Below the pieces are notes generated by a model. That model searched no databases, was not told where the DNA came from, and was given only the letters and a program-made list of their open reading frames with translations. Of a stretch of 16,868 nucleotides of DNA, positions 1 through 16,868 are shown one piece after another. This stretch comes from a virus. Taxonomy: Duplodnaviria > Heunggongvirae > Uroviricota > Caudoviricetes. The position numbers and the translations under genes were made by a program. The stretch lies in IMG/VR virus record IMGVR_UViG_2671180804_000001. One strand, 5' to 3'. How positions within the stretch are numbered: position 1 is the first letter of the stretch; the number at the start of each line of letters is the position of its first letter.

Positions 1-891
1 TTACTTTGTAATGAGATCGGGGTCAACTTCGCTTAACCGGCTTCGTTTTGACAGGTTGCCGGTCTTTCTTTTTTTCACTTTCGCCAGTTCTTCCGCAGAG
101 TAATGCGACGCGACATCCAGCCGTCGAAGCCCCATTTTGATGTACTCGCTGTTGATCTCAATACCAATGAATTTTCGTCCGCTGGCGATGGCTACGGCAC
201 CGGTAGTAAAGCTACCAGCAAACGGGTCGAGAACGATATCGCCTGGGTTGGAAGAGGCGAGAATAATGCGTTTCAGTAAGGCTTCCGGTTTTTGCGTCGG
301 GTGGTTTTCATATTCATCCATCAAATAACGCACGCGCGGAAAATCCCAAACGTTACCCGGTACTTTTTGATGATTGTAAGGCTGTGGAGGATTTTTGCGA
401 TAATCGATCAACGCGCGCTGCGATCCGGTTTTGGCTTCTACCAGAATAGCATCACCGTTGAATGTGTAGTTCTTTGCGTCTTTCACCATCATCAGGATGG
501 GTTCGTACATGGAGCCGTAGTGTTTTTTCGCCTGCACTCCAGAACTGTCATATGACCAGACGATGCGACTTTTGATGGTAAAAAGCTTGCGGCACTGGAG
601 ATCGATAAAGGGCATGTTTTCCGTACTGTTCATGATGTACATGCTGCCCTGCTTTTTCAGAACGCGGTGGCACTCTGCAATCACTTCAAACAGCCAGTCG
701 ATAAACAGATCTTCTTTCCAGGCTTCGATCAGACCATCAAAATTTTTACCGATGTTATATGGTGGGTCGGCAAAGATCAGATCGACACTTTCGGCGGGGA
801 TCTTTTTAAGTTCGGCAAGCGCATCACCGTGAATAATGGTCTTAGCTTCATTACCAAACCGGGTCGGTTCACATCCTGTTCTCATGGTCAC
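1..891 (-). CDS. yhdJ: DNA adenine (N6) methyltransferase, YhdJ-type
   Basis: 296-aa ORF with a DPPY catalytic motif (FADPPYNIG) preceding an AdoMet-binding motif (LDPFAGSFTTG), the order typical of beta-class amino-methyltransferases. Sequence and length match my recollection of enterobacterial YhdJ. The stop codon sits at window positions 1..3. Confidence 0.85.
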   Translation of the reverse strand: MTMRTGCEPTRFGNEAKTIIHGDALAELKKIPAESVDLIFADPPYNIGKNFDGLIEAWKEDLFIDWLFEVIAECHRVLKKQGSMYIMNSTENMPFIDLQCRKLFTIKSRIVWSYDSSGVQAKKHYGSMYEPILMMVKDAKNYTFNGDAILVEAKTGSQRALIDYRKNPPQPYNHQKVPGNVWDFPRVRYLMDEYENHPTQKPEALLKRIILASSNPGDIVLDPFAGSFTTGAVAIASGRKFIGIEINSEYIKMGLRRLDVASHYSAEELAKVKKRKTGNLSKRSRLSEVDPDLITK

Positions 892-910
892 TCCCTTTGT
901 GACACCTATA

Positions 911-946
911 AAAAAGGCGCTTCCCCATGCCGAGTAGCGCCTTTTT
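911..946. terminator. Bidirectional hairpin (possible intrinsic terminator) in the yhdJ-int intergenic region
   Basis: AAAAAGGCGC - 16-nt loop - GCGCCTTTTT: a GC stem flanked by an A-tract on one side and a T-tract on the other. The loop is long, so the call is weak. Confidence 0.35.
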
Positions 947-1114
947 AATCAAGCATTTAGCTAACCTGAATTAGTTCATGCCGTACTGTCAGATTAGCTG
1001 TTTTCATGCTTTGAGGTGGTTTTTATATTTTATTTAAAATCAATTGGTTATATGAAATTATGACTGTATATTGTTCCAGTGCTTTTTGTTGTTTATGCTA
1101 TTATGCAAGCAATT

Positions 1115-1138
1115 CTGTATAAACATTTGTATAAACAC
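1115..1138 (+). promoter_or_regulatory. Tandem 12-bp direct repeat upstream of int (possible operator or arm-type site)
   Basis: ctgtataaacat / ttgtataaacac repeated head to tail, about 20 bp upstream of the integrase start. Confidence 0.3.
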
Positions 1139-1158
1139 TTTGGGCTGGGTAATGGTCT

Positions 1159-2295
1159 ATGGCTGGCGAACTTAACAAACTGAGCGACAGGAAGTTAAAG
1201 GGATTACATGGCATCCCGGCCAGTAAGATTGAGTTTTATGCTGATGGTGCCGGGTTGAGCGCTAAGGTAACTCTCAAAGAGGCCCGTTACTCGCGTGATA
1301 AATGTCGCCAGTGGCTGGCCTCAGGTAAAGACCCAAAGCACCAGTTGGCGCTAACTACTCAGGAAACGCTTAAACCGGTCACGGTGCAGGAAGCTATCGA
1401 ATACTGGATACGCGAATATGCGGAAGAAAACCGTGCGAACGTTGAGCGGCATAAAGCGGAGCTGCGCAAACACATTTACCCTTATATTGGGAAAATGGCG
1501 CTCGCTGACTGCGAAACCCGTTACTGGCTTGACTGCTTTGACAGGATGAAAAAGAAAACGCCGGTTGCTGCGGGTTATGTGTTCCAGATGTGTAAGCAGG
1601 CTTTGAAATTCTGCCGCGTTCGCCGTTACGCCGTCAGTACCGCCCTTGAAGATTTGAGTATTCCCGACGTTGGTAAAAAGCAGGCGAAAAAAGATCGGGT
1701 ACTGAAAGATAAAGAGGTTGGGGGATTGTGGGCAGCGATATCGTCCGGTGATGTTTTTTTGCCTTACTACACAAACTTGCTCAGAATCGCCACTTTGTTT
1801 GGTTGCCGCACCCAGGAGGCTAGATTATCAGAGTGGACCGAATGGGATATGGATGCGTGGGTGTGGACTGTTCCGAAAGCGCATAGTAAAGGCGGTGAAA
1901 AAATTGTACGCCCTGTTCCGGAGGCGATGCGCTCATTCATTGAAATGCTCCACGATGAGACAAAATCATCCGGCTATCTTCTAGGAGTAGTGAAGAATAG
2001 CGAGGCAGTTAGCCAGTGGGGCCGTAGCGTTTATAAAAAACTGGGGCACTCTGAACCCTGGACATTACATGATCTACGGCGAACGCTTGCAACGCATATG
2101 AATGATATGGGTATCGCTCCACACGTTGTTGAACAGTTGCTGGGCCACTCAATGCCGGGGGTTATGGCTATCTATAACCGTAGCCTGTACTTGCCTGAGA
2201 AGCTGGACGCGCTGAACAAATGGTATGACCGCATAGAACTTCTTGCGGGTAATCATCAAAATGTGGTTCTGTTATCTGTAACGAATAGAAATTAA
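1159..2295 (+). CDS. int: Tyrosine site-specific integrase (P4-type)
   Basis: 378 aa. C-terminal catalytic region contains HDLRRT, LLGHS and a tyrosine in AIYNRS, matching the R..HxxR..Y signature of tyrosine recombinases. First in-frame ATG after an upstream stop; RBS is weak. Confidence 0.9.
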   Translation: MAGELNKLSDRKLKGLHGIPASKIEFYADGAGLSAKVTLKEARYSRDKCRQWLASGKDPKHQLALTTQETLKPVTVQEAIEYWIREYAEENRANVERHKAELRKHIYPYIGKMALADCETRYWLDCFDRMKKKTPVAAGYVFQMCKQALKFCRVRRYAVSTALEDLSIPDVGKKQAKKDRVLKDKEVGGLWAAISSGDVFLPYYTNLLRIATLFGCRTQEARLSEWTEWDMDAWVWTVPKAHSKGGEKIVRPVPEAMRSFIEMLHDETKSSGYLLGVVKNSEAVSQWGRSVYKKLGHSEPWTLHDLRRTLATHMNDMGIAPHVVEQLLGHSMPGVMAIYNRSLYLPEKLDALNKWYDRIELLAGNHQNVVLLSVTNRN

Positions 2296-2387
2296 AATGA
2301 TATTGCGGGTCTAGGTCGGCCAACCGAAAAGCGGGATACCCTACCCGTCTGGCCCGCAAATTATTTAGGGGCGTTGAGGGTGACGGT

Positions 2388-3212
2388 ATGGGTATGCCAT
2401 TGCGTGAGTATTATCCTATAACTCGAGCGGCTAGTTTATTAGGATATGAAACGAATGATCTTTTACACTGGGCCTCTACTGGTTCAATACGATTATTCAT
2501 TAATTTCGACGTAACCAACATAACAAAAGGGTATGTTGTATTCACAGATGAAGGCCTTTCTTTGAGAACGAAATTAATTGAAAAAGGTATCGTTTCTGAT
2601 TGGTTTTCGAGGGTTTATAATTTAAAAAATATTAGGGATATTAACAGCCCAGACCCTAAAATAAATTATGATGGGAGTGAGCTTATTTTAAAGGATGCAT
2701 TGGAATGTGGGTTTAGTGGCTTTTGGCAACTACCTAAAACATTCTTTGGATTGACCGAGCTTTATGATATTCATCCTCAATTCTTCCAGGTGTGGATGTC
2801 AGTATCGAACAAGATGATAGTTAACTTTAATAGTGAGGAACCTATTGATTTTGATTTGGCTGATATTTATCTCATGAAAAATGACTTTATCATGTTAAGA
2901 GATAGTAGAGATGGTGAGTCATTACCTAGTTTTTATAATGGCGGTGTATTACCTCCTGACACTGAAGTTTCAACAGTCGCACTAAATCCAGGGAGGGCAG
3001 AACATCATGCAAAAAAGAGAGAGGAAGTATTAAAAGCTGCCATTTATATTAAACATTGCCACCCCGAACTGTGTAACAATTATACTAACTGGGCTAATGC
3101 TATTAGTGACCATGCTCATAAGTTTTGGCGCAGTGGTGAAGCACCCTTATCAATTAAAACTATTGCAGCATTAATTGGTGAGGCTCATAGGCTACCAACA
3201 CCATCATCGTAA
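2388..3212 (+). CDS. Hypothetical protein, AT-rich cargo gene
   Basis: 274-aa ORF with a GAGGGTGA RBS upstream. A sampled 60-nt stretch (2581..2640) is about 27% G+C against about 62% sampled in the primase gene. No Walker A or other motif recognised by eye. Confidence 0.6.
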   Translation: MGMPLREYYPITRAASLLGYETNDLLHWASTGSIRLFINFDVTNITKGYVVFTDEGLSLRTKLIEKGIVSDWFSRVYNLKNIRDINSPDPKINYDGSELILKDALECGFSGFWQLPKTFFGLTELYDIHPQFFQVWMSVSNKMIVNFNSEEPIDFDLADIYLMKNDFIMLRDSRDGESLPSFYNGGVLPPDTEVSTVALNPGRAEHHAKKREEVLKAAIYIKHCHPELCNNYTNWANAISDHAHKFWRSGEAPLSIKTIAALIGEAHRLPTPSS

Positions 3213-3352
3213 GCCGGTTCCCGAGTTAGCCTAATGCCTCCCCGAGTTATGCTAACTCGGGTTTCAATACAAAGAAATATGCATCAAGATTCTCCAAACA
3301 ACGCCAGAACAGATAGGAAGTGTTCCTTCTGAGAGCGTTAACTGGAGGGTTT

Positions 3353-3637
3353 ATGCTAAATACTGTTTTCATCCCACCAACGGCTGAGCAGCGCCGCCAA
3401 ATTCTTAGGGACTACGGATTTGAATATGACCGACGTATTCGTGAGGCCGAATGCTTGGAAATAACTAGTCTTTCCCGCTCTACCCGCTGGAATATGGAAA
3501 ATGATAGTAAGTTTCCCACCCGCTGCCACTTTGGGCGTAACAGCTGCGCATGGCTCCTATCTGACATTCTTTGGTGGGTTCGTAATCCGCCTTCAGTGTT
3601 AAACGTAAATAATCCGCACAGCCGCAAGTCTGCATAA
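3353..3637 (+). CDS. alpA: AlpA-family phage regulatory protein (HTH, Xis-like)
   Basis: The segment ECLEITSLSRSTRWNMENDSKFPTRCHFGRNSCAWLLSDILWWV fits the AlpA pattern (HTH with SRST..., then GRxxxW and a W-containing helix). The ORF track starts at GTG 3320; I prefer ATG 3353 because GGAGGG lies 5 nt upstream. Confidence 0.7.
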   Translation: MLNTVFIPPTAEQRRQILRDYGFEYDRRIREAECLEITSLSRSTRWNMENDSKFPTRCHFGRNSCAWLLSDILWWVRNPPSVLNVNNPHSRKSA

Positions 3638-3753
3638 ACAGTTTAGATAAGATCATTACTGAGCATTTGTTGCGTGCTGTTGCGTTAGTTATACAGCAGT
3701 ATTGCTAACGCTGTCGCGGCGGCTCTCAATTTGAATATATTGGAGCACTGAAA

Positions 3754-4566
3754 ATGTTATCGAAAAAATTTACTGCCTTAACTGGTAGCGGCCAAACTCA
3801 ATCTGAAACCAGCCCGAAGGATATTTCTGGTAATAATTTTGCTGCGCGAATTCCTGTAACCCTAAGCAATATCGGCGGGAAAGAAACTCAGGCTGTAAGC
3901 GGCCGTAAGCTGCATACGTTTCTGGCTGTAGGGCGTGACTTTACCAACTGGATCAAAGGGCGCATTAAGCAGTACGGGTTCGTCGAAGGGGTGGATTATA
4001 TGATTGTCGAATATTTGACCTCGCCAAAACGGGCGAGCTCAAAATCTCGCCAGCGTATTGAGCATGACTACATTGTCAGCCTGAATATGGCTAAAGAGCT
4101 TTCGATGGTTGAACGTAACGCGCAAGGCAAGATGGCCCGCCAGTATTTCATCGACTGTGAAGAGCGTCTGCGCCGCGTAGCGCCAGAGGAATACGAGGCG
4201 GCGTTGCTGGGCTGGCGTAAAAATCGTGTAGCTGCCTGTGAAGATCATAAAAGCATGGCCGATGCAATGAAGGGCTATATTGAGCGTACCGGCGACAGGC
4301 AACACGGATTTGCCTACAGCAATGAATGCTCGTTCCTGAATAGCCTTGTGCTGGGTGTGCATCCTCGAACGTGGGCGAAAAAGAAAGAAATTCCGGTAAA
4401 GCAGGTTCGTGACCATATGAATGCAGATCAACTGGCACAGCTGGCTTATTTGGAAAGCCGTGATTGTGCTCTGCTGGATCTTGATACCCGTACGGCAACC
4501 CGCAAGACAAAACTCACCGAACTGGCACAACGCTGGCTGGTTAGACGTGTTGGAGGTGCCGGATGA
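3754..4566 (+). CDS. Phage antirepressor-like protein (AntA/AntB N-terminal domain)
   Basis: 270 aa. N-terminal segment QAVSGRKLHTFLAVGRDFTNWIKGRIKQYGFVEGVDYMI resembles the AntA antirepressor domain. GGAG RBS 8 nt upstream of the ATG. Confidence 0.65.
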   Translation: MLSKKFTALTGSGQTQSETSPKDISGNNFAARIPVTLSNIGGKETQAVSGRKLHTFLAVGRDFTNWIKGRIKQYGFVEGVDYMIVEYLTSPKRASSKSRQRIEHDYIVSLNMAKELSMVERNAQGKMARQYFIDCEERLRRVAPEEYEAALLGWRKNRVAACEDHKSMADAMKGYIERTGDRQHGFAYSNECSFLNSLVLGVHPRTWAKKKEIPVKQVRDHMNADQLAQLAYLESRDCALLDLDTRTATRKTKLTELAQRWLVRRVGGAG

Positions 4567-4975
4567 TTGCGTATGAAGAAAAGGCGACCTTGCCGGGTCG
4601 CCAGTGCGGAATAAATCAAAAGCAAAATTATATTACCAGGCTGTCTGCTGGTGGTCAAAGGTTGAGCGATACGGGAATGATTGAGTTTTCTCCTGGTATC
4701 TCAGGAACTGCGGCAATGGCGCAGTTAGGGGGTACTGCATTGCAGCATACCCAATCACCTGAGTTTTCAGTAGCGACCATCTCACAGATAGTCGGTTGCA
4801 TTCTCAACACCCGCCAATACTTCCCCCAATGGGGGGAGTGTGAGCCGGTGGCACATACCCTGTTTTTGCGCACCTCATTAGGATGTGTACAAATCCTTCT
4901 TTTGTGCCCCCCCGTTCTGGGGCGCTCAAATATTGAGTGTCGAGGCCAGCGCAATTTTGCGCCCGCTGATTTTAT

Positions 4976-5161
4976 TCAGGATTTTGGCTCTTCTTTTGCC
5001 TTTTGGCGCTGGCGGCGTTTGATTTCGCCTTTCGCAGCAGTGACAAGAAACCCTGCGGTACTTTCACCTTCATGTTTAAAAAGCTCGATATCTTCCATCA
5101 CATCATGGGGGATTCGAACTGTGGTCATTTGTGACTTTGCATTCTTCGCACCTGTTGCCAT
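4976..5161 (-). CDS. Small DNA-binding regulator, ribbon-helix-helix-like (putative repressor)
   Basis: 61 aa with strong AAGGAG RBS on the minus strand. TTVRIPHDVMEDIELF followed by helices and a basic tail fits a beta-strand/helix/helix RHH layout. Transcribed divergently from the replication operon. Confidence 0.5.
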   Translation of the reverse strand: MATGAKNAKSQMTTVRIPHDVMEDIELFKHEGESTAGFLVTAAKGEIKRRQRQKAKEEPKS

Positions 5162-5355
5162 TACTGAAACTCCTTATGTTAGGTGTATTTCAGTATACGC
5201 AAAAAAAATAAAAGAAAAAGGCTTGAAGTGTATTTCACTTTGGGCTAGTTTGAATATTAAAGGTGACATACACCTTTCAAGTGCGAAGCCCGGTAGTGCT
5301 AGGAACACTAACCGGGCCTCTAACCACCGCCGTTAACGTAGATAACGAGGCAGCT
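5162..5355. promoter_or_regulatory. Divergent control region between the RHH regulator and the replication operon
   Basis: 194-bp gap between divergent starts. Contains a 10-bp direct repeat GTGTATTTCA (5183..5192 and 5228..5237), a GTATAC palindrome at 5193..5198, an inverted repeat AGGTG-ACATA-CACCT (5261..5275) and a long imperfect hairpin at 5288..5317. Confidence 0.45.
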
Positions 5356-5631
5356 ATGAAAGATCATATCACACACCCGCAAGGGCGGGATTCTGACAAC
5401 CAAAAATTAATGCCAGCCTACACATGGCTTTTCCTCGGCACACCAAAAGGCCAGACCTGCACACCTGTAGTTATCCGTACTGCCGCCGACACGGAAGAAG
5501 AAGCCCGAGCATGGTATCCCCGTTGGGATCTGACGTTCGCCGCGAAGATTCGCTCTGAATGTTCTTTGTACCAGTACCGCAACGGTGCTTTCGAATTAAC
5601 CGTGTCAGGGCTGGAGGTGCGCCATGCCTAA
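5356..5631 (+). CDS. Hypothetical protein (first gene of replication operon)
   Basis: ATG at 5356 with GAGG RBS 5 nt upstream. The ORF track extends to 5263, but that upstream part overlaps the leader hairpin. 91 aa. Confidence 0.5.
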
Positions 5632-5815
5632 TCTGAGCATGCTGGATATGGGCGACAAATTTCGCTCTCTGGAAGTCCTGTTAGCTGCGGCGCTGGAAAT
5701 GAACTGGAGTAAAGACGATGAGAGCGATATCGCCGTTGAGTTGATTGATATTGCTCTCCAGCGTTGCCGTGAATTGCGTCAGCAGGTGGATTTACCGGGG
5801 GTGAAGCATGTGTGA
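5624..5815 (+). CDS. Hypothetical protein
   Basis: 63 aa. GGAGG RBS; start overlaps the upstream stop by 8 nt, indicating translational coupling. Confidence 0.5.
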
Positions 5816-6116
5816 TATCTACCATCAACTTGTAAAGCACGCGCCAGATTTCAGAAGACATTCTGATGATGATTTATCTGAGGTTTCTGACGTCTGTGGC
5901 GAGGCAGCACGCGCTGTCAGCAATACCCTTACCCTGATTGGAAACCTGATGCTTGAGGCATCGCTGAGTGAGGAATACAGCAACGAAAACGCACGCCGCG
6001 ACATGATGTTGCTGGGTGACACGCTGCGAAATCTTCCCCGGCTAGCTGAGGCTCTGGAGCAGAACAGTTGCACAGCCAATTTTGTGCTCAGGCAGCGCCA
6101 GGGGGTGTTCAAATGA
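5808..6116 (+). CDS. Hypothetical protein
   Basis: 102 aa. Start overlaps the upstream gene by 8 nt within the same operon. Confidence 0.5.
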   Translation: MCDIYHQLVKHAPDFRRHSDDDLSEVSDVCGEAARAVSNTLTLIGNLMLEASLSEEYSNENARRDMMLLGDTLRNLPRLAEALEQNSCTANFVLRQRQGVFK

Positions 6117-6481
6117 TCAGTAACGTTAAATTCAACGAACTGGAAAAGCGCCTCGATTTGCTGGTGGAGAAGGTACTGAACCTCGAGCTGCAGATCAAAT
6201 CACTCACAGATAGCCAGGGTGGCGAAATCCCCACGGGTATGAGTCCTGTTACTACGCTGGCGGCGGAGTTTGGCATTTCAACCAAGAAGGCCGAAGAACT
6301 AGCGAAAAACACAGGGGTAATGCTGGTACGGCTAAAATCAGGCGGGTTCGTGGCTCCTGATGAGAAATTCAGGGAGGCGGCGCGGCTGGTGCTGCGTAGT
6401 GCAAAACGTAAATACGGATCGGCATACTGGTATCACCCGCTGATTGGTAAGTTCCAGATGAGTGGAGGTATCCCGCAATGA
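6113..6481 (+). CDS. Hypothetical protein with coiled-coil-like N-terminus
   Basis: ATG at 6113 preceded by GGGGGTG and overlapping the upstream stop (ATGA). The ORF track begins at 6068; the internal ATG is better placed. 122 aa. Confidence 0.5.
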   Translation: MISNVKFNELEKRLDLLVEKVLNLELQIKSLTDSQGGEIPTGMSPVTTLAAEFGISTKKAEELAKNTGVMLVRLKSGGFVAPDEKFREAARLVLRSAKRKYGSAYWYHPLIGKFQMSGGIPQ

Positions 6482-6843
6482 CCGATATTTTTGAAGTGAT
6501 AGGCCCATTGTTCCGCAAACTGACCGAAACATGTATTGCTCACCAGATAGCGGAAACCGGTTCGGCAACCTTGCTGGTGGAAAGCGATAAGTATATGGCC
6601 CGCTATCGCTTCACGCTGGAGCCGCGCGTAACTGAAAACGTATTGATGAAATATATGATTTTTGGCTGTTTTGAAGAATTCGGGCGCGATGAGGGGTTAA
6701 GGCGTTTGCGGGATATTCTGCTGACCTGCTTTACCGACGATGGCGATATTAACGAAATGGGGTTGCAGATAGTGAAAAGCTGCCACCTTGAATACCTGCA
6801 TGAAGATTTGGAAGCGGATCTTTCCAATAAGGTGCTGCACTGA
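6478..6843 (+). CDS. Hypothetical protein
   Basis: 121 aa. GGAGG RBS; ATGA overlap with the upstream gene and TGATG overlap with the downstream primase gene. Confidence 0.5.
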   Translation: MTDIFEVIGPLFRKLTETCIAHQIAETGSATLLVESDKYMARYRFTLEPRVTENVLMKYMIFGCFEEFGRDEGLRRLRDILLTCFTDDGDINEMGLQIVKSCHLEYLHEDLEADLSNKVLH

Positions 6844-8975
6844 TGAAGATGAAAAACGCCCCAAACATTAAGTGTCTGCCAAAGGACAAGTTTACTGAGG
6901 CGATTATTTTTGCGGGGGAAGATGCTTATTCACACGCGCAGCACTGGATCGAGAGCGAGGGGAAAAGGGCGGGGGATGATGTGCCGCCTGTGTATCTGGG
7001 GAAAAAGCAGCTGGAGGAGCTTGAAAGGCTGAATATCATCGATCAGGGGCGTCGTTGCGTACGCGTGATTAGAGCTGGCGAGCTTTCCGAAATGCAGATA
7101 AGCACTATCGCAACCAAACTGGCGCTGGCGGATGTGAAAGAGGCCCGGCTGTTTAATGGCATGTTTGAGCCTCAGCCGAAGGAGAACTGGACGGATGTAC
7201 TTCCACGGCTCAGGGAAGATGCCGAGCGTGGGGAAAGTATTGTGGTAAATCTGCCTGTGAAAAAAAGGGAGCCAAAGCCTGAACCGGGTGATGAACTGAA
7301 ACCCCGCGTAGAGAGCCGTAACGATGGCCTGTACTGGATCACGCCAAAGGTGGATAAGGACAGCGGAGAAATAATCAATAACGAAACGTGGATGTGTTCG
7401 CCGCTTGAGGTGGTGGGGTCCGGTAGTGACGGGGCCGAGCGCTATCTCGTTTTGCGCTGGCGTTCGCCACGTGGCCATGAAGATATTACCAGGGCGATCC
7501 CCTGTGCTGATATCGGTGAGCGTGACGGCTGGCGCTATCTAAAGGCTGGTGGGGTAAACGTAACGACTAAAAGTACATTCCGGGCAATTCTTGCCGACTG
7601 GCTACAGCAATGTGGTGCAGGGCAGGAATGGATTATTAGCCATACCACCGGCTGGCATCACGGCGCATACATCATGCCAGATGGTGAAGTTATCGGTGAT
7701 CCGGAAATGCCTATTCTCTTTAACGGTCGCAGCGCTGCATCTTCCGGTTATGCCGTGGCTGGAACTGCTGAGAGTTGGCGGGATTCAGTGGCATATCTGG
7801 CAGGAGGCAACCCATCGATGATGCTGGGTGTGGCTGCGGCATTGTCTGCGCCGCTGATCGGGCTGGTGGGCGCTGATGGCTTCGGCGTCCATTTGTTCGA
7901 ACAGTCCAGCGCCGGTAAGACTACCACCGCAAATATTGCGAGCAGTATTTGGGGCGAGCCCGACGCTTTGAGGTTGACCTGGTACGGTACCGCGCTTGGT
8001 ATTGCTAACGAGGCAGAGGCGCATAACGACAGCCTGTTACCACTTGATGAGGTAGGGCAGGGCAGCAGTGCTAAAGATGTCGCCACGTCTGCTTACACTT
8101 TGTTTAACGGGGCTGGGAAGTTGCAGGGGGCTAAAGAGGGTGGCAACCGGGAGCTAAAGCGCTGGCGAACTGTTGCGATCAGTACCGGGGAAATGGATAT
8201 TGAAACATTCCTGGCTGCTGGTGGAATTAGGGTGAAAGCTGGGCAGCTGGTGCGCCTGCTGAATATCCCCATGGAGAAATCCACGGCCTTTAACGGGCTG
8301 GCTAACGGAAAGGCCCACGCCGATGCACTGAAAGAGTCATGGATTGATAACCACGGCGCAGCAGGGCGTGAGTGGGTAAAATGGCTGGCAACCCACCAGC
8401 AGGAGGCTAAACAGGCTGTGCGGGATGCGCAGACGCGCTGGCGCAGTCTTATTCCGGCTGATTATGGTGAACAGGTTCATCGTGTGGCTGAGCGCTTCGC
8501 CATTCTTGAGGCTGCGCTGGTAACTGGTTCGCCGATAACTGGCTGGAGTGAACAAGCCAGCCGGGATGCTATTCAGCATAGCTTCAATGCCTGGGTAAAA
8601 GAATTCGGAACAGGTAACAAGGAGCACCAGCAGATCATCGAGCAGTGCGAGGCCTTTCTGAACGCGCATGGTATGAGCCGCTATGCTCCGCTGCCATACT
8701 GCCCGTCAGATATGCCAATTCGTGATATGGCTGGATACCGCGAAAGGGGCAAGCATGATGATTCGCCGATGGTGTTTTATACCTTCCCTTCTGCGTTCGA
8801 AAAAGAGATAGCGCAGGGGTTCAATGCGAAGCAGTTCGCCAGAGTTCTGTCTGAATCTGGAATGTTGACACCCCCAGCAAGCGGCAGGGGATACCAGCGG
8901 AAATCACCGCGTATCGATGGGCGTCAGATTAATGTTTACGTCATTCAGTACCAGCAGGAGGGAACCGAAGAATAA
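6843..8975 (+). CDS. Replication initiator, primase/helicase-like protein (P4 alpha-like role)
   Basis: 710 aa, last gene of the coupled operon and immediately upstream of the iteron array. Contains a P-loop-like motif (LFEQSSAGKTTTAN). Resembles satellite/prophage primase-helicase proteins of the DUF927 type; that assignment is from memory, not a search. Confidence 0.75.
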   Translation: MKMKNAPNIKCLPKDKFTEAIIFAGEDAYSHAQHWIESEGKRAGDDVPPVYLGKKQLEELERLNIIDQGRRCVRVIRAGELSEMQISTIATKLALADVKEARLFNGMFEPQPKENWTDVLPRLREDAERGESIVVNLPVKKREPKPEPGDELKPRVESRNDGLYWITPKVDKDSGEIINNETWMCSPLEVVGSGSDGAERYLVLRWRSPRGHEDITRAIPCADIGERDGWRYLKAGGVNVTTKSTFRAILADWLQQCGAGQEWIISHTTGWHHGAYIMPDGEVIGDPEMPILFNGRSAASSGYAVAGTAESWRDSVAYLAGGNPSMMLGVAAALSAPLIGLVGADGFGVHLFEQSSAGKTTTANIASSIWGEPDALRLTWYGTALGIANEAEAHNDSLLPLDEVGQGSSAKDVATSAYTLFNGAGKLQGAKEGGNRELKRWRTVAISTGEMDIETFLAAGGIRVKAGQLVRLLNIPMEKSTAFNGLANGKAHADALKESWIDNHGAAGREWVKWLATHQQEAKQAVRDAQTRWRSLIPADYGEQVHRVAERFAILEAALVTGSPITGWSEQASRDAIQHSFNAWVKEFGTGNKEHQQIIEQCEAFLNAHGMSRYAPLPYCPSDMPIRDMAGYRERGKHDDSPMVFYTFPSAFEKEIAQGFNAKQFARVLSESGMLTPPASGRGYQRKSPRIDGRQINVYVIQYQQEGTEE

Positions 8976-8995
8976 TTACACGTGAGGTTTATTTT

Positions 8996-9284
8996 GTTGG
9001 TTCAGTTGGTTCAGTAGGTAGTGTGTATCGTTATCGTGGTGTTTATATTGATTATTTTACACAGAAACTGAACCAACACTGAACCAACAAATGACTGTTT
9101 TGAACCAACAAGCGGGGGATTTGAACCAACATACCTACCCTGCCCGAATAAGTGTTTTTACTGAACCAACATAAAAACGGCGTTGTTGGTTCAAAACGGG
9201 GCTTTGTTGGTTCACTAAATAAAAATAAGTCTTTTAAAAACAATGTTCTTTACAAATTGAACCAACTGAACCAACTGAACCAAC
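8996..9284. repeat. Iteron array, putative origin of replication
   Basis: 12 exact copies of the 9-mer TGAACCAAC / GTTGGTTCA. Forward copies start at 9069, 9080, 9101, 9122, 9162, 9258, 9267, 9276; reverse copies at 8996, 9005, 9185, 9206. The array begins about 20 bp after the primase stop. Confidence 0.75.
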
Positions 9285-9321
9285 ATAGTTTTGTTTATAT
9301 ACGCAGAAAATGAGGTGAAAA

Positions 9322-9543
9322 ATGTTGGATGCCGGAATGATTGAGAAGAAATCAGCAGGAAGTGCATCGTTGTGGATGCGTGAGGCTGTGGAGGAAATAG
9401 ATAAACAATTTGGCGTTGGCTATGCCAGCAACAACCCTGAGCTGGTGGCAGGGTTCATGCAGGCAGCAGCCATTGATCAGGCGGGGATGTATATCCGGTC
9501 GCTGGTGGAAACGCTGGATTTATGGCCCGGTTCGCTGGCTTAA
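9322..9543 (+). CDS. Hypothetical small protein
   Basis: 73 aa with GAGGTG RBS, directly downstream of the iterons. Confidence 0.5.
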   Translation: MLDAGMIEKKSAGSASLWMREAVEEIDKQFGVGYASNNPELVAGFMQAAAIDQAGMYIRSLVETLDLWPGSLA

Positions 9544-9588
9544 AGCTGAGAGTAAGCCAAAAAACAACATAATTGATGGAGGTAATTT

Positions 9589-9783
9589 ATGGCCTTTAAC
9601 GATTTTATGGAAGAATCGGAATTGTTTGAGCTACTGGGCAAGAAAAAAACGGCTGTATGGCGGTTACGAAAAGACCATGGTTTTCCGAATCCTGTTCTTA
9701 CCTACCCGTCGCGCTACAGCCGCAAAGCTGTAATGAAATGGCTTGAGGATGGTGGTATTAACCGTACGGTTTGTGGTTATTGA
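9589..9783 (+). CDS. AlpA/Xis-like helix-turn-helix DNA-binding protein (second copy in the element)
   Basis: 64 aa with GGAGG RBS. ELFELLGKKKTAVWRLRKDHGFPNPVLTYPSRYSRKAVMKWLE fits the AlpA/excisionase HTH pattern. Confidence 0.6.
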   Translation: MAFNDFMEESELFELLGKKKTAVWRLRKDHGFPNPVLTYPSRYSRKAVMKWLEDGGINRTVCGY

Positions 9784-9798
9784 ACCTGAATTTATCTG

Positions 9799-9827
9799 GC
9801 TGCACTCTTTTGGGTGCAGTTATTTTC
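9799..9827 (+). terminator. Rho-independent terminator after the AlpA-like gene
   Basis: GCTGCAC - tcttttgg - GTGCAGT stem-loop followed by TATTTTCC. Confidence 0.5.
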
Positions 9828-10048
9828 CTGTCAGGTAGGGATGGATGTTGATCATTACCTGTAATCATTATTCTCCGGCATACCGTTCGCCTCTTCGCGT
9901 AAAGTTGCCTGGTCATTGGAAACCTCGCCTTTCTGACCAGTTAGAAAAATCCTAGTGGTTAACATCTGTTGAATAAAACAGCAAAAAGGAGTTCACACCT
10001 TACGCACTATACAGTGCTACGCCCAAAGCCGCGTCAACGCTGGCTTTC

Positions 10049-10150
10049 GGGGGTATACACCCCTTGTGCATAAATAGTGAAACTTGTATACAAAAATGCA
10101 GAAAATCAGCCTGCAAGCCGCACCAGATAAGAGTTGTCTGTGTATACAGA
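10049..10150. promoter_or_regulatory. Cluster of GTATAC-centred palindromes (putative operators) upstream of the AT-rich operon
   Basis: GGGGGTATACACCCC (10049..10063), the perfect palindrome TTGTATACAA (10085..10094) and TGTATACA (about 10143..10150), all within roughly 100 bp of a 570-bp non-coding region. Confidence 0.35.
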
Positions 10151-10353
10151 TAGGATTTAAATTTGTTTAAACTAACCACCCTTTGATATGGTTTGATTGT
10201 CCAACTGTCTGCTGGCTGTATGTGTACCTAACGGGGAAGAGTGATGTTCCTCGCACTAATGTTTTCATTAAACGGGTATCTTTGATGGAGTTTGGTTAAG
10301 AATTCACAGCAGGGTTGTAGAATGTTTTTATCATTAATGGAGATGTATGGAAT

Positions 10354-10710
10354 ATGCAAAGACTGGTTGAAATTAAAAAACGCCTTGAATTAATCGAAGA
10401 AGCATTAAATGAACAGTATCCAAATTATAAATCAGACCCTGAGATTACAGCACAAATTACAGAATTGAAAGGACATGTACAAGACGCTCGTAAAATAATA
10501 CAAAAAAAGAAATCCCTGGGTGAACTATCAGACTTTGAAATAGCATTTATCGAACCAGCTATTAATGATGTTTACTTAACCTCGATCGATAAAATTCGTC
10601 GTGGAGCCAAACCTAGCCCTAGCGTGAGTGAACATATATACGATACGTCTGTGACTTTGGATCATTGGTTGGGCGAAATTGGTAGGTTTAAATCCAATCA
10701 GAATGGTTAA
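10354..10710 (+). CDS. Hypothetical protein, gene 1 of the AT-rich cargo operon
   Basis: 118 aa, charged and predicted helical. A sampled stretch (10381..10440) is about 33% G+C. No recognisable motif. Confidence 0.55.
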   Translation: MQRLVEIKKRLELIEEALNEQYPNYKSDPEITAQITELKGHVQDARKIIQKKKSLGELSDFEIAFIEPAINDVYLTSIDKIRRGAKPSPSVSEHIYDTSVTLDHWLGEIGRFKSNQNG

Positions 10711-10761
10711 AGCGATTTGTAATGTTTTGATTTTTGTAAGGGTGGAATTCGGAGGGGAGAA

Positions 10762-11664
10762 ATGGTAGCAAGCGTATCAACTAAGGAAAATTTGCCTAAG
10801 CTGGAGACAACCTTTCATGTCAAAGCGAATGGTTCAAGTATAAATATCAAACTTGGTGCTTTAGAGTTTAATCATGTCTTATCTCCATGTGAAAAATATT
10901 TATATGTTCAACTTTGTAACTCAACGTCTGAGGACTCAGGTAAATTCATTAAATTAGATGTAACTACTGGACGTAAAATTTATTCGGTAGGGCCTGAGTG
11001 GGGATGGGCCAGAGGCTATACATTTAATCATGATGGAAATATTTGTGTTGAGACAGATCACTATGGTACCTGGTTAGTTAATGATGATGGAGGTATTTCA
11101 GACCGCGCTGATTACTATATGCGCCGCGTGAAGACTGCTGATTATGGAACGATGAGAGCTTTGCCTAATTTTTTTGAGTTGCATGGGAAAACACCTGAAA
11201 CATGTGCCGAGGCGATGGAGGCTCTTGAACGATTTTTGAGTACATGTTCATCCATGTTCCATGGATTGTCGTATGGTGCTCTGGCATTAAAATCACGTGC
11301 TGAGATTCAAGCCTTTTTGGGTGATAACTCAGGGGCACTACAGAGTTGCGTTGATGCTTTATGCCTTGACCCAAAAGTTACAGTTAAACGAATGCTGAAT
11401 TCACTTAGTAAAAAACTTAATCTTGATAAAGACACTTTAAAACCTTCCGATTGGGTTGAGTCGCTAAAAGTTGATATAGAAGCCAATCGTAATATTGAAA
11501 TCAATAAGATTGAAGAAAATCGCAATCAGATAAAAGATAAGGATGTGATTGTTGTCAGTGACATGAAAATTATGAATAAAGAACCACATGCTAAAAATAA
11601 CATCATGAAATATTTTTTGCTGATAGTGGTCTTAGTGGCAGCATTAGTTGCTCTCTTCAAATGA
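10762..11664 (+). CDS. Hypothetical membrane-anchored protein, gene 2 of the AT-rich cargo operon
   Basis: 300 aa with strong GGAGGGGAG RBS. Single hydrophobic helix at the extreme C-terminus (YFLLIVVLVAALVALF); the rest looks soluble. AT-rich. Confidence 0.6.
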   Translation: MVASVSTKENLPKLETTFHVKANGSSINIKLGALEFNHVLSPCEKYLYVQLCNSTSEDSGKFIKLDVTTGRKIYSVGPEWGWARGYTFNHDGNICVETDHYGTWLVNDDGGISDRADYYMRRVKTADYGTMRALPNFFELHGKTPETCAEAMEALERFLSTCSSMFHGLSYGALALKSRAEIQAFLGDNSGALQSCVDALCLDPKVTVKRMLNSLSKKLNLDKDTLKPSDWVESLKVDIEANRNIEINKIEENRNQIKDKDVIVVSDMKIMNKEPHAKNNIMKYFLLIVVLVAALVALFK

Positions 11665-11702
11665 TATTCATATAGGTGATTAATAATCATAAGGTTTAGT
11701 TT

Positions 11703-12224
11703 ATGCAGGAGCTAACGATACAGTTTGCCAAAGATTTACACAGTGTGTTTCAAAGCAATCGCAATAAATTAGATAAGATAGGAATACCATTTTTTTATAG
11801 TTTTCCGACAAATGCATGCCAGGGCGCATCTGTGTATCTTAGCTTATTTTTTACGTGGCTTGTGCCAGAGGCTACTGTCAGAGTTGTTAAAGGAAGTCAT
11901 AGAACGCTGGATCATCATCACTACTGGGTCGAACTTGATGGGAAGGTGTTTGATTTGACAAATGCTCAGTTCGAATCCTGGTTGGGAGAAAGGTATCCTG
12001 AGCTGGACTCTCCTGTATATGCTCAAAGAAAGCATCCTCTTCGTAATTATTTTTTTTATAAAGAAAGAGAGTCGGCCATCCGTGCTTATGCAACATTCTG
12101 TAGCGAGCATGCGAACGTAAAAGATGTAGACAAGGCGCAATGGTTTGTTATGGGGAAACTCAGAGAAATGGGCTGGGAACTTGAGCAGAACATCGCTGGT
12201 GGCCGATTGATAAAAATAAGATAG
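11703..12224 (+). CDS. Hypothetical protein, gene 3 of the AT-rich cargo operon
   Basis: 173 aa. Contains a conserved-looking Cys (TNACQGAS) and a His cluster (LDHHHYWVELDG) that could form a Cys/His catalytic pair; this is speculative. AT-rich. Confidence 0.55.
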   Translation: MQELTIQFAKDLHSVFQSNRNKLDKIGIPFFYSFPTNACQGASVYLSLFFTWLVPEATVRVVKGSHRTLDHHHYWVELDGKVFDLTNAQFESWLGERYPELDSPVYAQRKHPLRNYFFYKERESAIRAYATFCSEHANVKDVDKAQWFVMGKLREMGWELEQNIAGGRLIKIR

Positions 12225-12249
12225 CCAGTTACCACCACTGATAGCGATT

Positions 12250-12274
12250 GGCGATGTTGTTACATCGCCTTTTT
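12250..12274 (+). terminator. Rho-independent terminator closing the AT-rich operon
   Basis: Perfect 8-bp stem GGCGATGT / ACATCGCC with a 4-nt loop, followed by TTTTT. Confidence 0.6.
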
Positions 12275-12366
12275 CATATCATTATCGTTTCATTTTATGC
12301 AATAAATGTATTGATCGTTTCATAATCAGCAACTACAATCACTGTATAAACATCAGGGGGGGTGGT

Positions 12367-12543
12367 ATGAACAAGAAGCAAAACTCACAAGTAGTGCTAC
12401 TGACGCGTGGTCAGGTTGAAGCTTTGCAACGCATTCAGGAAGAGGAGCGTAAACGTTCTGAATTTGGCATACAGCCATCAATCCATGAAATCGCACGCAA
12501 GCTGGTGGATAAGGCGCTGAGCTATCACGGAGGTGCTTTCTGA
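12367..12543 (+). CDS. Small putative DNA-binding protein (RHH-like), absent from the supplied ORF track
   Basis: 58-aa ORF translated by hand: MNKKQNSQVVLLTRGQVEALQRIQEEERKRSEFGIQPSIHEIARKLVDKALSYHGGAF. GGGGGTGG RBS upstream. Its stop overlaps the next start as TGATG. It falls below the apparent length cut-off of the ORF track. Confidence 0.45.
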   Translation: MNKKQNSQVVLLTRGQVEALQRIQEEERKRSEFGIQPSIHEIARKLVDKALSYHGGAF

Positions 12544-13379
12544 TGGCAAAAGTATCGTTAACAGCACTCCTTGGATTTACTGGTGGCGCAAATAACGTCC
12601 GCAATTCCCAAAAGCCAACACTTCGACAGCGGGAAAAATCCATGAGCAAAAAAGAGCGTAGCTTTGCACATCTTGATGCTGCGGCTACTCAAACGATTGT
12701 GGTGCAGGACCAGCAGCAAACCCAGACTCTGAAACCAGCCGGTTCTTACCGTATTTCCAGTCAGCATAGCCGGGGGCATAACGTTGCAATATCAGAGGAA
12801 GGGAAGAATAGCCCTGTCCTGGCGGTTAAGCTGTTACGTGAAACGAAACTAAGCTCCAGTAAAATCCGTGCTCGCCTTCGGGAAGAGCCTGCGGCTTTAT
12901 CAAAGTTCACGGCTAATTTCATGGAAGAAAATATGCCAGGCTGGGAATTTCTCAACGATGAGGAAAAATCCAGAACTGCCATGCAGCTATCCATTCGCGA
13001 TAATGATCAGAACGGTTATCACGCTTCCCGGAATCGTGCATCTCAAACGCTTAAATCGCTTGAAGAACCACTTACTGATGATGAAAAGCAGGCGATGCTC
13101 GAAAATCTTCGTCTGGACCAAAATGCTTCCGATCCTGATACCCCGGATAATGTTGCGGCCCGAAAACAAGCTGACGATGAATATCAGGAGCAGGTTGCCA
13201 GGGCTATTGTTGCCAGAAACAATCAAATGCGTTCCACCGGTGTGTTCTTGCCAGGCGATACCCGTACAGCTGGTGGTAAGCCCTCCGCACCTCGAAATGA
13301 GTTGCAGATGATTAAGTCTGGTCTTAAATCCGGGGCTATTGTGGTTTCTCAGCCCTCAAATGGAGAAATTCATCCATGA
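12543..13379 (+). CDS. Hypothetical protein, long paralogue of the following gene
   Basis: 278 aa with GGAGGTG RBS 7 nt upstream; coupled to the small ORF upstream. Shares a domain of about 100 aa with the next gene. Confidence 0.5.
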   Translation: MAKVSLTALLGFTGGANNVRNSQKPTLRQREKSMSKKERSFAHLDAAATQTIVVQDQQQTQTLKPAGSYRISSQHSRGHNVAISEEGKNSPVLAVKLLRETKLSSSKIRARLREEPAALSKFTANFMEENMPGWEFLNDEEKSRTAMQLSIRDNDQNGYHASRNRASQTLKSLEEPLTDDEKQAMLENLRLDQNASDPDTPDNVAARKQADDEYQEQVARAIVARNNQMRSTGVFLPGDTRTAGGKPSAPRNELQMIKSGLKSGAIVVSQPSNGEIHP

Positions 13380-13825
13380 CTTTCAGCCACCTGAATAACA
13401 GTCCCATGGCTGTGGCAGGTGGCCTTTGGGCCTCTGTCACCCCGATAACAAATGATGTCACTACGATGTCAGCGCATGCAGAGGCCCACTATATTGCGAG
13501 CAGCGAACCAGCTAAACACAACCCCATACTTGCTCTCCGTCTTATTGAACAGGGCATACCTCACCAGAAAGCAATCAGTGTGCTGGAGAAGTCCCCGCGA
13601 GCGCTAAGCAATTATACCGTTCGGAAAATGGAACGTTTCTGCCCCGGCTGGGAGCTGATGACTGAAGAAATGCAGAATATGGAGGCGTATCTCCATAGTG
13701 TCAGAACCAGCGATGGAAATGGATATCTGGCTTGTATGAACGCGGCCACAGCGGCATTAAATAAATTTATAGAGCCGGTAACGGCTGAAGACTTTATCCT
13801 GGTGGGAGATAGTGCTGATGTCTAA
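13376..13825 (+). CDS. Hypothetical protein, short paralogue of the preceding gene
   Basis: 149 aa; ATGA overlap with the upstream gene. RKMERFCPGWELMTEE...DGNGYLA aligns with NFMEENMPGWEFLNDE...DQNGYHA in the preceding protein. Confidence 0.5.
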   Translation: MTFSHLNNSPMAVAGGLWASVTPITNDVTTMSAHAEAHYIASSEPAKHNPILALRLIEQGIPHQKAISVLEKSPRALSNYTVRKMERFCPGWELMTEEMQNMEAYLHSVRTSDGNGYLACMNAATAALNKFIEPVTAEDFILVGDSADV

Positions 13826-14228
13826 TTCATTTGATTTTGAGCTGGTGGCTGACGATAAGGTCAGTGGTGCAATTGAGCGTATTAATGAATCACTGAATGA
13901 CTTGCAGCCGAAGCTGGATAAAACCAGAACGGGGCTGCAATTCGGTGGGCAGGAAACACTGGATGGTTTGAACGGGTATAACTCTCGCCTTGAGCTGATG
14001 GCCCAAAGCGCCAGAGATAATGTGCAGTATATCGGTAATATGGTCCCACCATTAAAATGGTTGGGGATATCTCCGGAAAGCTGGAGAAAATGGCGAAGAT
14101 TGGCCTTGTCGGTGGTGCTATTGGTGGTGTTGCCTACGCAACTGGAAAACTGGCTGAAAGCTACCGGGAAGCATCGCGTGAGGCCTATAACCTTGACGTA
14201 TCGTCTAAAAATGCCGGAATGCGGGTAG
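13818..14228 (+). CDS. N-terminal fragment of a frameshift-interrupted gene
   Basis: ATG 13818 with GGGAG RBS. Translation looks protein-like up to about 14040. After that the frame gives W/R-rich sequence, while the -1 frame (ORF 14057..14878) opens at 14039 and looks protein-like. Confidence 0.4.
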   Translation: MSNSFDFELVADDKVSGAIERINESLNDLQPKLDKTRTGLQFGGQETLDGLNGYNSRLELMAQSARDNVQYIGNMVPPLKWLGISPESWRKWRRLALSVVLLVVLPTQLENWLKATGKHRVRPITLTYRLKMPECG

Positions 14229-14878
14229 ACGACTTCTCTCGCCTTGCTGGTGCGTTGCAGTTTGTCGGCGCTGATAGTGAGAGCGCCAGTTCGTCTATTG
14301 AGGGATTTGCGAAGGCGCTGAAGGAGGCAAGTAGCGGCAGCAATCAGGGCATGATGGCGGCATTTGCGACAATTGGTGTGCAGATACAGAAAAATAAAGA
14401 CGGGTCTGTTGATACGCTAAAAACGTTACAGGAAATTGCGAGAATTTTCCCTAAATACCGCTCGGAACAACAGAAGTCAATCGCTGACAGTCTTGGTCTG
14501 ACACCTGAAATGCTGGCGTTAATGCGTGAGGGGGCGCGAATGAAAACCCTTCTGGCAAAAGCCGATAAAGTTGGACTGACAGTCGATCCCACGCTCAATC
14601 AGCAACTGACGGACTTTAACTCTGCAATAAACGAGGTCAGTGCCTCATGGGATGGCTTTAAGTCTAAAGTCGAGCGTAAAATTTACTCGCACCTTGATAA
14701 TAACGGCATAACAGATACTGTACGTGGCGCATCTGATATGCTTGAGAACAACTTTGACAATATCTCAATTGGTCGCTTCTCGGGACAAAACAAAGGGGAT
14801 GATTCTGCATTAATGCGCCGAGCATTGCGCGACCCTGAGTTTATCAAACAGCTCGATGGGAATGAAAAAACCAGCTGA
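14057..14878 (+). CDS. Central segment of the interrupted gene
   Basis: 273-aa ORF in the -1 frame relative to 13818. No RBS at its own ATG, so it is more likely a continuation than an independent gene. The helical, Ala/Leu-rich composition loosely resembles the N-terminal part of tape-measure-like proteins; this is my impression only. Confidence 0.5.
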   Translation: MVGDISGKLEKMAKIGLVGGAIGGVAYATGKLAESYREASREAYNLDVSSKNAGMRVDDFSRLAGALQFVGADSESASSSIEGFAKALKEASSGSNQGMMAAFATIGVQIQKNKDGSVDTLKTLQEIARIFPKYRSEQQKSIADSLGLTPEMLALMREGARMKTLLAKADKVGLTVDPTLNQQLTDFNSAINEVSASWDGFKSKVERKIYSHLDNNGITDTVRGASDMLENNFDNISIGRFSGQNKGDDSALMRRALRDPEFIKQLDGNEKTS

Positions 14879-14889
14879 CTGCTGGCGTT

Positions 14890-15642
14890 ATGACTGATCA
14901 GGCGAGAAATAAATACCGCAGACATTATTATAACCAGGACAGGGCACAACAATTACTGGACGATATGTCCGCCATTACCCGCCCTCAGGCTCCAGGTAGA
15001 AATAATGTGCCATATAACCAAGGGGGTCAGTATGATTCTATTTTTAGCGATGCTGGCAAAAAATGGGGCGTCGACCCGCGTCTACTCAAAGCCATTATGA
15101 TGCAAGAATCTGGTGGCAATCCTAATGCTATTAGTGACGCTGATGCTCGTGGGTTAATGCAGATAATCCCCCCGAACTTCAAAGCCACCGGGATAACGGA
15201 CTGGAAAGACCCAAACCAGAATATTAATGCTGGAGCACAAATTTTATCCGAAAACTTACAGAGGTCAGGTGGCGACGTACCTCTGGCGCTTCGATATTAC
15301 CACGGAGGATATGACCGCCGTCGATGGGGGCCAAAAAATCAGGCTTATCCATATGCGGTCCTCGATAATTACCAGCAAATTATTAAAGGTGAAGCCCGCC
15401 AACGTGACGGCTTTCCAGATATCCCCATTAATGGGCAATCTGCAGGTTCAGGAATTTTGCAGCCAATTCAGAATGGGAGCCGTAGTGAAAGTACGCTCAC
15501 TGATAACCTGGCTCGTTCGCTTAAAGAGGCAATGTCCGATCAGACGCTGAAGCTTGAAATCACCATGGTCAATGATAAGGGTGAACGTAAGACCTACAAC
15601 GTTGAGAATAATGGACGGATCACCACGCCAATGAATTATTGA
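14890..15642 (+). CDS. Lytic transglycosylase (SLT) domain protein, C-terminal segment of the interrupted gene
   Basis: 250 aa. Family-1 lytic transglycosylase motifs are present: MMQESGGNPNA (catalytic Glu-Ser), GLMQI, and a downstream YYHGG block. Its frame is open from 14866 and overlaps the stop of the preceding ORF at an A6 homopolymer. Confidence 0.7.
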   Translation: MTDQARNKYRRHYYNQDRAQQLLDDMSAITRPQAPGRNNVPYNQGGQYDSIFSDAGKKWGVDPRLLKAIMMQESGGNPNAISDADARGLMQIIPPNFKATGITDWKDPNQNINAGAQILSENLQRSGGDVPLALRYYHGGYDRRRWGPKNQAYPYAVLDNYQQIIKGEARQRDGFPDIPINGQSAGSGILQPIQNGSRSESTLTDNLARSLKEAMSDQTLKLEITMVNDKGERKTYNVENNGRITTPMNY

Positions 15643-15755
15643 TACCGACAGGCACTCAGGAGGTGACCGTATATAAAAATGGGTCCTTCCTGAGACTTTT
15701 GTAAGGCACGGGCATTGCGCGCCGCAGTGTTTTCCTAGCTACAGGTTTTGAATTT

Positions 15756-15961
15756 GATTGACACTTTACACTAAGGTTTTTCCGGTTGCTGGGTTGTTAA
15801 CTCCCTTGAGCGGCAAGGGATTACCGGGAATAACCGCCGATCCTGATTGACAGTCAGATTGACACTTTCTGCCTGAAAAGTGTCAACCGGACAGAAAAAG
15901 TGTCAAGTAGCTGGCGCTTTACAGTTTGATTGACAGTTTCCCGCTGGTGGGTTGACACATT
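15756..15961. promoter_or_regulatory. Cluster of TTGACA(C/G)TTT repeats upstream of the TerS-like gene
   Basis: Copies at 15756..15767, 15845..15854, 15857..15868, 15928..15939 and 15952..15961 (forward) and 15877..15886 and 15897..15906 (reverse). The pair 15857..15868 / 15877..15886 forms an inverted repeat around a short spacer. Confidence 0.45.
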
Positions 15962-15994
15962 GCCTGCCAATGACAATTACCCAGGAGAAAAAAT

Positions 15995-16582
15995 ATGTCA
16001 CTGATGAGTGTGAGTCAGTACGCTAAACACGCAGGGCTAAGTCGTCAGGCCCTTTACAACTGGGAGGCTAAGCAAGGTTTCCCCGCACGAGTGGACGGCA
16101 AGATTGACCAACTGGCCTGTGATGCTTATCTAGCCCGGTATCGTAGTAGCAGTGACCCGCGTACAAAGAATGCAAAGAGCAAGCCCATATCGGCTAGGGA
16201 GGTAAAGTCGATGGGGCGTGAACCGGTAGATATGAGTGTGACCGAGATAAAGCGCATTATGGCTGGCGACGCTAACAAAGCGGCCGGAATGGTCCTAGAA
16301 GAGCATGCTCAACTAGCTGCACAAGCAGTGGGCCTGTTTTTGAGTAAAGGGCCGAATAATCCCCCTGTCACATTTGGTGGTTACCGCTTGTCGATTGTTG
16401 AAACGCCAGATCATGAAGTTGGGCAGATCATTGCTGGTGGTGCGTTCGGCCTGTCTGCTGACGATGTAATTTTTGAATGCCGGGATTACACCCTGGCACT
16501 AATGAGTGATGAGACCGAAGAAACAGCCATGCGGAGGGTTACTCCTTCGCTACTGTACGCCCTGGCCGACTACAACCACTAA
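15995..16582 (+). CDS. HTH-domain protein, terminase small subunit-like (possible packaging protein)
   Basis: 195 aa with GGAG RBS. The N-terminal HTH (VSQYAKHAGLSRQALYNWEAKQGFP) is similar in pattern to the lambda Nu1-type TerS DNA-binding motif, as I recall it. Confidence 0.5.
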   Translation: MSLMSVSQYAKHAGLSRQALYNWEAKQGFPARVDGKIDQLACDAYLARYRSSSDPRTKNAKSKPISAREVKSMGREPVDMSVTEIKRIMAGDANKAAGMVLEEHAQLAAQAVGLFLSKGPNNPPVTFGGYRLSIVETPDHEVGQIIAGGAFGLSADDVIFECRDYTLALMSDETEETAMRRVTPSLLYALADYNH

Positions 16583-16610
16583 AGCAAAGTGTGCCTGCAG
16601 GCTCCTGTTT

Positions 16611-16634
16611 GCCAGCCTCCGGGCTGGTTTTTTT
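16611..16634 (+). terminator. Rho-independent terminator
   Basis: CCAGCC - tccg - GGCTGG stem-loop followed by TTTTTTT, about 30 bp after the TerS-like stop. Confidence 0.65.
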
Positions 16635-16676
16635 GCGTTATTGCTCCATGAGTTCGGATCACAAAAGGATACTATC

Positions 16677-16868
16677 ATGTTGAAACAGGCAAAAATCGAG
16701 GCTGTGATTGAAGAATTGGCACGCCAGCAGGGGCACGAGCTTAATGCCGCCGATATGCTGGAGATTCGTTGCCGTGTGGCCTGTACGCTAGCGGCCAAAG
16801 AACGGCACCGCTGGCGCATGACAGCACCCGAATACCGATGGCGCAAGCCTGATAAATTACGCCGTTGA
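16677..16868 (+). CDS. Hypothetical small protein
   Basis: 63 aa from ATG 16677 with AAGGA upstream. The ORF track starts at 16506, but that upstream part runs through the terminator. The TGA stop is the last three bases of the window. Confidence 0.45.
   Translation: MLKQAKIEAVIEELARQQGHELNAADMLEIRCRVACTLAAKERHRWRMTAPEYRWRKPDKLRR

What the first reader, a model, noticed from the sequence alone, without database searches (positions are those of the whole stretch)
2388..3212. Very AT-rich orphan gene immediately after int, at a P4-type cargo position
This 274-aa ORF is about 27% G+C in a sampled stretch, far below its neighbours, and sits between int and the AlpA gene. In P4-like satellites the int-proximal locus is a published hotspot for variable anti-phage genes. 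The protein has no nucleotide-binding or nuclease motif I can recognise, so it could be an uncharacterised single-gene defence or anti-defence factor.
Basis: partly seen in the sequence, partly recalled or inferred. Interest (0 to 1): 0.65.

Follow-up and report, generated by a model that had tools for sequence, protein, structure and literature searches.

The report
Swappable gene slot between int and alpA
The AT-rich gene is real but not an orphan: it belongs to a large unnamed protein family found only in a one-gene, exchangeable slot between the integrase and the AlpA regulator of phage satellites, just after a known structured RNA, and its function is still untested.

Summary
ORF 2388-3212 (+, 274 aa) exists and lies between int and alpA. 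It has 36.7% G+C against 48-49% in its neighbours, and dN/dS is 0.17, so it is a functional gene. It is not an orphan: an exhaustive profile search found 535 clusters of relatives, none covered by Pfam, PADLOC, NCBIfam or PDB sequences. The AF2 model (pLDDT 86.5) shows an N-terminal MerR/Xis-type winged helix, a variable beta-rich middle and a conserved basic helical C-terminus.

All 12 family members whose context I examined lie int -> X -> alpA, in PICI-like, capsid-forming PICI and P4-like satellites. None occurs in 50,697 phage genomes.

In 150 int-alpA intervals the gap almost always holds one co-oriented, AT-rich gene. These genes come from at least five unrelated families: this one 73, DUF6387 34, others. 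Two elements with 100% identical Int and 98% identical AlpA carry unrelated slot genes. The slot's left border is the Rfam int-alpA RNA (RF02996, window 2304-2371), ending 16 nt before the ATG.

So the variable int-proximal slot is supported, but it is not the published P4 psu-int hotspot. No occupant matches a known defence family. I favour a non-enzymatic phage-conflict accessory protein (0.4). The main rival is an Stl-like regulator or helper sensor (0.3).

The parts
1159..2295 (+). P4-type tyrosine integrase, forming the left flank of the slot. It carries a 90-bp in-frame deletion (30 aa of the arm-binding domain) relative to its closest relatives, at window 1271/1272.
   Evidence: Pfam hits PF00589, PF22022 and PF13356. 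It is 98% identical to the Int of cf-PICIs at the yhdJ-fis site. The deletion is seen in blastn against L008.
2304..2371 (+). int-alpA RNA motif (Rfam RF02996): a three-way junction followed by a U-rich tail. It is the conserved left border of the slot and ends 16 nt before the ATG of the ORF.
   Evidence: cmscan scores 60.8 bits against a gathering score of 35.8, full length 1-71. The spacer is 90% identical across elements whose Int proteins are only about 60% identical, with compensatory changes in the outer stem. The same RNA precedes X, DUF6387 and an unrelated 245-aa gene.
2376..2383 (+). Shine-Dalgarno-like GAGGGTGA of the slot gene, lying inside the conserved border sequence TTAGGGGCGTTGAGGGTGA.
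   Evidence: Read from the sequence. It is invariant in alignment A5.
2388..3212 (+). The slot gene 'X' (274 aa). Residues 8-52 form a MerR/Xis-type winged HTH, 68-172 a variable beta-rich domain, about 175-200 a disordered linker, and 203-267 a conserved basic three-helix domain.
3220..3261 (+). Hairpin just after the stop codon, built from three copies of CCCGAGTTA (two direct, one inverted) and followed by UUUC. It is terminator-like and travels with the cassette.
   Evidence: the repeat finder families I2, I6 and D2. Folding gives -22.1 kcal/mol, z -3.9. Three exact copies occur here and none elsewhere in the window. It follows only 10 of 56 unique X alleles.
3290..3352 (+). Conserved alpA leader, the right border of the slot. 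It is an imperfect hairpin in which UUCUCC pairs with the alpA Shine-Dalgarno GGAGG.
   Evidence: In alignment A6 it is conserved in 7 of the 8 aligned elements, behind both X and DUF6387 genes; PE15 (L010) is divergent. Folding gives -20.5 kcal/mol, z -2.0.
3353..3637 (+). alpA (94 aa), the AlpA-family regulator and right flank of the slot.
   Evidence: PF05930 E 1.7e-10. It is 100% identical to the AlpA of E. coli EC09 and 1368KP. The start codon was chosen from the RefSeq annotation of those genomes.

Best explanation
**Shown: what the gene is.**
- ORF 2388-3212 is a functional gene of a large, unnamed protein family.
- The protein has an N-terminal MerR/Xis-type winged helix, a hypervariable middle and a conserved basic helical C-terminus.
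- It has no enzymatic motif and no membrane segment.

**Shown: the slot.**
- The family's only observed home is a one-gene slot between the P4-type integrase and alpA of AlpA-regulated phage satellites.
- Conserved borders flank the slot. On the left are the int 3' end and the int-alpA RNA, which ends 16 nt before the ATG. On the right is the alpA leader.
- Crossovers fall at both borders. Unrelated genes replace each other in the slot, independently of both flanks.
- In this window and the relatives aligned, each cassette is AT-rich, co-oriented with int and followed by its own hairpin.

**Inferred: expression.**
- The gene is transcribed from the int side through the int-alpA RNA leader.
- In some elements its start overlaps or abuts the int stop codon.
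- It is therefore made while the satellite is quiescent and the alpA operon is off.

**Inferred, my preferred reading: function.**
- It is a moron-like accessory gene acting in phage-satellite conflict.
- It would exclude or interfere with infecting phages by binding DNA or a phage protein rather than by catalysis.
- The variable middle domain would be the specificity determinant.
- Cassette exchange between satellites would supply the diversity.
For: **The gene is real and constrained.**
- dN/dS is 0.17.
- Residues 1-30 and 196-270 are conserved across 53 relatives, while the middle is variable.

**Swapping occurs between conserved flanks.**
- L008 and L009 share 100% identical Int and 98% identical AlpA, yet their slot genes are unrelated.
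- The window and L008/L009 share Int at 98%, but X is unrelated or only 26% identical.
- The window and EC09 share X at 99% and AlpA at 100%, but Int at only 61%.
- Homology to elements with the same int stops at 2390/2391, the start codon.

**Slot survey.**
- 146 of 150 int-alpA gaps measure 830-1550 bp.
- The occupants form 18 clusters. All genuine occupants have 28-40% G+C and lie on the int strand. The exceptions are two short (66 and 79 aa) minus-strand ORFs that are probably not genes and one IS transposase.
- The three largest families show no profile-profile homology to one another.

**Moron-like hallmarks.**
- There is a compositional dip.
- The gene has its own hairpin after the stop codon, and L003 and L009 have their own.

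**Coupling to int.**
- The int-X gaps are 1, 1, 11 and -4 bp in L019, L021, L018 and L186.
- Elsewhere the int-alpA RNA lies 15-17 nt upstream of the start codon.

**Background from the literature.**
- Satellites carry antiviral genes in an int-proximal hotspot (PMC9122126).
- Six of 8 randomly chosen unknown genes from P4 defence loci protected against phages (bioRxiv 10.64898/2026.02.27.708500).
Against: - No occupant family gave a credible hit in PADLOC, and none except DUF6387 in Pfam. The published P4 hotspot, by contrast, holds many known systems.
- The slot never holds more than one gene.
- The X family has a private distribution. All 12 contexts are int-X-alpA. It is absent from 50,697 phage genomes. 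Its single hit among 72,556 plasmids has the same X-alpA-antA context, with no int in PLSDB's partial gene table. Defence genes usually move between different kinds of mobile element.
- No effector domain is recognisable. The only identifiable fold is a DNA-binding-type winged helix, which fits a regulator as well.
- No experiment bears on function.
Confidence: 0.4

Rival explanations
1. **Satellite regulator or helper sensor (Stl-like).** X binds DNA in the int-alpA control region through its winged helix. It keeps alpA and the island silent, or tunes them, until its variable middle domain is engaged by a helper-phage protein. Swapping the slot gene would then re-target the satellite to a different helper.
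For: - The N-terminal winged HTH is the most conserved part of the family.
- Conserved ends around a variable middle resemble a sensor layout.
- The gene is strictly linked to int-alpA across four satellite architectures and is absent from phages.
- The protein appears non-enzymatic.
- Precedents exist for a regulator next to int: Stl/Rpr in Gram-positive PICIs, and 'merR' regulators in some Gram-negative PICIs (PMC6092414).
- A luxR gene lies in the regulatory region next to alpA in PIME1 elements and is essential for excision (bioRxiv 10.64898/2026.01.12.698999).
- No repressor or helper sensor is known for Gram-negative PICIs (PMC6092414).
Against: - Unrelated proteins, DUF6387 among them, replace X between 98-100% identical flanks. 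The alpA leader stays the same. A repressor-operator pair could hardly tolerate that.
- The CCCGAGTTA repeats that might have been operators follow only 10 of 56 X alleles. They do not track the HTH sequence.
- The prototype EcCICFT073 appears to have alpA as its second ORF, with no slot gene, yet it is helper-inducible (PMC6092414, text on the ORF3 fusion; this is my inference).
- X is co-directional with alpA, not divergent like Stl.
- The N-terminal domain is acidic (pI 5.6).
Confidence: 0.3
2. **Integration/excision accessory.** X is an architectural or directionality cofactor, or a regulator of Int, with an Xis-like N-terminal domain, and it acts together with Int and AlpA at the att sites.
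For: - The gene lies immediately after int, and in some elements its start overlaps the int stop codon.
Against: - There is no co-variation with Int. The same X (99%) goes with Int proteins only 61% identical. The same Int (98-100%) goes with unrelated slot genes.
- AlpA/Vis proteins already supply the excisionase role in this element class (PMC6092414).
Confidence: 0.1
3. **Selfish or neutral filler.** The conserved borders recombine, and whatever AT-rich gene lies between them hitch-hikes. It has no role in phage interactions. It might instead be an addiction or host-adaptation gene, or DNA that serves as an H-NS-bound silencing pad for alpA.
For: - All occupants share low G+C whatever their family. 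That could reflect selection on the DNA, for example H-NS binding, rather than on the proteins.
- No function is detectable by any library.
Against: - Purifying selection acts on the protein, with dN/dS 0.17.
- Two domains are conserved across 535 clusters.
- The reading frames are intact in essentially all sampled slots.
- A dedicated conserved RNA leader and Shine-Dalgarno sequence precede the gene.
Confidence: 0.15

Closest known systems
P4-like satellite antiviral hotspot between psu and int (Rousset et al. 2022, PMC9122126)
   Same: - It is an int-proximal locus of a phage satellite.
- Different genes occupy the same place in otherwise similar elements.
- Many occupants are of unknown function.
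   Different: - The flanks differ: int-alpA RNA and alpA here, against psu and cos in P4.
- This slot holds exactly one gene, always on the int strand. The P4 hotspot holds one to several genes in either orientation.
- No known defence family appeared in the sampled slots.
- The element in the window has no psu, sid or delta.
Rfam RF02996 int-alpA RNA motif. As I recall, it comes from Weinberg et al. 2017 (NAR 45:10811); the held main text does not mention it.
   Same: The window has a full-length, high-scoring copy at 2304-2371.
   Different: - The motif is known only as a candidate structured RNA between int and alpA genes, with no assigned function.
- New here: it lies 15-17 nt before the start codon of a variable gene from at least three unrelated families, and it marks the left recombination border of the slot.
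SaPI/PICI master repressor Stl (Rpr) of Gram-positive PICIs
   Same: - Next to int.
- Carries an HTH.
- Very diverse between otherwise related islands.
- A single gene.
   Different: - X is co-directional with the regulated operon rather than divergent.
- It is replaceable by proteins with no recognisable HTH while the alpA leader stays constant.
- Neither DNA binding nor a phage inducer has been shown.
Prophage morons and single-gene DNA-binding exclusion proteins such as BstA (comparison from my own knowledge, not tested here)
   Same: - A compositionally deviant gene with its own terminator.
- Inserted between conserved genes of a mobile element.
- About 300 aa, with an N-terminal DNA-binding-type domain and an uncharacterised remainder.
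   Different: - No sequence or fold similarity to BstA or to any PADLOC family.
- No phenotype is known.
DUF6387 (PF19924)
   Same: It occupies the same slot, behind the same int-alpA RNA and ahead of the same alpA leader. It is also next to AlpA in the ICEKp258.2 island (PMC10763509).
   Different: It has no detectable homology to X (hhalign probability below 1%).

Membership tests
P4 psu-int antiviral hotspot | The host element is P4-like and carries psu, delta and sid. | tested here: not met
   RefSeq annotation of the 98.8%-identical block in E. coli 1368KP and EC09 lists AlpA, AntA, Icd-like, DUF927 and PerC, but no psu, sid or delta. Pfam scans of the window ORFs agree.
P4 psu-int antiviral hotspot | The locus is bounded by psu/cos on one side and int on the other. 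| tested here: not met
   The locus is bounded by int plus the int-alpA RNA on one side and by alpA on the other.
P4 psu-int antiviral hotspot | Different genes occupy the same site in closely related elements. | tested here: met
   L008 and L009 have Int 100% and AlpA 98% identical but unrelated slot genes. The 148 occupants form 18 clusters.
P4 psu-int antiviral hotspot | Occupants include recognised defence systems. | tested here: not met
   Representatives of X, DUF6387, three smaller clusters and six singletons gave no credible PADLOC match; the only hit was Csx20 at E 0.0055, with no stretch passing on its own. PADLOC-DB dates from 2023, so newer systems could be missed.
Gram-negative PICI (AlpA type) | An integrase, an AlpA regulator and a primase/replication gene in one orientation, int first. 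| tested here: met
   int 1159-2295, alpA 3353-3637 and the DUF927 primase 6843-8975 are all on the + strand.
Gram-negative PICI (AlpA type) | Induction, replication and packaging depend on a helper phage. | not testable with these tools
   This needs experiments. In addition, int carries a 30-aa deletion in its arm-binding domain, so mobility of this copy is doubtful.
Capsid-forming PICI (cf-PICI) | The element has its own capsid, protease, portal, connector, HNH and terminase module. | tested here: not met
   The window has none after the primase. Relatives with the same int do have the module (L008-L010).
Rfam RF02996 int-alpA RNA | The covariance-model score is above the curated gathering threshold. 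| tested here: met
   60.8 bits against 35.8, model positions 1-71 of 71.
MerR/Xis-type winged helix-turn-helix proteins | A fold match of the N-terminal domain to solved MerR, Xis or AlpA DNA-binding domains. | tested here: inconclusive
Stl/Rpr-type PICI master repressor | Transcribed divergently from the operon it represses, binding operators at that promoter. | tested here: not met
   X is co-directional with alpA. The candidate repeats follow only 10 of 56 alleles. Operator binding itself cannot be tested here.
Stl/Rpr-type PICI master repressor | Repression is lifted by a specific helper-phage protein. | not testable with these tools
   This needs interaction and induction assays.
Known anti-phage defence families (PADLOC-DB 2.0) | A profile match to a defence protein model. 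| tested here: not met
   No families matched at E <= 1.
DUF6387 (PF19924) | A Pfam or profile match. | tested here: not met
   No Pfam hit for X. hhalign of A2 against DUF6387 gives probability 0.1-0.3%.

The most novel reading that the evidence does not exclude
The int-alpA slot proteins are the missing helper-phage sensors of Gram-negative AlpA-type satellites. This covers the X family, DUF6387 and the other private families. Each would be made with int under control of the int-alpA RNA. Each would hold the island silent until it meets a particular phage product. Exchanging the cassette would re-target a satellite to a new helper. This would explain how helpers switch on alpA, which PMC6092414 leaves open, and it would give the int-alpA RNA a function.
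Probability: 0.22. Interest if true: 0.85.

Novelty: new variant of a known kind. Interest (0 to 1): 0.55.

Why it matters
- Phage satellites are known to keep variable antiviral genes next to int. The described hotspot is the P4 psu-int locus.
- I found no paper describing this second, differently built variable locus. It is shared by PICI-like, capsid-forming PICI and P4-like satellites and lies next to AlpA in at least one genomic island.
- The locus holds one gene. A conserved structured RNA of unknown function precedes it. Its occupants come from a private pool of uncharacterised families, with more than 500 clusters for X alone.
- If the proteins act against phages, this is an untapped source of non-enzymatic defence or interference mechanisms.
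- If they regulate the island, they bear on how Gram-negative satellites sense their helpers, which has been open since 2018.
- Either way the conserved borders give a simple handle for mining the slot: anchor on RF02996 and the alpA leader. The experiments needed are ordinary ones.

Tried and rejected
**Direct annotation of X**
- Pfam, PADLOC, NCBIfam and PHROGs gave nothing usable.
- A Pfam scan of 53 family members gave no consistent hit.
- A profile search against PDB sequences gave nothing.
- Foldseek against BFVD viral structures gave nothing below E 0.08.
- The AFDB50 library was unavailable.

**Are the other slot families distant relatives of X?**
- I rejected this for DUF6387, the 216-220-aa family, three Xenorhabdus occupants and K-12 YfjH. 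hhalign probabilities were at most 2.2%.

**Are the CCCGAGTTA repeats operators matched to the X winged helix?**
- This is not supported. The repeats follow only 10 of 56 unique alleles and do not track the N-terminal sequence.

**Is the divergence peak in X against E. coli 1368KP positive selection?**
- I rejected this. The divergence is a recombination tract running from 2105 to about codon 217, and dN/dS is 0.17.

**Searches that returned little**
- The genome-contig scan with AlpA returned only 7 loci, mostly Xenorhabdus.
- The search for related loci with alignment A2 failed for lack of a conserved stretch.
- The lookup of P0168 returned nothing.
- Literature searches found no paper on the gene between int and alpA or on DUF6387 function.
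- The supplement of the paper I recall as the source of the int-alpA motif is not held.

**Promoters and terminators**
- The consensus scan found nothing above shuffled expectation near the gene.

Full report
**1. The observation**

An ATG-initiated ORF of 274 aa runs from 2388 to 3212 on the + strand. Upstream is a tyrosine integrase at 1159-2295. Downstream is an AlpA-family gene, followed by an AntA/AntB antirepressor and a DUF927 primase, all on the same strand.

The ORF has 36.7% G+C and GC3 of 29%, against 49.0% for int and 48.1% for alpA. Pfam, PADLOC, NCBIfam and PHROGs give no usable match.

The gene is constrained. Against the 93.8%-identical allele of E. coli 1368KP, dN/dS is 0.17.

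**2. Not an orphan**

The word-indexed search found only 9 clusters, from Raoultella, Klebsiella and Pectobacterium, at 40-47% identity. A profile of these was scored against 1.84 billion representatives. It found 535 clusters at E<=1e-3 and 186 at E<=1e-10.

Fifty-three members were aligned (A2). They have no consistent Pfam domain and no sequence relative in the PDB.

Conservation is concentrated in residues 1-30 and 196-270. Residues 46-105 are poorly conserved and often gapped.

**3. Structure**

With A2 as input, AlphaFold2 gave a model of mean pLDDT 86.5. Its parts are:
- a winged helix-turn-helix at residues 8-52;
- a beta-rich domain at 68-172;
- a disordered linker around 175-200;
- a three-helix C-terminal domain at 203-267, which is basic (pI 9.1).

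There is no hydrophobic segment.

**4. Where the family lives**

I looked up the genomic context of 12 family members, chosen through the protein itself. All 12 have AlpA immediately downstream on the same strand. In 11 an annotated int lies immediately upstream. The twelfth, plasmid pKv8917, shows X-alpA-antA, but PLSDB's partial gene table lists no int.

The elements differ in architecture:
- PICI-like islands at the gcd-hpt site of E. coli and Klebsiella;
- capsid-forming PICIs with HK97-type head genes (L019, L021);
- P4-like elements with an alpha-type primase, Ogr/Delta, Ash or the derepression protein (L018, L020);
- elements with P2-type capsid and scaffold genes (L185, L186).

In several of them the start codon abuts or overlaps the int stop codon, with gaps of 1, 1, 11 and -4 bp.

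tblastn finds the protein in none of 50,697 phage genomes. It finds it in one of 72,556 plasmids, again followed by alpA and antA.

**5. The slot is variable**

The window is E. coli. Its first 891 bases are yhdJ, and the element lies at the yhdJ-fis site.

Elements with the same integrase at that site are capsid-forming PICIs, with 96-97% nucleotide and 98% protein identity. Their homology to the window stops at 2390/2391, the start codon of the ORF. Their slot genes differ:
- ET670 (L008): a DUF6387 protein;
- KCJ3K291 (L009): a 313-aa distant family member (E 7e-36);
- PE15 (L010): a 272-aa member (E 1.5e-24).

ET670 and KCJ3K291 have 100% identical Int and 98% identical AlpA but unrelated slot genes. 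Conversely, EC09 has X at 99% and AlpA at 100% identity to the window, but an Int only 61% identical.

To sample the slot independently of X, I collected relatives of AlpA from metagenomes and IMG/VR.
- Of 150 loci with an integrase upstream, 146 have an int-alpA gap of 830-1550 bp.
- The 148 occupants form 18 clusters. The X family has 73 (53 unique sequences) and DUF6387 has 34. A 216-220-aa family has 20, a 248-282-aa family has 7 and a 234-aa family has 2. The rest are singletons.
- All genuine occupants are on the int strand and have 28-40% G+C. The exceptions are two short (66 and 79 aa) minus-strand ORFs that are probably not genes and one IS transposase on the opposite strand at 51% G+C.
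- Apart from DUF6387, no occupant hits Pfam. PADLOC gave only one weak hit (Csx20, E 0.0055, no stretch passing on its own).
- The three largest families are not related by profile-profile comparison.

In CP4-57 of E. coli K-12 the same interval holds yfjH, on the opposite strand and unrelated to X.

**6. The borders**

The 92-nt spacer between int and the slot gene is about 90% identical among elements whose integrases are only about 60% identical and whose slot genes are unrelated. The outer stem shows compensatory changes: GCGGG/CCCGC, GCAAGG/CCTTGC and GCGAG/CTCGC.

This spacer is the Rfam family RF02996, the int-alpA RNA. It spans window 2304-2371 and scores 60.8 bits against a gathering score of 35.8, full length.

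The same RNA lies 15-17 nt upstream of the start codon of X genes (L003, L007), of a DUF6387 gene (L057) and of an unrelated 245-aa gene (L101). By nhmmer it precedes 54 of 71 X occupants and 17 of 35 DUF6387 occupants. Its function is not known. I found no paper that discusses it beyond listing it.

Since only 16 nt separate it from the ATG, the slot gene's transcript must start upstream of the RNA and include it. I therefore infer that it is a cis-acting leader or attenuator fed by int transcription.

On the right, the last 60 nt or so before alpA are conserved in 7 of the 8 elements aligned, whatever the slot gene; PE15 (L010) is divergent. They fold so that UUCUCC pairs with the alpA Shine-Dalgarno sequence.

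Between the stop codon of X and that leader lies cassette-specific DNA. In the window it is a hairpin made of three CCCGAGTTA copies at 3220-3261 (-22 kcal/mol, z -3.9). It accompanies only 10 of 56 X alleles. Other cassettes carry other hairpins with U-tracts.

**7. Mosaicism of this copy**

- Window 2105-10149 is 98.8% identical to the gcd-hpt island of E. coli 1368KP.
- Window 1-2390 matches the yhdJ-fis elements.
- Window 10150-15671 has no counterpart in either.

Against 1368KP, divergence is 6-12% from 2105 to about codon 217 of X and close to 0% afterwards. A crossover therefore lies inside the conserved C-terminal domain of X. The integrase has a 90-bp in-frame deletion in its arm-binding domain.

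**8. What it most likely does**

Shown:
- It is a real gene of a large, position-restricted family.
- It sits in a single-gene slot with conserved borders.
- Unrelated genes are exchanged in that slot independently of both flanks.

Inferred:
- It is expressed with int, through the int-alpA RNA, while the satellite is quiescent.

Two readings compete for function.

*Accessory conflict gene (confidence 0.4).* This rests on four points:
- the moron-like features: a compositional dip, its own hairpin, and swapping;
- replacement by unrelated proteins while the alpA leader stays constant;
- the apparent absence of any slot gene in the helper-inducible prototype EcCICFT073 (PMC6092414);
- the background that satellites keep antiviral genes next to int (PMC9122126) and that most unknown genes tested from such loci protect against phages (bioRxiv 10.64898/2026.02.27.708500).

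*Regulator or helper sensor (confidence 0.3).* This rests on five points:
- the winged helix;
- conserved ends around a variable middle;
- the strict linkage to int-alpA and absence from phages;
- the lack of any known defence family among the occupants;
- precedents for a regulator at this position: Stl/Rpr (PMC6092414), and luxR in PIME1 (bioRxiv 10.64898/2026.01.12.698999).

A role as cofactor of Int is unlikely because X does not co-vary with Int.

**9. Comparison with what is known, and novelty**

The int-alpA RNA is known as a motif. The P4 psu-int hotspot is known.

Not described in anything I could find:
- the one-gene int-alpA slot;
- its private gene pool;
- the fact that the RNA is its left border.

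The window's element is a PICI-like satellite. It is neither P4-like nor capsid-forming.

I rate this a new variant of a known kind, namely variable accessory loci of phage satellites. Interest is 0.55. The anatomy is clear and the experiments are simple, but the function is unknown. This particular allele is rare, present in 2 of 5,426 complete E. coli genomes. The RNA leader is present in 25 of 5,426.

Noticed in passing
window 2304-2371 (+): A full-length copy of the Rfam int-alpA RNA (RF02996, 60.8 bits) lies 16 nt upstream of the ORF's start codon. In other elements it precedes unrelated slot genes. Its function is unknown. Its outer stem plus U-rich tail resembles a terminator or attenuator at the end of int.
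   Followed up: yes
window 1271/1272 (within int, 1159-2295): The integrase lacks 90 bp (30 aa, in frame) of the N-terminal arm-binding domain that its 98%-identical relatives have (L008 17272-17361). This copy of the element may be unable to excise or integrate.
   Followed up: partly
window 1-2390, 2105-10149, 10150-15671: The element is a chimera. Its left end matches yhdJ-fis capsid-forming PICIs. Positions 2105-10149 are 98.8% identical to the gcd-hpt island of E. coli 1368KP. Positions 10150-15671 have no match in either. One crossover lies inside X at about codon 217.
   Followed up: yes
window 10354-12224 (+): A second AT-rich block holds three ORFs of 118, 300 and 173 aa at 36-42% G+C. 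They have no Pfam, PADLOC, NCBIfam or PHROG match above threshold. The block lies in the part of the element that is absent from its closest relatives, so it may be a second cargo locus. The 300-aa protein ends in a hydrophobic tail.
   Followed up: partly
window 3290-3352 (+): The conserved alpA leader folds so that UUCUCC pairs with the alpA Shine-Dalgarno GGAGG (-20.5 kcal/mol, z -2.0). It is conserved in 7 of 8 aligned elements whichever gene fills the slot, which suggests translational or attenuation control of alpA.
   Followed up: partly
window 3220-3261 (+): Three exact copies of CCCGAGTTA (two direct, one inverted) form a strong hairpin right after the ORF. The same sequence, not just the same structure, recurs behind X alleles that are only 29-46% identical. 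It is missing behind most alleles. Whether it is a terminator or a protein-binding site is unresolved.
   Followed up: partly
window 14057-15642 (+): A 273-aa protein shows weak similarity to phage minor tail/tape-measure proteins (PF10145, E 3e-4, below threshold). It is followed by a 250-aa SLT lytic transglycosylase (PF01464, E 3e-25). This is unusual content for a satellite that has no other tail genes.
   Followed up: no
L184 (E. coli K-12 CP4-57) 2645-3601, minus strand: In the prototype AlpA element CP4-57 the intA-alpA interval is also filled by one gene of unknown function, yfjH (318 aa). It is on the opposite strand, is unrelated to X, and has no int-alpA RNA upstream.
   Followed up: partly
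window 3320 vs 3353: The mechanical ORF for alpA starts at GTG 3320 (105 aa). RefSeq annotation of identical genes, and the conserved Shine-Dalgarno sequence, point to ATG 3353 (94 aa).
   Followed up: yes

Follow-up and report, generated by a model that had tools for sequence, protein, structure and literature searches.

SaPI origins, among the closest known counterparts of the locus analysed here, lie immediately downstream of rep and contain 6–12 iterons; their AT-rich centre is flanked, left and right, by two or more iterons, which run in opposite directions (PMC9371898, with the Ubeda et al. papers of 2007 and 2012 that it cites; the systems compared are SaPIbov1, SaPI1 and SaPI5). The origins of Gram-negative PICIs have been described as SaPI-like, and the pri–ori segment of EcCICFT073 sustains plasmid replication (Fillol-Salom et al. 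2018, PMC6092414). EcCICFT073 is the one tested Gram-negative PICI replicon that we found in the literature; its initiator is of another family (D5_N, DUF5906 and Pox_D5) and it carries about 11 GGTAGAYA iterons, with neither DUF927 nor the 9-bp repeat (TGAACCAAC) that is the subject of this report. Iteron plasmids (pSC101, R6K, RK2 and F) use small winged-helix initiators of the Rep_3 type that recruit host DnaA and DnaB, and their iterons are direct repeats of 17–22 bp. For P4, we drew the comparison from its GenBank annotation: 46 bp past the 3′ end of the alpha gene comes crr, with ten type-1 repeats of 8 bp in both orientations, whereas ori, with six type-1 repeats, is 4.7 kb distant.

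An exact search of the window, by which we mean the whole 16,868-nucleotide stretch of DNA that was analysed, returned 12 copies of TGAACCAAC, 8 on the plus strand and 4 on the minus strand, all within positions 8996–9284 and the first of them 21 bp past the stop codon of a gene for a 710-amino-acid DUF927 protein (Table 1). Chance or low complexity as the source of the repeats was rejected, as the expected count was 0.16 and none of 200 dinucleotide-preserving shuffles of the window reached 12 (maximum 2). Allowing one mismatch added a single site (863–871) in 16.9 kb, for which about 4 would be expected by chance, so the motif is restricted to this intergenic stretch. An earlier note on this DNA had given the same count and strand split, with a double at 8996–9013 and a triple at 9258–9284, and its coordinates proved correct. 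Its suggestion that the repeats are an origin of the iteron type, with the neighbouring protein as initiator, also gains support, here from homology to SaPI Rep, from a conserved layout in relatives and from covariation between the 9-mer and the C terminus of the protein. On this sequence evidence, the 289-bp array is very probably the cis-acting replication region of a PICI-type satellite next to yhdJ in Escherichia coli, served by the DUF927 initiator.

Table 1. Coordinates of the array, its neighbouring genes and the compared modules and iteron types (window positions unless a locus is named; iteron coordinates from the exact search)
Feature	Coordinates	Strand	Basis or remark
Tyrosine integrase	1159-2295	+	
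int-alpA RNA, Rfam RF02996	2304-2371	+	60.8 bits; gathering score 35.8
AlpA	3320-3637	+	
AntA antirepressor	3754-4566	+	
Icd-like protein	5263-5631	+	
710-aa DUF927 initiator-helicase gene, SaPI-Rep-like	6843..8975	+	
Domains of the 710-aa protein	residues 1-130; ~160-610; last ~100		Toprim-like; helicase core; presumed origin-binding
Codons for residues 676-698 (PPASGRGYQRKSPRIDGRQINVY)	8868..8936	+	segment co-varying with iterons
Core patch R686-I691 (RKSPRI)	8898-8915	+	fixed-difference mapping
TGAACCAAC copies, start positions	8996, 9005, 9185, 9206	-	exact search
TGAACCAAC copies, start positions	9069, 9080, 9101, 9122, 9162, 9258, 9267, 9276	+	exact search
Module 1 left arm, two iterons end to end (9-bp period)	8996..9013	-	exact search and relatives
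Module 1 spacer, 55 bp, GC 0.33	9014..9068		comparison with relatives
Module 1 right arm, four iterons, 11, 21 and 21 bp start to start	9069..9130	+	exact search and relatives
Module 2 left arm, + iteron 9162-9170, then - iterons 9185-9193 and 9206-9214	9162..9214		
Module 2 spacer, 43 bp, GC 0.16	9215..9257		GC and duplex-stability ranking
Module 2 right arm, three contiguous iterons	9258..9284	+	exact search and relatives
Conserved box ATAGTTTTGTTTATATAC, then ribosome-binding region of next gene	9285..9321	+	
First downstream ORF, 73 aa, PHROG 1231	9322..9543	+	absent in 36/36 other TGAACCAAC loci
63-aa ORF across repeats, judged spurious	9052..9243	-	not conserved in relatives
Two ORFs resembling N-terminal parts of tape-measure protein	13812-14228, 14057-14878		
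SLT lytic transglycosylase	14890-15642		
Module pair, L071	8901-9011, 17062-17182		
Module pair, L072	20707-20817, 28060-28180		
Module pair, L073	20707-20817, 31311-31431		
Module pair, L075	6540-6650, 8436-8556		
Iteron types 1-6			TGAACCAAC, TGAACCACG, TGAACCGAC, TGAGACAAC, TGAGGCAAC, TGGGACAAC
Iteron types 7-11			TGGGACAAG, TGGGATAAG, TAACCCGCA, TAACCCAC, TAACCCGT

The window begins inside yhdJ, and an island co-oriented on the plus strand follows. Complete E. coli genomes matched the window in 5,424 of 5,426 cases, and in most of these the yhdJ flank is at least 95% identical, so the host is E. coli. The order int, alpA, replication gene and origin is the organisation of Gram-negative PICIs (PMC6092414; PMC10111431), and the element is an integrase/AlpA/antirepressor/Icd phage-inducible chromosomal island next to yhdJ; it shares with the PICIs of PMC6092414 both this order, with the origin downstream of the replication gene, and an E. 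coli host. The int-alpA RNA match follows the integrase gene and precedes the ORF after it, and several small ORFs lie between the Icd-like gene and the 710-amino-acid gene. The most AT-rich stretch of the window (about 1020–1062, GC 0.12) lies between yhdJ and the integrase gene and is probably an attachment-site or int-promoter region.

Another E. coli strain carries a 98.8%-identical copy of 2105–10149 between gcd and hpt. The cargo at 10150–15671 differs from that of the gcd–hpt copy and is without perC; besides the tape-measure-like and transglycosylase ORFs it holds several ORFs without a family match, and PADLOC detected no defence system in it. Farther on, a 195-amino-acid plus-strand ORF (15995–16582) has weak N-terminal similarity to small terminase (PHROG 57, E = 2.7 × 10−9) and is also weakly similar to excisionase-type helix-turn-helix proteins; it may be a satellite packaging specificity factor.

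The 710-amino-acid protein is matched in Pfam by DUF927 alone (E = 2 × 10−48) and is homologous, in sequence and fold, to Rep, the initiator-helicase of SaPIs (PDB 8tch). The alignment to 8tch ends at residue 605 of 710 in the query and at residue 478 of 580 in the chain, and both proteins thus extend by about 100 C-terminal residues beyond the helicase core. Those of the DUF927 protein have the same position and size as the SaPI Rep origin-binding domain (PMC9371898) and are presumed, by analogy, to be its counterpart. In SaPI-type replicons it is a C-terminal winged-helix domain of Rep that binds the iterons. The predicted order of strands and helices in this domain is compatible with a winged helix in models of low confidence (pLDDT 25–50 in both the full-length AlphaFold model and one of the C-terminal 158 residues, the latter at pLDDT 50 overall), and a PDB profile search with the domain returned noise only. 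The full-length model, built on a 35-sequence alignment, has a mean pLDDT of 53.6 and is usable for residues 1–130 and parts of the core. The N-terminal domain is Toprim-like in fold only: Pfam detected neither Zn-ribbon nor Toprim domains in the protein, and no primase motifs were recognisable. The earlier label of ‘primase gene’ was therefore loose, and initiator-helicase is the more accurate description. Relatives of 890–950 amino acids carry Zn_Ribbon_Prim and Toprim_3 ahead of the same DUF927 core.

Start-to-start distances between successive iterons are 9, 64, 11, 21, 21, 40, 23, 21, 52, 9 and 9 bp; the spacings are those of contiguous copies and of copies one or two helical turns apart. 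Set against its relatives, the 12-copy array reads as two modules, which lie within 40 bp of each other here and kilobases apart elsewhere. Both have opposed iterons with at least two on each side of a spacer (‘<<’ spacer ‘>>>>’ and ‘<<’ spacer ‘>>>’). The left arm of module 1 has 2–3 contiguous copies (once 7) in nearly all TGAACCAAC loci, and the 11/21 spacing of its right arm, approximately one and two helical turns, is invariant across genera. The spacer of module 1 is conserved in length (43 or 55 bp in relatives) and not in sequence. Module 2 has distances of 23 and 21 bp in its left arm, and the same arm is present in separated copies of the module; the right end of its spacer, ATCTTTACAAAT, is conserved among TGAACCAAC origins.

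The spacers had been described as AT-rich without distinction, but the only strongly AT-rich one is that of module 2. The stretch 9215–9257 is the second most AT-rich 43-bp segment of the window (the lowest 0.12% of windows) and contains its fourth least stable 40-bp duplex, and it is the best candidate for the unwinding element. The module 1 spacer is only moderately AT-rich (8th percentile of the window), and the short spacers between phased copies have a GC content of 0.25–0.58 (0.47 for the whole window).

We compared the DNA 3′ of DUF927 genes in E. coli genomes and in 58 loci across the Enterobacterales. The same layout, in which contiguous 9-bp copies and a 43–55-bp spacer are followed by opposed copies at 11 and 21 bp, lies directly 3′ of the DUF927 gene in more than 60 related loci of this order. 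The form ‘< 9 < (9 <) 52/64 > 11 > 21 >’ recurs in about 40 loci, and a unit of the module 1 type often precedes a mirror-image second module that ends in three contiguous copies. The distance from the rep stop codon to the first iteron is 21–30 bp in nearly all of some 40 related loci (44 bp in L046). Across six aligned origins from five genera (Escherichia, Klebsiella, Citrobacter, Pantoea and Rahnella), identity is 97.1% in iteron columns and 58.4% in spacer columns, a contrast that points to selection on the 9-mers. Two records in the phage collection contain copies of the origin.

Such conservation also bears on whether the repeats are coding. Open reading frames of 50–63 amino acids do span the region, and a repetitive peptide could in principle be read from a 63-amino-acid minus-strand ORF or a 53-amino-acid plus-strand ORF (9152–9313). 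Among eleven origins with 10–12 iterons, however, the stop-free stretches vary in strand, frame and extent; the spacing in the window and in the related locus L002 differs by 1 and 3 bp within the 63-amino-acid ORF; and conservation is concentrated in 9-mers on both strands rather than in a reading frame. PGAP called no gene across the repeats in L002, nor in the near-identical E. coli copy (98.8–99.8%). A coding repeat, for which we see next to no chance, was rejected on its variable frames, shifted spacing and conservation confined to the 9-mers, and the 63-amino-acid ORF is spurious, as had been suspected from the window.

Eleven different 9-mers share the layout 3′ of DUF927 genes, and to each belongs a particular protein motif near the C terminus (Table 1). 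TGAACCAAC is always paired with Q(R/Q)KSPR(I/V): 38 of 38 TGAACCAAC origins go with GRG(Y/F)QRKSPR(I/V), and the cf-PICI copy L070 has QQKSPRI. The helicase cores of L042 and L045 are 96% identical, yet their iterons differ. Between the proteins that go with TGAGACAAC (n = 4) and with TGAACCAAC (n = 38) only 7 of the 560 C-terminal positions aligned are fixed differences, 5 of them at residues 686–691. Across the specificity types more generally, such differences are concentrated at residues 615–644 and 676–704, and for the TAACCC types nearly all fall within residues 615–704. Some proteins that are 75–80% identical overall to the window protein (P0060, P0066, P0070, P0090, P0095, P0099 and others) have a GRHKKKALRKMGGKQH-type C terminus and accompany TAACCCAC iterons, so this presumed origin-binding domain is passed as a module between closely similar helicases.

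The covariation argues strongly for binding of the iterons by the C-terminal domain. Part of it could reflect co-inheritance, because the iterons lie right beside the 3′ end of the gene; co-inheritance would not explain why the differences are focused in a few residues or why 10–12 dispersed copies change together. Islands with the same iterons differ completely in what they carry downstream (capsid genes, ejection proteins, SSB or perC), and none of the four small flanking genes recurs in 36 other TGAACCAAC loci; the 73-amino-acid ORF at 9322, by this comparison, is not a constant partner of the iterons. The DUF927 protein is thus the only constant partner of the repeats.

These observations weigh against a reading of the repeats as a packaging (pac/cos), partition or recombination site for some protein other than DUF927. 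Satellites do carry packaging sites, and the window has the weakly small-terminase-like ORF near its end; set against this, the iteron sequence tracks the C terminus of the DUF927 protein, the small flanking genes fail to recur, the iterons persist in islands of wholly different cargo, and genes for ParB, terminase or recombinase are not regular neighbours of them. We rejected pac, par and att sites because the iterons follow the DUF927 C terminus and have no other constant neighbour, and consider a site of this kind very improbable. A plasmid-type origin dependent on DnaA was likewise rejected: the array contains no conserved DnaA box (TTTTACACA at about 9054 is not kept in relatives) and the initiator is a 710-amino-acid helicase.

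More weight attaches to a role in transcription. A TTTTGnTTATATATA box follows the contiguous iterons (9285–9302 in the window) in all iteron-specificity types, in about 30 loci, roughly 20–25 bp ahead of a start codon, and it reads TATAAT in perC copies. It is conserved independently of Rep specificity, which suggests a reader that is likewise independent of it, for example RNA polymerase; it could serve as a −10-like element of a promoter controlled by Rep, or belong to the melting region. In every case module 2 is followed at once by a gene in the same orientation, whose start codon is about 36–40 bp past the last iteron (the gene at 9322 in the window; perC in L003 and L071–L073), and the module is kept beside perC even where an island no longer has rep. 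A terminator scan found none inside the array and none separating the rep gene from the downstream genes. Together these features would suit an array, or at least a segment 9162–9284, that is mainly a transcriptional operator or promoter, with replication initiated elsewhere or on module 1 only; the DUF927 protein, bound to the tandem triple, would then turn the operon downstream on or off.

Against such an assignment, a consensus scan found no sigma-70 promoter in 8800–9400, the TTTTGnTTATATATA box region included, and no acceptable −35 hexamer 16–18 bp from the box. Module 2 also shares with module 1 and with proven SaPI origins a layout of divergent iterons around an AT-rich spacer, and it contains the most AT-rich stretch of the array. 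Operator and origin roles are not exclusive: an operator as the sole function is improbable, and as an added function of module 2 it is a possibility that we hold tentatively. A search of the inverted repeats against Rfam at a permissive threshold gave microRNA-family noise only.

The two modules of the replication region are separable in relatives. Three EcCIMP1-like E. coli islands at tRNA-Thr (proA–yagU) contain two six-copy TGAACCAAC modules each, with no further TGAACCAAC in the 24–41 kb searched. The first (‘< 9 < 9 < 52 > 11 > 21 >’) lies directly 3′ of a TOPRIM+DUF927 gene, and the mirror module (‘< 21 < 21 < 52 > 9 > 9 >’) lies 7.3, 8.1 or 10.6 kb downstream, 36 bp ahead of the perC start codon. 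In the circular L075 (12,152 bp) the modules are 1.9 kb apart and in Serratia fonticola (L062) about 2.2 kb, and the observed range, from the window upwards, is 0.04 to 10.6 kb. A module without a partner also occurs: in E. coli E2863, near ykgL, a six-iteron module (L003, 5982–6102) lies 36 bp upstream of perC, and the 6 kb around it contain no DUF927 gene. Of 5,426 complete E. coli genomes queried with L003:5930–6140, 529 gave some match and 151 a full-length one. Orphan modules of this type could be relics, or sites that still respond to a matching Rep in trans.

Taken further, the origin would be bipartite in the manner of P4 ori/crr, a proposal that we regard as unlikely. Module 1 would remain beside rep, cargo could enter between the modules, and module 2 would be a second, movable Rep-binding unit that also contains a Rep-dependent promoter for the operon downstream. 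Through the orphan modules ahead of perC, in at least 151 of the complete E. coli genomes, a resident regulator gene could then sense or titrate the Rep of an incoming satellite of the same specificity.

The array resembles each of the known systems in part. As in SaPIs, the initiator is a replicative helicase and the origin, 3′ of rep, has short opposed iterons around an AT-rich region; it differs in that the iterons are 9 bp rather than 5–6 bp, in its two modules of fixed layout, where copies without gaps face copies phased at 11 and 21 bp across the spacer, and in its Gram-negative host. The likeness to P4 lies in the relatives of the window, which have one module 3′ of rep and a second 1.9–10.6 kb away and include the 890–950-amino-acid proteins with the N-terminal Zn_Ribbon_Prim and Toprim_3 of alpha. 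P4 alpha binds the type-1 repeats through a C-terminal winged-helix domain. Its full architecture is Zn_Ribbon_Prim, Toprim_3, D5_N, DUF5906 and Pox_D5, in contrast to the DUF927-only window protein, and the window has a single cluster of two fused modules and no second cluster. The sid, psu and delta genes were not detected in the window element, and its two modules may share the ori/crr logic of P4 without the element belonging with P4. Iteron plasmids have in common with the window repeated initiator sites beside an AT-rich unwinding element and a rep gene; the differences are the 710-amino-acid DUF927 helicase and the 9-bp repeats in both orientations.

Putting these comparisons together, we infer replication, protein binding, the melting site and helicase loading at the array from the sequences of the window and its relatives. 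The DUF927 protein would act, like SaPI Rep, as an AAA+ helicase that initiates replication and loads itself. The ~100 residues at its C terminus would recognise TGAACCAAC, with residues 676–698, and especially R686–I691, setting specificity. Bound on both sides of a spacer, the protein would melt it, most likely at 9215–9257, and the hexameric helicase would load itself there, as proposed for SaPI Rep (PMC9371898). Priming could fall to the host primase, given the lack of recognisable primase motifs in the DUF927 protein, or to the Toprim-like N-terminal domain of that protein.

Relatives with the same iterons are also found as circular records: L070 (NZ_CP069874.1, Klebsiella pneumoniae, 15,995 bp) and L075 (NZ_CP148430.1, E. 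coli, 12,152 bp). Both were deposited as small non-mobilizable circular plasmids and are in fact satellites. L070 is a capsid-forming PICI with int, alpA, antirepressor, icd, DUF927, origin, capsid, protease, portal, HNH and terminase, and L075 is an EcCIMP1-like island; three further records of 18–22 kb matched the same query. Circular records of 12–16 kb fit an excised, replicating form, though assembly of excised islands, without autonomous replication, may also have produced them.

This kind of origin is already known from SaPIs and Gram-negative PICIs, and the present array appears to be a further, well-supported example, to which the specificity map and the fused versus split modules are additions; a full-text literature search with the tandem iteron string found no paper. 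The comparison locates the origin and the probable initiator of a widespread family of enterobacterial satellites, including the capsid-forming PICIs of Klebsiella, in a wider group for which replication experiments have so far used a different initiator family. The eleven pairs of 9-mer and C-terminal motif offer a ready design for orthogonal origin/initiator pairs, including a two-base iteron switch (TGAACCAAC/TGAGACAAC) tied to a five-residue change, and would give a rule for predicting cross-replication or interference between satellites. The two-module layout, fused in the window and kilobases apart in relatives, connects PICI origins with the ori/crr arrangement of P4 in a way that can be tested.

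What the first reader, a model, noticed from the sequence alone, without database searches (positions are those of the whole stretch)
10354..12224. AT-rich three-gene operon of unknown function in the post-ori variable region: top candidate for a novel system
Three consecutive plus-strand genes of 118, 300 and 173 aa form a discrete transcription unit, with a long non-coding region upstream and a perfect intrinsic terminator at 12250..12274. Intergenic gaps are only 52 and 39 bp, and G+C is about 33% in a sampled stretch versus about 62% in the primase gene, indicating a recently acquired cassette. The position after the ori and before the packaging genes is where PICI-type satellites are reported to carry anti-phage systems. 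None of the three proteins shows a Walker A, HNH, PD-(D/E)xK or other motif I recognise, so this may be an undescribed multi-component system.
Basis: partly seen in the sequence, partly recalled or inferred. Interest (0 to 1): 0.8.

Follow-up and report, generated by a model that had tools for sequence, protein, structure and literature searches.

The report
Satellite hotspot cargo: unknown two-gene cassette
The three AT-rich genes are real and lie in the cargo slot next to the replication origin of a phage-satellite island. They are not one three-part system: the first is a common satellite gene, and the other two form a very rare mobile pair that is probably an undescribed anti-phage module, though this is untested.

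Summary
Three intact plus-strand ORFs (118, 300 and 173 aa) lie between a promoter-like site and a clean terminator. Their G+C is 38%, against 54% for the primase gene. They sit just after the ori iterons, in a region that differs between related satellites.

The three-component reading does not hold.
- Gene A (10354-10710) occurs without B or C in 16 other fetched loci, each time just downstream of the replication gene. It looks like a satellite gene.
- Genes B and C occur together without A in six other settings: a defence island, three integrative islands, one metagenome contig with no characterised flanks, and a prophage tail-fibre site. Each also occurs alone.
- B is a tail-anchored membrane protein with a partial beta-propeller and TPR-like helices. 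About 174 distant relatives exist; most are soluble, and two carry nuclease fusions.
- C has an invariant Cys39/His73/Asp84 set and weak YunG-family similarity, which suggests a papain-like thiol enzyme.
- B-linked C proteins carry a C-terminal hairpin that C-only versions lack.

No known defence family matches any of the three (PADLOC, Pfam, NCBIfam, PHROGs, PDB). Neighbouring genes in the same slot include Rosmer-like and PDC-S54 defence genes.

Best reading: B-C is a new defence-type cargo pair. Function and mechanism are unproven.

The parts
8987..9296 (.). Satellite replication origin: at least 12 TGAACCAAC iterons in both orientations, directly after the DUF927 primase/helicase gene (6843..8975).
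   Evidence: the repeat finder; Pfam DUF927
9598..10149 (+). Segment shared by both parental lineages: gene g64 (9589..9783), a terminator-like hairpin (9797..9822) and a conserved intergenic stretch. The E. coli-type left arm (2053..10149, 98.5% to L001) and the Kluyvera-type right arm (9598..16633, 95% to L003) overlap here, so this is the likely recombination junction.
   Evidence: blastn; terminator scan
10296..10323 (+). Promoter-like site (TTAAGA-16-TAGAAT), 30 bp upstream of gene A. This is a consensus match only.
10354..10710 (+). Gene A, 118 aa. The PDB profile matches to its N-terminal half are to coiled-coil and long-helix proteins, which suggests a coiled-coil-like N-terminus; no structure was predicted. 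Conserved motifs are GELSxFExAFIEPAI and IRRGAKPS. It is a satellite-associated gene found just downstream of the replication gene in many satellites, without B or C. Function unknown.
10762..11664 (+). Gene B, 300 aa. Residues 1-110 (10762..11091) are beta-rich partial-propeller blades. Residues 115-257 (11104..11532) are TPR-like helices ending in the conserved motif DALxLDPKxxVKRML. Residues 258-276 are a disordered linker. Residues 277-299 (11590..11658) form a C-terminal membrane helix, making B a tail-anchored protein.
   Evidence: AlphaFold model pLDDT 82; Foldseek WD40/TPR matches; alignment; profile search giving 174 relatives; TPR Pfam hits in 71 of 109 relatives; hydrophobicity scan of the relatives
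11703..12224 (+). Gene C, 173 aa, a predicted Cys-His-Asp thiol enzyme. Cys39 (11817..11819) sits immediately before the N-terminus of helix 40-53. His73 (11919..11921) and Asp84 (11952..11954) lie on or just after the next strands. All three are invariant down to 26% identity. The C-terminal hairpin, residues 158-173 (12174..12221), is found only in B-linked versions.
12250..12274 (+). Intrinsic terminator: an 8-bp G+C-rich perfect stem, a 4-nt loop and a T5 run. It closes the A-B-C unit before the conserved late-gene promoter region, which starts at about 12284.

Best explanation
The window is an integrated, mosaic PICI-like phage satellite. In order it carries int, an AlpA-like gene, AntA, an Icd-like gene, a DUF927 primase/helicase, ori iterons, an accessory slot and a late module. 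The finding covers the accessory slot, which holds two separable things.

1. Gene A is a satellite gene of unknown role. It recurs just downstream of the replication module in many satellites and is not tied to B or C.

2. Genes B and C form a small mobile two-gene cassette that moves between satellites, prophages and genomic or defence islands.

Inferred mechanism, not shown. B is anchored in the inner membrane by its C-terminal helix, with its beta-propeller/TPR surface in the cytoplasm acting as a protein-binding sensor for an incoming phage or mobile-element component. C is a cytoplasmic papain-like Cys-His-Asp hydrolase or transferase that docks on B through its C-terminal hairpin. It either processes the bound target or cleaves B's disordered linker to trigger the response. 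The outcome is exclusion or abortive infection of a competing phage, which benefits the satellite and its host.

B can probably act alone, because it occurs alone and the wider family is mostly stand-alone. C would then act as an added enzymatic partner.
For: Shown:
- The ORFs, the terminator and low G+C are real.
- The slot is variable between near-identical elements. It lies just after pri and ori, which is the PICI immune region described in PMC11364771.
- B-C adjacency, same order with a 19-46 bp gap, is kept at 62-75% protein identity in six settings without A. These are a Pantoea island beside Zorya-like, SymE and CdiI genes (L007), a Serratia island (L010/11), a metagenome island directly after a PDC-S54 gene (L013), a Citrobacter island beside AbiTii (L021/22), a metagenome contig whose flanks were not examined (L047), and a myovirus prophage after the tail-fibre assembly gene (L045).
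- B-only loci sit in the same satellite slot next to a Rosmer-like RmrA (L014) and an FtsK/SspH-like ATPase (L008).
- A distant C-like gene lies next to an AAA_21 plus HNH pair.
- All intact B-linked C proteins carry a 13-20 aa C-terminal extension that both close C-only types lack (L023-25; the Erwinia type L026/L053/L054).
- One decayed Pantoea copy has lost the 5' end of B and carries a nonsense codon in C.
- B and C are AT-rich relative to their surroundings in every host except one Citrobacter C.
- Fold evidence: B is beta blades, TPR-like helices and a TM helix. Distant relatives carry VRR-NUC or DEDDh nuclease fusions, which is typical modular sensor-effector behaviour.
- C has invariant C39/H73/D84 with papain-like topology and consistent weak YunG hits in 11 of 11 close members plus all 4 distant relatives.
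Against: - There is no functional evidence at all; defence is guilt by association.
- B and C each occur alone, so coupling is not obligate.
- The sample is small: about 15 B clusters and 10 C clusters among 5.8 billion proteins.
- C's fold has no significant structural match (best Foldseek E 0.2 in PDB, 0.026 in BFVD). The YunG scores stay below Pfam's threshold (21.8-25.9 against 27 bits). The papain-like assignment therefore rests on motif and topology.
- Most distant B relatives are soluble stand-alone 'TPR proteins' on megaplasmids with no obvious defence neighbours.
- The B-C interaction and any cleavage are pure inference.
- The satellite's late TMP/SLT gene is frameshifted in this window, so the element may be decaying.
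Confidence: 0.5

Rival explanations
1. One reading: A, B and C are three components of one undescribed multi-protein system and need each other.
For: The genes are tightly spaced on the same strand, with one promoter-like site and one terminator. The same arrangement is kept in the Kluyvera satellite.
Against: The Kluyvera copy belongs to the same 95%-identical 7-kb block, so it is not an independent observation. A is found in 16 other fetched loci without B or C. B-C is found in six settings without A and without any upstream A analogue. In four of these the pair has its own conserved upstream region, which gene A replaces in the window.
Confidence: 0.06
2. B and C are two independent single-gene cargo genes that often travel together only because they share hotspots. 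There is no functional coupling.
For: B-only loci exist (L008/9, L012, L014/15), as do C-only loci (L023-26, L053/54 and distant Vibrio-type loci). The wider B family is stand-alone.
Against: The same order and short gap are kept across six unrelated settings at 62-75% identity. The C-terminal extension of C correlates perfectly with the presence of B. B and C decayed together in L048.
Confidence: 0.22
3. The genes serve the satellite's own life cycle, for example helper-phage interference, capsid or packaging redirection, or late-gene regulation, rather than host defence.
For: They lie between the replication and late modules. A is syntenic in capsid-forming-type and other satellites, just before the morphogenesis genes. 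For gene A alone this reading is plausible.
Against: B-C also occurs in non-satellite islands and in a prophage. Many close relatives of this satellite lack B-C altogether. No similarity was found to any solved structure, and nothing matched in PHROGs.
Confidence: 0.1
4. B-C is a toxin-antitoxin or addiction pair, or alternatively a counter-defence or other fitness factor carried as a moron.
For: It is a small two-gene cassette on mobile elements. It includes a membrane protein, a common toxin type, next to a small enzyme.
Against: Each gene is stably maintained without the other, which argues against toxin-antitoxin dependence. There are no PADLOC or Pfam TA-family hits. No evidence bears on counter-defence either way.
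Confidence: 0.1

Closest known systems
Immune cargo in the pri-adjacent accessory region of PICIs (e.g. Tai systems; He et al. 2024, PMC11364771) and the P2/P4 hotspots (Rousset et al. 2022, PMC9122126)
   Same: The cassette sits in the same place: directly downstream of the satellite primase and ori and before the late genes. The content varies between near-identical elements. The genes are AT-rich and orphan-like. Known or candidate defence genes occupy the same slot in relatives.
   Different: tblastn against 50,697 phage genomes found no match for A, B or C, although most Tai homologues are phage-borne. There are no PADLOC hits. Tai is a single gene, whereas this is a membrane-anchored propeller/TPR protein plus a thiol-enzyme-like protein.
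YunG (PF24585) and Phage_YunG-like (PF24591) families, for protein C
   Same: All 11 close C homologues and all 4 distant ones hit YunG over the H-x-W-x-E...D-x-T-x-x-Q-F segment. Three of the 15 also hit the phage YunG-like model.
   Different: Scores of 18-26 bits are below the 27-bit gathering cut-off. C is longer than the 116-position model: it has an extra N-terminal helix pair and a C-terminal helix plus hairpin. The YunG family itself has no established function, to my knowledge.
Papain-like / transglutaminase-like cysteine hydrolases (e.g. LapG, vasohibin, USP-type isopeptidases)
   Same: An invariant Cys sits immediately before the N-terminus of a helix, followed by His and Asp on or after the next beta strands. 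LapG, vasohibin, USP28/USP7 and USPL1 appear among the top weak structure or sequence matches.
Uncharacterised stand-alone 'tetratricopeptide repeat proteins' of about 320-340 aa on megaplasmids and phage-plasmids (e.g. WP_311978523.1 of Pantoea agglomerans, WP_088922469.1 of P. aeruginosa), for protein B
   Same: They share the beta-blade plus TPR core and the terminal motif ALxL(D/N)PK(I/V)GVKR. HMM E-values reach 1e-19 and below.
   Different: These relatives have an extra N-terminal region of about 110 aa, not modelled here (possibly further blades), and no membrane helix. B is a shortened version with a coiled-coil-like linker and a C-terminal TM anchor, a feature seen only in the closest subfamily.

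Membership tests
PICI/satellite accessory (immune) region adjacent to pri | Located between the replication gene/ori and the packaging or late genes | tested here: met
   The primase gene is 6843..8975, the iterons 8987..9296, the cassette 10354..12224, and the late module starts at 12367.
PICI/satellite accessory (immune) region adjacent to pri | Content differs between otherwise closely related elements | tested here: met
   L001 is 98.5% identical up to 10149 and then carries PerC, IS5 and other genes. Other relatives carry Rosmer-like, FtsK-like or other genes in the slot.
PICI/satellite accessory (immune) region adjacent to pri | Cargo confers anti-phage protection | not testable with these tools
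   This needs cloning and phage challenge.
Known anti-phage systems (PADLOC-DB v2.0.0, including the PDC candidates) | HMM match of any component | tested here: not met
   0 families for A, B and C at E <= 1. Distant B relatives also gave none, apart from a fused DEDDh domain.
Tai (tail assembly inhibition) systems | Sequence similarity to Tai proteins, which are mostly phage-encoded | tested here: not met
   tblastn of A, B and C against 50,697 phage genomes found no match at E <= 0.01. Caveat: Tai homologues are only 22-43% identical to each other, so very remote similarity is not excluded.
YunG family (PF24585), protein C | Score at or above Pfam's gathering threshold (27 bits) | tested here: not met
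   Window C scores 21.8 bits and the best distant relative 25.9 bits. All 15 proteins tested hit the family below threshold.
Papain-like / transglutaminase-like Cys hydrolase superfamily, protein C | Nucleophile Cys at a helix N-terminus, with His and Asp/Asn on the following strands, all conserved | tested here: met
   C39 immediately precedes helix 40-53, H73 is in strand 72-78 and D84 follows strand 81-83. All are invariant in 12 sequences down to 26% identity. The 3D distances between them could not be checked.
Papain-like / transglutaminase-like Cys hydrolase superfamily, protein C | Significant fold or profile match to an established member | tested here: inconclusive
TPR-containing proteins, protein B | TPR motif detectable by sequence or fold | tested here: met
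   Window B itself has no Pfam hit. However, 71 of 109 HMM-linked relatives hit TPR_2 at the aligned position, and the model's helical domain matches designed and natural TPRs at probability 0.97-0.99.
Toxin-antitoxin pair | The two genes are never maintained without each other | tested here: not met
   B-only and C-only loci exist.
   The triple is present only in the window and in the 95%-identical Kluyvera block.

The most novel reading that the evidence does not exclude
B-C is a previously undescribed two-gene anti-phage system. A tail-anchored inner-membrane sensor, built from a truncated beta-propeller plus TPR, recruits a YunG-like Cys-His-Asp enzyme through a short C-terminal hairpin. 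This would give the orphan YunG / phage-YunG-like fold its first biological role, as a thiol hydrolase or transferase acting in phage-host conflict. It would also define a new sensor family, about 174 clusters across several phyla, that can be wired to membrane or nuclease outputs.
Probability: 0.33. Interest if true: 0.65.

Novelty: new variant of a known kind. Interest (0 to 1): 0.45.

Why it matters
If B-C protects against phages, it adds a defence module built from two protein families with no annotation. It would give a testable function to the YunG-like fold, which also occurs in phages. It would also show that the pri-adjacent slot of PICI-like satellites exchanges cargo with prophage tail-fibre morons and chromosomal defence islands across Escherichia, Kluyvera, Pantoea, Serratia and Citrobacter.

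The practical value is modest. Unknown genes in defence hotspots are common, and this pair is extremely rare: it is absent from 5,426 complete E. coli genomes, and B is absent from all 185,579 GTDB species representatives. The work also corrects the unit to clone. The test should use B-C, with A tested separately as a satellite gene.

Tried and rejected
- Family scans. Pfam, NCBIfam, PHROGs and PADLOC scans of A, B and C gave nothing above threshold.
- DNA and protein searches of the cassette. Megablast against E. coli genomes, phages and plasmids gave no match. Sensitive blastn against E. coli genomes gave no match. tblastn against phages gave no match. tblastn against plasmids gave only distant TPR proteins for B and one weak Proteus hit for C.
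- PDB sequence-profile searches with the A, B, C and extended C alignments found nothing informative. The only nominally sub-threshold hit (the DC-SIGNR neck for A, E 8e-5) looks like coiled-coil composition. The rest were chance-level, with USPL1 first for C at E 0.47.
- Is A a PerC analogue, since PerC occupies that position in L001? hhalign probability was 0.1%, so this was rejected.
- Rfam scan of 8900..12700 found no credible RNA family.
- GTDB and IMG/VR scans for B found nothing.
- A literature search for 'YunG' was useless because of surname matches.
- T6SS effector/immunity was considered because two B-C loci abut T6SS genes. It was rejected: neither protein has a predicted signal peptide from the sequence, B's bulk is predicted cytoplasmic, and the pair also lives on satellites and a prophage that carry no T6SS genes.
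Full report
**1. What is in the sequence**

The gaps between them are 51 and 38 bp, and each gene has an RBS-like run upstream. A perfect 8-bp stem with a 4-nt loop and a T5 run lies at 12250..12274. The 570 bp upstream (9784..10353) contain no long + strand ORF. They do contain a terminator-like hairpin at 9797..9822, which ends the preceding unit, and a promoter-like site at 10296..10323. These are consensus matches only, and the scan found no excess over shuffled sequence.

G+C is 35.9% for A, 37.5% for B and 41.6% for C (38.1% overall). The primase gene is 54.4% and the window 47%.

**2. The surrounding element**

The window starts in the E. coli yhdJ methylase gene, which matches 5,424 of 5,426 complete E. 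coli genomes. It then carries an integrated satellite-type element:
- a tyrosine integrase;
- an AT-rich 274-aa gene;
- an AlpA-like gene, AntA, and an ORF that a near-identical relative annotates as Icd-like;
- a DUF927 primase/helicase;
- at least 12 TGAACCAAC iterons at 8987..9296, which I read as the ori;
- two small genes, the A-B-C unit, and a late module.

The late module consists of g58, g278, g149, a TMP-like/SLT gene and g195. It is conserved in relatives that have different replication modules.

The element is a mosaic. Positions 2053..10149 are 98.5% identical to an E. coli element at the gcd/hpt site (L001). Positions 9598..16633 are 95% identical to a Kluyvera satellite with a D5_N-type primase (L003). 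In L001 and L002 the space between g64 and the late genes holds PerC, an IS5 fragment, a pRiA4b-ORF3 protein and several hypothetical genes instead.

So the 'post-ori variable region' is confirmed. He et al. 2024 describe exactly this pri-adjacent region of PICIs as a carrier of immune genes (PMC11364771).

**3. Are the three genes one unit?**

No. Homologues of all three are extremely rare among 5.8 billion protein clusters: 15 clusters for B, 10 for C and 11 for A, all from Enterobacterales. Their genomic settings were examined.

| Combination | Where it occurs |
|---|---|
| A-B-C together | Only the window and the Kluyvera block. These are the same 95%-identical 7-kb segment, so not independent observations. 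|
| A alone | 16 fetched loci, many near-identical (L016-20, L031-41). A always lies just downstream of the replication gene and often directly before capsid genes. |
| B-C without A | Six settings: a Pantoea allii island beside Zorya-like (MotB/EH-signature/SNF2), SymE and CdiI genes (L007); a Serratia island (L010/11); a metagenome island directly after a PDC-S54 gene (L013); a Citrobacter island beside AbiTii (L021/22); a metagenome contig whose flanks were not examined (L047); and a myovirus prophage right after the tail-fibre assembly gene (L045). |
| B alone | The same satellite slot, next to a Rosmer-like RmrA gene (L014), an FtsK/SspH-like ATPase (L008/9) or unknown genes (L012). |
| C alone | Serratia and Erwinia satellites (L023-26, L053/54). 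More distant C-like genes occur in Vibrio, Photobacterium and Endozoicomonas elements, one beside an AAA_21 plus HNH pair. |

Four of the B-C loci (L007, L010, L013, L021) share their own ~160-bp upstream region, which contains the palindrome TTGATAGTTATCAA. In the window, gene A takes the place of this region.

Two further observations tie B to C:
- Every intact B-linked C ends in a 13-20 aa extension (window residues 158-173, modelled as a beta hairpin), and the disrupted copies (L010, L048) still encode it downstream of their stop codons. Both close C-only types stop right after GWK(I/L). In L010 a nonsense codon (W158*) removes this extension.
- One decayed Pantoea copy (L048) has lost the 5' 640 bp of B and also carries W52* in C.

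B and C are AT-richer than their surroundings in every host examined, except one Citrobacter C.

**4. The proteins**

*Protein B.* The AlphaFold model has mean pLDDT 82. It has about 10 beta strands in residues 1-110, helical repeats in residues 115-257, a disordered linker in residues 258-276 and a terminal hydrophobic helix in residues 277-299. Foldseek returns WD40 propellers for the N-terminal part and TPR proteins for the helices, with no specific relative.

A profile search of 1.84 billion representatives finds 174 relatives. Most are soluble proteins of 320-340 aa with an extra N-terminal region, not modelled here (possibly further blades), and a terminal TPR; 71 of 109 hit TPR_2. They are annotated only as 'tetratricopeptide repeat protein' on megaplasmids and one phage-plasmid in Pantoea, Pseudomonas, Sphingobium and Salinibacter. 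A few have N-terminal TM segments, and two are fused to VRR-NUC or DEDDh nucleases. A C-terminal TM anchor is restricted to the closest subfamily. This looks like a binding or sensor core attached to interchangeable outputs.

*Protein C.* The model has pLDDT 83. The motifs SFPxNxC39, H73-(Y/F)-W-x-E77 and D84-x-T-x-x-Q-F are invariant down to 26% identity. Cys39 immediately precedes the N-terminus of a helix, and His73 and Asp84 lie on or just after the next strands, which is the papain/transglutaminase-like arrangement. All 15 family members tested hit Pfam YunG weakly (18-26 bits against a 27-bit cut-off), and three also hit Phage_YunG-like. Structural searches give no significant match. LapG, vasohibin and USP enzymes appear only at chance-level scores. 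The thiol-enzyme assignment is therefore an inference of moderate strength.

*Protein A.* Profile matches to PDB coiled-coil and long-helix proteins suggest a coiled-coil-like N-terminal half; no structure was predicted. Two motifs are conserved. It shows no similarity to PerC or to any known family.

**5. Interpretation**

The best-supported picture is a satellite accessory slot that holds a satellite gene (A) and a mobile two-gene cassette (B-C). The settings of B-C are those typical of anti-phage cargo: defence islands, prophage moron sites, and satellite hotspots next to Rosmer-like and PDC-S54 genes.

The proposed mechanism is inferred throughout. B, anchored in the membrane, binds a phage or mobile-element protein through its propeller/TPR face. 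C docks on B through its hairpin and processes either the target or B's linker. The result is exclusion or abortive infection.

The alternatives are set out with their evidence in the rival explanations: an obligate three-gene system, independent cargo genes, a satellite life-cycle function, and a toxin-antitoxin or counter-defence role.

**6. Novelty and score**

The kind of thing is known: immune-type cargo in a satellite hotspot. The two proteins belong to no described system, and one of them may give a role to the orphan YunG-like fold. Without functional data, and given that uncharacterised hotspot genes are common, the interest is moderate (0.45).

Noticed in passing
window 13812..15642: The late TMP-like/SLT gene is a single 608-aa ORF in the Kluyvera relative (L003 13055..14881). 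In the window it is split into three ORFs by two 1-bp deletions near 14054 and 14865. This is either a pseudogene or an assembly error.
   Followed up: yes
window 2053..10149 and 9598..16633: The element is a mosaic. The left arm is 98.5% identical to an E. coli satellite at the gcd/hpt site, although here it is integrated next to yhdJ with a different integrase (56% identity). The right arm is 95% identical to a Kluyvera satellite. The two arms overlap in g64 and the conserved intergenic region.
   Followed up: yes
window 12367..16582: The late module (g58, g278, g149, TMP-like/SLT, g195) is conserved across satellites that have DUF927, D5_N or DUF5906 replication genes. No capsid or terminase gene was detected in it. 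Some relatives add tail assembly chaperone or tail-fibre assembly genes. g278 and g149 are paralogues (~36% identity). This may be an undescribed satellite type that supplies tail-related proteins.
   Followed up: partly
window 2388..3212: A second AT-rich gene (36.7% G+C, 274 aa) lies directly after the integrase, at the 5' accessory position of PICIs. It has no Pfam or PADLOC hit, and relatives annotate it only as hypothetical.
   Followed up: partly
window 8987..9296: A dense array of at least 12 TGAACCAAC iterons in both orientations, including a 32-nt inverted pair, lies right after the primase gene. This is the presumed satellite origin of replication.
   Followed up: yes
L007 9840..10000; L010, L013 and L021 equivalents: The island-type B-C cassettes share a ~160-bp upstream region containing the palindrome TTGATAGTTATCAA. 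This may be an operator or promoter for the pair. It is absent from the window, where gene A precedes B.
   Followed up: partly
L010 10947..11468; L048 4703..5519: Decay variants exist. The Serratia copy of C has a W158* stop that removes only the B-linked hairpin. A Pantoea metagenome copy has a 5'-truncated B together with a W52* stop in C.
   Followed up: yes
L003 7352..8764: The Kluyvera satellite carries a second integrase-family gene (470 aa) between its primase gene and g64, in addition to the integrase at its left end.
   Followed up: no
window 3754..4566: The C-terminal half of the AntA-family protein matches the PADLOC candidate PDC-S22 (E 8e-13).
   Followed up: no
L027 8581..10600: In Vibrio sp. 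AND4 a distant C-like gene is followed by an AAA_21/AAA_15 ATPase and an HNH protein, a Septu-like pair, inside a prophage-like region.
   Followed up: partly

What the first reader, a model, noticed from the sequence alone, without database searches (positions are those of the whole stretch)
10762..11664. Tail-anchored membrane protein within the cargo operon
The 300-aa protein has one strongly hydrophobic helix at its extreme C-terminus (YFLLIVVLVAALVALF, ending two residues before the stop) and an otherwise soluble body with a beta-rich N-terminal part and a helical middle. A C-terminal membrane anchor on a cytoplasmic sensor or effector domain recurs in abortive-infection effectors that disrupt the membrane.
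Basis: inference. Interest (0 to 1): 0.55.

Follow-up and report, generated by a model that had tools for sequence, protein, structure and literature searches.

The report
Membrane-tethered propeller–TPR defence-island protein
The gene really does encode a 300-residue cytoplasmic protein held to the inner membrane by one helix at its very end. It belongs to an uncatalogued family found in phage satellites, prophage tail-gene clusters and anti-phage defence islands, so it is a credible but untested candidate for a new phage-exclusion component.

Summary
Observation confirmed. ORF 10762-11664 has a strong ribosome-binding site. It encodes a beta-rich domain (residues 16-106, propeller-blade-like), a TPR-like helical domain (115-256), a disordered linker and a C-terminal transmembrane helix (277-299, then Lys, then stop). 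There is no signal peptide.

The hydrophobic tail is kept in 20 homologues although its sequence is not conserved. The protein matches nothing in Pfam, PADLOC, PHROGs or NCBIfam. The RefSeq name 'Smr/MutS family protein' could not be reproduced.

A profile search finds 176 cluster representatives. About 76% of the sequences examined have no transmembrane segment, about 11% have N-terminal ones, and two of those add a C-terminal nuclease. Soluble relatives sit directly after AbiEi/AbiEii, HipA, Zorya ZorBCD or OLD/helicase genes, often overlapping them. Tail-anchored relatives sit just after tape-measure genes in prophages.

In the window the gene lies in the variable slot of a PICI-like satellite. 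It is co-transcribed with a 173-residue Cys-His-Asp transglutaminase-fold enzyme that has co-diverged with it in four other contexts.

Best reading: a membrane-tethered sensor or adaptor of a phage-exclusion cassette, with the helix acting as an anchor.

The parts
9797..9822 (+). Terminator-like hairpin that ends the preceding HTH gene (9589-9783) and marks the upstream boundary of the cassette
   Evidence: 11-pair stem followed by a T run
10296..10323 (+). Sigma-70-like promoter candidate, about 30 nt upstream of the first cassette gene
   Evidence: TTAAGA-16-TAGAAT, 9 of 12 matches. This is a consensus match only; the region holds no more such sites than its shuffles.
10354..10710 (+). First cassette gene, 118 aa, predicted helical, no family match. 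Found only with the near-identical cassette (L004-L007), not with other 300+173 pairs.
10762..11664 (+). The finding: a 300-aa tail-anchored protein (whole ORF including the stop codon)
10807..11079 (+). Residues 16-106: nine-strand beta domain, resembling about two blades of a WD40/PQQ-type propeller
   Evidence: AF2. BFVD Foldseek top hits are PQQ/WD40 proteins at E 5e-4 to 1e-2. It aligns with the last blades of the longer beta region of class A relatives.
11104..11529 (+). Residues 115-256: TPR-like helical solenoid followed by a long helix (230-256)
11530..11589 (+). Residues 257-276: disordered linker of variable sequence
   Evidence: pLDDT below 50. Length and sequence vary in A1.
11590..11658 (+). 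Residues 277-299: C-terminal transmembrane helix (tail anchor), followed by K300 and the stop codon
11703..12224 (+). Co-transcribed partner, 173 aa: predicted cytoplasmic transglutaminase/papain-fold enzyme with invariant Cys39, His73 and Asp84
12250..12269 (+). Terminator-like hairpin that closes the three-gene unit
   Evidence: 8-pair stem, 5 GC pairs, T run

Best explanation
The 300-aa protein is a membrane-tethered, cytoplasm-facing protein-recognition module: a partial beta-propeller plus a TPR-like solenoid. It belongs to an uncatalogued family that travels with anti-phage systems.

In this window it is the middle gene of a horizontally exchanged three-gene cassette in the variable accessory slot of a PICI-like phage satellite.

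The most likely working model has four steps. (1) The C-terminal helix inserts post-translationally and holds the body against the inner face of the cytoplasmic membrane. (2) The propeller/TPR surface binds a phage or host protein that appears there during infection. The tape-measure/ejection apparatus is the leading candidate, because relatives sit next to tape-measure genes. (3) Binding either blocks that step directly or positions or releases the co-encoded 173-aa Cys-His-Asp hydrolase, a predicted protease, deamidase or amidase. (4) The helix serves mainly as an anchor rather than as the killing device.

Shown here: the architecture, the topology logic, the family, the genomic associations and the partner's fold.

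Inferred: the anti-phage role, the target, and the division of labour between the two proteins.
For: Architecture.

Topology. There is no signal peptide. Basic residues precede the helix and at most 3 residues follow it in most homologues. In N-terminally anchored relatives the basic residues follow the transmembrane segment(s), and the fused VRR-NUC and DEDDh nucleases must be cytoplasmic. So the body faces the cytoplasm in every architecture.

Family. 176 representatives at E<=1e-3 share query positions about 12-220 (alignment).

Defence association. In 74 genome loci the soluble relatives are typically the last gene of an operon, often overlapping the upstream stop by 4 nt. The upstream genes are AbiEi+AbiEii (25 loci), HipA (4), Zorya ZorB-C-D (3), an MkoC-like helicase, an OLD/GajA/AriA-like ATPase, and PHP+AAA and ResIII helicases.

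Mobile contexts of close homologues:
- satellites in Kluyvera/Enterobacter, Yersinia and Serratia, in the same slot after the primase;
- a Pantoea island near Zorya and CdiI;
- a Citrobacter island next to AbiTii;
- a Serratia CP4-57-like island.

Slot variability. Related satellites carry other genes in the same slot (L001: PerC, pRiA4b ORF-3, IS5; L015: the 173-aa family alone).

Tape-measure adjacency. Tail-anchored relatives lie directly after the tape-measure gene in four prophage contigs of two tail types. They are absent from 50,697 deposited phage genomes, which points to a moron rather than a core structural gene.

Partner. The 300+173 pair keeps a 38-46 nt spacing, and both proteins show similar divergence (67-69% and 62-65% identity) across contexts. 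The partner has a transglutaminase-like fold with an invariant triad.

Precedent for a membrane anchor plus a cytoplasmic tape-measure-binding domain: SNIPE (PMC13190303).
Against: There is no experimental datum and no hit to any curated defence model.

The guilt-by-association evidence comes largely from distant (about 25-30% identical) soluble relatives. Many AbiE-linked loci are from related sphingomonads, so they are not independent events.

Both the 300-aa and the 173-aa families also occur without each other. The partnership is therefore facultative, and the output of the protein when it is alone is unexplained.

Some prophage relatives have two or three helices or a TM2-like multi-helix C-terminus. 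That is more than an anchor needs and would suit a membrane effector.

The tape-measure link is positional only.
Confidence: 0.4

Rival explanations
1. One reading: a one-protein abortive-infection device. The propeller/TPR body senses infection, and the C-terminal helices then oligomerise and depolarise or permeabilise the inner membrane, killing the cell before phage release.
For: The close homologues in Yersinia and Serratia satellites lack the 173-aa partner and have no other recognisable effector. The C-terminal membrane module varies in size among relatives: one helix here, 2-3 in P0020 and L101, and a TM2-like module plus further helices in L110. This resembles the swappable transmembrane effectors of CBASS and Pycsar (my own knowledge). 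The C-terminal position is taken by nucleases in two relatives, which looks like effector swapping.
Against: Of 164 relatives, 124 have no membrane segment and 18 have it at the other end. The tail helices conserve only hydrophobicity. A single 19-residue apolar helix with a one-residue periplasmic end has no obvious pore-lining face. The nuclease-bearing relatives also carry N-terminal anchors, so there anchoring and effector are separate functions.
Confidence: 0.22
2. An inter-bacterial or addiction module rather than phage defence. The 173-aa Cys-His-Asp enzyme is a toxin (deamidase, protease or amidase), and the 300-aa membrane protein is its immunity factor or regulator. This could be an orphan or T6SS-linked effector-immunity pair, or a toxin-antitoxin pair that stabilises the island.
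Against: Each gene occurs alone in satellites and prophages, which is unusual for an obligate toxin-immunity pair. The putative immunity gene lies upstream of the toxin gene. No secretion marker or PAAR/Rhs/MIX-type domain is present. The same cassette rides in phage satellites in hosts irrespective of T6SS.
Confidence: 0.12
3. The RefSeq label is right: it is an Smr/MutS-family nuclease, with 'ELHG' (139-142) and 'FHG' (166-168) as Smr-like motifs, tethered to the membrane.
For: RefSeq and UniRef name the identical sequence 'Smr/MutS family protein'. L140, H141, G142, H167 and G168 are invariant among close homologues, and by eye their spacing recalls the Smr DLHG...HG.G pattern (my own recollection, not a test).
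Confidence: 0.03
4. A satellite or phage life-cycle function tied to tail or tape-measure biology, not host defence. Examples would be an assembly or ejection accessory, or a device by which the satellite interferes with its helper.
For: The gene is adjacent to tape-measure genes in four prophage contigs. In the satellites it lies about 2 kb upstream of a tape-measure-like/transglycosylase gene of the same PHROG families (phrog_2276, phrog_3824).
Against: It is absent from closely related satellites (L001, L015) and from all 50,697 deposited phage genomes. It is present in non-phage islands without tail genes. A cytoplasmic, membrane-anchored body is not expected for a virion component.
Confidence: 0.1

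Closest known systems
SNIPE / PD-lambda-1 (membrane-bound nuclease acting at genome injection; PMC13190303)
   Same: Both are inner-membrane-anchored with a cytoplasm-facing recognition domain, and in both families the anchor varies between homologues. The relatives P0087 and P0162 reproduce the anchor-binding domain-nuclease order. Both have a link to tape-measure proteins: experimental for SNIPE, positional here.
   Different: There is no DUF4041 and no GIY-YIG domain, and no sequence or fold relationship was found. The window protein has no nuclease, and its anchor is at the C-terminus. Nothing has been tested experimentally here.
Prophage superinfection-exclusion morons in tail modules (HK97 gp15, P22 SieA, T4 Imm)
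   Same: All are inner-membrane proteins carried as accessory genes by temperate elements. The relatives here sit in the tail gene cluster next to the tape-measure gene, as reported for HK97 gp15 (my own knowledge; reviewed in PMC3594210, listed but not read).
   Different: The known Sie proteins are small and mostly membrane-embedded. This protein has a roughly 260-residue cytoplasmic propeller/TPR body and a minimal tail anchor. No homology was detected.
Transmembrane effectors of abortive-infection systems (CBASS Cap15/Cap14, Pycsar PycTM, RexB)
   Same: A soluble domain is joined to membrane helix(es) in a defence context.
   Different: Those effectors bind a nucleotide signal made by a partner cyclase, or form part of a two-protein switch, and usually have 2-4 helices. 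No cyclase or signal-binding domain is present here, and most family members lack any helix.
LapD-LapG (a membrane receptor that sequesters a transglutaminase-like cysteine protease)
   Different: LapG is periplasmic and calcium-dependent, and LapD is a c-di-GMP receptor with HAMP, GGDEF and EAL domains. Here both proteins are predicted to be cytoplasmic and share no domains with LapD.
E. coli C-tail-anchored inner-membrane proteins (ElaB, YqjD, YgaM)
   Same: The topology class is the same: no signal peptide, a single helix at the extreme C-terminus and a cytoplasmic body (my own knowledge).
   Different: The soluble domains are unrelated, and those are chromosomal stationary-phase proteins rather than mobile-element cargo.

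Membership tests
Tail-anchored (C-tail) membrane protein class | A single transmembrane helix within about 30 residues of the C-terminus, with a very short extracytoplasmic end | tested here: met
   Helix at 277-299 of 300 residues; KD15 3.42; AF2 models it as a helix
Tail-anchored (C-tail) membrane protein class | No N-terminal signal peptide and no other hydrophobic segment | tested here: met
   No 19-residue window that starts before residue 276 exceeds KD 1.2, and the N-terminus is hydrophilic. No dedicated predictor (DeepTMHMM, SignalP) was available.
Tail-anchored (C-tail) membrane protein class | Actual membrane insertion with the body in the cytoplasm | not testable with these tools
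   Only inferred, from charge distribution and from the cytoplasmic nuclease fusions in relatives
TPR repeat proteins | Helix-turn-helix repeats forming a solenoid, and sequence matches to TPR profiles | tested here: inconclusive
WD40/PQQ-type beta-propeller | A closed ring of 4-8 four-stranded blades | tested here: not met
   Only nine strands (about two blades) are present, and the Foldseek matches to propellers are partial (TMq 0.21-0.28). Closure by oligomerisation was not testable.
Smr/MutS family (RefSeq name for this exact protein) | Smr domain (PF01713) with an alpha/beta fold | tested here: not met
Known anti-phage defence proteins (PADLOC-DB 2.0) | A match to any of the 5027 defence-protein models | tested here: not met
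   No hit for the window protein or its flanking genes. Nine of ten relatives had no hit, and P0162 matched only through its DEDDh domain.
SNIPE (PD-lambda-1) | DUF4041 plus a GIY-YIG nuclease behind an N-terminal anchor | tested here: not met
   Pfam found neither domain. The resemblance is architectural only.
Holins / spanins (phage lysis membrane proteins) | Small proteins with 1-3 helices in a lysis cassette (holin), or an N-terminal anchor with a periplasmic coiled coil (i-spanin) | tested here: not met
   The protein has 300 residues with a large cytoplasmic body and a C-terminal anchor. There is no adjacent endolysin or holin, and no PHROG lysis hit.
Transglutaminase/papain-like Cys-His-Asp hydrolases (for the 173-aa partner) | Cys at a helix N-terminus, with His and Asp on adjacent strands, conserved across homologues | tested here: met

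The most novel reading that the evidence does not exclude
The propeller/TPR body defines an unrecognised, widespread family of 'injection-site sentinels'. These would be modules that recognise the phage tape-measure/ejection complex (or another early membrane-proximal cue) at the inner membrane, and that evolution has plugged into many outputs:
- a bare tail anchor that blocks entry;
- a partner Cys-His-Asp hydrolase;
- fused VRR-NUC or DEDDh nucleases;
- in soluble form, a third component that couples AbiE, HipA and Zorya to phage sensing.

The window's cassette would then be a new satellite-borne phage-exclusion system.
Probability: 0.2. Interest if true: 0.8.

Novelty: new variant of a known kind. 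Interest (0 to 1): 0.55.

Why it matters
If the cassette protects against phage, it adds a new protein family to the short list of defences that act from the inner membrane. The family has no Pfam, PADLOC, PHROG or NCBIfam model, and RefSeq currently names it wrongly.

It would also give a handle on how satellites arm their hosts.

The wider family is the more interesting part. The same recognition module is bolted behind AbiE, HipA, Zorya and OLD-type systems, and it is fused to nucleases. This suggests a reusable sensor or adaptor whose ligand could explain how several 'toxin-antitoxin-like' defences are triggered.

The gene is small, comes with natural variants (with and without the anchor, the partner or a nuclease), and is directly testable in E. 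coli.

Tried and rejected
- Searches of Pfam, PADLOC, PHROGs and NCBIfam with the protein and its neighbours found nothing for the 300-aa and 118-aa proteins. The 173-aa protein gave only a sub-threshold YunG hit.
- PDB sequence searches with both family profiles found nothing significant.
- The Smr/MutS annotation was tested and rejected.
- Megablast of the cassette against 5426 complete E. coli genomes gave no match. tblastn against 50,697 phage records gave no match for the 300-aa protein, P0020 or the 173-aa protein. The plasmid collection gave only four distant 'tetratricopeptide repeat protein' hits.
- A viral-contig scan with the close-homologue alignment found nothing.
- Literature searches by accession number and in the DefensePredictor supplements found nothing. 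The Serratia multi-conflict-island preprint does not describe this family.
- The look-up of P0023, a relative without a transmembrane segment, found no record.
- I considered holin, spanin and structural-tail roles and rejected them on architecture and distribution.

Full report
**1. The observation**

A GGAGG ribosome-binding site lies 7 nt upstream of the ATG.

A Kyte-Doolittle scan shows one hydrophobic peak, at residues 281-299 (2.76 over 19 residues, 3.42 over 15). No other 19-residue window that starts before residue 276 exceeds 1.2, and the N-terminus is hydrophilic. Only 12 of 5000 shuffles of the protein reach the observed maximum. The apolar run ends at F299 and is followed by K300 and the stop codon.

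AlphaFold2 on an alignment of 15 homologues (mean pLDDT 81, pTM 0.72) gives:
- nine beta strands in 16-106;
- helices in 115-256;
- a disordered stretch (secondary structure 257-276; pLDDT below 50 for 257-280);
- a helix at 277-298.

The best evidence that the tail is functional is comparative. Close homologues (50-97% identity) from Kluyvera, Enterobacter, Pantoea, Serratia and Yersinia, and more distant ones, all end in a hydrophobic helix. Its sequence is not conserved. It is preceded by K/R-rich residues and, in most, followed by at most three residues.

**2. The setting in the window**

The window starts in yhdJ and continues into an integrated element with this gene order:
- a tyrosine integrase;
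- an int-alpA RNA;
- a DUF6387-like gene;
- an AlpA-type HTH;
- an AntA/KilAC anti-repressor;
- small ORFs;
- a DUF927 primase;
- a variable stretch;
- two paralogous unknown genes;
- a tape-measure-like/transglycosylase gene;
- a small-terminase-like gene.

E. coli genomes carry the same left arm joined either to a capsid-forming (cfPICI-type) right arm or to a right arm like this one but with different genes in the variable stretch. The window itself is a mosaic. Positions 2053-10149 are 98.5% identical to an E. coli element, and 9598-16633 are 95% identical to a Kluyvera/Enterobacter element that has a different primase.

The finding sits in the variable stretch. A promoter-like site (10296-10323) and two terminator-like hairpins (9797-9822, 12250-12269) bracket three same-strand genes of 118, 300 and 173 residues. 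GC there is 0.38-0.39, against 0.50-0.56 in the replication module. 'Cargo operon' is a fair description.

**3. The protein and its family**

RefSeq calls the identical sequence 'Smr/MutS family protein'. I could not reproduce this. No Smr hit appears in any of the 15 homologues even at E<=10, and the region is confidently helical.

A profile search of 1.84 billion representatives finds 176 relatives that share query positions about 12-220. They fall into two architectures:
- **Class B**, like the window protein: a short beta region, the helical domain, an extra helix, a linker and a C-terminal membrane segment.
- **Class A**, the majority, about 330 residues: roughly 110 extra N-terminal residues of further blade-like repeats, ending right after the conserved 'NPKIGVKRK..L.KKL' helix.

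Of 164 sequences examined, 20-21 have a C-terminal helix, 18 have N-terminal helix(es) and 124 have none. Two N-terminally anchored relatives add a C-terminal VRR-NUC or DEDDh nuclease.

In every architecture the charge distribution and the fused nucleases place the propeller/TPR body in the cytoplasm. No residue that looks catalytic is conserved across the family, so the body looks like a binding module.

**4. Where the family lives**

Close homologues are always in accessory regions of mobile DNA:
- the same post-primase slot of related satellites in Kluyvera/Enterobacter, Yersinia and Serratia;
- a Pantoea allii island with CdiI, RNase-toxin and Zorya genes;
- a Citrobacter island next to AbiTii and Hcp-VgrG;
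- a Serratia CP4-57-like island beside a T6SS cluster.

For class A, 74 of 79 genome loci could be analysed. The gene is typically last in an operon and often overlaps the upstream stop codon. The upstream genes are AbiEi+AbiEii in 25 loci, HipA in 4 and Zorya ZorB-ZorC-ZorD in 3. Single loci have an MkoC-like helicase, an OLD/GajA/AriA-like ATPase, a PHP+AAA protein and ResIII helicases, all confirmed with PADLOC and Pfam. Many AbiE loci come from related sphingomonads, so they are not independent events.

Class B relatives also occur in prophage contigs directly after the tape-measure gene:
- three contigs with an E217/Pam3-like myovirus layout (chaperone, tape measure, phrog_23726, family gene, Dit-like, baseplate);
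- one lambda-like contig (tape measure, family gene, 74-residue membrane protein, gpM).

One of these contigs has an anti-repressor and other extra genes in the same gap, and the family is absent from 50,697 deposited phage genomes. Both facts point to a moron hotspot rather than a structural gene.

**5. The neighbours**

The 173-residue downstream protein has invariant Cys39, His73 and Asp84. Cys39 lies in 'N.CQGAS', His73 in 'HHYWVE', and Asp84 follows a short strand, in 'D(L/I)T'.

The 300+173 pair recurs in five contexts with 38-46 nt spacing and similar divergence in both proteins, so the two have travelled together for a long time. The partnership is still facultative:
- The Yersinia and one Serratia satellite carry the 300-residue gene without it.
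- Serratia liquefaciens satellites, and prophages of Xenorhabdus and others, carry the 173-residue family alone.

The 118-residue upstream gene is found only with the near-identical cassette, and its role is unknown.

**6. How it most likely works**

*Shown.* The protein is a tail-anchored, cytoplasm-facing propeller/TPR protein. It belongs to a family strongly associated with anti-phage loci and accessory slots of temperate elements. It has a co-inherited Cys-His-Asp enzyme partner.

*Inferred.* The protein is a membrane-tethered sensor or adaptor of a phage-exclusion cassette, and the helix chiefly localises it. Four observations make me favour 'anchor' over 'pore':
- The core domain works in relatives with no helix, with a helix at either end, or with a nuclease as well.
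- The tail conserves only hydrophobicity.
- A variable disordered tether precedes it.
- SNIPE gives an experimentally established precedent in which a membrane anchor positions a cytoplasmic tape-measure-binding domain at the site of genome injection (PMC13190303).

The repeated placement next to tape-measure genes makes the injection apparatus the leading candidate ligand, but that is positional evidence only.

The abortive-infection model cannot be excluded. Solo homologues have no other output domain, and some prophage relatives carry two or three helices or a TM2-like module.

I rate the rival readings lower:
- A toxin-immunity reading is suggested by T6SS and CDI neighbours and by the effector-like fold of the partner.
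- A tail-biology reading is weakened because both genes occur alone and because related satellites lack the gene.

**7. Novelty and verdict**

The kind of thing is known: membrane-anchored defence or exclusion proteins on mobile elements. This family, its propeller-plus-TPR body, the tail-anchor variant and the pairing with a transglutaminase-fold enzyme appear in none of the libraries or papers I could search.

I class it as a new variant of a known kind and rate interest at about 0.55. It is a solid, cheaply testable candidate. Its wider family, attached to AbiE, HipA, Zorya and nucleases, may be more interesting than the single gene.

Noticed in passing
window 13812-15642: Three consecutive ORFs (13812-14228, 14057-14878, 14890-15642) are pieces of one gene. 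The intact 608-aa tape-measure-like plus lytic-transglycosylase protein of the Kluyvera/Enterobacter element L004 aligns in three frames (aa 1-83, 77-352, 351-608). The window copy therefore carries two frameshifts, which means either a pseudogene or sequencing errors. It is unusual for a satellite to carry a tape-measure-like/SLT gene at all.
   Followed up: partly
window 2053-10149 and 9598-16633: The element is a mosaic. The left arm is 98.5% identical to an E. coli satellite (NZ_CM173843), and the right arm is 95% identical to a Kluyvera/Enterobacter satellite with a different primase (D5_N/Pox_D5). The two matches overlap in 9598-10149 (an HTH gene plus non-coding DNA), which is probably the recombination joint that swaps whole right arms together with their cargo.
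   Followed up: partly
window 2304-2371 (+): Rfam int-alpA RNA (RF02996, 60.8 bits, E 1e-10), between the integrase gene and the next gene.
   Followed up: no
window 1159-2295: The integrase has 378 aa, against 408 aa in related E. coli elements. The alignment to L002 skips 90 nt (L002 10272-10361), which is an in-frame 30-residue deletion in the N-terminal arm-binding region. Only part of Arm-DNA-bind_3 is matched.
   Followed up: no
window 12543-13379 and 13376-13825: The 278-aa and 149-aa unknown proteins share a paralogous domain of about 110 residues (37% identity). Both are conserved at 43-56% identity in the Yersinia, Serratia and E. coli satellites, so they belong to the satellite backbone. 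Their function is unknown.
   Followed up: no
loci L043-L097 (e.g. L066 4200-6963): In 25 loci, mostly sphingomonads, AbiEi-AbiEii is followed by a third gene (a soluble relative of the finding) whose start overlaps the AbiEii stop codon. The same arrangement occurs after HipA (4 loci) and after Zorya ZorD (3 loci). I know of no description of a third gene in AbiE operons.
   Followed up: partly
RefSeq/UniRef records of the exact 300-aa sequence (e.g. WP_123650775): The sequence is named 'Smr/MutS family protein' in public databases. No Smr domain is detectable and the modelled fold is helical, so this is probably an annotation error that is being propagated.
   Followed up: yes
L110 4929-6329; L101 6001-7104: Prophage relatives of the finding replace the single tail helix with larger membrane modules. 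L110 (466 aa) has a TM2-domain-like segment ('GGHKFYLGRP') plus further helices that match phrog_10292 and phrog_10680. L101 (367 aa) has two or three helices.
   Followed up: partly
L015-L017 (Serratia liquefaciens satellites), L112-L117 (prophage contigs), L099 (Colwellia): The 173-aa Cys-His-Asp family occurs on its own in the same satellite slot and in classic prophage moron positions (next to integrase and repressor, next to lysis genes, next to AAA_21+RloB or AAA+HNH pairs). It may be an independent defence or counter-defence gene.
   Followed up: partly
window 3754-4566: The C-terminal half of the AntA/KilAC-type anti-repressor matches the PADLOC candidate-system model PDC-S22 (E 7.8e-13).
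   Followed up: no
L004 16954-17706 (-), L005 9726-10478 (-): The Kluyvera/Enterobacter satellites that carry the same cassette also carry an Abi_C (PF14355) gene at their far end, beyond the stretch this window covers.
   Followed up: no

Follow-up and report, generated by a model that had tools for sequence, protein, structure and literature searches.

A conserved gene trio of a PICI-like satellite in Enterobacterales encodes a paralogous pair that may mimic the scaffold of its helper phage

Which function is served by two paralogous genes of no recognised family that follow a small overlapping ORF in a phage-like element without capsid genes? The question is raised by the IMG/VR virus record IMGVR_UViG_2671180804_000001 (Caudoviricetes), of which the whole analysed stretch of 16,868 nucleotides is called the window here; coordinates refer to it, and features lie on its plus strand unless stated otherwise. 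A preliminary description of this DNA had pointed to a 58-aa ORF coupled to two further genes, and all three ORFs were found where it had placed them: the small ORF at 12367..12543, gene X (278 aa) at 12543..13379 and its short paralogue gene Y (149 aa) at 13376..13825. The overlap of the small ORF with the next start as TGATG can be read directly from the sequence (cTGATGg at 12541-12545), as can an ATGA overlap between X and Y at 13376-13379.

Judged by its gene content, the element is a PICI-like phage satellite of about 16 kb. The window carries an integrase (1159-2295), AntA and a DUF927 primase (6843-8975), and capsid genes are absent; its relatives carry AlpA and DUF4222, and integrase, AlpA, AntA, DUF4222 and primase are found in the islands that bear X and Y. 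All the hallmarks of a PICI-like satellite, namely an integrase, an AlpA-type regulator, a primase-replicase, the lack of capsid genes and a packaging signal related to that of a helper, were found in the window or its relatives. In about 20 integrase/AlpA/AntA/primase islands of Enterobacterales, the small ORF, X and Y always follow one another in this order; the hosts of these islands are Citrobacter-like bacteria, Raoultella, Brenneria, Hafnia, Rahnella, Edaphovirga, Pectobacterium, Acerihabitans, Morganella, Providencia, Xenorhabdus, and Photorhabdus. When 1.84 billion proteins were searched exhaustively with a profile, only 42 relatives came to light. With Y, the word-indexed homologue search gave one near-identical cluster only, and the homologues of Y were recovered through synteny. 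Protein and genome searches gave no relative of X or Y from Escherichia, megablast of the region against E. coli genomes and phages gave no match and no near-identical DNA in E. coli, and tblastn of Y against phages gave no match. Differences from the related locus L035 were too few for dN/dS to be informative.

In the window, the primase is followed by an accessory hotspot (10354-12224), the content of which differs between islands. A terminator-like hairpin with a T-run at 12250..12269 ends the upstream accessory gene (11703-12224), and a new transcription unit begins after it. The sigma-70-like promoter TTGATC-17 nt-TACAAT at 12311..12339 is a consensus match only, and promoter-like sites show no enrichment across the whole region. 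A LexA-box-like palindrome, CTGTATAAACATCAG (12342..12356), lies between its -10 hexamer and the ribosome-binding site, with the spacing CTG-N9-CAG, one base below the canonical one. This N9 form is found in the window, L035, L009, L010, and L020, and CTG-N10-CAG with an AT-rich spacer is present 29-34 nt 5' of the ATG of the small ORF in 15 of 22 related loci. The genes of the trio and the tape-measure gene behind them overlap and lie on one strand. The trio probably opens the late operon of the satellite, for which SOS control is a candidate. Repeats that are candidate operator sites for a dimer of the RHH type were also observed upstream of the small ORF: ATCGTTTCAT occurs twice in the window, and TTGCAAT motifs occur in relatives.

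The small ORF is conserved and is not a chance reading frame, because the identical protein occurs on 221 public contigs, under the name 'hypothetical protein [Citrobacter freundii]', and homologues with 31-68% identity stand upstream of X in every related island. The label RHH-like that it had been given was not supported. No RHH family was matched in Pfam, NCBIfam, or PHROG, no RHH protein was found in the PDB with the single sequence or with a 16-sequence profile, and a Foldseek search of the predicted model against the PDB gave no fold match. What remains is a pattern compatible with strand-helix-helix: in the AF2 model (pLDDT 71, shallow alignment), residues 1-13 are extended and helices span residues 14-32 and 39-54. 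This model is a monomer, in which the intersubunit ribbon of an RHH protein cannot form, and an RHH fold is possible according to it. A small upstream ORF that overlaps its downstream partner is typical of toxin-antitoxin operons, and PICIs are known to carry defence genes (PMC11364771). The trio might accordingly be read as defence or toxin-antitoxin cargo, with a small RHH antitoxin followed by a toxin, that serves the host or the element itself. We consider such cargo highly improbable, given that PADLOC, Pfam, and NCBIfam gave no match, that the RHH fold finds no match in sequence or fold, that the module is predicted to be co-transcribed with virion genes and that the trio belongs to the conserved late module, away from the variable hotspot that follows the primase (PMC11364771).

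X and Y are read as the products of an old duplication. BLASTP aligns residues 73-181 of X (nt 12759-13085) with residues 32-139 of Y (nt 13469-13792), with 40/109 identities (37%) and E=3e-22. The paralogy proposed in the preliminary description is thereby confirmed, and all three sequence blocks that it had quoted as shared fall inside the alignment. The common domain had not been recognised, and it matches nothing known: Pfam, PHROG, NCBIfam, and PADLOC assigned no family to any member of the trio. In the predicted structure, residues 77-231 of X form a confident all-alpha domain, for which no match was found among solved and viral folds; the best BFVD fold match, an S49 protease-family protein, is not significant. 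Searches of the PDB by sequence gave noise only, and the calmodulin matches among them (E 0.01 or worse) were rejected, as they lie on the D-x-NGY loop, in which the EF-hand positions are missing. Most of the domain, including PGWEF, D-x-NGY, and EPLT, is without phage counterpart and without known fold. Residues 1-70 of X are disordered and contain an LLG motif and F41-A-H-L44 (nt 12663-12674), and Y begins with M-T-F-S-H-L (nt 13376-13393). As modelled, the long disordered N-terminus of X with its short docking motif suggests a protein-protein interaction.

The type of helper phage can be approached through the packaging region. A cosQ/cosN-like core at 15675..15755 contains the blocks AAAAATGGGTCCTTCCT and CACGGGCATTGCGCGCCGC..TGTT...CTAGCTA in common with the Citrobacter phage phiNP, the one record that matched out of 50,697 from phages; there the matching segment is intergenic and directly upstream of terS. 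Because of this homology the helper type is taken to be phiNP/BZS1-like, most likely a temperate phage of about 45 kb, the head of which is lambda-like and the tail Mu-like. An array of TTGACAC / GTGTCAA repeats at 15740..15960, not assigned to a strand and read from the sequence without a statistical test, is read as putative satellite-specific cosB-like binding sites. It is followed by a gene for a TerS-like protein of 195 aa (15995..16582) with an N-terminal Nu1/TerS-like winged HTH (phrog_57, E=2.7e-9, residues 1-75), which is probably the satellite's cos-recognition protein, analogous to Rpp; tblastn of this protein against phages gave no match. A conserved 63-aa ORF (16677..16868) stands after the TerS-like gene in most related islands. 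The earlier placement of the trio just upstream of packaging-related genes was imprecise, since a tape-measure pseudogene lies directly after Y and the TerS-like gene stands 2.2 kb further downstream. The trio shares one operon with the cos region and the TerS-like gene, and operon I of SaPIs encodes the transcription-interfering proteins PtiA, PtiB, and PtiM, which together could point to a regulatory or packaging accessory that controls late transcription of the helper or works with the winged-HTH protein at cos. Such a role is very unlikely in our view, as no DNA-binding motif was found in X or Y and the disordered N-terminus with its docking motif suggests contact with proteins.

The gene directly behind Y, which it overlaps by 8 nt, encodes a Mu-type tail tape measure with a C-terminal SLT lytic transglycosylase (13818..15642). 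The window has a disrupted copy, in which two 1-nt deletions in A-runs (near 14053 and 14871) split the gene into three frames; in L035 (94% identical at the DNA level) the gene is intact, with 608 aa. In the window and seven islands (L011, L014, L015, L016, L018, L019, and L035), none of which has a PF10109 chaperone, Y has a tape-measure gene of 608-635 aa directly behind it, the start of which often overlaps the stop of Y; in islands with PF10109 the tape-measure module can be anywhere. Across the islands this module relocates around the trio and never splits it. Own tape-measure genes are unusual for satellites and are worth a separate study. Their position behind Y in islands without PF10109, and the nature of X and Y as a long and a short protein with one common domain, would fit chaperones or adaptors for the tape measure, comparable to the G/GT pair and made by duplication instead of frameshifting. 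A tail role of this kind is nevertheless improbable: X and Y occur without a tape-measure gene in about half of the islands (L002, L006, L009, L010, L012, L020, L022, L024, L027, and L029), neither protein is similar to any tail-chaperone family, and the one phage relative that could be detected for them is a head scaffold.

Scaffolds of this type, phiNP_023 and BZS1_p06, are encoded between the S49 protease gene and the decoration and capsid genes, and match the C-terminal, Nu3-like half of phrog_53 and lambda Nu3 (P=1.4e-4). Two features connect them with X and Y. The first is the motif F-x-H-L, present at the N-terminus of 25 of 26 scaffolds, within the first 15 residues of 14 of 14 Y proteins and the first 50 of 15 of 15 X proteins, and in 0 of 397 unrelated ORFs; through it X and Y share the scaffold-type N-terminal motif (F/L)xF(A)HL(L/I/M)G. 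The second is a weak resemblance at the start of the helical core, residues 70-120 of X (nt 12750-12902) and 37-77 of Y, where the pattern (A)xSxxAxxxPxLAxxLxxxTxxSS is common to X, Y, and the phiNP-type scaffolds. With hhalign against a profile of the 26 scaffold sequences, Y (P=1.5e-4, probability 51%) and X (P=1e-3) match the same scaffold segment, and separate, collinear N-terminal matches have P=0.013 and 0.032. In HMMER, three of the six scaffolds compared reach 12.4-13.9 bits with the X profile, values attained by none of 1000 composition-preserving shuffles, and the other three reach 3.5-5.9 bits, attained by 0-9 of 1000. Among 38,880 PHROG families, phrog_6382 is one of the few weak matches of X homologues. 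The match to the scaffold core segment compared, ERxRCAxIFxSxxAAxxPxLAAxLAFNTxMSxxxAI, is below any curated threshold (best hmmscan E=0.14) and as strong as that of the phiNP-type scaffold family to lambda Nu3. In total, the resemblance covers about 50 residues (the first 40-50 of the helical core) and the four-residue motif, at no more than 14 bits and an hhalign probability of no more than 51%.

Outside these segments X and Y depart from the scaffold. Their linker has 25-40 residues and is not acidic, the long acidic linker of the scaffold being absent, and a global hhalign comparison failed owing to this difference in linkers. The C-terminal SLDxRM...LVxKMTxLY of the scaffold found no match in X or Y, and a similarity of X to the scaffold C-terminal region, suspected by eye, was rejected (hhalign P=0.56, with shuffles reaching the real score). 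The C-terminal region is the usual capsid-binding end of a scaffold; it is unmatched in X, and therefore X does not copy the part that CpmB copies. Direct comparison of X and Y with lambda Nu3 was not significant (P=0.16-0.19), and comparison with the S49 protease of phiNP gave none. Neither are the genes placed between protease and decoration/capsid genes, as the satellite is without any head genes.

Taken in this light, X and Y are probably tools for hijacking the capsid assembly of the helper. The specific reading that they are satellite scaffold mimics, which would redirect or block capsid assembly of a phiNP/BZS1-type helper, is given a probability of about 45%. Helper interference or capsid redirection had been guessed before, and the guess has gained support from F-x-H-L, the helical core, and the phiNP cos core, with the function itself inferred from sequence. 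X and Y would descend from, or mimic, the N-terminal half of the Nu3-type scaffold of the helper, that is its docking motif F-x-H-L, the flexible linker after it, and the helices with which the core starts, and would run on beyond this part into a satellite-specific helical domain. After the operon is switched on, probably via SOS or helper induction, they would join procapsid assembly in place of, or beside, the phage scaffold, and the small upstream protein, with its two predicted helices, would be their partner or regulator. Entry would be gained through a partner that reads motif and core; candidates are the S49 protease, the portal and the capsid protein as well as the scaffold. The outcome would be capsids large enough for about 16 kb but too small for 45 kb, or a block of helper head assembly.

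The same similarity in motif and core would be shown by a pure decoy, in which X and Y titrate a head-assembly factor (S49 protease or scaffold), the capsid size is unchanged and multimers of the satellite fill full-size heads. The lack of the scaffold C-terminal region in X agrees with this, as does EcCICFT073, which combines helper cosN/cosQ with its own cosB and uses phage-sized capsids; E. coli PICIs built along similar lines are packaged in full-size capsids, so that small ones are not obligatory (PMC6739421). We rate a decoy as unlikely, as the satellite must still draw its heads from the pathway that is blocked and two conserved paralogues exceed the needs of a simple decoy. Moreover, the island (about 16 kb from gene positions) has about one third of the length of the helper genome of about 45 kb; this ratio of about 0.36 is the same in the small-capsid systems P4/P2 and SaPI1/80alpha.

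The scaffold-mimic reading has a wider form, in which X and Y would be a new class of Gram-negative capsid-assembly redirectors, duplicated, scaffold-derived, and with an unseen helical fold, that re-size phiNP-like, lambda-type heads, while the satellite often supplies the tape measure too. This form is possible, but we regard it as doubtful. If redirection is true, the particles would be built by the helper yet specified by the satellite in head and tail interior. A pair derived from an internal scaffold would represent an independent origin of scaffold mimicry in an uncharacterised PICI lineage, the N-terminal F-x-H-L would become a putative functional docking site in Nu3-type scaffolds, and a tractable helper-satellite pair would be named with phiNP in Citrobacter rodentium.

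To our knowledge, staphylococcal SaPIs (CpmB, Rcm) are the only satellites for which a change of capsid size through mimicry of a scaffold is documented; those of enterobacteria are known to employ external cages (P4 Sid) or to redirect packaging (Rpp). The operon I of SaPIs is LexA-controlled, and most relatives of the X/Y operon have a LexA-like box. The precedents for scaffold mimicry by satellites, CpmB of SaPI1 and Rcm of SaPIpT1028, are helical, encoded in a late operon beside a packaging gene, have motifs in common with the helper scaffold and compete with it (PMC12409344). X and Y are alike in sharing motifs with the scaffold of their cognate helper, the type of which is given by cos homology. 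Unlike the staphylococcal CpmB and Rcm, to which they have no sequence relationship, they belong to Enterobacterales hosts and to a lambda-like helper head with Nu3 scaffold and S49 protease, share the N-terminal motif and the core start and not the C-terminal capsid-binding end, and form two paralogues instead of a single protein. With the lambda Nu3 / gpC C-terminal family (phrog_6382, C-terminal half of phrog_53; phiNP_023, BZS1_p06), they have in common that a motif is followed by a flexible linker and then by a helical core, and differ from it by an extra 60-150 residues of unrelated helical domain; we know of no solved structure of a Nu3-type scaffold. Sid and Psu of P4 are distantly related to each other and, like X and Y, form a long and short helical pair, encoded in a late operon next to cos of an enterobacterial satellite; both act on helper capsids, and X and Y show no similarity to them in sequence or fold. 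A parallel in overall design is offered by EcCICFT073-type PICIs with Rpp. For the 195-aa protein of the window, no sequence match to the solved RppC could be detected. Both kinds of element have the same architecture of int, AlpA, primase, accessory hotspot, and packaging module, and in both the cosQ/cosN core of the helper is kept, cosB (in the window a putative one) is the satellite's own, and a winged-HTH protein resembles the DNA-binding domain of TerS (PMC6739421).

All three ORFs of the preliminary description were confirmed by the ORF list and the sequence, on the same strand: a small ORF of 58 aa (12367-12543), X of 278 aa (12543-13379) and Y of 149 aa (13376-13825). The TGATG overlap reported between the small ORF and X is seen directly in the sequence, as is an ATGA overlap between X and Y, and the following gene starts with an ATG at 13818, overlapping the 3' end of Y by 8 nt. 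Since these overlapping starts and stops run from the small ORF into the gene 3' of Y, the genes read as one translationally coupled operon. A terminator-like hairpin (12250-12269) and a promoter-like site TTGATC-17-TACAAT (12311-12339) lie 5' of the small ORF. The paralogy of X and Y is real, as BLASTP pairs X residues 73-181 with Y residues 32-139 (37% identity over 109 residues, E=3e-22), an alignment containing all three sequence blocks on which a shared domain had been proposed.

An AT-rich CTG-N10-CAG palindrome with up to 15 of 20 matches to the E. coli LexA consensus is found 29-34 nt 5' of the small-ORF start in 15 of the 22 related islands. The LexA-box-like palindrome of the window (12342-12356) is one base short, with N9 spacing, which recurs in L035, a close relative 94% identical to the window, and in the Hafnia/Rahnella group; the position, about 30 nt 5' of the small ORF, is conserved across genera. 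Most relatives carry TTGCAAT-type repeats farther 5' of the palindrome, and the window has two copies of ATCGTTTCAT (12283-12292 and 12313-12322). At the small-ORF RBS, the window has a G7 run and L035 a G5 run. The small ORF is genuine and conserved: NCBI lists an identical protein under Citrobacter freundii, and homologues occur across genera (31-68% identity). An extended N-terminus followed by two helices is predicted, and the pattern G-x-x-P-S-x-x-E-(V/I)-A-R-x-L is one that we take to resemble RHH helix B. The earlier RHH-like label was not borne out, in that searches of families, PDB sequences and folds each came back without an RHH match; the small ORF might, hypothetically, encode an RHH protein.

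Gene content and the kindred contexts of X homologues identify the element as a PICI-like satellite. The window encodes a tyrosine integrase (1159-2295), an AntA-domain protein (3754-4566), a DUF927 primase-helicase (6843-8975) and, between the primase region and the small ORF, three unrelated accessory genes (118, 300 and 173 aa; 10354-12224). The small ORF, X and Y are followed by a tape-measure/SLT gene (13818-15642), a 350-bp intergenic region, the gene for a 195-aa protein with a TerS/Nu1 winged-HTH match over residues 1-75 (phrog_57, E=2.7e-9), and a 63-aa ORF. X homologues stand in islands of about 16 kb, as judged from gene positions, with int, AlpA, AntA, DUF4222, primase, variable cargo, small ORF, X, Y and a TerS-like gene, inserted beside fis/dusB in Brenneria and Providencia and beside dnaJ in Xenorhabdus. 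With one genome scanned per species, 26 loci turned up among 185,579 species. In systematic annotation the order small ORF, X, Y is kept in every complete island; the trio belongs to the conserved core, not to the variable hotspot that such islands have downstream of the primase (PMC11364771). The accessory genes at 10354-12224 are unlike the cargo of related islands and had no match in defence databases; they occupy the PICI slot for variable, often anti-phage, cargo, and the last (173 aa) has a weak YunG match. A 64-aa ORF with HTH-like sequence (9589-9783; …TAVWRLRKDHGFPNPV…), 3' of the primase and not beside the integrase, looks by eye like AlpA/excisionase-type regulators and had no NCBIfam match. 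An N6/N4 DNA methyltransferase gene (1-891, minus strand), cut by the window edge, lies immediately outside the island on its integrase side.

Serratia phage BZS1 and Citrobacter phage phiNP have the tape measures most similar to those of the satellites. Both are 45-kb temperate phages combining a lambda-type head module (portal, S49 protease, decoration protein D, capsid protein E) with a Mu-type contractile tail. Among 50,697 phage records, the intergenic region 15640-16000 has exactly one match, the unannotated gap directly 5' of terS in phiNP. The match forms a cosQ/cosN-like core (15675-15755) with two conserved blocks, AAAAATGGGTCCTTCCT and CACGGGCATTGCGCGCCGC..TGTT...CTAGCTA, beyond which the sequences diverge. 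At least seven TTGACAC/GTGTCAA repeats (15740-15960), absent from phiNP, probably serve the 195-aa winged-HTH protein as private cosB sites. This resembles E. coli PICI EcCICFT073, which keeps the helper cosQ/cosN and has a private cosB read by a wHTH protein (PMC6739421). From the cos homology and this arrangement, we take phiNP-like phages as the putative helper type.

X and Y make up a new and very narrow family. Across 1.84 billion representative proteins, an exhaustive HMMER profile search recovered just 42 matches, all X-like or Y-like, and X homologues are confined to Enterobacterales, every one annotated hypothetical. Both proteins share an N-terminal F-x-H-L motif, HS..H.(V/I)A.S.EAKN.P(V/I)LA..L, PGWE(F/L), D.NGY and EP(L/M)T, and since both occur in every complete island the duplication is old. 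Neither matched a model in Pfam, PHROG, NCBIfam or PADLOC, or a PDB entry by sequence. In L035 an 18-nt tandem expansion (900-930, versus window 12585-12590) lengthens the disordered N-terminus of X, giving …GFTGFTGITGG… versus …GFTGG…. In the Morganella morganii island (L021:10622-11122), which appears decayed, a Y-type N-terminus (MKPDTYSFAHLSPD…) is joined to a tape-measure fragment.

The X/Y profile was compared with only two phiNP head proteins, picked by genome position. It found nothing in the S49 protease; a 200-aa protein encoded between the protease and decoration genes aligns over X residues 76-117, including the family-invariant P91, L93, A94, L97, T101 and S105. This protein is phrog_6382, also matches phrog_53 over the C-terminal half (the N-terminal half of phrog_53 being the protease), and belongs to a family whose profile matches lambda Nu3 (P=1.4e-4, probability 53%); together these results mark it as a Nu3-type scaffold encoded by a separate gene. 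Its N-terminus, MAKASFSFAHLLGLG, contains F-x-H-L, which opens Y (M-T-F-S-H-L), stands at residues 41-44 in X, and is absent from the first 15 residues of all 397 unrelated ORFs taken from the same loci; a resemblance to the LLGLG continuation of the scaffold N-terminus is seen in X residues 1-13 (hhalign P=0.17). Against a profile of 26 scaffolds from 40-46 kb IMG/VR phages, hhalign matched Y (P=1.5e-4, probability 51%) and X (P=1e-3) to the same scaffold segment, with the N-terminal motifs as separate, collinear matches (P=0.013 and 0.032). With 1000 composition-preserving shuffles, local or global, as control, the X profile scored 12.4-13.9 bits on three of six scaffolds tested (reached by 0/1000) and only 3.5-5.9 bits on the other three (0-9/1000). 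In the 38,880 PHROG families, phrog_6382 was among 29 weak matches of X homologues. The acidic linker and C-terminal region of the scaffold are not found in X/Y, and the X/Y domain for the most part lacks a phage counterpart. Sequence likeness thus makes it likely, but not proven, that X and Y descend from, or mimic, the N-terminal half of the helper scaffold; that they are a pure decoy is a rival reading of the same likeness.

A further rival, that X and Y are tape-measure chaperones, touches on the tail genes of these islands. A Mu-type tape-measure gene (600-635 aa) is present in about half of them (L004, L005, L011, L015, L016, L018, L019, L032, L035), in some with a PF10109 chaperone. It lies directly 3' of Y, 3' of the TerS-like gene (L005) or 5' of the small ORF (L032), and never splits the trio. 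The window copy is in three frames (13812-14228, 14057-14878, 14890-15642); judged against the 94%-identical relative with one 608-aa ORF, the breaks come from the loss of one base in each of two A-runs, near 14053 and 14871, and the gene is either a pseudogene of recent date or the product of a homopolymer sequencing error. The Xenorhabdus island L006 has tail fibre and assembly chaperone genes. Satellites bringing their own tail-interior or tail-tip parts are unusual, and the gain is perhaps a bypass of superinfection exclusion.

On the scaffold likeness, the CpmB/Rcm precedent, the LexA-like box and the genome-size ratio, X and Y are proposed to act in head assembly, probably, and with moderate confidence, as a new variant of satellite scaffold mimicry. 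They would enter helper procapsid assembly via the shared motif and core, and would then re-size helper heads or block them. Besides the decoy and chaperone readings, the rivals are a role in defence or TA and one in regulation. The helper interference or capsid redirection guessed at in the preliminary description thereby gains its first sequence-level support, from the motif and core likeness to the helper scaffold, while the action itself is one that we infer. The ratio of island (~16 kb) to helper (~45 kb) is about 0.36, the same as in P4/P2 and SaPI1/80alpha, and the SaPI proteins CpmB and Rcm share the LexA-controlled operon I with terS. CpmB and Rcm, both helical satellite proteins, have motifs in common with the helper scaffold and compete with it, switching capsids to small size (PMC12409344).

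Follow-up and report, generated by a model that had tools for sequence, protein, structure and literature searches.

To our knowledge, phage satellites were thought to be devoid of tape measure proteins (TMPs) until 2025-2026, and it is unusual for a satellite to have a tape-measure gene of its own. In Vibrio cholerae, the TMP of the satellite PLE11 replaces that of the helper phage in satellite virions, which have chimeric tails (PMC12987554). Putative tmp genes are also present in PLE-like elements, some cf-PICIs and mycobacterial EPIPs (PMC12822802). The TMP described in PMC4936722 is that of a helper. Literature searches gave no report of a TMP in the satellite family considered here, i.e. 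that carrying a module of genes for proteins of 58, 278 and 149 aa.

The DNA analyzed here (the window) is a stretch of 16,868 nucleotides from a virus of the Caudoviricetes (IMG/VR record IMGVR_UViG_2671180804_000001). The initial annotation had described an SLT-domain gene split over three frames by two successive -1 shifts at homopolymers, and had considered a pseudogene, a sequencing error or a slippage-prone site. We are highly confident that region 13818-15642 carries a TMP pseudogene that is heritable, satellite-borne and recently inactivated, and whose intact form encodes 608 aa with an internal, peptidoglycan-cleaving SLT domain. It should be annotated as one pseudogene, in place of three 'hypothetical proteins' and an 'SLT domain protein'.

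A tape measure gene distributed over three reading frames

According to the ORF list and the sequence, three ORFs of the plus strand cover the locus: 13812/13818..14228 in frame 0, 14057..14878 in the -1 frame, and 14890..15642 in the next -1 frame, which is open from 14866. Adding one A to each of two A runs gives a single 608-aa ORF, the product of which is colinear from end to end with homologues encoded by a single ORF (protein alignment). This colinearity and the level of identity are far beyond chance. Both A runs are 1 nt shorter than in intact alleles; the one-gene structure and the two successive -1 shifts proposed initially are thus borne out. The features are listed in Table 1.

The native start of the TMP gene is ATG 13818. 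It is preceded at a distance of 9 nt by the Shine-Dalgarno (SD) sequence GGGAG, it overlaps the stop codon of the upstream gene (13823-13825), and homologues begin with MSNSFDFELVA at the equivalent ATG. Frame 0 had been said to be coding to about 14040. The change of frame is real, but its place has to be corrected: homology in frame 0 reaches codon 80 (K, 14055-14057), which places junction 1 at the A4 run. Position 14039 only marks the opening of the -1 frame. The residues PPLK/MVG around this junction are invariant among homologues. Past it, the frame-0 ORF continues out of frame for 56 codons up to the stop codon at 14226-14228. The second ORF, whose ATG is the native internal Met81, ends with NEKTS before its stop. 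Junction 2 is indeed the A6 run at which one extra A fuses the ORFs. ATG 14890 of the third ORF is native Met359, and this last segment stops at 15640-15642. No SD sequence was found upstream of ATG 14057, nor upstream of ATG 14890.

Table 1. Features of the TMP locus and its surroundings in the window.
Feature	Position	Strand	Basis
Three translationally coupled operon genes upstream of TMP	12367..13825	+	ORFs, relatives' loci
58-aa gene	12367-12543	+	operon member
278-aa gene	12543-13379	+	operon member
149-aa gene	13376-13825	+	operon member
Shine-Dalgarno GGGAG, TMP gene	13804..13808	+	read from sequence
TMP segment 1, codons 1-80, frame 0	13818..14057	+	ORFs, repair, homologue alignment
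Junction 1, A4 run CCATTAAAATGG, 1-nt deletion	14054..14057	+	intact alleles A5
TMP segment 2, codons 81-351, frame -1	14057..14870	+	ORFs, repair, alignment
Junction 2, A6 run, 1-nt deletion	14865..14870	+	intact alleles A7
TMP segment 3, codons 352-608, second -1 frame	14866..15642	+	ORFs, repair, alignment
SLT lytic transglycosylase domain, residues 410-510	15043..15345	+	Pfam PF01464, 1.4e-24
TTGACAnTTT repeats, at least 6 copies (4 direct, 2 inverted)	15758..15961	.	sequence
195-aa protein, TerS-like N-terminus	15995..16582	+	phrog_57 terminase small subunit, 2.7e-9

The repaired protein matches the tail length tape measure family phrog_2276 (8.6e-86, PHROG scan), and its best solved match is PDB 9b45, 'gp41 Tape measure protein' (3.8e-27). 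Full-length identity amounts to 63-65% with two E. coli prophage TMPs (WP_282622345.1 and WP_130078013.1) and to 47% with the tmp product of Citrobacter phage phiNP. Intact 608-aa proteins (P0001, P0002 and P0003) are 98, 90 and 87% identical to the repaired protein, respectively. The E. coli prophage homologues are encoded between the genes for tail tube/tail assembly protein and the gene for a DNA circularization protein. The TMP gene of the window, like that of all satellite relatives, is located outside a tail module and flanked by the unrelated 58/278/149-aa genes and the TerS-like gene. The product had been expected to have roughly 600 aa and a C-terminal SLT domain. The size was right, but the domain is C-proximal and not terminal, as about 100 more residues follow residue 510. 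Its Glu-Ser motif (E431-S432; E431 at 15106-15108) and GLMQ motif are intact, and E431, S432, G446-Q449 and Y494/Y495 of the Y-rich motif are invariant in the homologue alignment. Judging from these similarities, the product is a phage tail tape measure protein with an SLT domain, the uninterrupted ORF of which is absent from the window copy owing to two 1-nt deletions.

Origin and inheritance of the two deletions

Comparison of homopolymer lengths in homologous loci, as recommended in the initial annotation, gave A5 and A7 in intact alleles and A4 and A6 in the window. In the alignment with relatives L004-L007 (A5/A7; 7.3 kb at 97% identity), the two A losses are the sole coding indels, and zero gaps separate the window from the sister island L003 over 8.1 kb aligned. 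The lengths A5 and A7 were found at the two junctions in 8/8 intact satellite loci (L004-L011). Junction 1 is also A5 in prophage L001, and it is A4 in 18 window-like loci. Two independent 1-nt deletions, A5 to A4 and A7 to A6, have thus shifted the frame by -1 twice. Replication slippage, the usual cause of 1-nt deletions in such runs, probably produced both. Intermediates with a single frameshift (expected size about 355 or 530 aa) were absent from the 120 best matches in a search that scored 8000 candidates sharing most words.

Could the real gene be intact, with A5 and A7, and the two lesions be homopolymer errors of sequencing or assembly? A 1-nt contraction of an A run is a classic error, and close relatives do carry A5/A7. 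However, the 14 distinct assemblies of the broken allele, drawn from ENA metagenomes, Logan/SRA runs and NCBI genomes, are 99.8-100% identical and all have A4 and A6. Runs of four and six A are too short to be prone to errors on short-read platforms, and the alignments mentioned above contain no further coding indel. As these independent assemblies agree and the frameshifted background has acquired later, nested substitutions (see below), an error can be excluded for all practical purposes. Frameshifts in homopolymers could also be the mark of a phase-variable contingency locus, in which the A runs toggle the gene on and off. This idea deserves hardly any credence: the tracts are short, their lengths are uniform among the broken-allele assemblies (14/14 A4/A6) as well as among the intact loci (8/8 A5/A7), and a gene switched off at two sites would have to revert at both simultaneously.

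The broken allele is a real, heritable variant that occurs in E. coli lineages with differing flanking core genes. In most loci the island shows 0 mismatches over 4.5 kb, whereas the adjacent fis-dusB-prmA-panF flank differs by 15-36 SNPs. In the assembly collection, the exact 273-aa product is indexed in 84 blocks and the exact 250-aa product in 109 blocks. A search of complete E. coli genomes (near mode) gave no record with the TMP gene of the window; only two prophage TMPs and a short conserved intergenic stretch (15671-15750) were matched.

The dN/dS ratio between the window allele and the intact allele is 0.097, and 20 synonymous and 4 nonsynonymous changes were counted on the window branch. 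Three closely related satellite alleles (intact and reconstructed) show purifying selection, with a dN/dS of about 0.1. Three substitutions occurred after the frameshift, namely D74N, P216S and a synonymous one, and they are nested in the order L026 > L015/L018 > window. The proportion of 2N:1S after the break versus 2N:20S before it differs with a Fisher p of 0.057, the post-break signal of relaxation consisting of these three substitutions. Inactivation of the TMP gene is recent.

Expression of the interrupted gene

With the loss of a single A in each of the two runs, the TMP frame moves by -1 twice, and the sole efficiently translated product would consist of 80 native residues and a 56-residue out-of-frame tail. 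The later two pieces would have to start at native internal Met codons that have no ribosome-binding site. Some reinitiation at ORF3 is conceivable because it begins 12 nt past the stop of ORF2 and its SLT domain is intact.

Programmed recoding, by two -1 ribosomal frameshifts or by transcriptional slippage, would restore the 608-aa protein. Programmed -1 shifts are common directly beside TMP genes (G/GT), and at either site a tRNA-Lys in the P site would find a perfectly matching AAA on slipping back by one base. However, a zero-frame X XXY YYZ heptamer is present neither at junction 1 (CCA TTA AAA TGG) nor at junction 2 (AAT GAA AAA ACC), where re-pairing involves a single tRNA on AAA only. 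The downstream RNA is not unusually stable, with z = -0.53 and -1.13 versus shuffles in pseudoknot-free folding. Two inefficient events would be needed on one mRNA, and A4 and A6 are shorter than the runs that give appreciable RNA polymerase slippage. The frameshift is not conserved, since all intact homologues examined, from satellites and prophages, have a single ORF. Low-level ribosomal or transcriptional slippage on A4/A6 may take place, but we find a programmed mechanism very improbable. From the three initial possibilities, the pseudogene is retained, the sequencing error is discarded, and a functional slippage site finds no support.

The fragments could also be used separately. For example, the 80-residue N-terminal fragment might interfere with helper tail assembly, and the 250-aa SLT piece might be a free muralytic protein. 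There are documented cases of satellites and prophages that interfere with tail assembly (PMC11364771, PMC12987554). The N-terminal piece has retained its SD sequence and is still translationally coupled to the upstream gene, the sister island also keeps an N-terminal stub, the SLT motifs are intact, and the broken allele is widespread and found in diverged hosts. On the other hand, the lesions created no new start signal and both internal ATG codons lack an SD sequence. The post-break changes are mostly nonsynonymous and include D74N within the N-terminal fragment. Moreover, neither the length nor the tail sequence is shared between the stubs, as accidental breakpoints would give. A functional split is therefore unlikely, and simple inactivation of the gene is preferred.

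The satellite island and its variable slot

The TMP gene does not belong to a prophage but is cargo of a PICI/P4-like satellite of about 16 kb, which is inserted into an E. coli-type chromosome with yhdJ and fis on either side. The island carries an integrase, an int-alpA RNA motif, AlpA, Ant, an Icd-like repressor and a DUF927 primase that is P4 alpha-like (phrog_1139). No capsid or lysis gene was detected, and Pfam and PHROG gave no match for Sid, Psu or Delta among the ORFs scanned. By gene content (integrase, regulator and primase, without capsid or lysis genes) the island is a satellite. No tRNA or tmRNA was found in the window by a tRNA search, and the island is not tRNA-integrated here.

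The TMP gene occupies a variable slot between the conserved 58/278/149-aa operon and the TerS-like gene. The three operon genes constitute a conserved core of the satellite module, TMP present or not, and the 278-aa and 149-aa proteins are paralogues (37% identity over 109 aa). The 195-aa TerS-like gene closes the slot and is kept in all relatives. The TTGACAnTTT array, between the TMP stop and this gene, is a candidate packaging or operator site. Scans of the 58-, 118-, 173-, 278-, 300- and 149-aa neighbours against Pfam, PHROG, NCBIfam and PADLOC gave nothing above the family cut-offs, the sole family signal being a sub-threshold Pfam YunG match of the 173-aa protein. For the 195-aa and 278-aa proteins, a PDB sequence search gave no informative match, the weak calmodulin-like matches being noise. 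A role of the 278/149-aa proteins as a G/GT-like chaperone pair was considered and dropped because BLASTP gave no alignment of the 149-aa protein with the prophage tail assembly protein; conservation of the pair in TMP-less satellites also argues against it.

Intact TMP genes (P0001, P0002 and P0089) have the same surroundings, with the 58/278(258)/149(160)-aa module on one side and the 195-aa gene after them. Intact alleles occur in Kluyvera ascorbata (GCA_003789135.1) and, as P0089, in a Klebsiella island. The sister island L003 keeps only a 44-codon N-terminal TMP stub, and the slot is empty in five species. The Klebsiella version of the TMP, of 624 aa, alone accounts for 441 indexed blocks of the assembly collection. 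In Hafnia, the slot contains the gene for a glycine-rich fibre-like protein. Intact, frameshifted, stub and empty versions of one backbone exist because the slot has been repeatedly emptied or broken. The 98% identical intact allele was found on six contigs, versus 84-109 blocks for the broken allele. Since the latter is indexed in more blocks, loss of the TMP is not obviously costly. It could even be favoured by selection, or one of the fragments may still have a role.

The frameshift itself is ordinary gene decay. By analogy with PLE11, the TMP of the intact ancestor would have replaced that of a helper myovirus, yielding satellite particles with chimeric tails. This function would have been lost in the window lineage, and likewise in L003. 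It is possible, although we would stop short of calling it probable, that non-capsid-forming Enterobacterales satellites keep a TerS-adjacent swap slot for chimeric tails on helper myoviruses and so extend the PLE11 strategy. The hosts concerned would be Klebsiella, Kluyvera, Raoultella, Brenneria and E. coli, and the cargo would act at the tail lumen or tail tip, as with TMPs, SLT-bearing or not, that share about 60% identity with those of prophages. If so, the E. coli lineage dropped the TMP where it was useless or harmful, and the island still spread. A satellite family distinct from PLE11 and common in Enterobacterales carries TMP genes in a defined slot, and the natural versions of this slot would allow a test of helper-tail remodelling by satellite TMPs in enteric bacteria.

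Comparison with known systems

A -1 frame change, an A-rich site and a tail gene region recall the lambda G/GT-type chaperones and dnaX. In these systems the shift is conserved, relies on an X XXY YYZ heptamer, and concerns a chaperone gene upstream of the TMP gene, whereas in the window it lies inside the TMP gene, is absent from the intact homologues examined and has no heptamer. The island resembles the PICIs of Gram-negative bacteria and P4-like satellites in its size of about 16 kb, its integrase, AlpA, primase, Icd-like and TerS-like genes, and its cargo hotspot. It differs from them by a structural (tail) gene and by undetected Sid, Psu and Delta homologues.

The two TMPs from E. coli myovirus prophages that have Mu-like tail modules are similar in length to the window copy (603 versus 608 aa; other prophage TMP matches have 601-604 aa). 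The N-terminal 80 or so residues, the SLT motifs and the last 50 or so residues are conserved with the prophage and phiNP TMPs. The prophage genes are intact and belong to a full tail module (sheath, tube, tail assembly protein, DNA circularization protein, baseplate), whereas the window copy is frameshifted twice and located on a satellite without any other tail gene.

PLE11 is likewise a satellite with its own TMP homologue. In contrast to PLE11, the island is not a PLE, nor is it capsid-forming, and its copy in the window is a pseudogene. None of the island proteins was recognized as a tail assembly chaperone, a baseplate hub protein or the inhibitor Rta, all three of which are encoded by PLE11. 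Finally, the PLE11 TMP is 20% identical to that of its helper, versus about 60% identity to prophage TMPs for the satellite TMP described here.

A single gene split over three frames

Region 13818-15642 is a real, recent and heritable double-frameshift pseudogene of a satellite-borne gene for a tail tape measure protein (TMP) with a lytic transglycosylase (SLT) domain. The initial annotation had proposed two successive -1 shifts, the first at about 14040. Both -1 frames are confirmed, whereas the end of frame 0 had to be moved: according to six-frame translation and alignment with homologues, frame-0 homology extends through K80 (14055-14057), and the next residue, M81, is read in the -1 frame from 14057. 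Junction 1 is therefore an A4 run. The motif at this point, PPLK/MVG, is invariant in the alignment with two E. coli prophage proteins. The A6 run proposed as second junction was borne out by homologue alignment, and inserting one A per run yields a single ORF of 608 codons, in agreement with the product of roughly 600 aa anticipated earlier. Three separate genes with their own ribosome binding sites, named in the initial annotation as a refuting outcome, are not indicated: neither ATG 14057 nor ATG 14890, both of them Met codons internal to the native gene, has a Shine-Dalgarno sequence, and the homologues are single ORFs. ATG 13818 has GGGAG 9 nt upstream, and it overlaps the stop of the preceding gene. 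Because it is the only one of these starts with a Shine-Dalgarno sequence, the expected product would consist of 80 native residues followed by a 56-residue out-of-frame tail.

Features of the satellite island in the window
Feature	Position	Strand	Remark
yhdJ	1-891	-	Left end of the window
Integrase	1159-2295		Island
int-alpA RNA motif	2304-2371		Directly after integrase stop; Rfam match, 60.8 bits
AlpA, Ant antirepressor, Icd-like repressor			Island genes
Two small genes	5808-6116, 6113-6481		Divergent in L026
DUF927/P4 alpha-like primase	6843-8975
118-, 300- and 173-aa genes	10354-12224		Between primase region and 58-aa gene
278-aa gene	12543-13379		Paralogue of 149-aa gene
149-aa gene	13376-13825		Translationally coupled to 278-aa gene
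ORF 1	13812/13818..14228	+	Frame 0; ORF list and sequence
Junction 1	14054-14057		A4 run, CCATTAAAATGG
ORF 2	14057..14878	+	Frame -1; ORF list and sequence
Junction 2	14865-14870		A6 run
ORF 3	14890..15642	+	Next -1 frame, open from 14866; ORF list and sequence
Conserved segment	15671-15750		Matches E. coli genomes
TTGACAnTTT repeats	15758-15961		Spacer before TerS-like gene

Sequence comparison identifies the split gene as one TMP gene with an SLT domain. Over its entire length, the reconstructed protein can be aligned with two E. coli prophage proteins of 603 aa, each encoded by a single ORF (63% and 65% identity). PHROG 2276 (tail length tape measure protein) matches residues 1-299 (8.6e-86) and Pfam SLT residues 410-510 (1.4e-24), and the SLT motifs Glu-Ser, GLMQ and Tyr are kept in the alignment with the prophage homologues. 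The genes of the latter lie after those for tail sheath, tail tube and tail assembly protein and before those for DNA circularization protein and baseplate, the canonical TMP position. Among isolated phages the closest is Citrobacter phage phiNP, whose annotated tmp is 47% identical over the full length, and 9b45 (gp41 Tape measure protein) is the best match among solved structures.

Intact relatives and origin of the frameshifts

Intact 608-aa relatives were found by protein search: P0001 of Kluyvera ascorbata (98% identity), P0002 (90%) and P0003 (87%). Their contigs share the gene order of the window (118, 300, 173, 58, 278, 149, 608, 195 and 63 aa) and differ from it in primase and chromosomal site. 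Four intact loci are 97% identical to the window at the nucleotide level over 7.3 kb. Comparison of homopolymer lengths, as suggested in the initial annotation, gave A5 and A7 in the intact loci versus A4 and A6 in the window, and these are the only indels within the gene; the others are intergenic, except for one alignment artefact in a substitution cluster. Locus L003 of E. coli 1368KP aligns with the window over 8.1 kb with zero gaps.

A sequencing error was rejected. In the assembly collection, the exact 273-aa product is found in 84 indexed blocks and the exact 250-aa product in 109, and the 18 loci fetched, representing 14 distinct assemblies (2 ENA metagenomes, 4 SRA runs from Logan and 8 NCBI genomes), all carry A4 and A6 and are 99.8-100% identical over 13818-15642. 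Later substitutions, polarized with the intact alleles, have also occurred on the frameshifted allele: L026 has the frameshifts alone, L015 and L018 have in addition P216S, and the group of the window further has D74N and one synonymous change. The broken allele has thus diversified since the break.

Programmed recoding was rejected as well. No X XXY YYZ heptamer is present in the zero frame at either junction, where only single tRNA-Lys re-pairing on AAA is possible; in the 80 nt that follow each junction, folding is no better than for shuffled sequence (z = -0.53 and -1.13); and no intact homologue read has the shift. As both shifts have the same direction, one does not offset the other. Phase variation was rejected since the A-run lengths are invariant within the broken allele (18 loci, 14 assemblies).

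Selection, spread and decay

The dN/dS of the reconstructed gene versus intact alleles is 0.097 (L004) and 0.096 (L008), with 20 synonymous and 4 nonsynonymous codon changes on the window branch. The gene has therefore been under strong purifying selection for nearly its whole history. Of the four nonsynonymous changes, two postdate the frameshifts, as does one synonymous change. The ratio of 2N:1S after the break versus 2N:20S before (Fisher p = 0.057; small numbers) is suggestive of relaxed constraint. None of the remaining island genes differs in length from its counterpart in intact-allele islands; therefore, decay is specific to the TMP gene. Individual loci have decayed further: L016 contains IS insertions, and L013 and L018 have large deletions.

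Most loci show 0 mismatches in 4.5 kb of island, whereas 15-36 SNPs are found over 4.15 kb in the adjacent core genes fis-dusB-prmA-panF; gene content farther downstream also varies. The island was therefore already frameshifted when it entered diverged E. coli backgrounds, either through its own mobility or through recombination, which these data do not discriminate.

Other features of the island

Genes for capsid, portal, large terminase subunit or lysis were not detected in this phage satellite island, which in related loci is adjoined by fis at its right end. Compared with the otherwise 100% identical island of L013, whose integrase has 408 aa, the integrase lacks 90 bp in-frame (30 aa, KAGGISWVFTYRLDGQKLHRLTLGRYPDMS; junction 1271/1272) of the N-terminal arm-binding domain, so that this copy may be unable to excise. 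Of the 38 differences from the island variant L026, 30 fall within two small genes; 5808-6481 is a hotspot of local divergence or recombination, the island being nearly identical elsewhere. For the 118-, 300- and 173-aa proteins, Pfam, PHROGs, NCBIfam and PADLOC gave no significant match; a Pfam YunG match of the 173-aa protein stayed below threshold. Between primase gene and 58-aa gene, the Klebsiella relatives (L040-L042) carry defence-like cargo (SEFIR/TIR, HATPase_c_3, Peptidase_M78).

The 278- and 149-aa proteins are 37% identical over 109 aa and have no match in Pfam, PHROGs, NCBIfam, PADLOC or PDB; together with the 58-aa gene, they are retained in satellites from at least eight genera of Enterobacterales, whether a TMP is present or not. 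At least six TTGACAnTTT copies (4 direct, 2 inverted) in the 350-nt spacer before the TerS-like gene are a candidate for the packaging site (cos/pac) or an operator in this family of satellites. The conserved segment is 95-99% identical in most of 59 matching complete E. coli genomes.

A variable slot in related satellites

The frameshift itself is ordinary; what deserves follow-up is the satellite TMP slot. Both the operon of the 58-, 278- and 149-aa genes and the gene for the 195-aa TerS-like protein are found again in Raoultella, Morganella, Edaphovirga, Rahnella, Brenneria, Hafnia and Klebsiella, with varying content in the slot between the 149-aa and TerS-like genes.

Content of the slot
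Content	Locus	Remark
Intact TMP	P0001 (Kluyvera ascorbata), P0002, P0003; L004-L011	87-98% identical to reconstructed protein
Intact TMP	Raoultella L030	39% identity
TMP homologue	Brenneria L036	~30% over N-terminal part
624-aa TMP-like protein	Klebsiella L040-L042, 8001-9875	441 blocks indexed
~300-aa glycine-rich protein	Hafnia psychrotolerans L039, 8486-9400	Tail fibre-like, no TMP
44-codon TMP stub	E. coli 1368KP L003, 15451-15630	gcd/hpt site; annotated 59-aa hypothetical protein
Double frameshift	Window and its lineage
Empty	L031-L035

The TMP is thus accessory cargo: where it is present it is conserved, and its loss has occurred repeatedly. Over the N-terminal 66% of the query, the Klebsiella protein has 69% identity; it has no Pfam SLT match. 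In L003, a sister island, the first 44 TMP codons are fused to sequence found downstream of the TMP stop in the window, an independent TMP loss by deletion. More generally, this slot may be a place where tail-related cargo accumulates. L032, a contig with the label Pseudomonas lundensis, has the same Enterobacterales-type module (TerS-like protein, 68% identity), which could reflect contamination or cross-order transfer.

Comparison with known satellite TMPs

According to a December 2025 preprint, satellites have no TMPs other than those in its own mycobacterial EPIPs and one proposed for PLE11 (PMC12822802); putative tmp genes occur in PLE-like elements and some cf-PICIs (PMC12987554). Our literature searches gave no TMP report for the present non-capsid-forming enterobacterial family. 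The Vibrio cholerae satellite PLE11 encodes Rta, which restricts the helper phage ICP1 by blocking tail assembly and is escaped by mutations in the helper TMP, as well as a tail assembly chaperone, a baseplate hub protein and a TMP that replaces that of the helper in satellite virions (PMC12987554). In contrast to PLE11, no chaperone, hub or Rta-like inhibitor was recognised in the present island. By analogy with PLE11, the intact ancestor probably substitutes its own TMP for that of a helper, which fits with the purifying selection, the conserved termini and the length of 608 aa, which differs by no more than 5 residues from that of the two aligned E. coli prophage TMPs (601-604 aa in other prophage matches).

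Follow-up and report, generated by a model that had tools for sequence, protein, structure and literature searches.

The repeat array at positions 15756-15961 of the viral DNA analyzed here (a stretch of 16,868 bp, referred to below as the window) is, with a probability that we place at roughly 0.8, the cosB of a phage satellite, lying beside a cosQ/cosN derived from a helper phage and read by the satellite's own 195-amino-acid (195-aa) protein. Judging from the sequence, a multi-site cosB specific to the satellite is the most likely identity of the array. Its reader is probably the satellite's own terminase-like protein, and packaging is predicted to be of the cos type rather than the pac type. 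In a cosB, repeated sites lie between cosN and the small-subunit gene, with the first of them at about bp 48-65; in the window, the core of the first of seven such sites lies at about bp 48-54 on the predicted coordinates.

We identify the window as a phage satellite resembling the PICIs of Gram-negative bacteria. It carries the integrase (1159-2295), AlpA (3320-3637), and DUF927 primase/helicase (6843-8975) genes, the last with an adjacent iteron origin, that mark such elements, and it lacks capsid and TerL genes; none of the open reading frames (ORFs) in the window had a large-terminase, portal, or capsid domain. Gram-negative PICI-type satellites are about 10 to 16 kb in size, and the relatives of this satellite in IMG/VR were contigs of 11 to 18 kb. 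The iterons, at least 14 copies of TGAACCAAC(A) in both orientations, occupy 8987-9296 directly after the DUF927 gene, around an AT-rich stretch, and are very likely the satellite replication origin. An int-alpA RNA (RF02996; Rfam, 60.8 bits) was found at 2304-2371, in the gap that separates the integrase gene from the ORF after it; it was the only Rfam match in the window, and no family was found in the array region. The window also encodes an AntA-domain protein and several unknown ORFs, and for those at 10354-13825, Pfam, NCBIfam, and PADLOC searches were uninformative. To the left of the integrase gene, on the opposite strand, lies a gene for an N6/N4 DNA methylase (1-891, minus strand).

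The right part of the element carries some cargo of its own. Two overlapping ORFs (13812-14228 and 14057-14878) encode tape-measure-like fragments corresponding to successive parts of PHROG 2276, and their overlap may reflect a frameshift or a pseudogene. They are followed by a gene for an SLT lytic transglycosylase (14890-15642). This combination of tape-measure-like and SLT genes is unusual in an element that is otherwise without tail genes. Upstream of cos, the terminal part of the SLT gene was conserved in the Raoultella relatives but not in the E. coli relative. At the far right, a hairpin with a T run resembling an intrinsic terminator (16611-16638, plus strand) follows the gene for the 195-aa protein, and the last ORF (16677-16868), which encodes 63 aa, matched PHROG 7271 (unknown function; E value, 6e-28). 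The window ends exactly at the stop codon of this ORF, and the same gene order was present in the E. coli relative.

We located seven GATTGACAC-type sites in 15756-15961, five in forward and two in reversed orientation. Exact matches to TTGACASTTT occurred five times in the whole 16,868-bp window (15758+, 15859+, 15877-, 15897-, and 15930+), and all five fell within the array, compared with a chance expectation of 0.11 (mean of 200 shuffles, none of which reached five). For the TTGACA hexamer, 7 of the 13 copies in the window sat in 15758-15957. The two remaining sites, GATTGACAGTCA (15845-15856) and GGTTGACACATT (15950-15961), kept the TTGACA(C/G) core but were missing the TTT tail. The actual repeat unit is ∼12 bp long (GATTGACACTTT), and a search for it with mismatches allowed returned the seven sites, here numbered S1 to S7. 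A sequence-only reading of this DNA had described a cluster of ∼200 bp with five forward and two reversed copies, including an inverted pair around a short spacer. Both descriptions were confirmed, the pair being S3 and S4; the count of seven TTGACA(C/G)TTT copies was right for the number of sites, but only five of the seven fit that motif exactly. Alignment of relatives pointed to ∼10 sites in the ancestral array; in the window, three of them are decayed (near 15768-15781, 15887-15894, and 15909-15927). In alignments of 15 class-G (TTGACA) and 9 class-C (TTCACA) regions, the repeats stood out as invariant blocks, while the spacers between them varied. When the DNA at 15640-15995 was searched against the GenBank phage collection, no match was found.

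The array has a definite layout. It is preceded by a leader characteristic of the satellite family, GGTTTTGAATTT (15744-15755, plus strand); TTTTGAATTT was near-invariant in both satellite classes and was found in phage L153 as well. S1 (15756-15767, plus strand) is an exact copy of GATTGACACTTT, is invariant in class-G relatives, and takes the place equivalent to R3 in lambda, with its TTGACAC core at about bp 48-54 counted from the predicted cohesive end. Between S1 and S2 lies a spacer (15768-15844) of variable sequence and constant length, with 78 to 81 bp in 21 of 27 loci for which the length was determined. Its sequence was poorly conserved, and in the window it holds the relic of the ancestral second site at about 15768-15781. 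No match to the IHF consensus better than chance was found in the S1-S2 spacer of the window: the best match there had three mismatches and was equalled in 286 of 300 shuffles, while Yersinia-type relatives had a match with one mismatch.

The distal cluster begins with S2 (15845-15856, plus strand), where relatives carry GATTGACAGTTT. It continues with S3 (15857-15868, plus strand), an exact copy of GATTGACACTTT that is invariant in relatives; its inverted partner S4 (GGTTGACACTTT; 15877-15888, minus strand); S5 (ACTTGACACTTT; 15897-15908, minus strand) and S6 (GATTGACAGTTT; 15928-15939, plus strand), both exact TTGACASTTT copies; and S7 (15950-15961, plus strand), which has the core without the TTT tail. 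The last site stops 34 bp short of the ATG of the gene for the 195-aa protein, and 230 bp separate that gene from the first site. In relatives, the arms of the S3/S4 inverted pair were conserved and the 8-nt spacer between them was variable. We considered a hairpin formed by S3 and S4 as the main explanation for the repeats and rejected it, because the direct copies, which are not palindromic, switch from G to C along with the arms.

Immediately before the leader, a cos core extends from cosQ through cosN to the GTTTTCCTAGCTACA box (15680-15743, plus strand) and is common to lambda-like helper-type prophages. Its cosQ-like heptamer, GGGTCCT (15681-15687, plus strand), is identical to one in lambda and did not vary among the 24 distinct satellite cos regions or in the helper prophages. 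We fetched the ends of lambda and aligned them with the window. In lambda, GGGTCCT starts 30 nt before bp 1, and applying this distance to the heptamer at 15681-15687 places bp 1 near 15711. Further, CGCAGTGTTTTCCTAGCTA of the window matched lambda bp 13-27 (CGCGGGTTTTCGCTA), giving a lambda-like GTTTTC..CTA box. From the cosQ-to-nick distance of lambda and the CGCAGTGTTTTCCTAGCTA match, cosN is predicted to be CGGGCATTGCGCGCCG (15709-15724, plus strand), with a predicted 12-nt cohesive end of about GGCATTGCGCGC at ∼15711-15722, uncertain by 1 to 2 nt. The two-fold symmetry of cosN was weak in the window.

The same core was found in phages and prophages of the helper type. A megablast search of 15400-16868 against complete E. 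coli genomes recovered four satellite relatives, along with about 55 genomes in which only window positions 15675-15756 matched, at ∼94% identity and in unannotated DNA. In those genomes, the matching prophage DNA was directly upstream of TerS-TerL-gpW-portal. For instance, in E. coli MIN9, the element has the lysis genes on one side and, on the other, a TerS-like gene followed by a GpA-type TerL, gpW, and portal, just where lambda-like phages have their cos. Identity between satellite and phage stops exactly at CTAGCTACA (15743), after which the repeats take over. In E. coli 1368KP (GCF_057812635.1), the cos cores of the satellite and the prophage were identical at 64 of 64 positions and divergent right after. 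The TerS of this candidate helper prophage (L152) is encoded at 2725-3294 and its TerL at 3236-5359. The two 1368KP cores (L001 12009-12072 versus L152 2501-2566) also share a private variant, GAGCC instead of GAGAC, which hints at gene conversion or at recent co-adaptation of satellite and helper. A prophage with this cos was also present in three of the four E. coli genomes that carry the satellite, whereas the overall figure was about 60 of 5426 genomes; the statistic is weakened by a possible clonal relationship among the three strains, so this co-residence is supportive but not decisive.

An exact scan of IMG/VR found the cosN core ACGGGCATTGCGCGCCG in at least 120 stretches, mostly phage contigs of 40 to 47 kb. 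In prophages and IMG/VR phage contigs, from which alone the helper lineage is known, this core is situated ahead of TerS and of TerL genes with GpA_ATPase/GpA_nuclease domains. The prophage, too, has a repeat array after cosN, with eight copies of (A)TGTCCCA in a layout parallel to that of the satellite: a pair at the R3 position and, after about 70 bp without sites, six more up to the ATG of TerS. Across the IMG/VR stretches with ACGGGCATTGCGCGCCG, each type of TerS helix had its own heptamer array. TGTCCCA (6 to 9 copies) was paired with VDRKTIGRW and TGTTACC (6 to 10 copies) with VSRKTVTMW, and GTTCGCA and GCGGACA were rarer classes. When written in a common orientation, all heptamer classes consist of TGT and four variable bases, and the satellite sites, on the other strand, read TGTCAAT or TGTGAAT. 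The pairs of cosB class and TerS helix among these cosN-sharing phages (L030-L149) look like a modular specificity system among helpers.

The presumed reader of the array is encoded at 15995-16582 (plus strand). The N terminus of this 195-aa protein matched PHROG 57 (terminase small subunit; E value, 2.7e-9), and residues 1-85 were 41% identical to the N terminus of the prophage TerS (E value, 5e-14). Profile-profile comparison (hhalign) of the 195-aa family with 68 helper TerS proteins gave a probability of 99.6%, confident only for residues 1 to ∼60, and the similarity over residues 1-60 includes the helix after the wing. A weak C-terminal alignment in the full-length hhalign run was gone once the halves were compared alone. 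In that comparison, the C-terminal half matched the oligomerization/TerL-binding half of TerS with a probability of 0.1 to 0.2%. An AlphaFold model (pLDDT, 76.5) consists of an N-terminal winged helix-turn-helix (wHTH; residues 1 to ∼60), a disordered linker (∼60-74), and a separate alpha/beta domain at residues 78-195 (pLDDT, about 70 to 90). This C-terminal domain is strongly conserved (e.g., PPVTFGGYRL and AGGAFGL), and no PDB structure matched it.

The DNA-binding domain shares homology and structural similarity with those of TerS and RppC, and AlpA/Xis/MerR regulators have the same wHTH fold. PDB sequence searches with the 195-aa protein retrieved neither Nu1 nor Rpp, and phmmer and hmmsearch runs over all PDB chains, including 6HLK and 6HN7, gave no Rpp match at an E value of ≤10. 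Pfam, NCBIfam, and PADLOC were uninformative for this protein. It had no match in 50,697 GenBank phage records, unlike the prophage TerS, which matches annotated terS genes. The family has 118 database members, all from Enterobacterales and all annotated as hypothetical, and the closest of them, from Citrobacter braakii, is 98% identical. The next gene encodes the 63-aa ORF and not a large terminase. As far as sequence comparison can tell, the product is a homologue of the TerS DNA-binding domain joined to an unrelated C-terminal half, and not a full TerS. This refines the earlier description of the downstream gene as TerS-like.

We collected 18 genome loci and 9 IMG/VR loci encoding relatives and compared the recognition helix of the protein with the repeats beside its gene. 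Helix and repeat type agreed in 28 of 28 satellite loci, which came from about 12 genera. In the 340 bp upstream, all 17 loci with an SRQALY helix had 6 to 10 copies of TTGACA and lacked TTCACA. The 11 loci with an SRR(A/S)FY helix had 5 to 8 copies of TTCACA and 0 or 1 of TTGACA, with the exception of L010, a 687-bp contig that contains only 37 bp of upstream DNA and one TTCACA copy. On a tree built from residue 30 to the end of the protein, the class switched at least four times, so the association of helix and repeat does not come from a single inherited event. Two Brenneria-type satellites (L019 and L029) had the TTGACAC cosB and the SRQALY helix but another cosN (CACGGGCTGGGCGACGCCCCG), which suggests that, in them, the module of cosB and DNA-binding domain has been joined to a cosN from a different helper group.

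A third state was found in a phage. P0118 (L153, gene 2487-3068) is a true phage TerS, with a normal TerS C terminus and a GpA TerL gene after it; its DNA-binding domain is of the satellite type, its helix reads SRTAFY, and TTTACAC is found at S1. The cos of this phage (L153 2220-2490) contains GGGTCCT, a variant cosN, and TTTGAAATTTGATTTACACTTTACAC, which represents the third state, T. Within the same region, TTTACAC was mixed with TTGACA and TTAACAC sites. Taken together, the helix classes and P0118 indicate that Q, R, or T at residue 18 goes with G, C, or T, respectively, as the third base of TT[N]ACAC. An Arg opposite a C:G pair would fit ordinary Arg-guanine recognition. The P0118 lineage is a likely source of the DNA-binding domain/cosB module of the satellites. 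It is on the basis of the adjacent cos core, the R3-like position of S1, the TerS-like DNA-binding domain, and the helix-repeat match in every locus, together with the P0118 state, that we read the array as the cosB of the satellite.

In the mechanism that we propose, the satellite would be packaged by a lambda-like cos helper. The segment at 15680-15743 would be a copy of the helper's cosQ/cosN, so the large terminase of the helper could nick the satellite, and the array at 15756-15961 would stand in for the helper cosB. The seven R-type sites (ancestrally about ten) would be the targets of the winged-helix domain of the 195-aa protein. Bound at S1, in the position of lambda R3, and at the distal cluster, the protein would anchor the helper terminase at the cosN of the satellite. 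The constant spacer of ∼80 bp between S1 and the distal cluster would probably loop or bend, although a bend is unsupported in this window because no IHF site is detectable. As an outcome, satellite concatemers, not helper DNA, would be chosen for packaging. It is important to note that we infer the exact nick positions, the binding of the 195-aa protein, and the recruitment of TerL. The link between the 195-aa protein and the helper terminase is conjecture, since neither a TerL-binding/oligomerization region nor a sequence match to Rpp was detected.

The logic of this arrangement is that of the Rpp/cos-PICI system of EcCICFT073 and its relatives (Fillol-Salom et al. 2019, PMC6739421; Murialdo & Feiss 2022, PMC9026076). 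Gram-negative PICIs combine the helper cosQ/cosN with a different cosB that is read by Rpp, and the Rpp of E. coli is a wHTH protein that is encoded beside cos and pairs with the helper TerS (PMC6739421; PMC9026076). Here, similarly, a TerS-like wHTH domain is encoded beside a PICI cos with a cosB that is not that of the helper. The two systems differ in several respects. In PDB searches, the 195-aa protein had no detectable sequence relation to RppC. Rpps are 135 to 153 aa long, compared with 195 aa here, where an extra uncharacterized C-terminal domain is present; the start codon of Rpp is at about bp 102, compared with about bp 285; and the Rpp cosB has one proposed R3, compared with 7 to 10 sites over about 205 bp. 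Moreover, the cosN of the Rpp system is of the lambda type (GGGCGGCGACCT), whereas that predicted here is GGCATTGCGCGC-like, and because the type differs from that of lambda, the helper group differs from that of the Rpp system. The 195-aa protein is not short as Rpps are and has an added folded domain, and no TerS C-terminal half was detectable in it.

The cos of lambda itself shares with the satellite GGGTCCT at 30 nt before the cohesive end (predicted in the satellite), a G/C-rich cosN followed by GTTTTC..CTA, a first R site near bp 48-65, R sites of either orientation in the DNA that separates cosN from the small-subunit gene, and, in gpNu1, a wHTH domain like that of the presumed reader. 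Reported positions of R3 are bp 50-65 in lambda and bp 48-60 in N15 (PMC9026076), and lambda TerS shows weak, non-specific binding in vitro (PMC6739421). The lambda cosB (R3-I1-R2-R1) has three 16-bp R sequences, compared with seven to ten short sites here, and an IHF site, I1, between R3 and R2, whereas no IHF consensus was detectable in this window. Unlike in lambda, the reader here is without the C-terminal half of Nu1, and its gene is not followed by one for TerL. SaPIs, the pac-type PICIs of Staphylococcus, are comparable in that the satellite encodes a small-terminase-like protein with its own specificity and uses the TerL of the helper. However, the SaPI TerS is a complete pac-type small terminase with its pac site inside its own gene, while the satellite in the window is of the cos type, has an external repeat array, and has kept only the TerS DNA-binding domain.

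For the way in which the 195-aa protein would engage the helper, we lean slightly toward an Rpp-like adaptor that pairs with the helper TerS and favor it over direct capture of TerL, which we regard as doubtful. The adaptor is somewhat likelier because the protein has no TerS-like C-terminal half and its residues 1-60 are close to the helper TerS. In a reading that keeps the cosB role of the array but that we consider unlikely, the 195-aa protein is instead an autonomous small terminase that recruits the helper TerL via its C-terminal domain, so that the helper TerS is not needed, as with SaPI TerS in pac systems. Its length speaks for this reading, 195 aa being close to the 187 aa of the helper TerS and not to the 135 to 153 aa of Rpps, as do a C-terminal domain that is strongly conserved and predicted to fold and a DNA-binding domain that clearly comes from a true phage TerS lineage (P0118). 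Nevertheless, the C-terminal half has neither profile similarity to the corresponding half of TerS (0.1 to 0.2%) nor a structural match in the PDB. The N-terminal 60 residues are the dimer interface in both lambda TerS and Rpp, and in the 195-aa protein they are still 41% identical to the helper TerS, as would be expected if heterodimerization matters.

Other readings assign the array a different role. That it is a cluster of operators or promoters, bound by the wHTH protein or by a late activator of the helper, appears improbable to us. TTGACA is the −35 consensus of sigma-70, the array stops 34 bp before the ATG, the fold of the protein is common to MerR/AlpA regulators, and autoregulation is possible as a secondary effect of binding. 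However, no sigma-70 promoter-like sites were found in 15600-16700, none of the seven TTGACA copies has a −10 partner, and the sites occur in both orientations. TTCACA makes a poorer −35 element, yet this class is as conserved as the TTGACA class. The first site is also 230 bp from the gene and at the R3 distance from cosN, and real phages have the same layout before TerS-TerL with unrelated heptamers. The sequence-only reading had offered an operator array for late-gene activation as one option, which the missing −10 partners, the conserved TTCACA class, and the phage layout do not support. Its other option, a packaging recognition site of the satellite, gains support from the adjacent cosQ/cosN at 15680-15743 and from the helix-repeat covariation, and its view of the repeats as a multi-site protein-binding array instead of a single promoter is likewise supported.

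In a reading that we consider very improbable, the array would lie close to an attachment site and be bound by an excisionase or recombination directionality factor, the wHTH protein serving as this Xis. The matches of the protein to TerS were stronger than those to excisionases, the element already has AlpA, and the integrase is encoded at the opposite end. In addition, the array abuts a cos core and not an att core, and in the E. coli relative, the island runs about 2 kb past the array before reaching hpt. We give next to no credence to the repeats being origin iterons for the replication of the satellite. Non-coding DNA with dense repeats, both direct and inverted, does resemble PICI origins, but a separate and typical origin, with its copies of TGAACCAAC at 8987-9296, follows the DUF927 gene, and the TTGACAC array covaries with the TerS-like helix and not with the replicase.

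With the array read as a satellite cosB, these elements may constitute a second, Rpp-independent family of redirectors, a proposal that we make tentatively. Such a family would have combined a captured TerS DNA-binding domain from a P0118-like lineage with a new C-terminal domain and a private multi-site cosB; specificity would lie largely in residue 18 and one base, and the phages and satellites that share a cosN would be split into exclusive packaging classes. To our knowledge, the recognition of R sites by cos-type small terminases is still poorly defined. The elements described here form a natural specificity series, with one shared cosN and at least five heptamer classes that are each paired with a helix variant, and the series includes a one-residue/one-base switch that has changed at least four times. 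This natural covariation of residue and base makes the TerS-cosB recognition code directly testable. The PICI strategy of keeping the helper cosN and replacing cosB is hereby extended to a different helper group and to a family annotated as "hypothetical" in Citrobacter, Klebsiella, Escherichia, Serratia, Yersinia, Pectobacterium, and Morganella. If true, a packaging role for this family would improve the annotation of satellites and the prediction of their helpers, and if the C-terminal domain captures TerL directly, the 195-aa protein would be the first cos-type satellite substitute for a small terminase.

Follow-up and report, generated by a model that had tools for sequence, protein, structure and literature searches.

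A TerS-like gene beside a cos site in an enterobacterial satellite encodes a candidate packaging-specificity factor

To our knowledge, Rpp is so far the only worked-out mechanism by which cos satellites of Gram-negative bacteria hijack a terminase. In EcCICFT073, a cos site with a private cosB adjoins rpp, and the winged helix-turn-helix (wHTH) protein encoded there re-targets the Nu1/gpA terminase (PMC6739421). Rpp islands combine a helper-type cosQ and cosN with a divergent cosB (PMC6739421; PMC9026076), a combination also seen in the island described here. The layout is likewise that of RppA, RppB and RppC (PMC6739421; PDB 6HLK, 6HN7), with a TerS-like wHTH gene located after a cos site with a divergent cosB. 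In some PICIs of Gram-negative bacteria, surveys had already recorded 'terS homologs' (PMC6092414; PMC10085698). A description of the present family, its cos type or the co-variation of its cassette was not found in the literature.

The DNA analysed here (referred to as the window; 16,868 nucleotides, IMG/VR virus record IMGVR_UViG_2671180804_000001) had been predicted to encode a satellite-borne TerS-like HTH protein close to its right end. The following features were located in this region:

15995-16582, + strand: TerS-like HTH gene (195 aa, ATG at 15995, stop codon at 16580-16582)
16611-16638, + strand: intrinsic-terminator-like hairpin with a T run, 3' of the TerS-like gene
16677-16868, + strand: 63-aa ORF, the last gene of the island (PHROG 7271, E 6e-28, full length)

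An AGGAG motif is present at 15983-15987, 7 nt before the ATG. Searching 5.8 billion proteins for homologues of the 195-aa protein returned 118 relatives, about 100 of which are full length (190-201 aa) with 53-98% identity. All of them belong to Enterobacterales (genera include Citrobacter, Klebsiella, Raoultella, Serratia, Yersinia, Pectobacterium and Morganella) and almost all are named 'hypothetical'; the nearest relative is found in Citrobacter braakii. Since about 100 full-length homologues are conserved in Enterobacterales, this is a real, selected gene, and the original prediction was correct as to its exact coordinates. In each of the Enterobacterales islands inspected, the TerS-like gene has an ORF of 62-64 aa behind it, which is missing from the distant island L030. 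The 63-aa ORF may belong to the same module.

The island and its ends

The left and central parts of the window contain the following elements:

908-985: attL, a 78-bp sequence that imperfectly repeats the 3' end of fis and its terminator
1159-2295: P4-type integrase gene
2304-2371: int-alpA RNA, between the integrase gene and the next ORF (Rfam RF02996, 60.8 bits)
6843-8975: DUF927 primase-helicase gene
8987-9300: island replication origin, AT-rich (36% GC), containing 14 or more TGAACCAAC iterons that run in both orientations

Genes for AlpA, AntA and Icd-like proteins are also present in the window and were named by comparison with a related annotated island. The origin is located directly downstream of the DUF927 gene, and an origin directly after the primase gene is the arrangement of PICIs (PMC6092414). 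The island shows the Gram-negative PICI layout, with the order int-alpA-pri/rep-ori, unidirectional genes, a length of 10-20 kb, att repeats and no structural or lysis module. The counterpart of attL, attR, was found at L006:10964-11040, about 90 bp beyond the window, and shares an exact core of 24 nt with attL. Since the 78-bp direct repeats mark both ends, the island is about 16.0 kb long; its insertion site is the 3' end of fis. Near both ends, paired TGTATAAACA(N2)TGTATAAACA motifs are present (window 1125-1146; L006:10938-11040), which look like candidate integrase arm sites.

The original prediction had expected the rest of a packaging module beyond the window, and this part was refuted. 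In contigs encoding an identical protein, the gene is followed by the 63-aa ORF and then by host fis, dusB and prmA. With the island ending at fis, some 90 bp beyond the window, the gene has no terL, portal or capsid gene behind it, and the 63-aa ORF is all that lies between the gene and the island end. A check for terL, portal and capsid genes found none in the contigs with the identical protein or in the related island of E. coli 1368KP, which is integrated between gcd and hpt.

The sole phage-like structural relic in the island is a fragmented TMP/SLT gene, which is preceded by two further ORFs:

12543-13379 and 13376-13825: tandem ORFs (278 and 149 aa)
13812-15642: tape-measure-like gene with a C-terminal SLT lytic transglycosylase domain (PHROG 2276, PHROG 2013, Pfam SLT)

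The tape-measure-like gene is split into three ORFs in three frames by two frameshifts. Independent assemblies show the same frameshifts; therefore, the gene is a pseudogene and not the product of a sequencing error. A Klebsiella-type island (L152:818-2692) has an intact 624-aa version of the gene at the corresponding place, immediately before cos. The tandem ORFs are paralogues of each other without family matches, and both are related to a 160-aa gene found before the tape-measure-like gene in other islands (tblastn, 40-54% identity to L152:339-821).

The cos site and the repeat array upstream of the gene

The region upstream of the TerS-like gene was compared with complete E. coli genomes and viral contigs, and the following features were assigned:

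15675-15756, + strand: cos-homology segment shared with helper-type lambdoid prophages (82 bp, about 94% identity)
15681-15687, + strand: cosQ-like heptamer GGGTCCT of presumed cosQ function, the same as the lambda heptamer at the cosQ position
15707-15724, + strand: cosN core of 18 nt, CACGGGCATTGCGCGCCG
15711-15722, + strand: predicted 12-nt cohesive end GGCATTGCGCGC, bounded by predicted nicks
15758-15982, + strand: cosB-like array of TTGACA(C/G)TTT repeats, candidate binding sites

Megablast against 5,426 complete E. coli genomes matched 59 genomes, four with related islands and 55 with only a stretch of about 80 bp. In about 56 E. coli genomes, a counterpart of 15675-15756 precedes terS-terL by 150-230 bp. 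These prophages encode, in this order, a 187-193-aa TerS overlapping a gpA-type TerL, gpW, the portal, an S49 protease, a decoration protein and the MCP, and their cos stretch directly follows the lysis genes, which is the position of cos in lambda. The 187-aa prophage ORF upstream of terL is a full-length PHROG 57 TerS (E 1e-34); the helper proteins belong to the Nu1 family (TerS) and the gpA family (TerL), and the lambda-like temperate phages with this cosQ/cosN core form a widespread group. Only about 1% of E. coli genomes have such a prophage. Of the four complete E. coli genomes with an island, three also harbour a prophage with this cos, TerS and TerL; these three may be clonal. The cos segment is kept in 20 related islands.

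The distance from the start of GGGTCCT to the predicted nick is 30 nt, the same as in lambda, and TGGGTCC.TCC is at least 90% conserved in the islands and in 97 phage contigs. The predicted cohesive end was placed from the lambda cosQ-nick spacing and from a CACGG...CCGTG dyad in other loci, giving ...CACG/GGCATTGCGCGC/CGC... for the surrounding sequence. The exact 18-mer is present in at least 120 IMG/VR viral contigs, mostly of 40-46 kb; in 98 IMG/VR contigs a phage-type TerS starts 50-215 nt downstream of it, and two are of the island type. Contig ends near the 18-nt core are inconsistent in IMG/VR and were left out of the nick placement. An ungapped alignment of the cos region to lambda gave 44/110 identities, a value that is not significant alone and is equalled at 17 other offsets in the window; likeness to lambda was judged by landmarks only, namely the heptamer at cosQ, its spacing of 30 nt and the place at which the repeats lie. 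Searches of GenBank phages with 15600-16868 (blastn) and with the helper TerS (tblastn) found no close isolate. Since no isolated GenBank phage carries this cos, an end-mapped reference for it is absent, and a literature search for the predicted cohesive-end sequence returned nothing relevant.

Two variations of the core were observed among the islands. In those from Morganella, Yersinia and Edaphovirga (L018, L020, L022), the cos core contains one extra base (CACGGGTCATTGCGCGCCGTG or CACGGGACATTGCGCGCCGTG), which may reflect a slightly different cohesive end in the helpers of those hosts. The Brenneria corticis island (L028:3600-4000) keeps the TTGACA repeats and the SRQALY helix of the protein, and its cosN core differs (CACGGGCTGGGCGACGCCCCG). 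This pattern suggests that cosN follows the helper present locally, and cosB the protein encoded by the island itself.

A repeat array just upstream of the gene had been part of the original prediction, which overlooked the cos site at 15675-15756. The array itself is clearly present: 7 of the 13 TTGACA hexamers of the window fall in 15758-15957, with about 0.12 expected per 200 bp. Its elements are:

15758, 15847, 15859, 15930, 15952: plus-strand TTGACA copies
15881-86, 15901-06: minus-strand TTGACA copies
near 15765, 15918, 15970: degenerate copies, with TTTACA and ATGACA types present
15771-15846: spacer in the array region
15853-15868 / 15877-15892: inverted repeat GTCAGATTGACACTTT / AAAGTGTCAACCGGAC, a candidate dimer site (16-nt arms, 88% complementary, 8-nt gap)

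The first TTGACA repeat is located at bp 48 from the predicted left end. In lambda, R3 occupies bp 50-65, and for Rpp islands an R3 at bp 48-65 has been proposed (PMC9026076). The sequences of the island and the phages diverge right after the shared cos stretch; the first repeat is found at the same place in all of them, but each carries its own repeat together with its own recognition helix:

Phage group 1: helix VDRKTIGRW, 7-8 copies of ATGTCCCA
Phage group 2: helix VSRKTVT.W, 3-8 copies of GGTAACA
Window island: helix SRQALY, 7 copies of TTGACA plus degenerate copies

At 98 phage TerS loci, neither TTGACA nor TTCACA repeats were found. By its position and content, the TTGACA array is the predicted private cosB of the island. 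A function of the array as origin iterons was ruled out, as the island has a typical separate origin after the primase gene (8987-9300); a distant island likewise has its origin iterons away from its repeats.

TTGACA is also the -35 hexamer of sigma-70 promoters, which makes an operator or promoter role for the array conceivable, although no full promoter was found. This bears on the alternative that the protein is a MerR/Xis-like transcription regulator or an autorepressor and that the TTGACA copies are operators or overlapping -35 boxes with no part in packaging, a reading that we consider improbable. It would fit with the repeats being located in the gene's own upstream region. On the other hand, a sigma-70 promoter scan of 15550-16868 detected no site, and the array occupies the cosB position beside a shared cos core, where the phages have repeats of their own.

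To relate the repeats to the protein, we compared 20 islands from more than 10 genera, in all of which the arrangement of cos, array and gene is conserved. The SRQALY helix always occurs with TTGACA (12 loci, 6-10 copies, no TTCACA) and the SRR(S/A)FY helix always with TTCACA (8 loci, 5-8 copies, no TTGACA), so that helix and repeat agree in 20/20 islands. On a tree of the C-terminal domain, the class changes at least 7 times among the 20 loci and about 15 times among 96 proteins; thus, the co-variation is not simply due to shared ancestry. In two pairs of islands, identity is about 99% between the C-domains and 94-100% between the cos cores; the partners differ only in a cassette that spans cosB and the first ~50 nt of the gene, with 38-50% identity. 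These comparisons indicate that repeats and DNA-binding domain are exchanged jointly, as one cassette. TerS genes of helper-type E. coli prophages are located at L002:8229-8792 and L003:8233-8814 (both 'hypothetical protein' in RefSeq). The TerS proteins of MIN9 and 20KM2222 have near-identical C-terminal halves, whereas their heads and repeats differ (ATGTCCCA versus GGTAACA); therefore, phages exchange the same cosB/DNA-binding-domain cassette. A distant family has about 40% identity and 195-234 aa. For this family one context was examined, in which the gene is the last one of an int-AlpA-primase-DUF927 island and is accompanied by the same cosQ/cosN core, three TTTACA repeats and the helix SRQAVY.

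The co-variation of helix and repeats requires ongoing selection. This argues against a decayed packaging remnant of a prophage, that is, a broken terS beside cos that is functionless now. The neighbouring tape-measure-like/SLT gene, broken by two frameshifts, would agree with decay, but the TerS-like gene keeps its two-domain length and its invariant motifs across more than 10 genera and is always found at the right end of intact int-AlpA-primase islands. We regard a remnant as very improbable.

Domain structure of the protein

An alignment of the homologues shows a conserved N-terminal HTH, a variable linker and a very conserved C-terminal domain, which correspond to three segments of the gene:

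15995-16171, + strand: Nu1/TerS-type winged-HTH DNA-binding domain (aa 1-59), recognition helix S16-R-Q-A-L-Y21
16172-16222, + strand: variable linker (aa 60-76), predicted to be disordered (pLDDT <50 at residues 60-74)
16223-16582, + strand: satellite-specific C-terminal alpha/beta domain (aa 77-195) and stop codon

Conservation in the alignment is lowest in the linker, and conserved motifs of the C-domain are PPVTFGGYRL, AGGAFGL and Cys162. In an AlphaFold2 model built from 50 homologues (mean pLDDT 76), the winged HTH (residues 1-50) is predicted with confidence, the linker is disordered and the C-domain has an alpha/beta fold of moderate confidence. The PHROG 57 profile 'terminase small subunit' matches residues 1-75 (E 2.7e-9) with its positions 10-76 of 199; the helper TerS spans profile positions 10-178, and lambda Nu1 is a full-length member of this family (E 1.3e-76). 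The most probable Foldseek match (0.98) is 7lw0_A, which is Nu1 residues 1-56.

For the C-domain, no structural neighbour was found in PDB or BFVD, where matches were confined to the HTH domain, and no phage in BFVD or PHROGs contains it. A recognisable TerL- or TerS-binding feature was not detected in this domain. No Pfam or NCBIfam model scored above cutoff with the whole protein, PADLOC gave only a weak HTH match, and PDB sequence searches with the single sequence or a 50-sequence profile produced no meaningful match. No match to PF07471 (Phage_Nu1) was obtained at E <= 0.1, a result that discriminates weakly because the TerS proteins of helper prophages miss PF07471 too.

The two halves were compared separately using hhalign. 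The N-domain matches the N-domain of the helper TerS with a probability of 99.8% (E 1e-27), whereas the probability is 1.8% for the two C-domains; the C-domain of the distant satellite family is matched with 99.3%. The DNA-binding region is 41% identical to that of the TerS of phages with the same cos, and the segment after the HTH (IDQLACDAYLARYR...DPR..NAK) still resembles the helper TerS. Because the halves behave so differently, the protein is a chimera of a terminase DNA-binding head and a satellite-specific body. Judged by these comparisons, it is not a complete TerS, as the C-terminal part of TerS and an adjacent terL are both missing. The Nu1-type TerS resemblance proposed at the outset thus holds for the N-terminal HTH, for which TerS DNA-binding domains are the top match in sequence and structure, and does not extend to the C-terminal 120 residues, which match no TerS.

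The domain searches also returned results that would suit a transcription regulator: sub-threshold weak matches to the HTH_3, YdaS and HTH_Tnp families, a match to PHROG 66 'excisionase and transcriptional regulator' (E 4.7e-5), structural neighbours that include MerR-family proteins and AlpA-type excisionases, and one source that calls a homologue a MerR regulator. However, DNA-binding domains of TerS proteins rank first both by sequence and by structure, with the 41% identity found for the phages that share the cos. An excisionase was ruled out, since AlpA is already present in the island and the att sites are about 1 kb away; the same two observations speak against a regulator of this type.

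The C-domain is also central to another alternative, in which the protein is a self-sufficient replacement small terminase that binds the island cosB and recruits the helper TerL through its C-domain, with no need for the helper TerS, which would be the logic of SaPI TerS in a cos system. A TerS-like size (195 aa compared to 187-193 aa for the helper TerS) is in line with this, and so are a multi-site cosB as in lambda, compared to the single R3-like site proposed for Rpp islands (PMC9026076), and the strong conservation of the C-domain, as expected of a domain that touches a conserved partner. Yet the C-domain is not homologous to the TerL-binding part of TerS (the 1.8% given above), PHROG 57 covers residues 1-75 only, the domain is found in no BFVD or PHROGs phage, and the helper TerS is required in the only cos PICI studied (PMC6092414). 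This makes a replacement small terminase rather unlikely.

Proposed role in packaging and comparison with described systems

Taken together, the gene probably encodes the packaging-specificity factor of a cos-type PICI, which would redirect the helper terminase. Redirection of helper packaging to satellite DNA was the core of the original prediction; comparative evidence supports it in the form of the array at the cosB position, the shared cos and the 20/20 co-variation, and the downstream module did not stand, nor does the likeness to a small terminase reach beyond the DNA-binding domain.

According to this proposal, helper induction would be followed by replication of the island from its own origin. 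The protein would bind the TTGACA array through its winged HTH and thereby mark island concatemers as packaging substrates. The C-domain or a retained dimer helix of the DNA-binding domain would couple the complex to the helper terminase, either as a hetero-oligomer with the helper TerS, as for Rpp, or by direct contact with TerL. Rpp-like hetero-oligomerisation would fit with the similarity to the helper TerS that persists just behind the HTH. The island is without a terminase large subunit, and the helper TerL would nick the shared cosN. A helper capsid would take up about three copies of the island (3 x 16 kb), and helper DNA without TTGACA sites would be disfavoured. Packaging of island multimers is described for EcCICFT073 (PMC6092414).

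We also consider, tentatively, a wider reading of the same data, according to which the proteins form a widespread and so far undescribed group of satellite 'TerS-head chimeras'. Here, the satellite-only domain would capture the terminase, possibly TerL, the helper TerS would be dispensable, and cosB and DNA-binding domain would be an exchangeable cassette. If this were true, satellites with such a chimera could retain an address of their own for packaging and still follow whichever cosN is in use among local helpers, as exemplified by the Brenneria island.

Returning to the packaging-specificity factor, the islands provide a rare natural specificity-swap series, in which Q-A-L occurs with TTGACA, R-S/A-F with TTCACA and Q-A-V with TTTACA (one distant island). 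It opens the recognition code of Nu1-type terminases to direct testing, and a possible use is the design of orthogonal cos/TerS pairs for delivery vehicles of the cosmid kind. Furthermore, a common, unstudied cos type with the predicted end GGCATTGCGCGC has been identified, and the E. coli HS prophage, at ~2.08 Mb in NC_009800, is a candidate laboratory helper.

Comparison with RppA and RppC, for which the query sequences were taken from an OCR copy of the supplement of the paper, gave hhalign probabilities of 14-37% over only about 30 HTH residues. With phmmer and hmmsearch of PDB, the 195-aa protein did not retrieve 6HLK at E <= 10. Rpp proteins have 135-153 aa and a helical C-part, in contrast to the 195 aa and the alpha/beta C-domain found here. 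The protein is not a member of the Rpp family, since the alignment is limited to about 30 residues, a link to 6HLK is missing, and neither the size nor the fold of the C-terminal part agrees. Unlike Rpp, its DNA-binding domain is clearly homologous to the helper's own TerS (41% identity). The cosB of the present system is an array of 7-10 copies, whereas a single R3-like site is proposed for Rpp islands, and cosN type and helper lineage differ as well. The module is predicted to work like Rpp but lies outside the Rpp family.

Lambda Nu1 and its cosB share with the present system a homologous DNA-binding domain, sites in both orientations between cosN and the start codon, and a first site at bp ~48-60, like R3. 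The satellite protein differs from Nu1 in that the oligomerisation/TerL-binding part is missing, no terL follows and there is no Phage_Nu1 match. In the staphylococcal pac-type systems, SaPI TerS-S and Ppi, a satellite specificity subunit likewise redirects the helper TerL. SaPI TerS, however, is a complete homologue acting in headful (pac) packaging, with a second protein for interference, while the protein described here is a chimera in a cos-type system. P4 and SaPIbov5 carry the cos cleavage site of the helper, as does this island. They keep the full recognition site of the helper and encode no specificity protein, whereas cosB and its presumed reader are private to the island described here.

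With a DNA-binding domain that plainly descends from the TerS of the helper, the family has reached the Rpp-type architecture with a different protein. The system would be a second, independent solution to cos hijacking. Packaging redirection is known in principle from E. coli islands, and the system described here adds another version of it.
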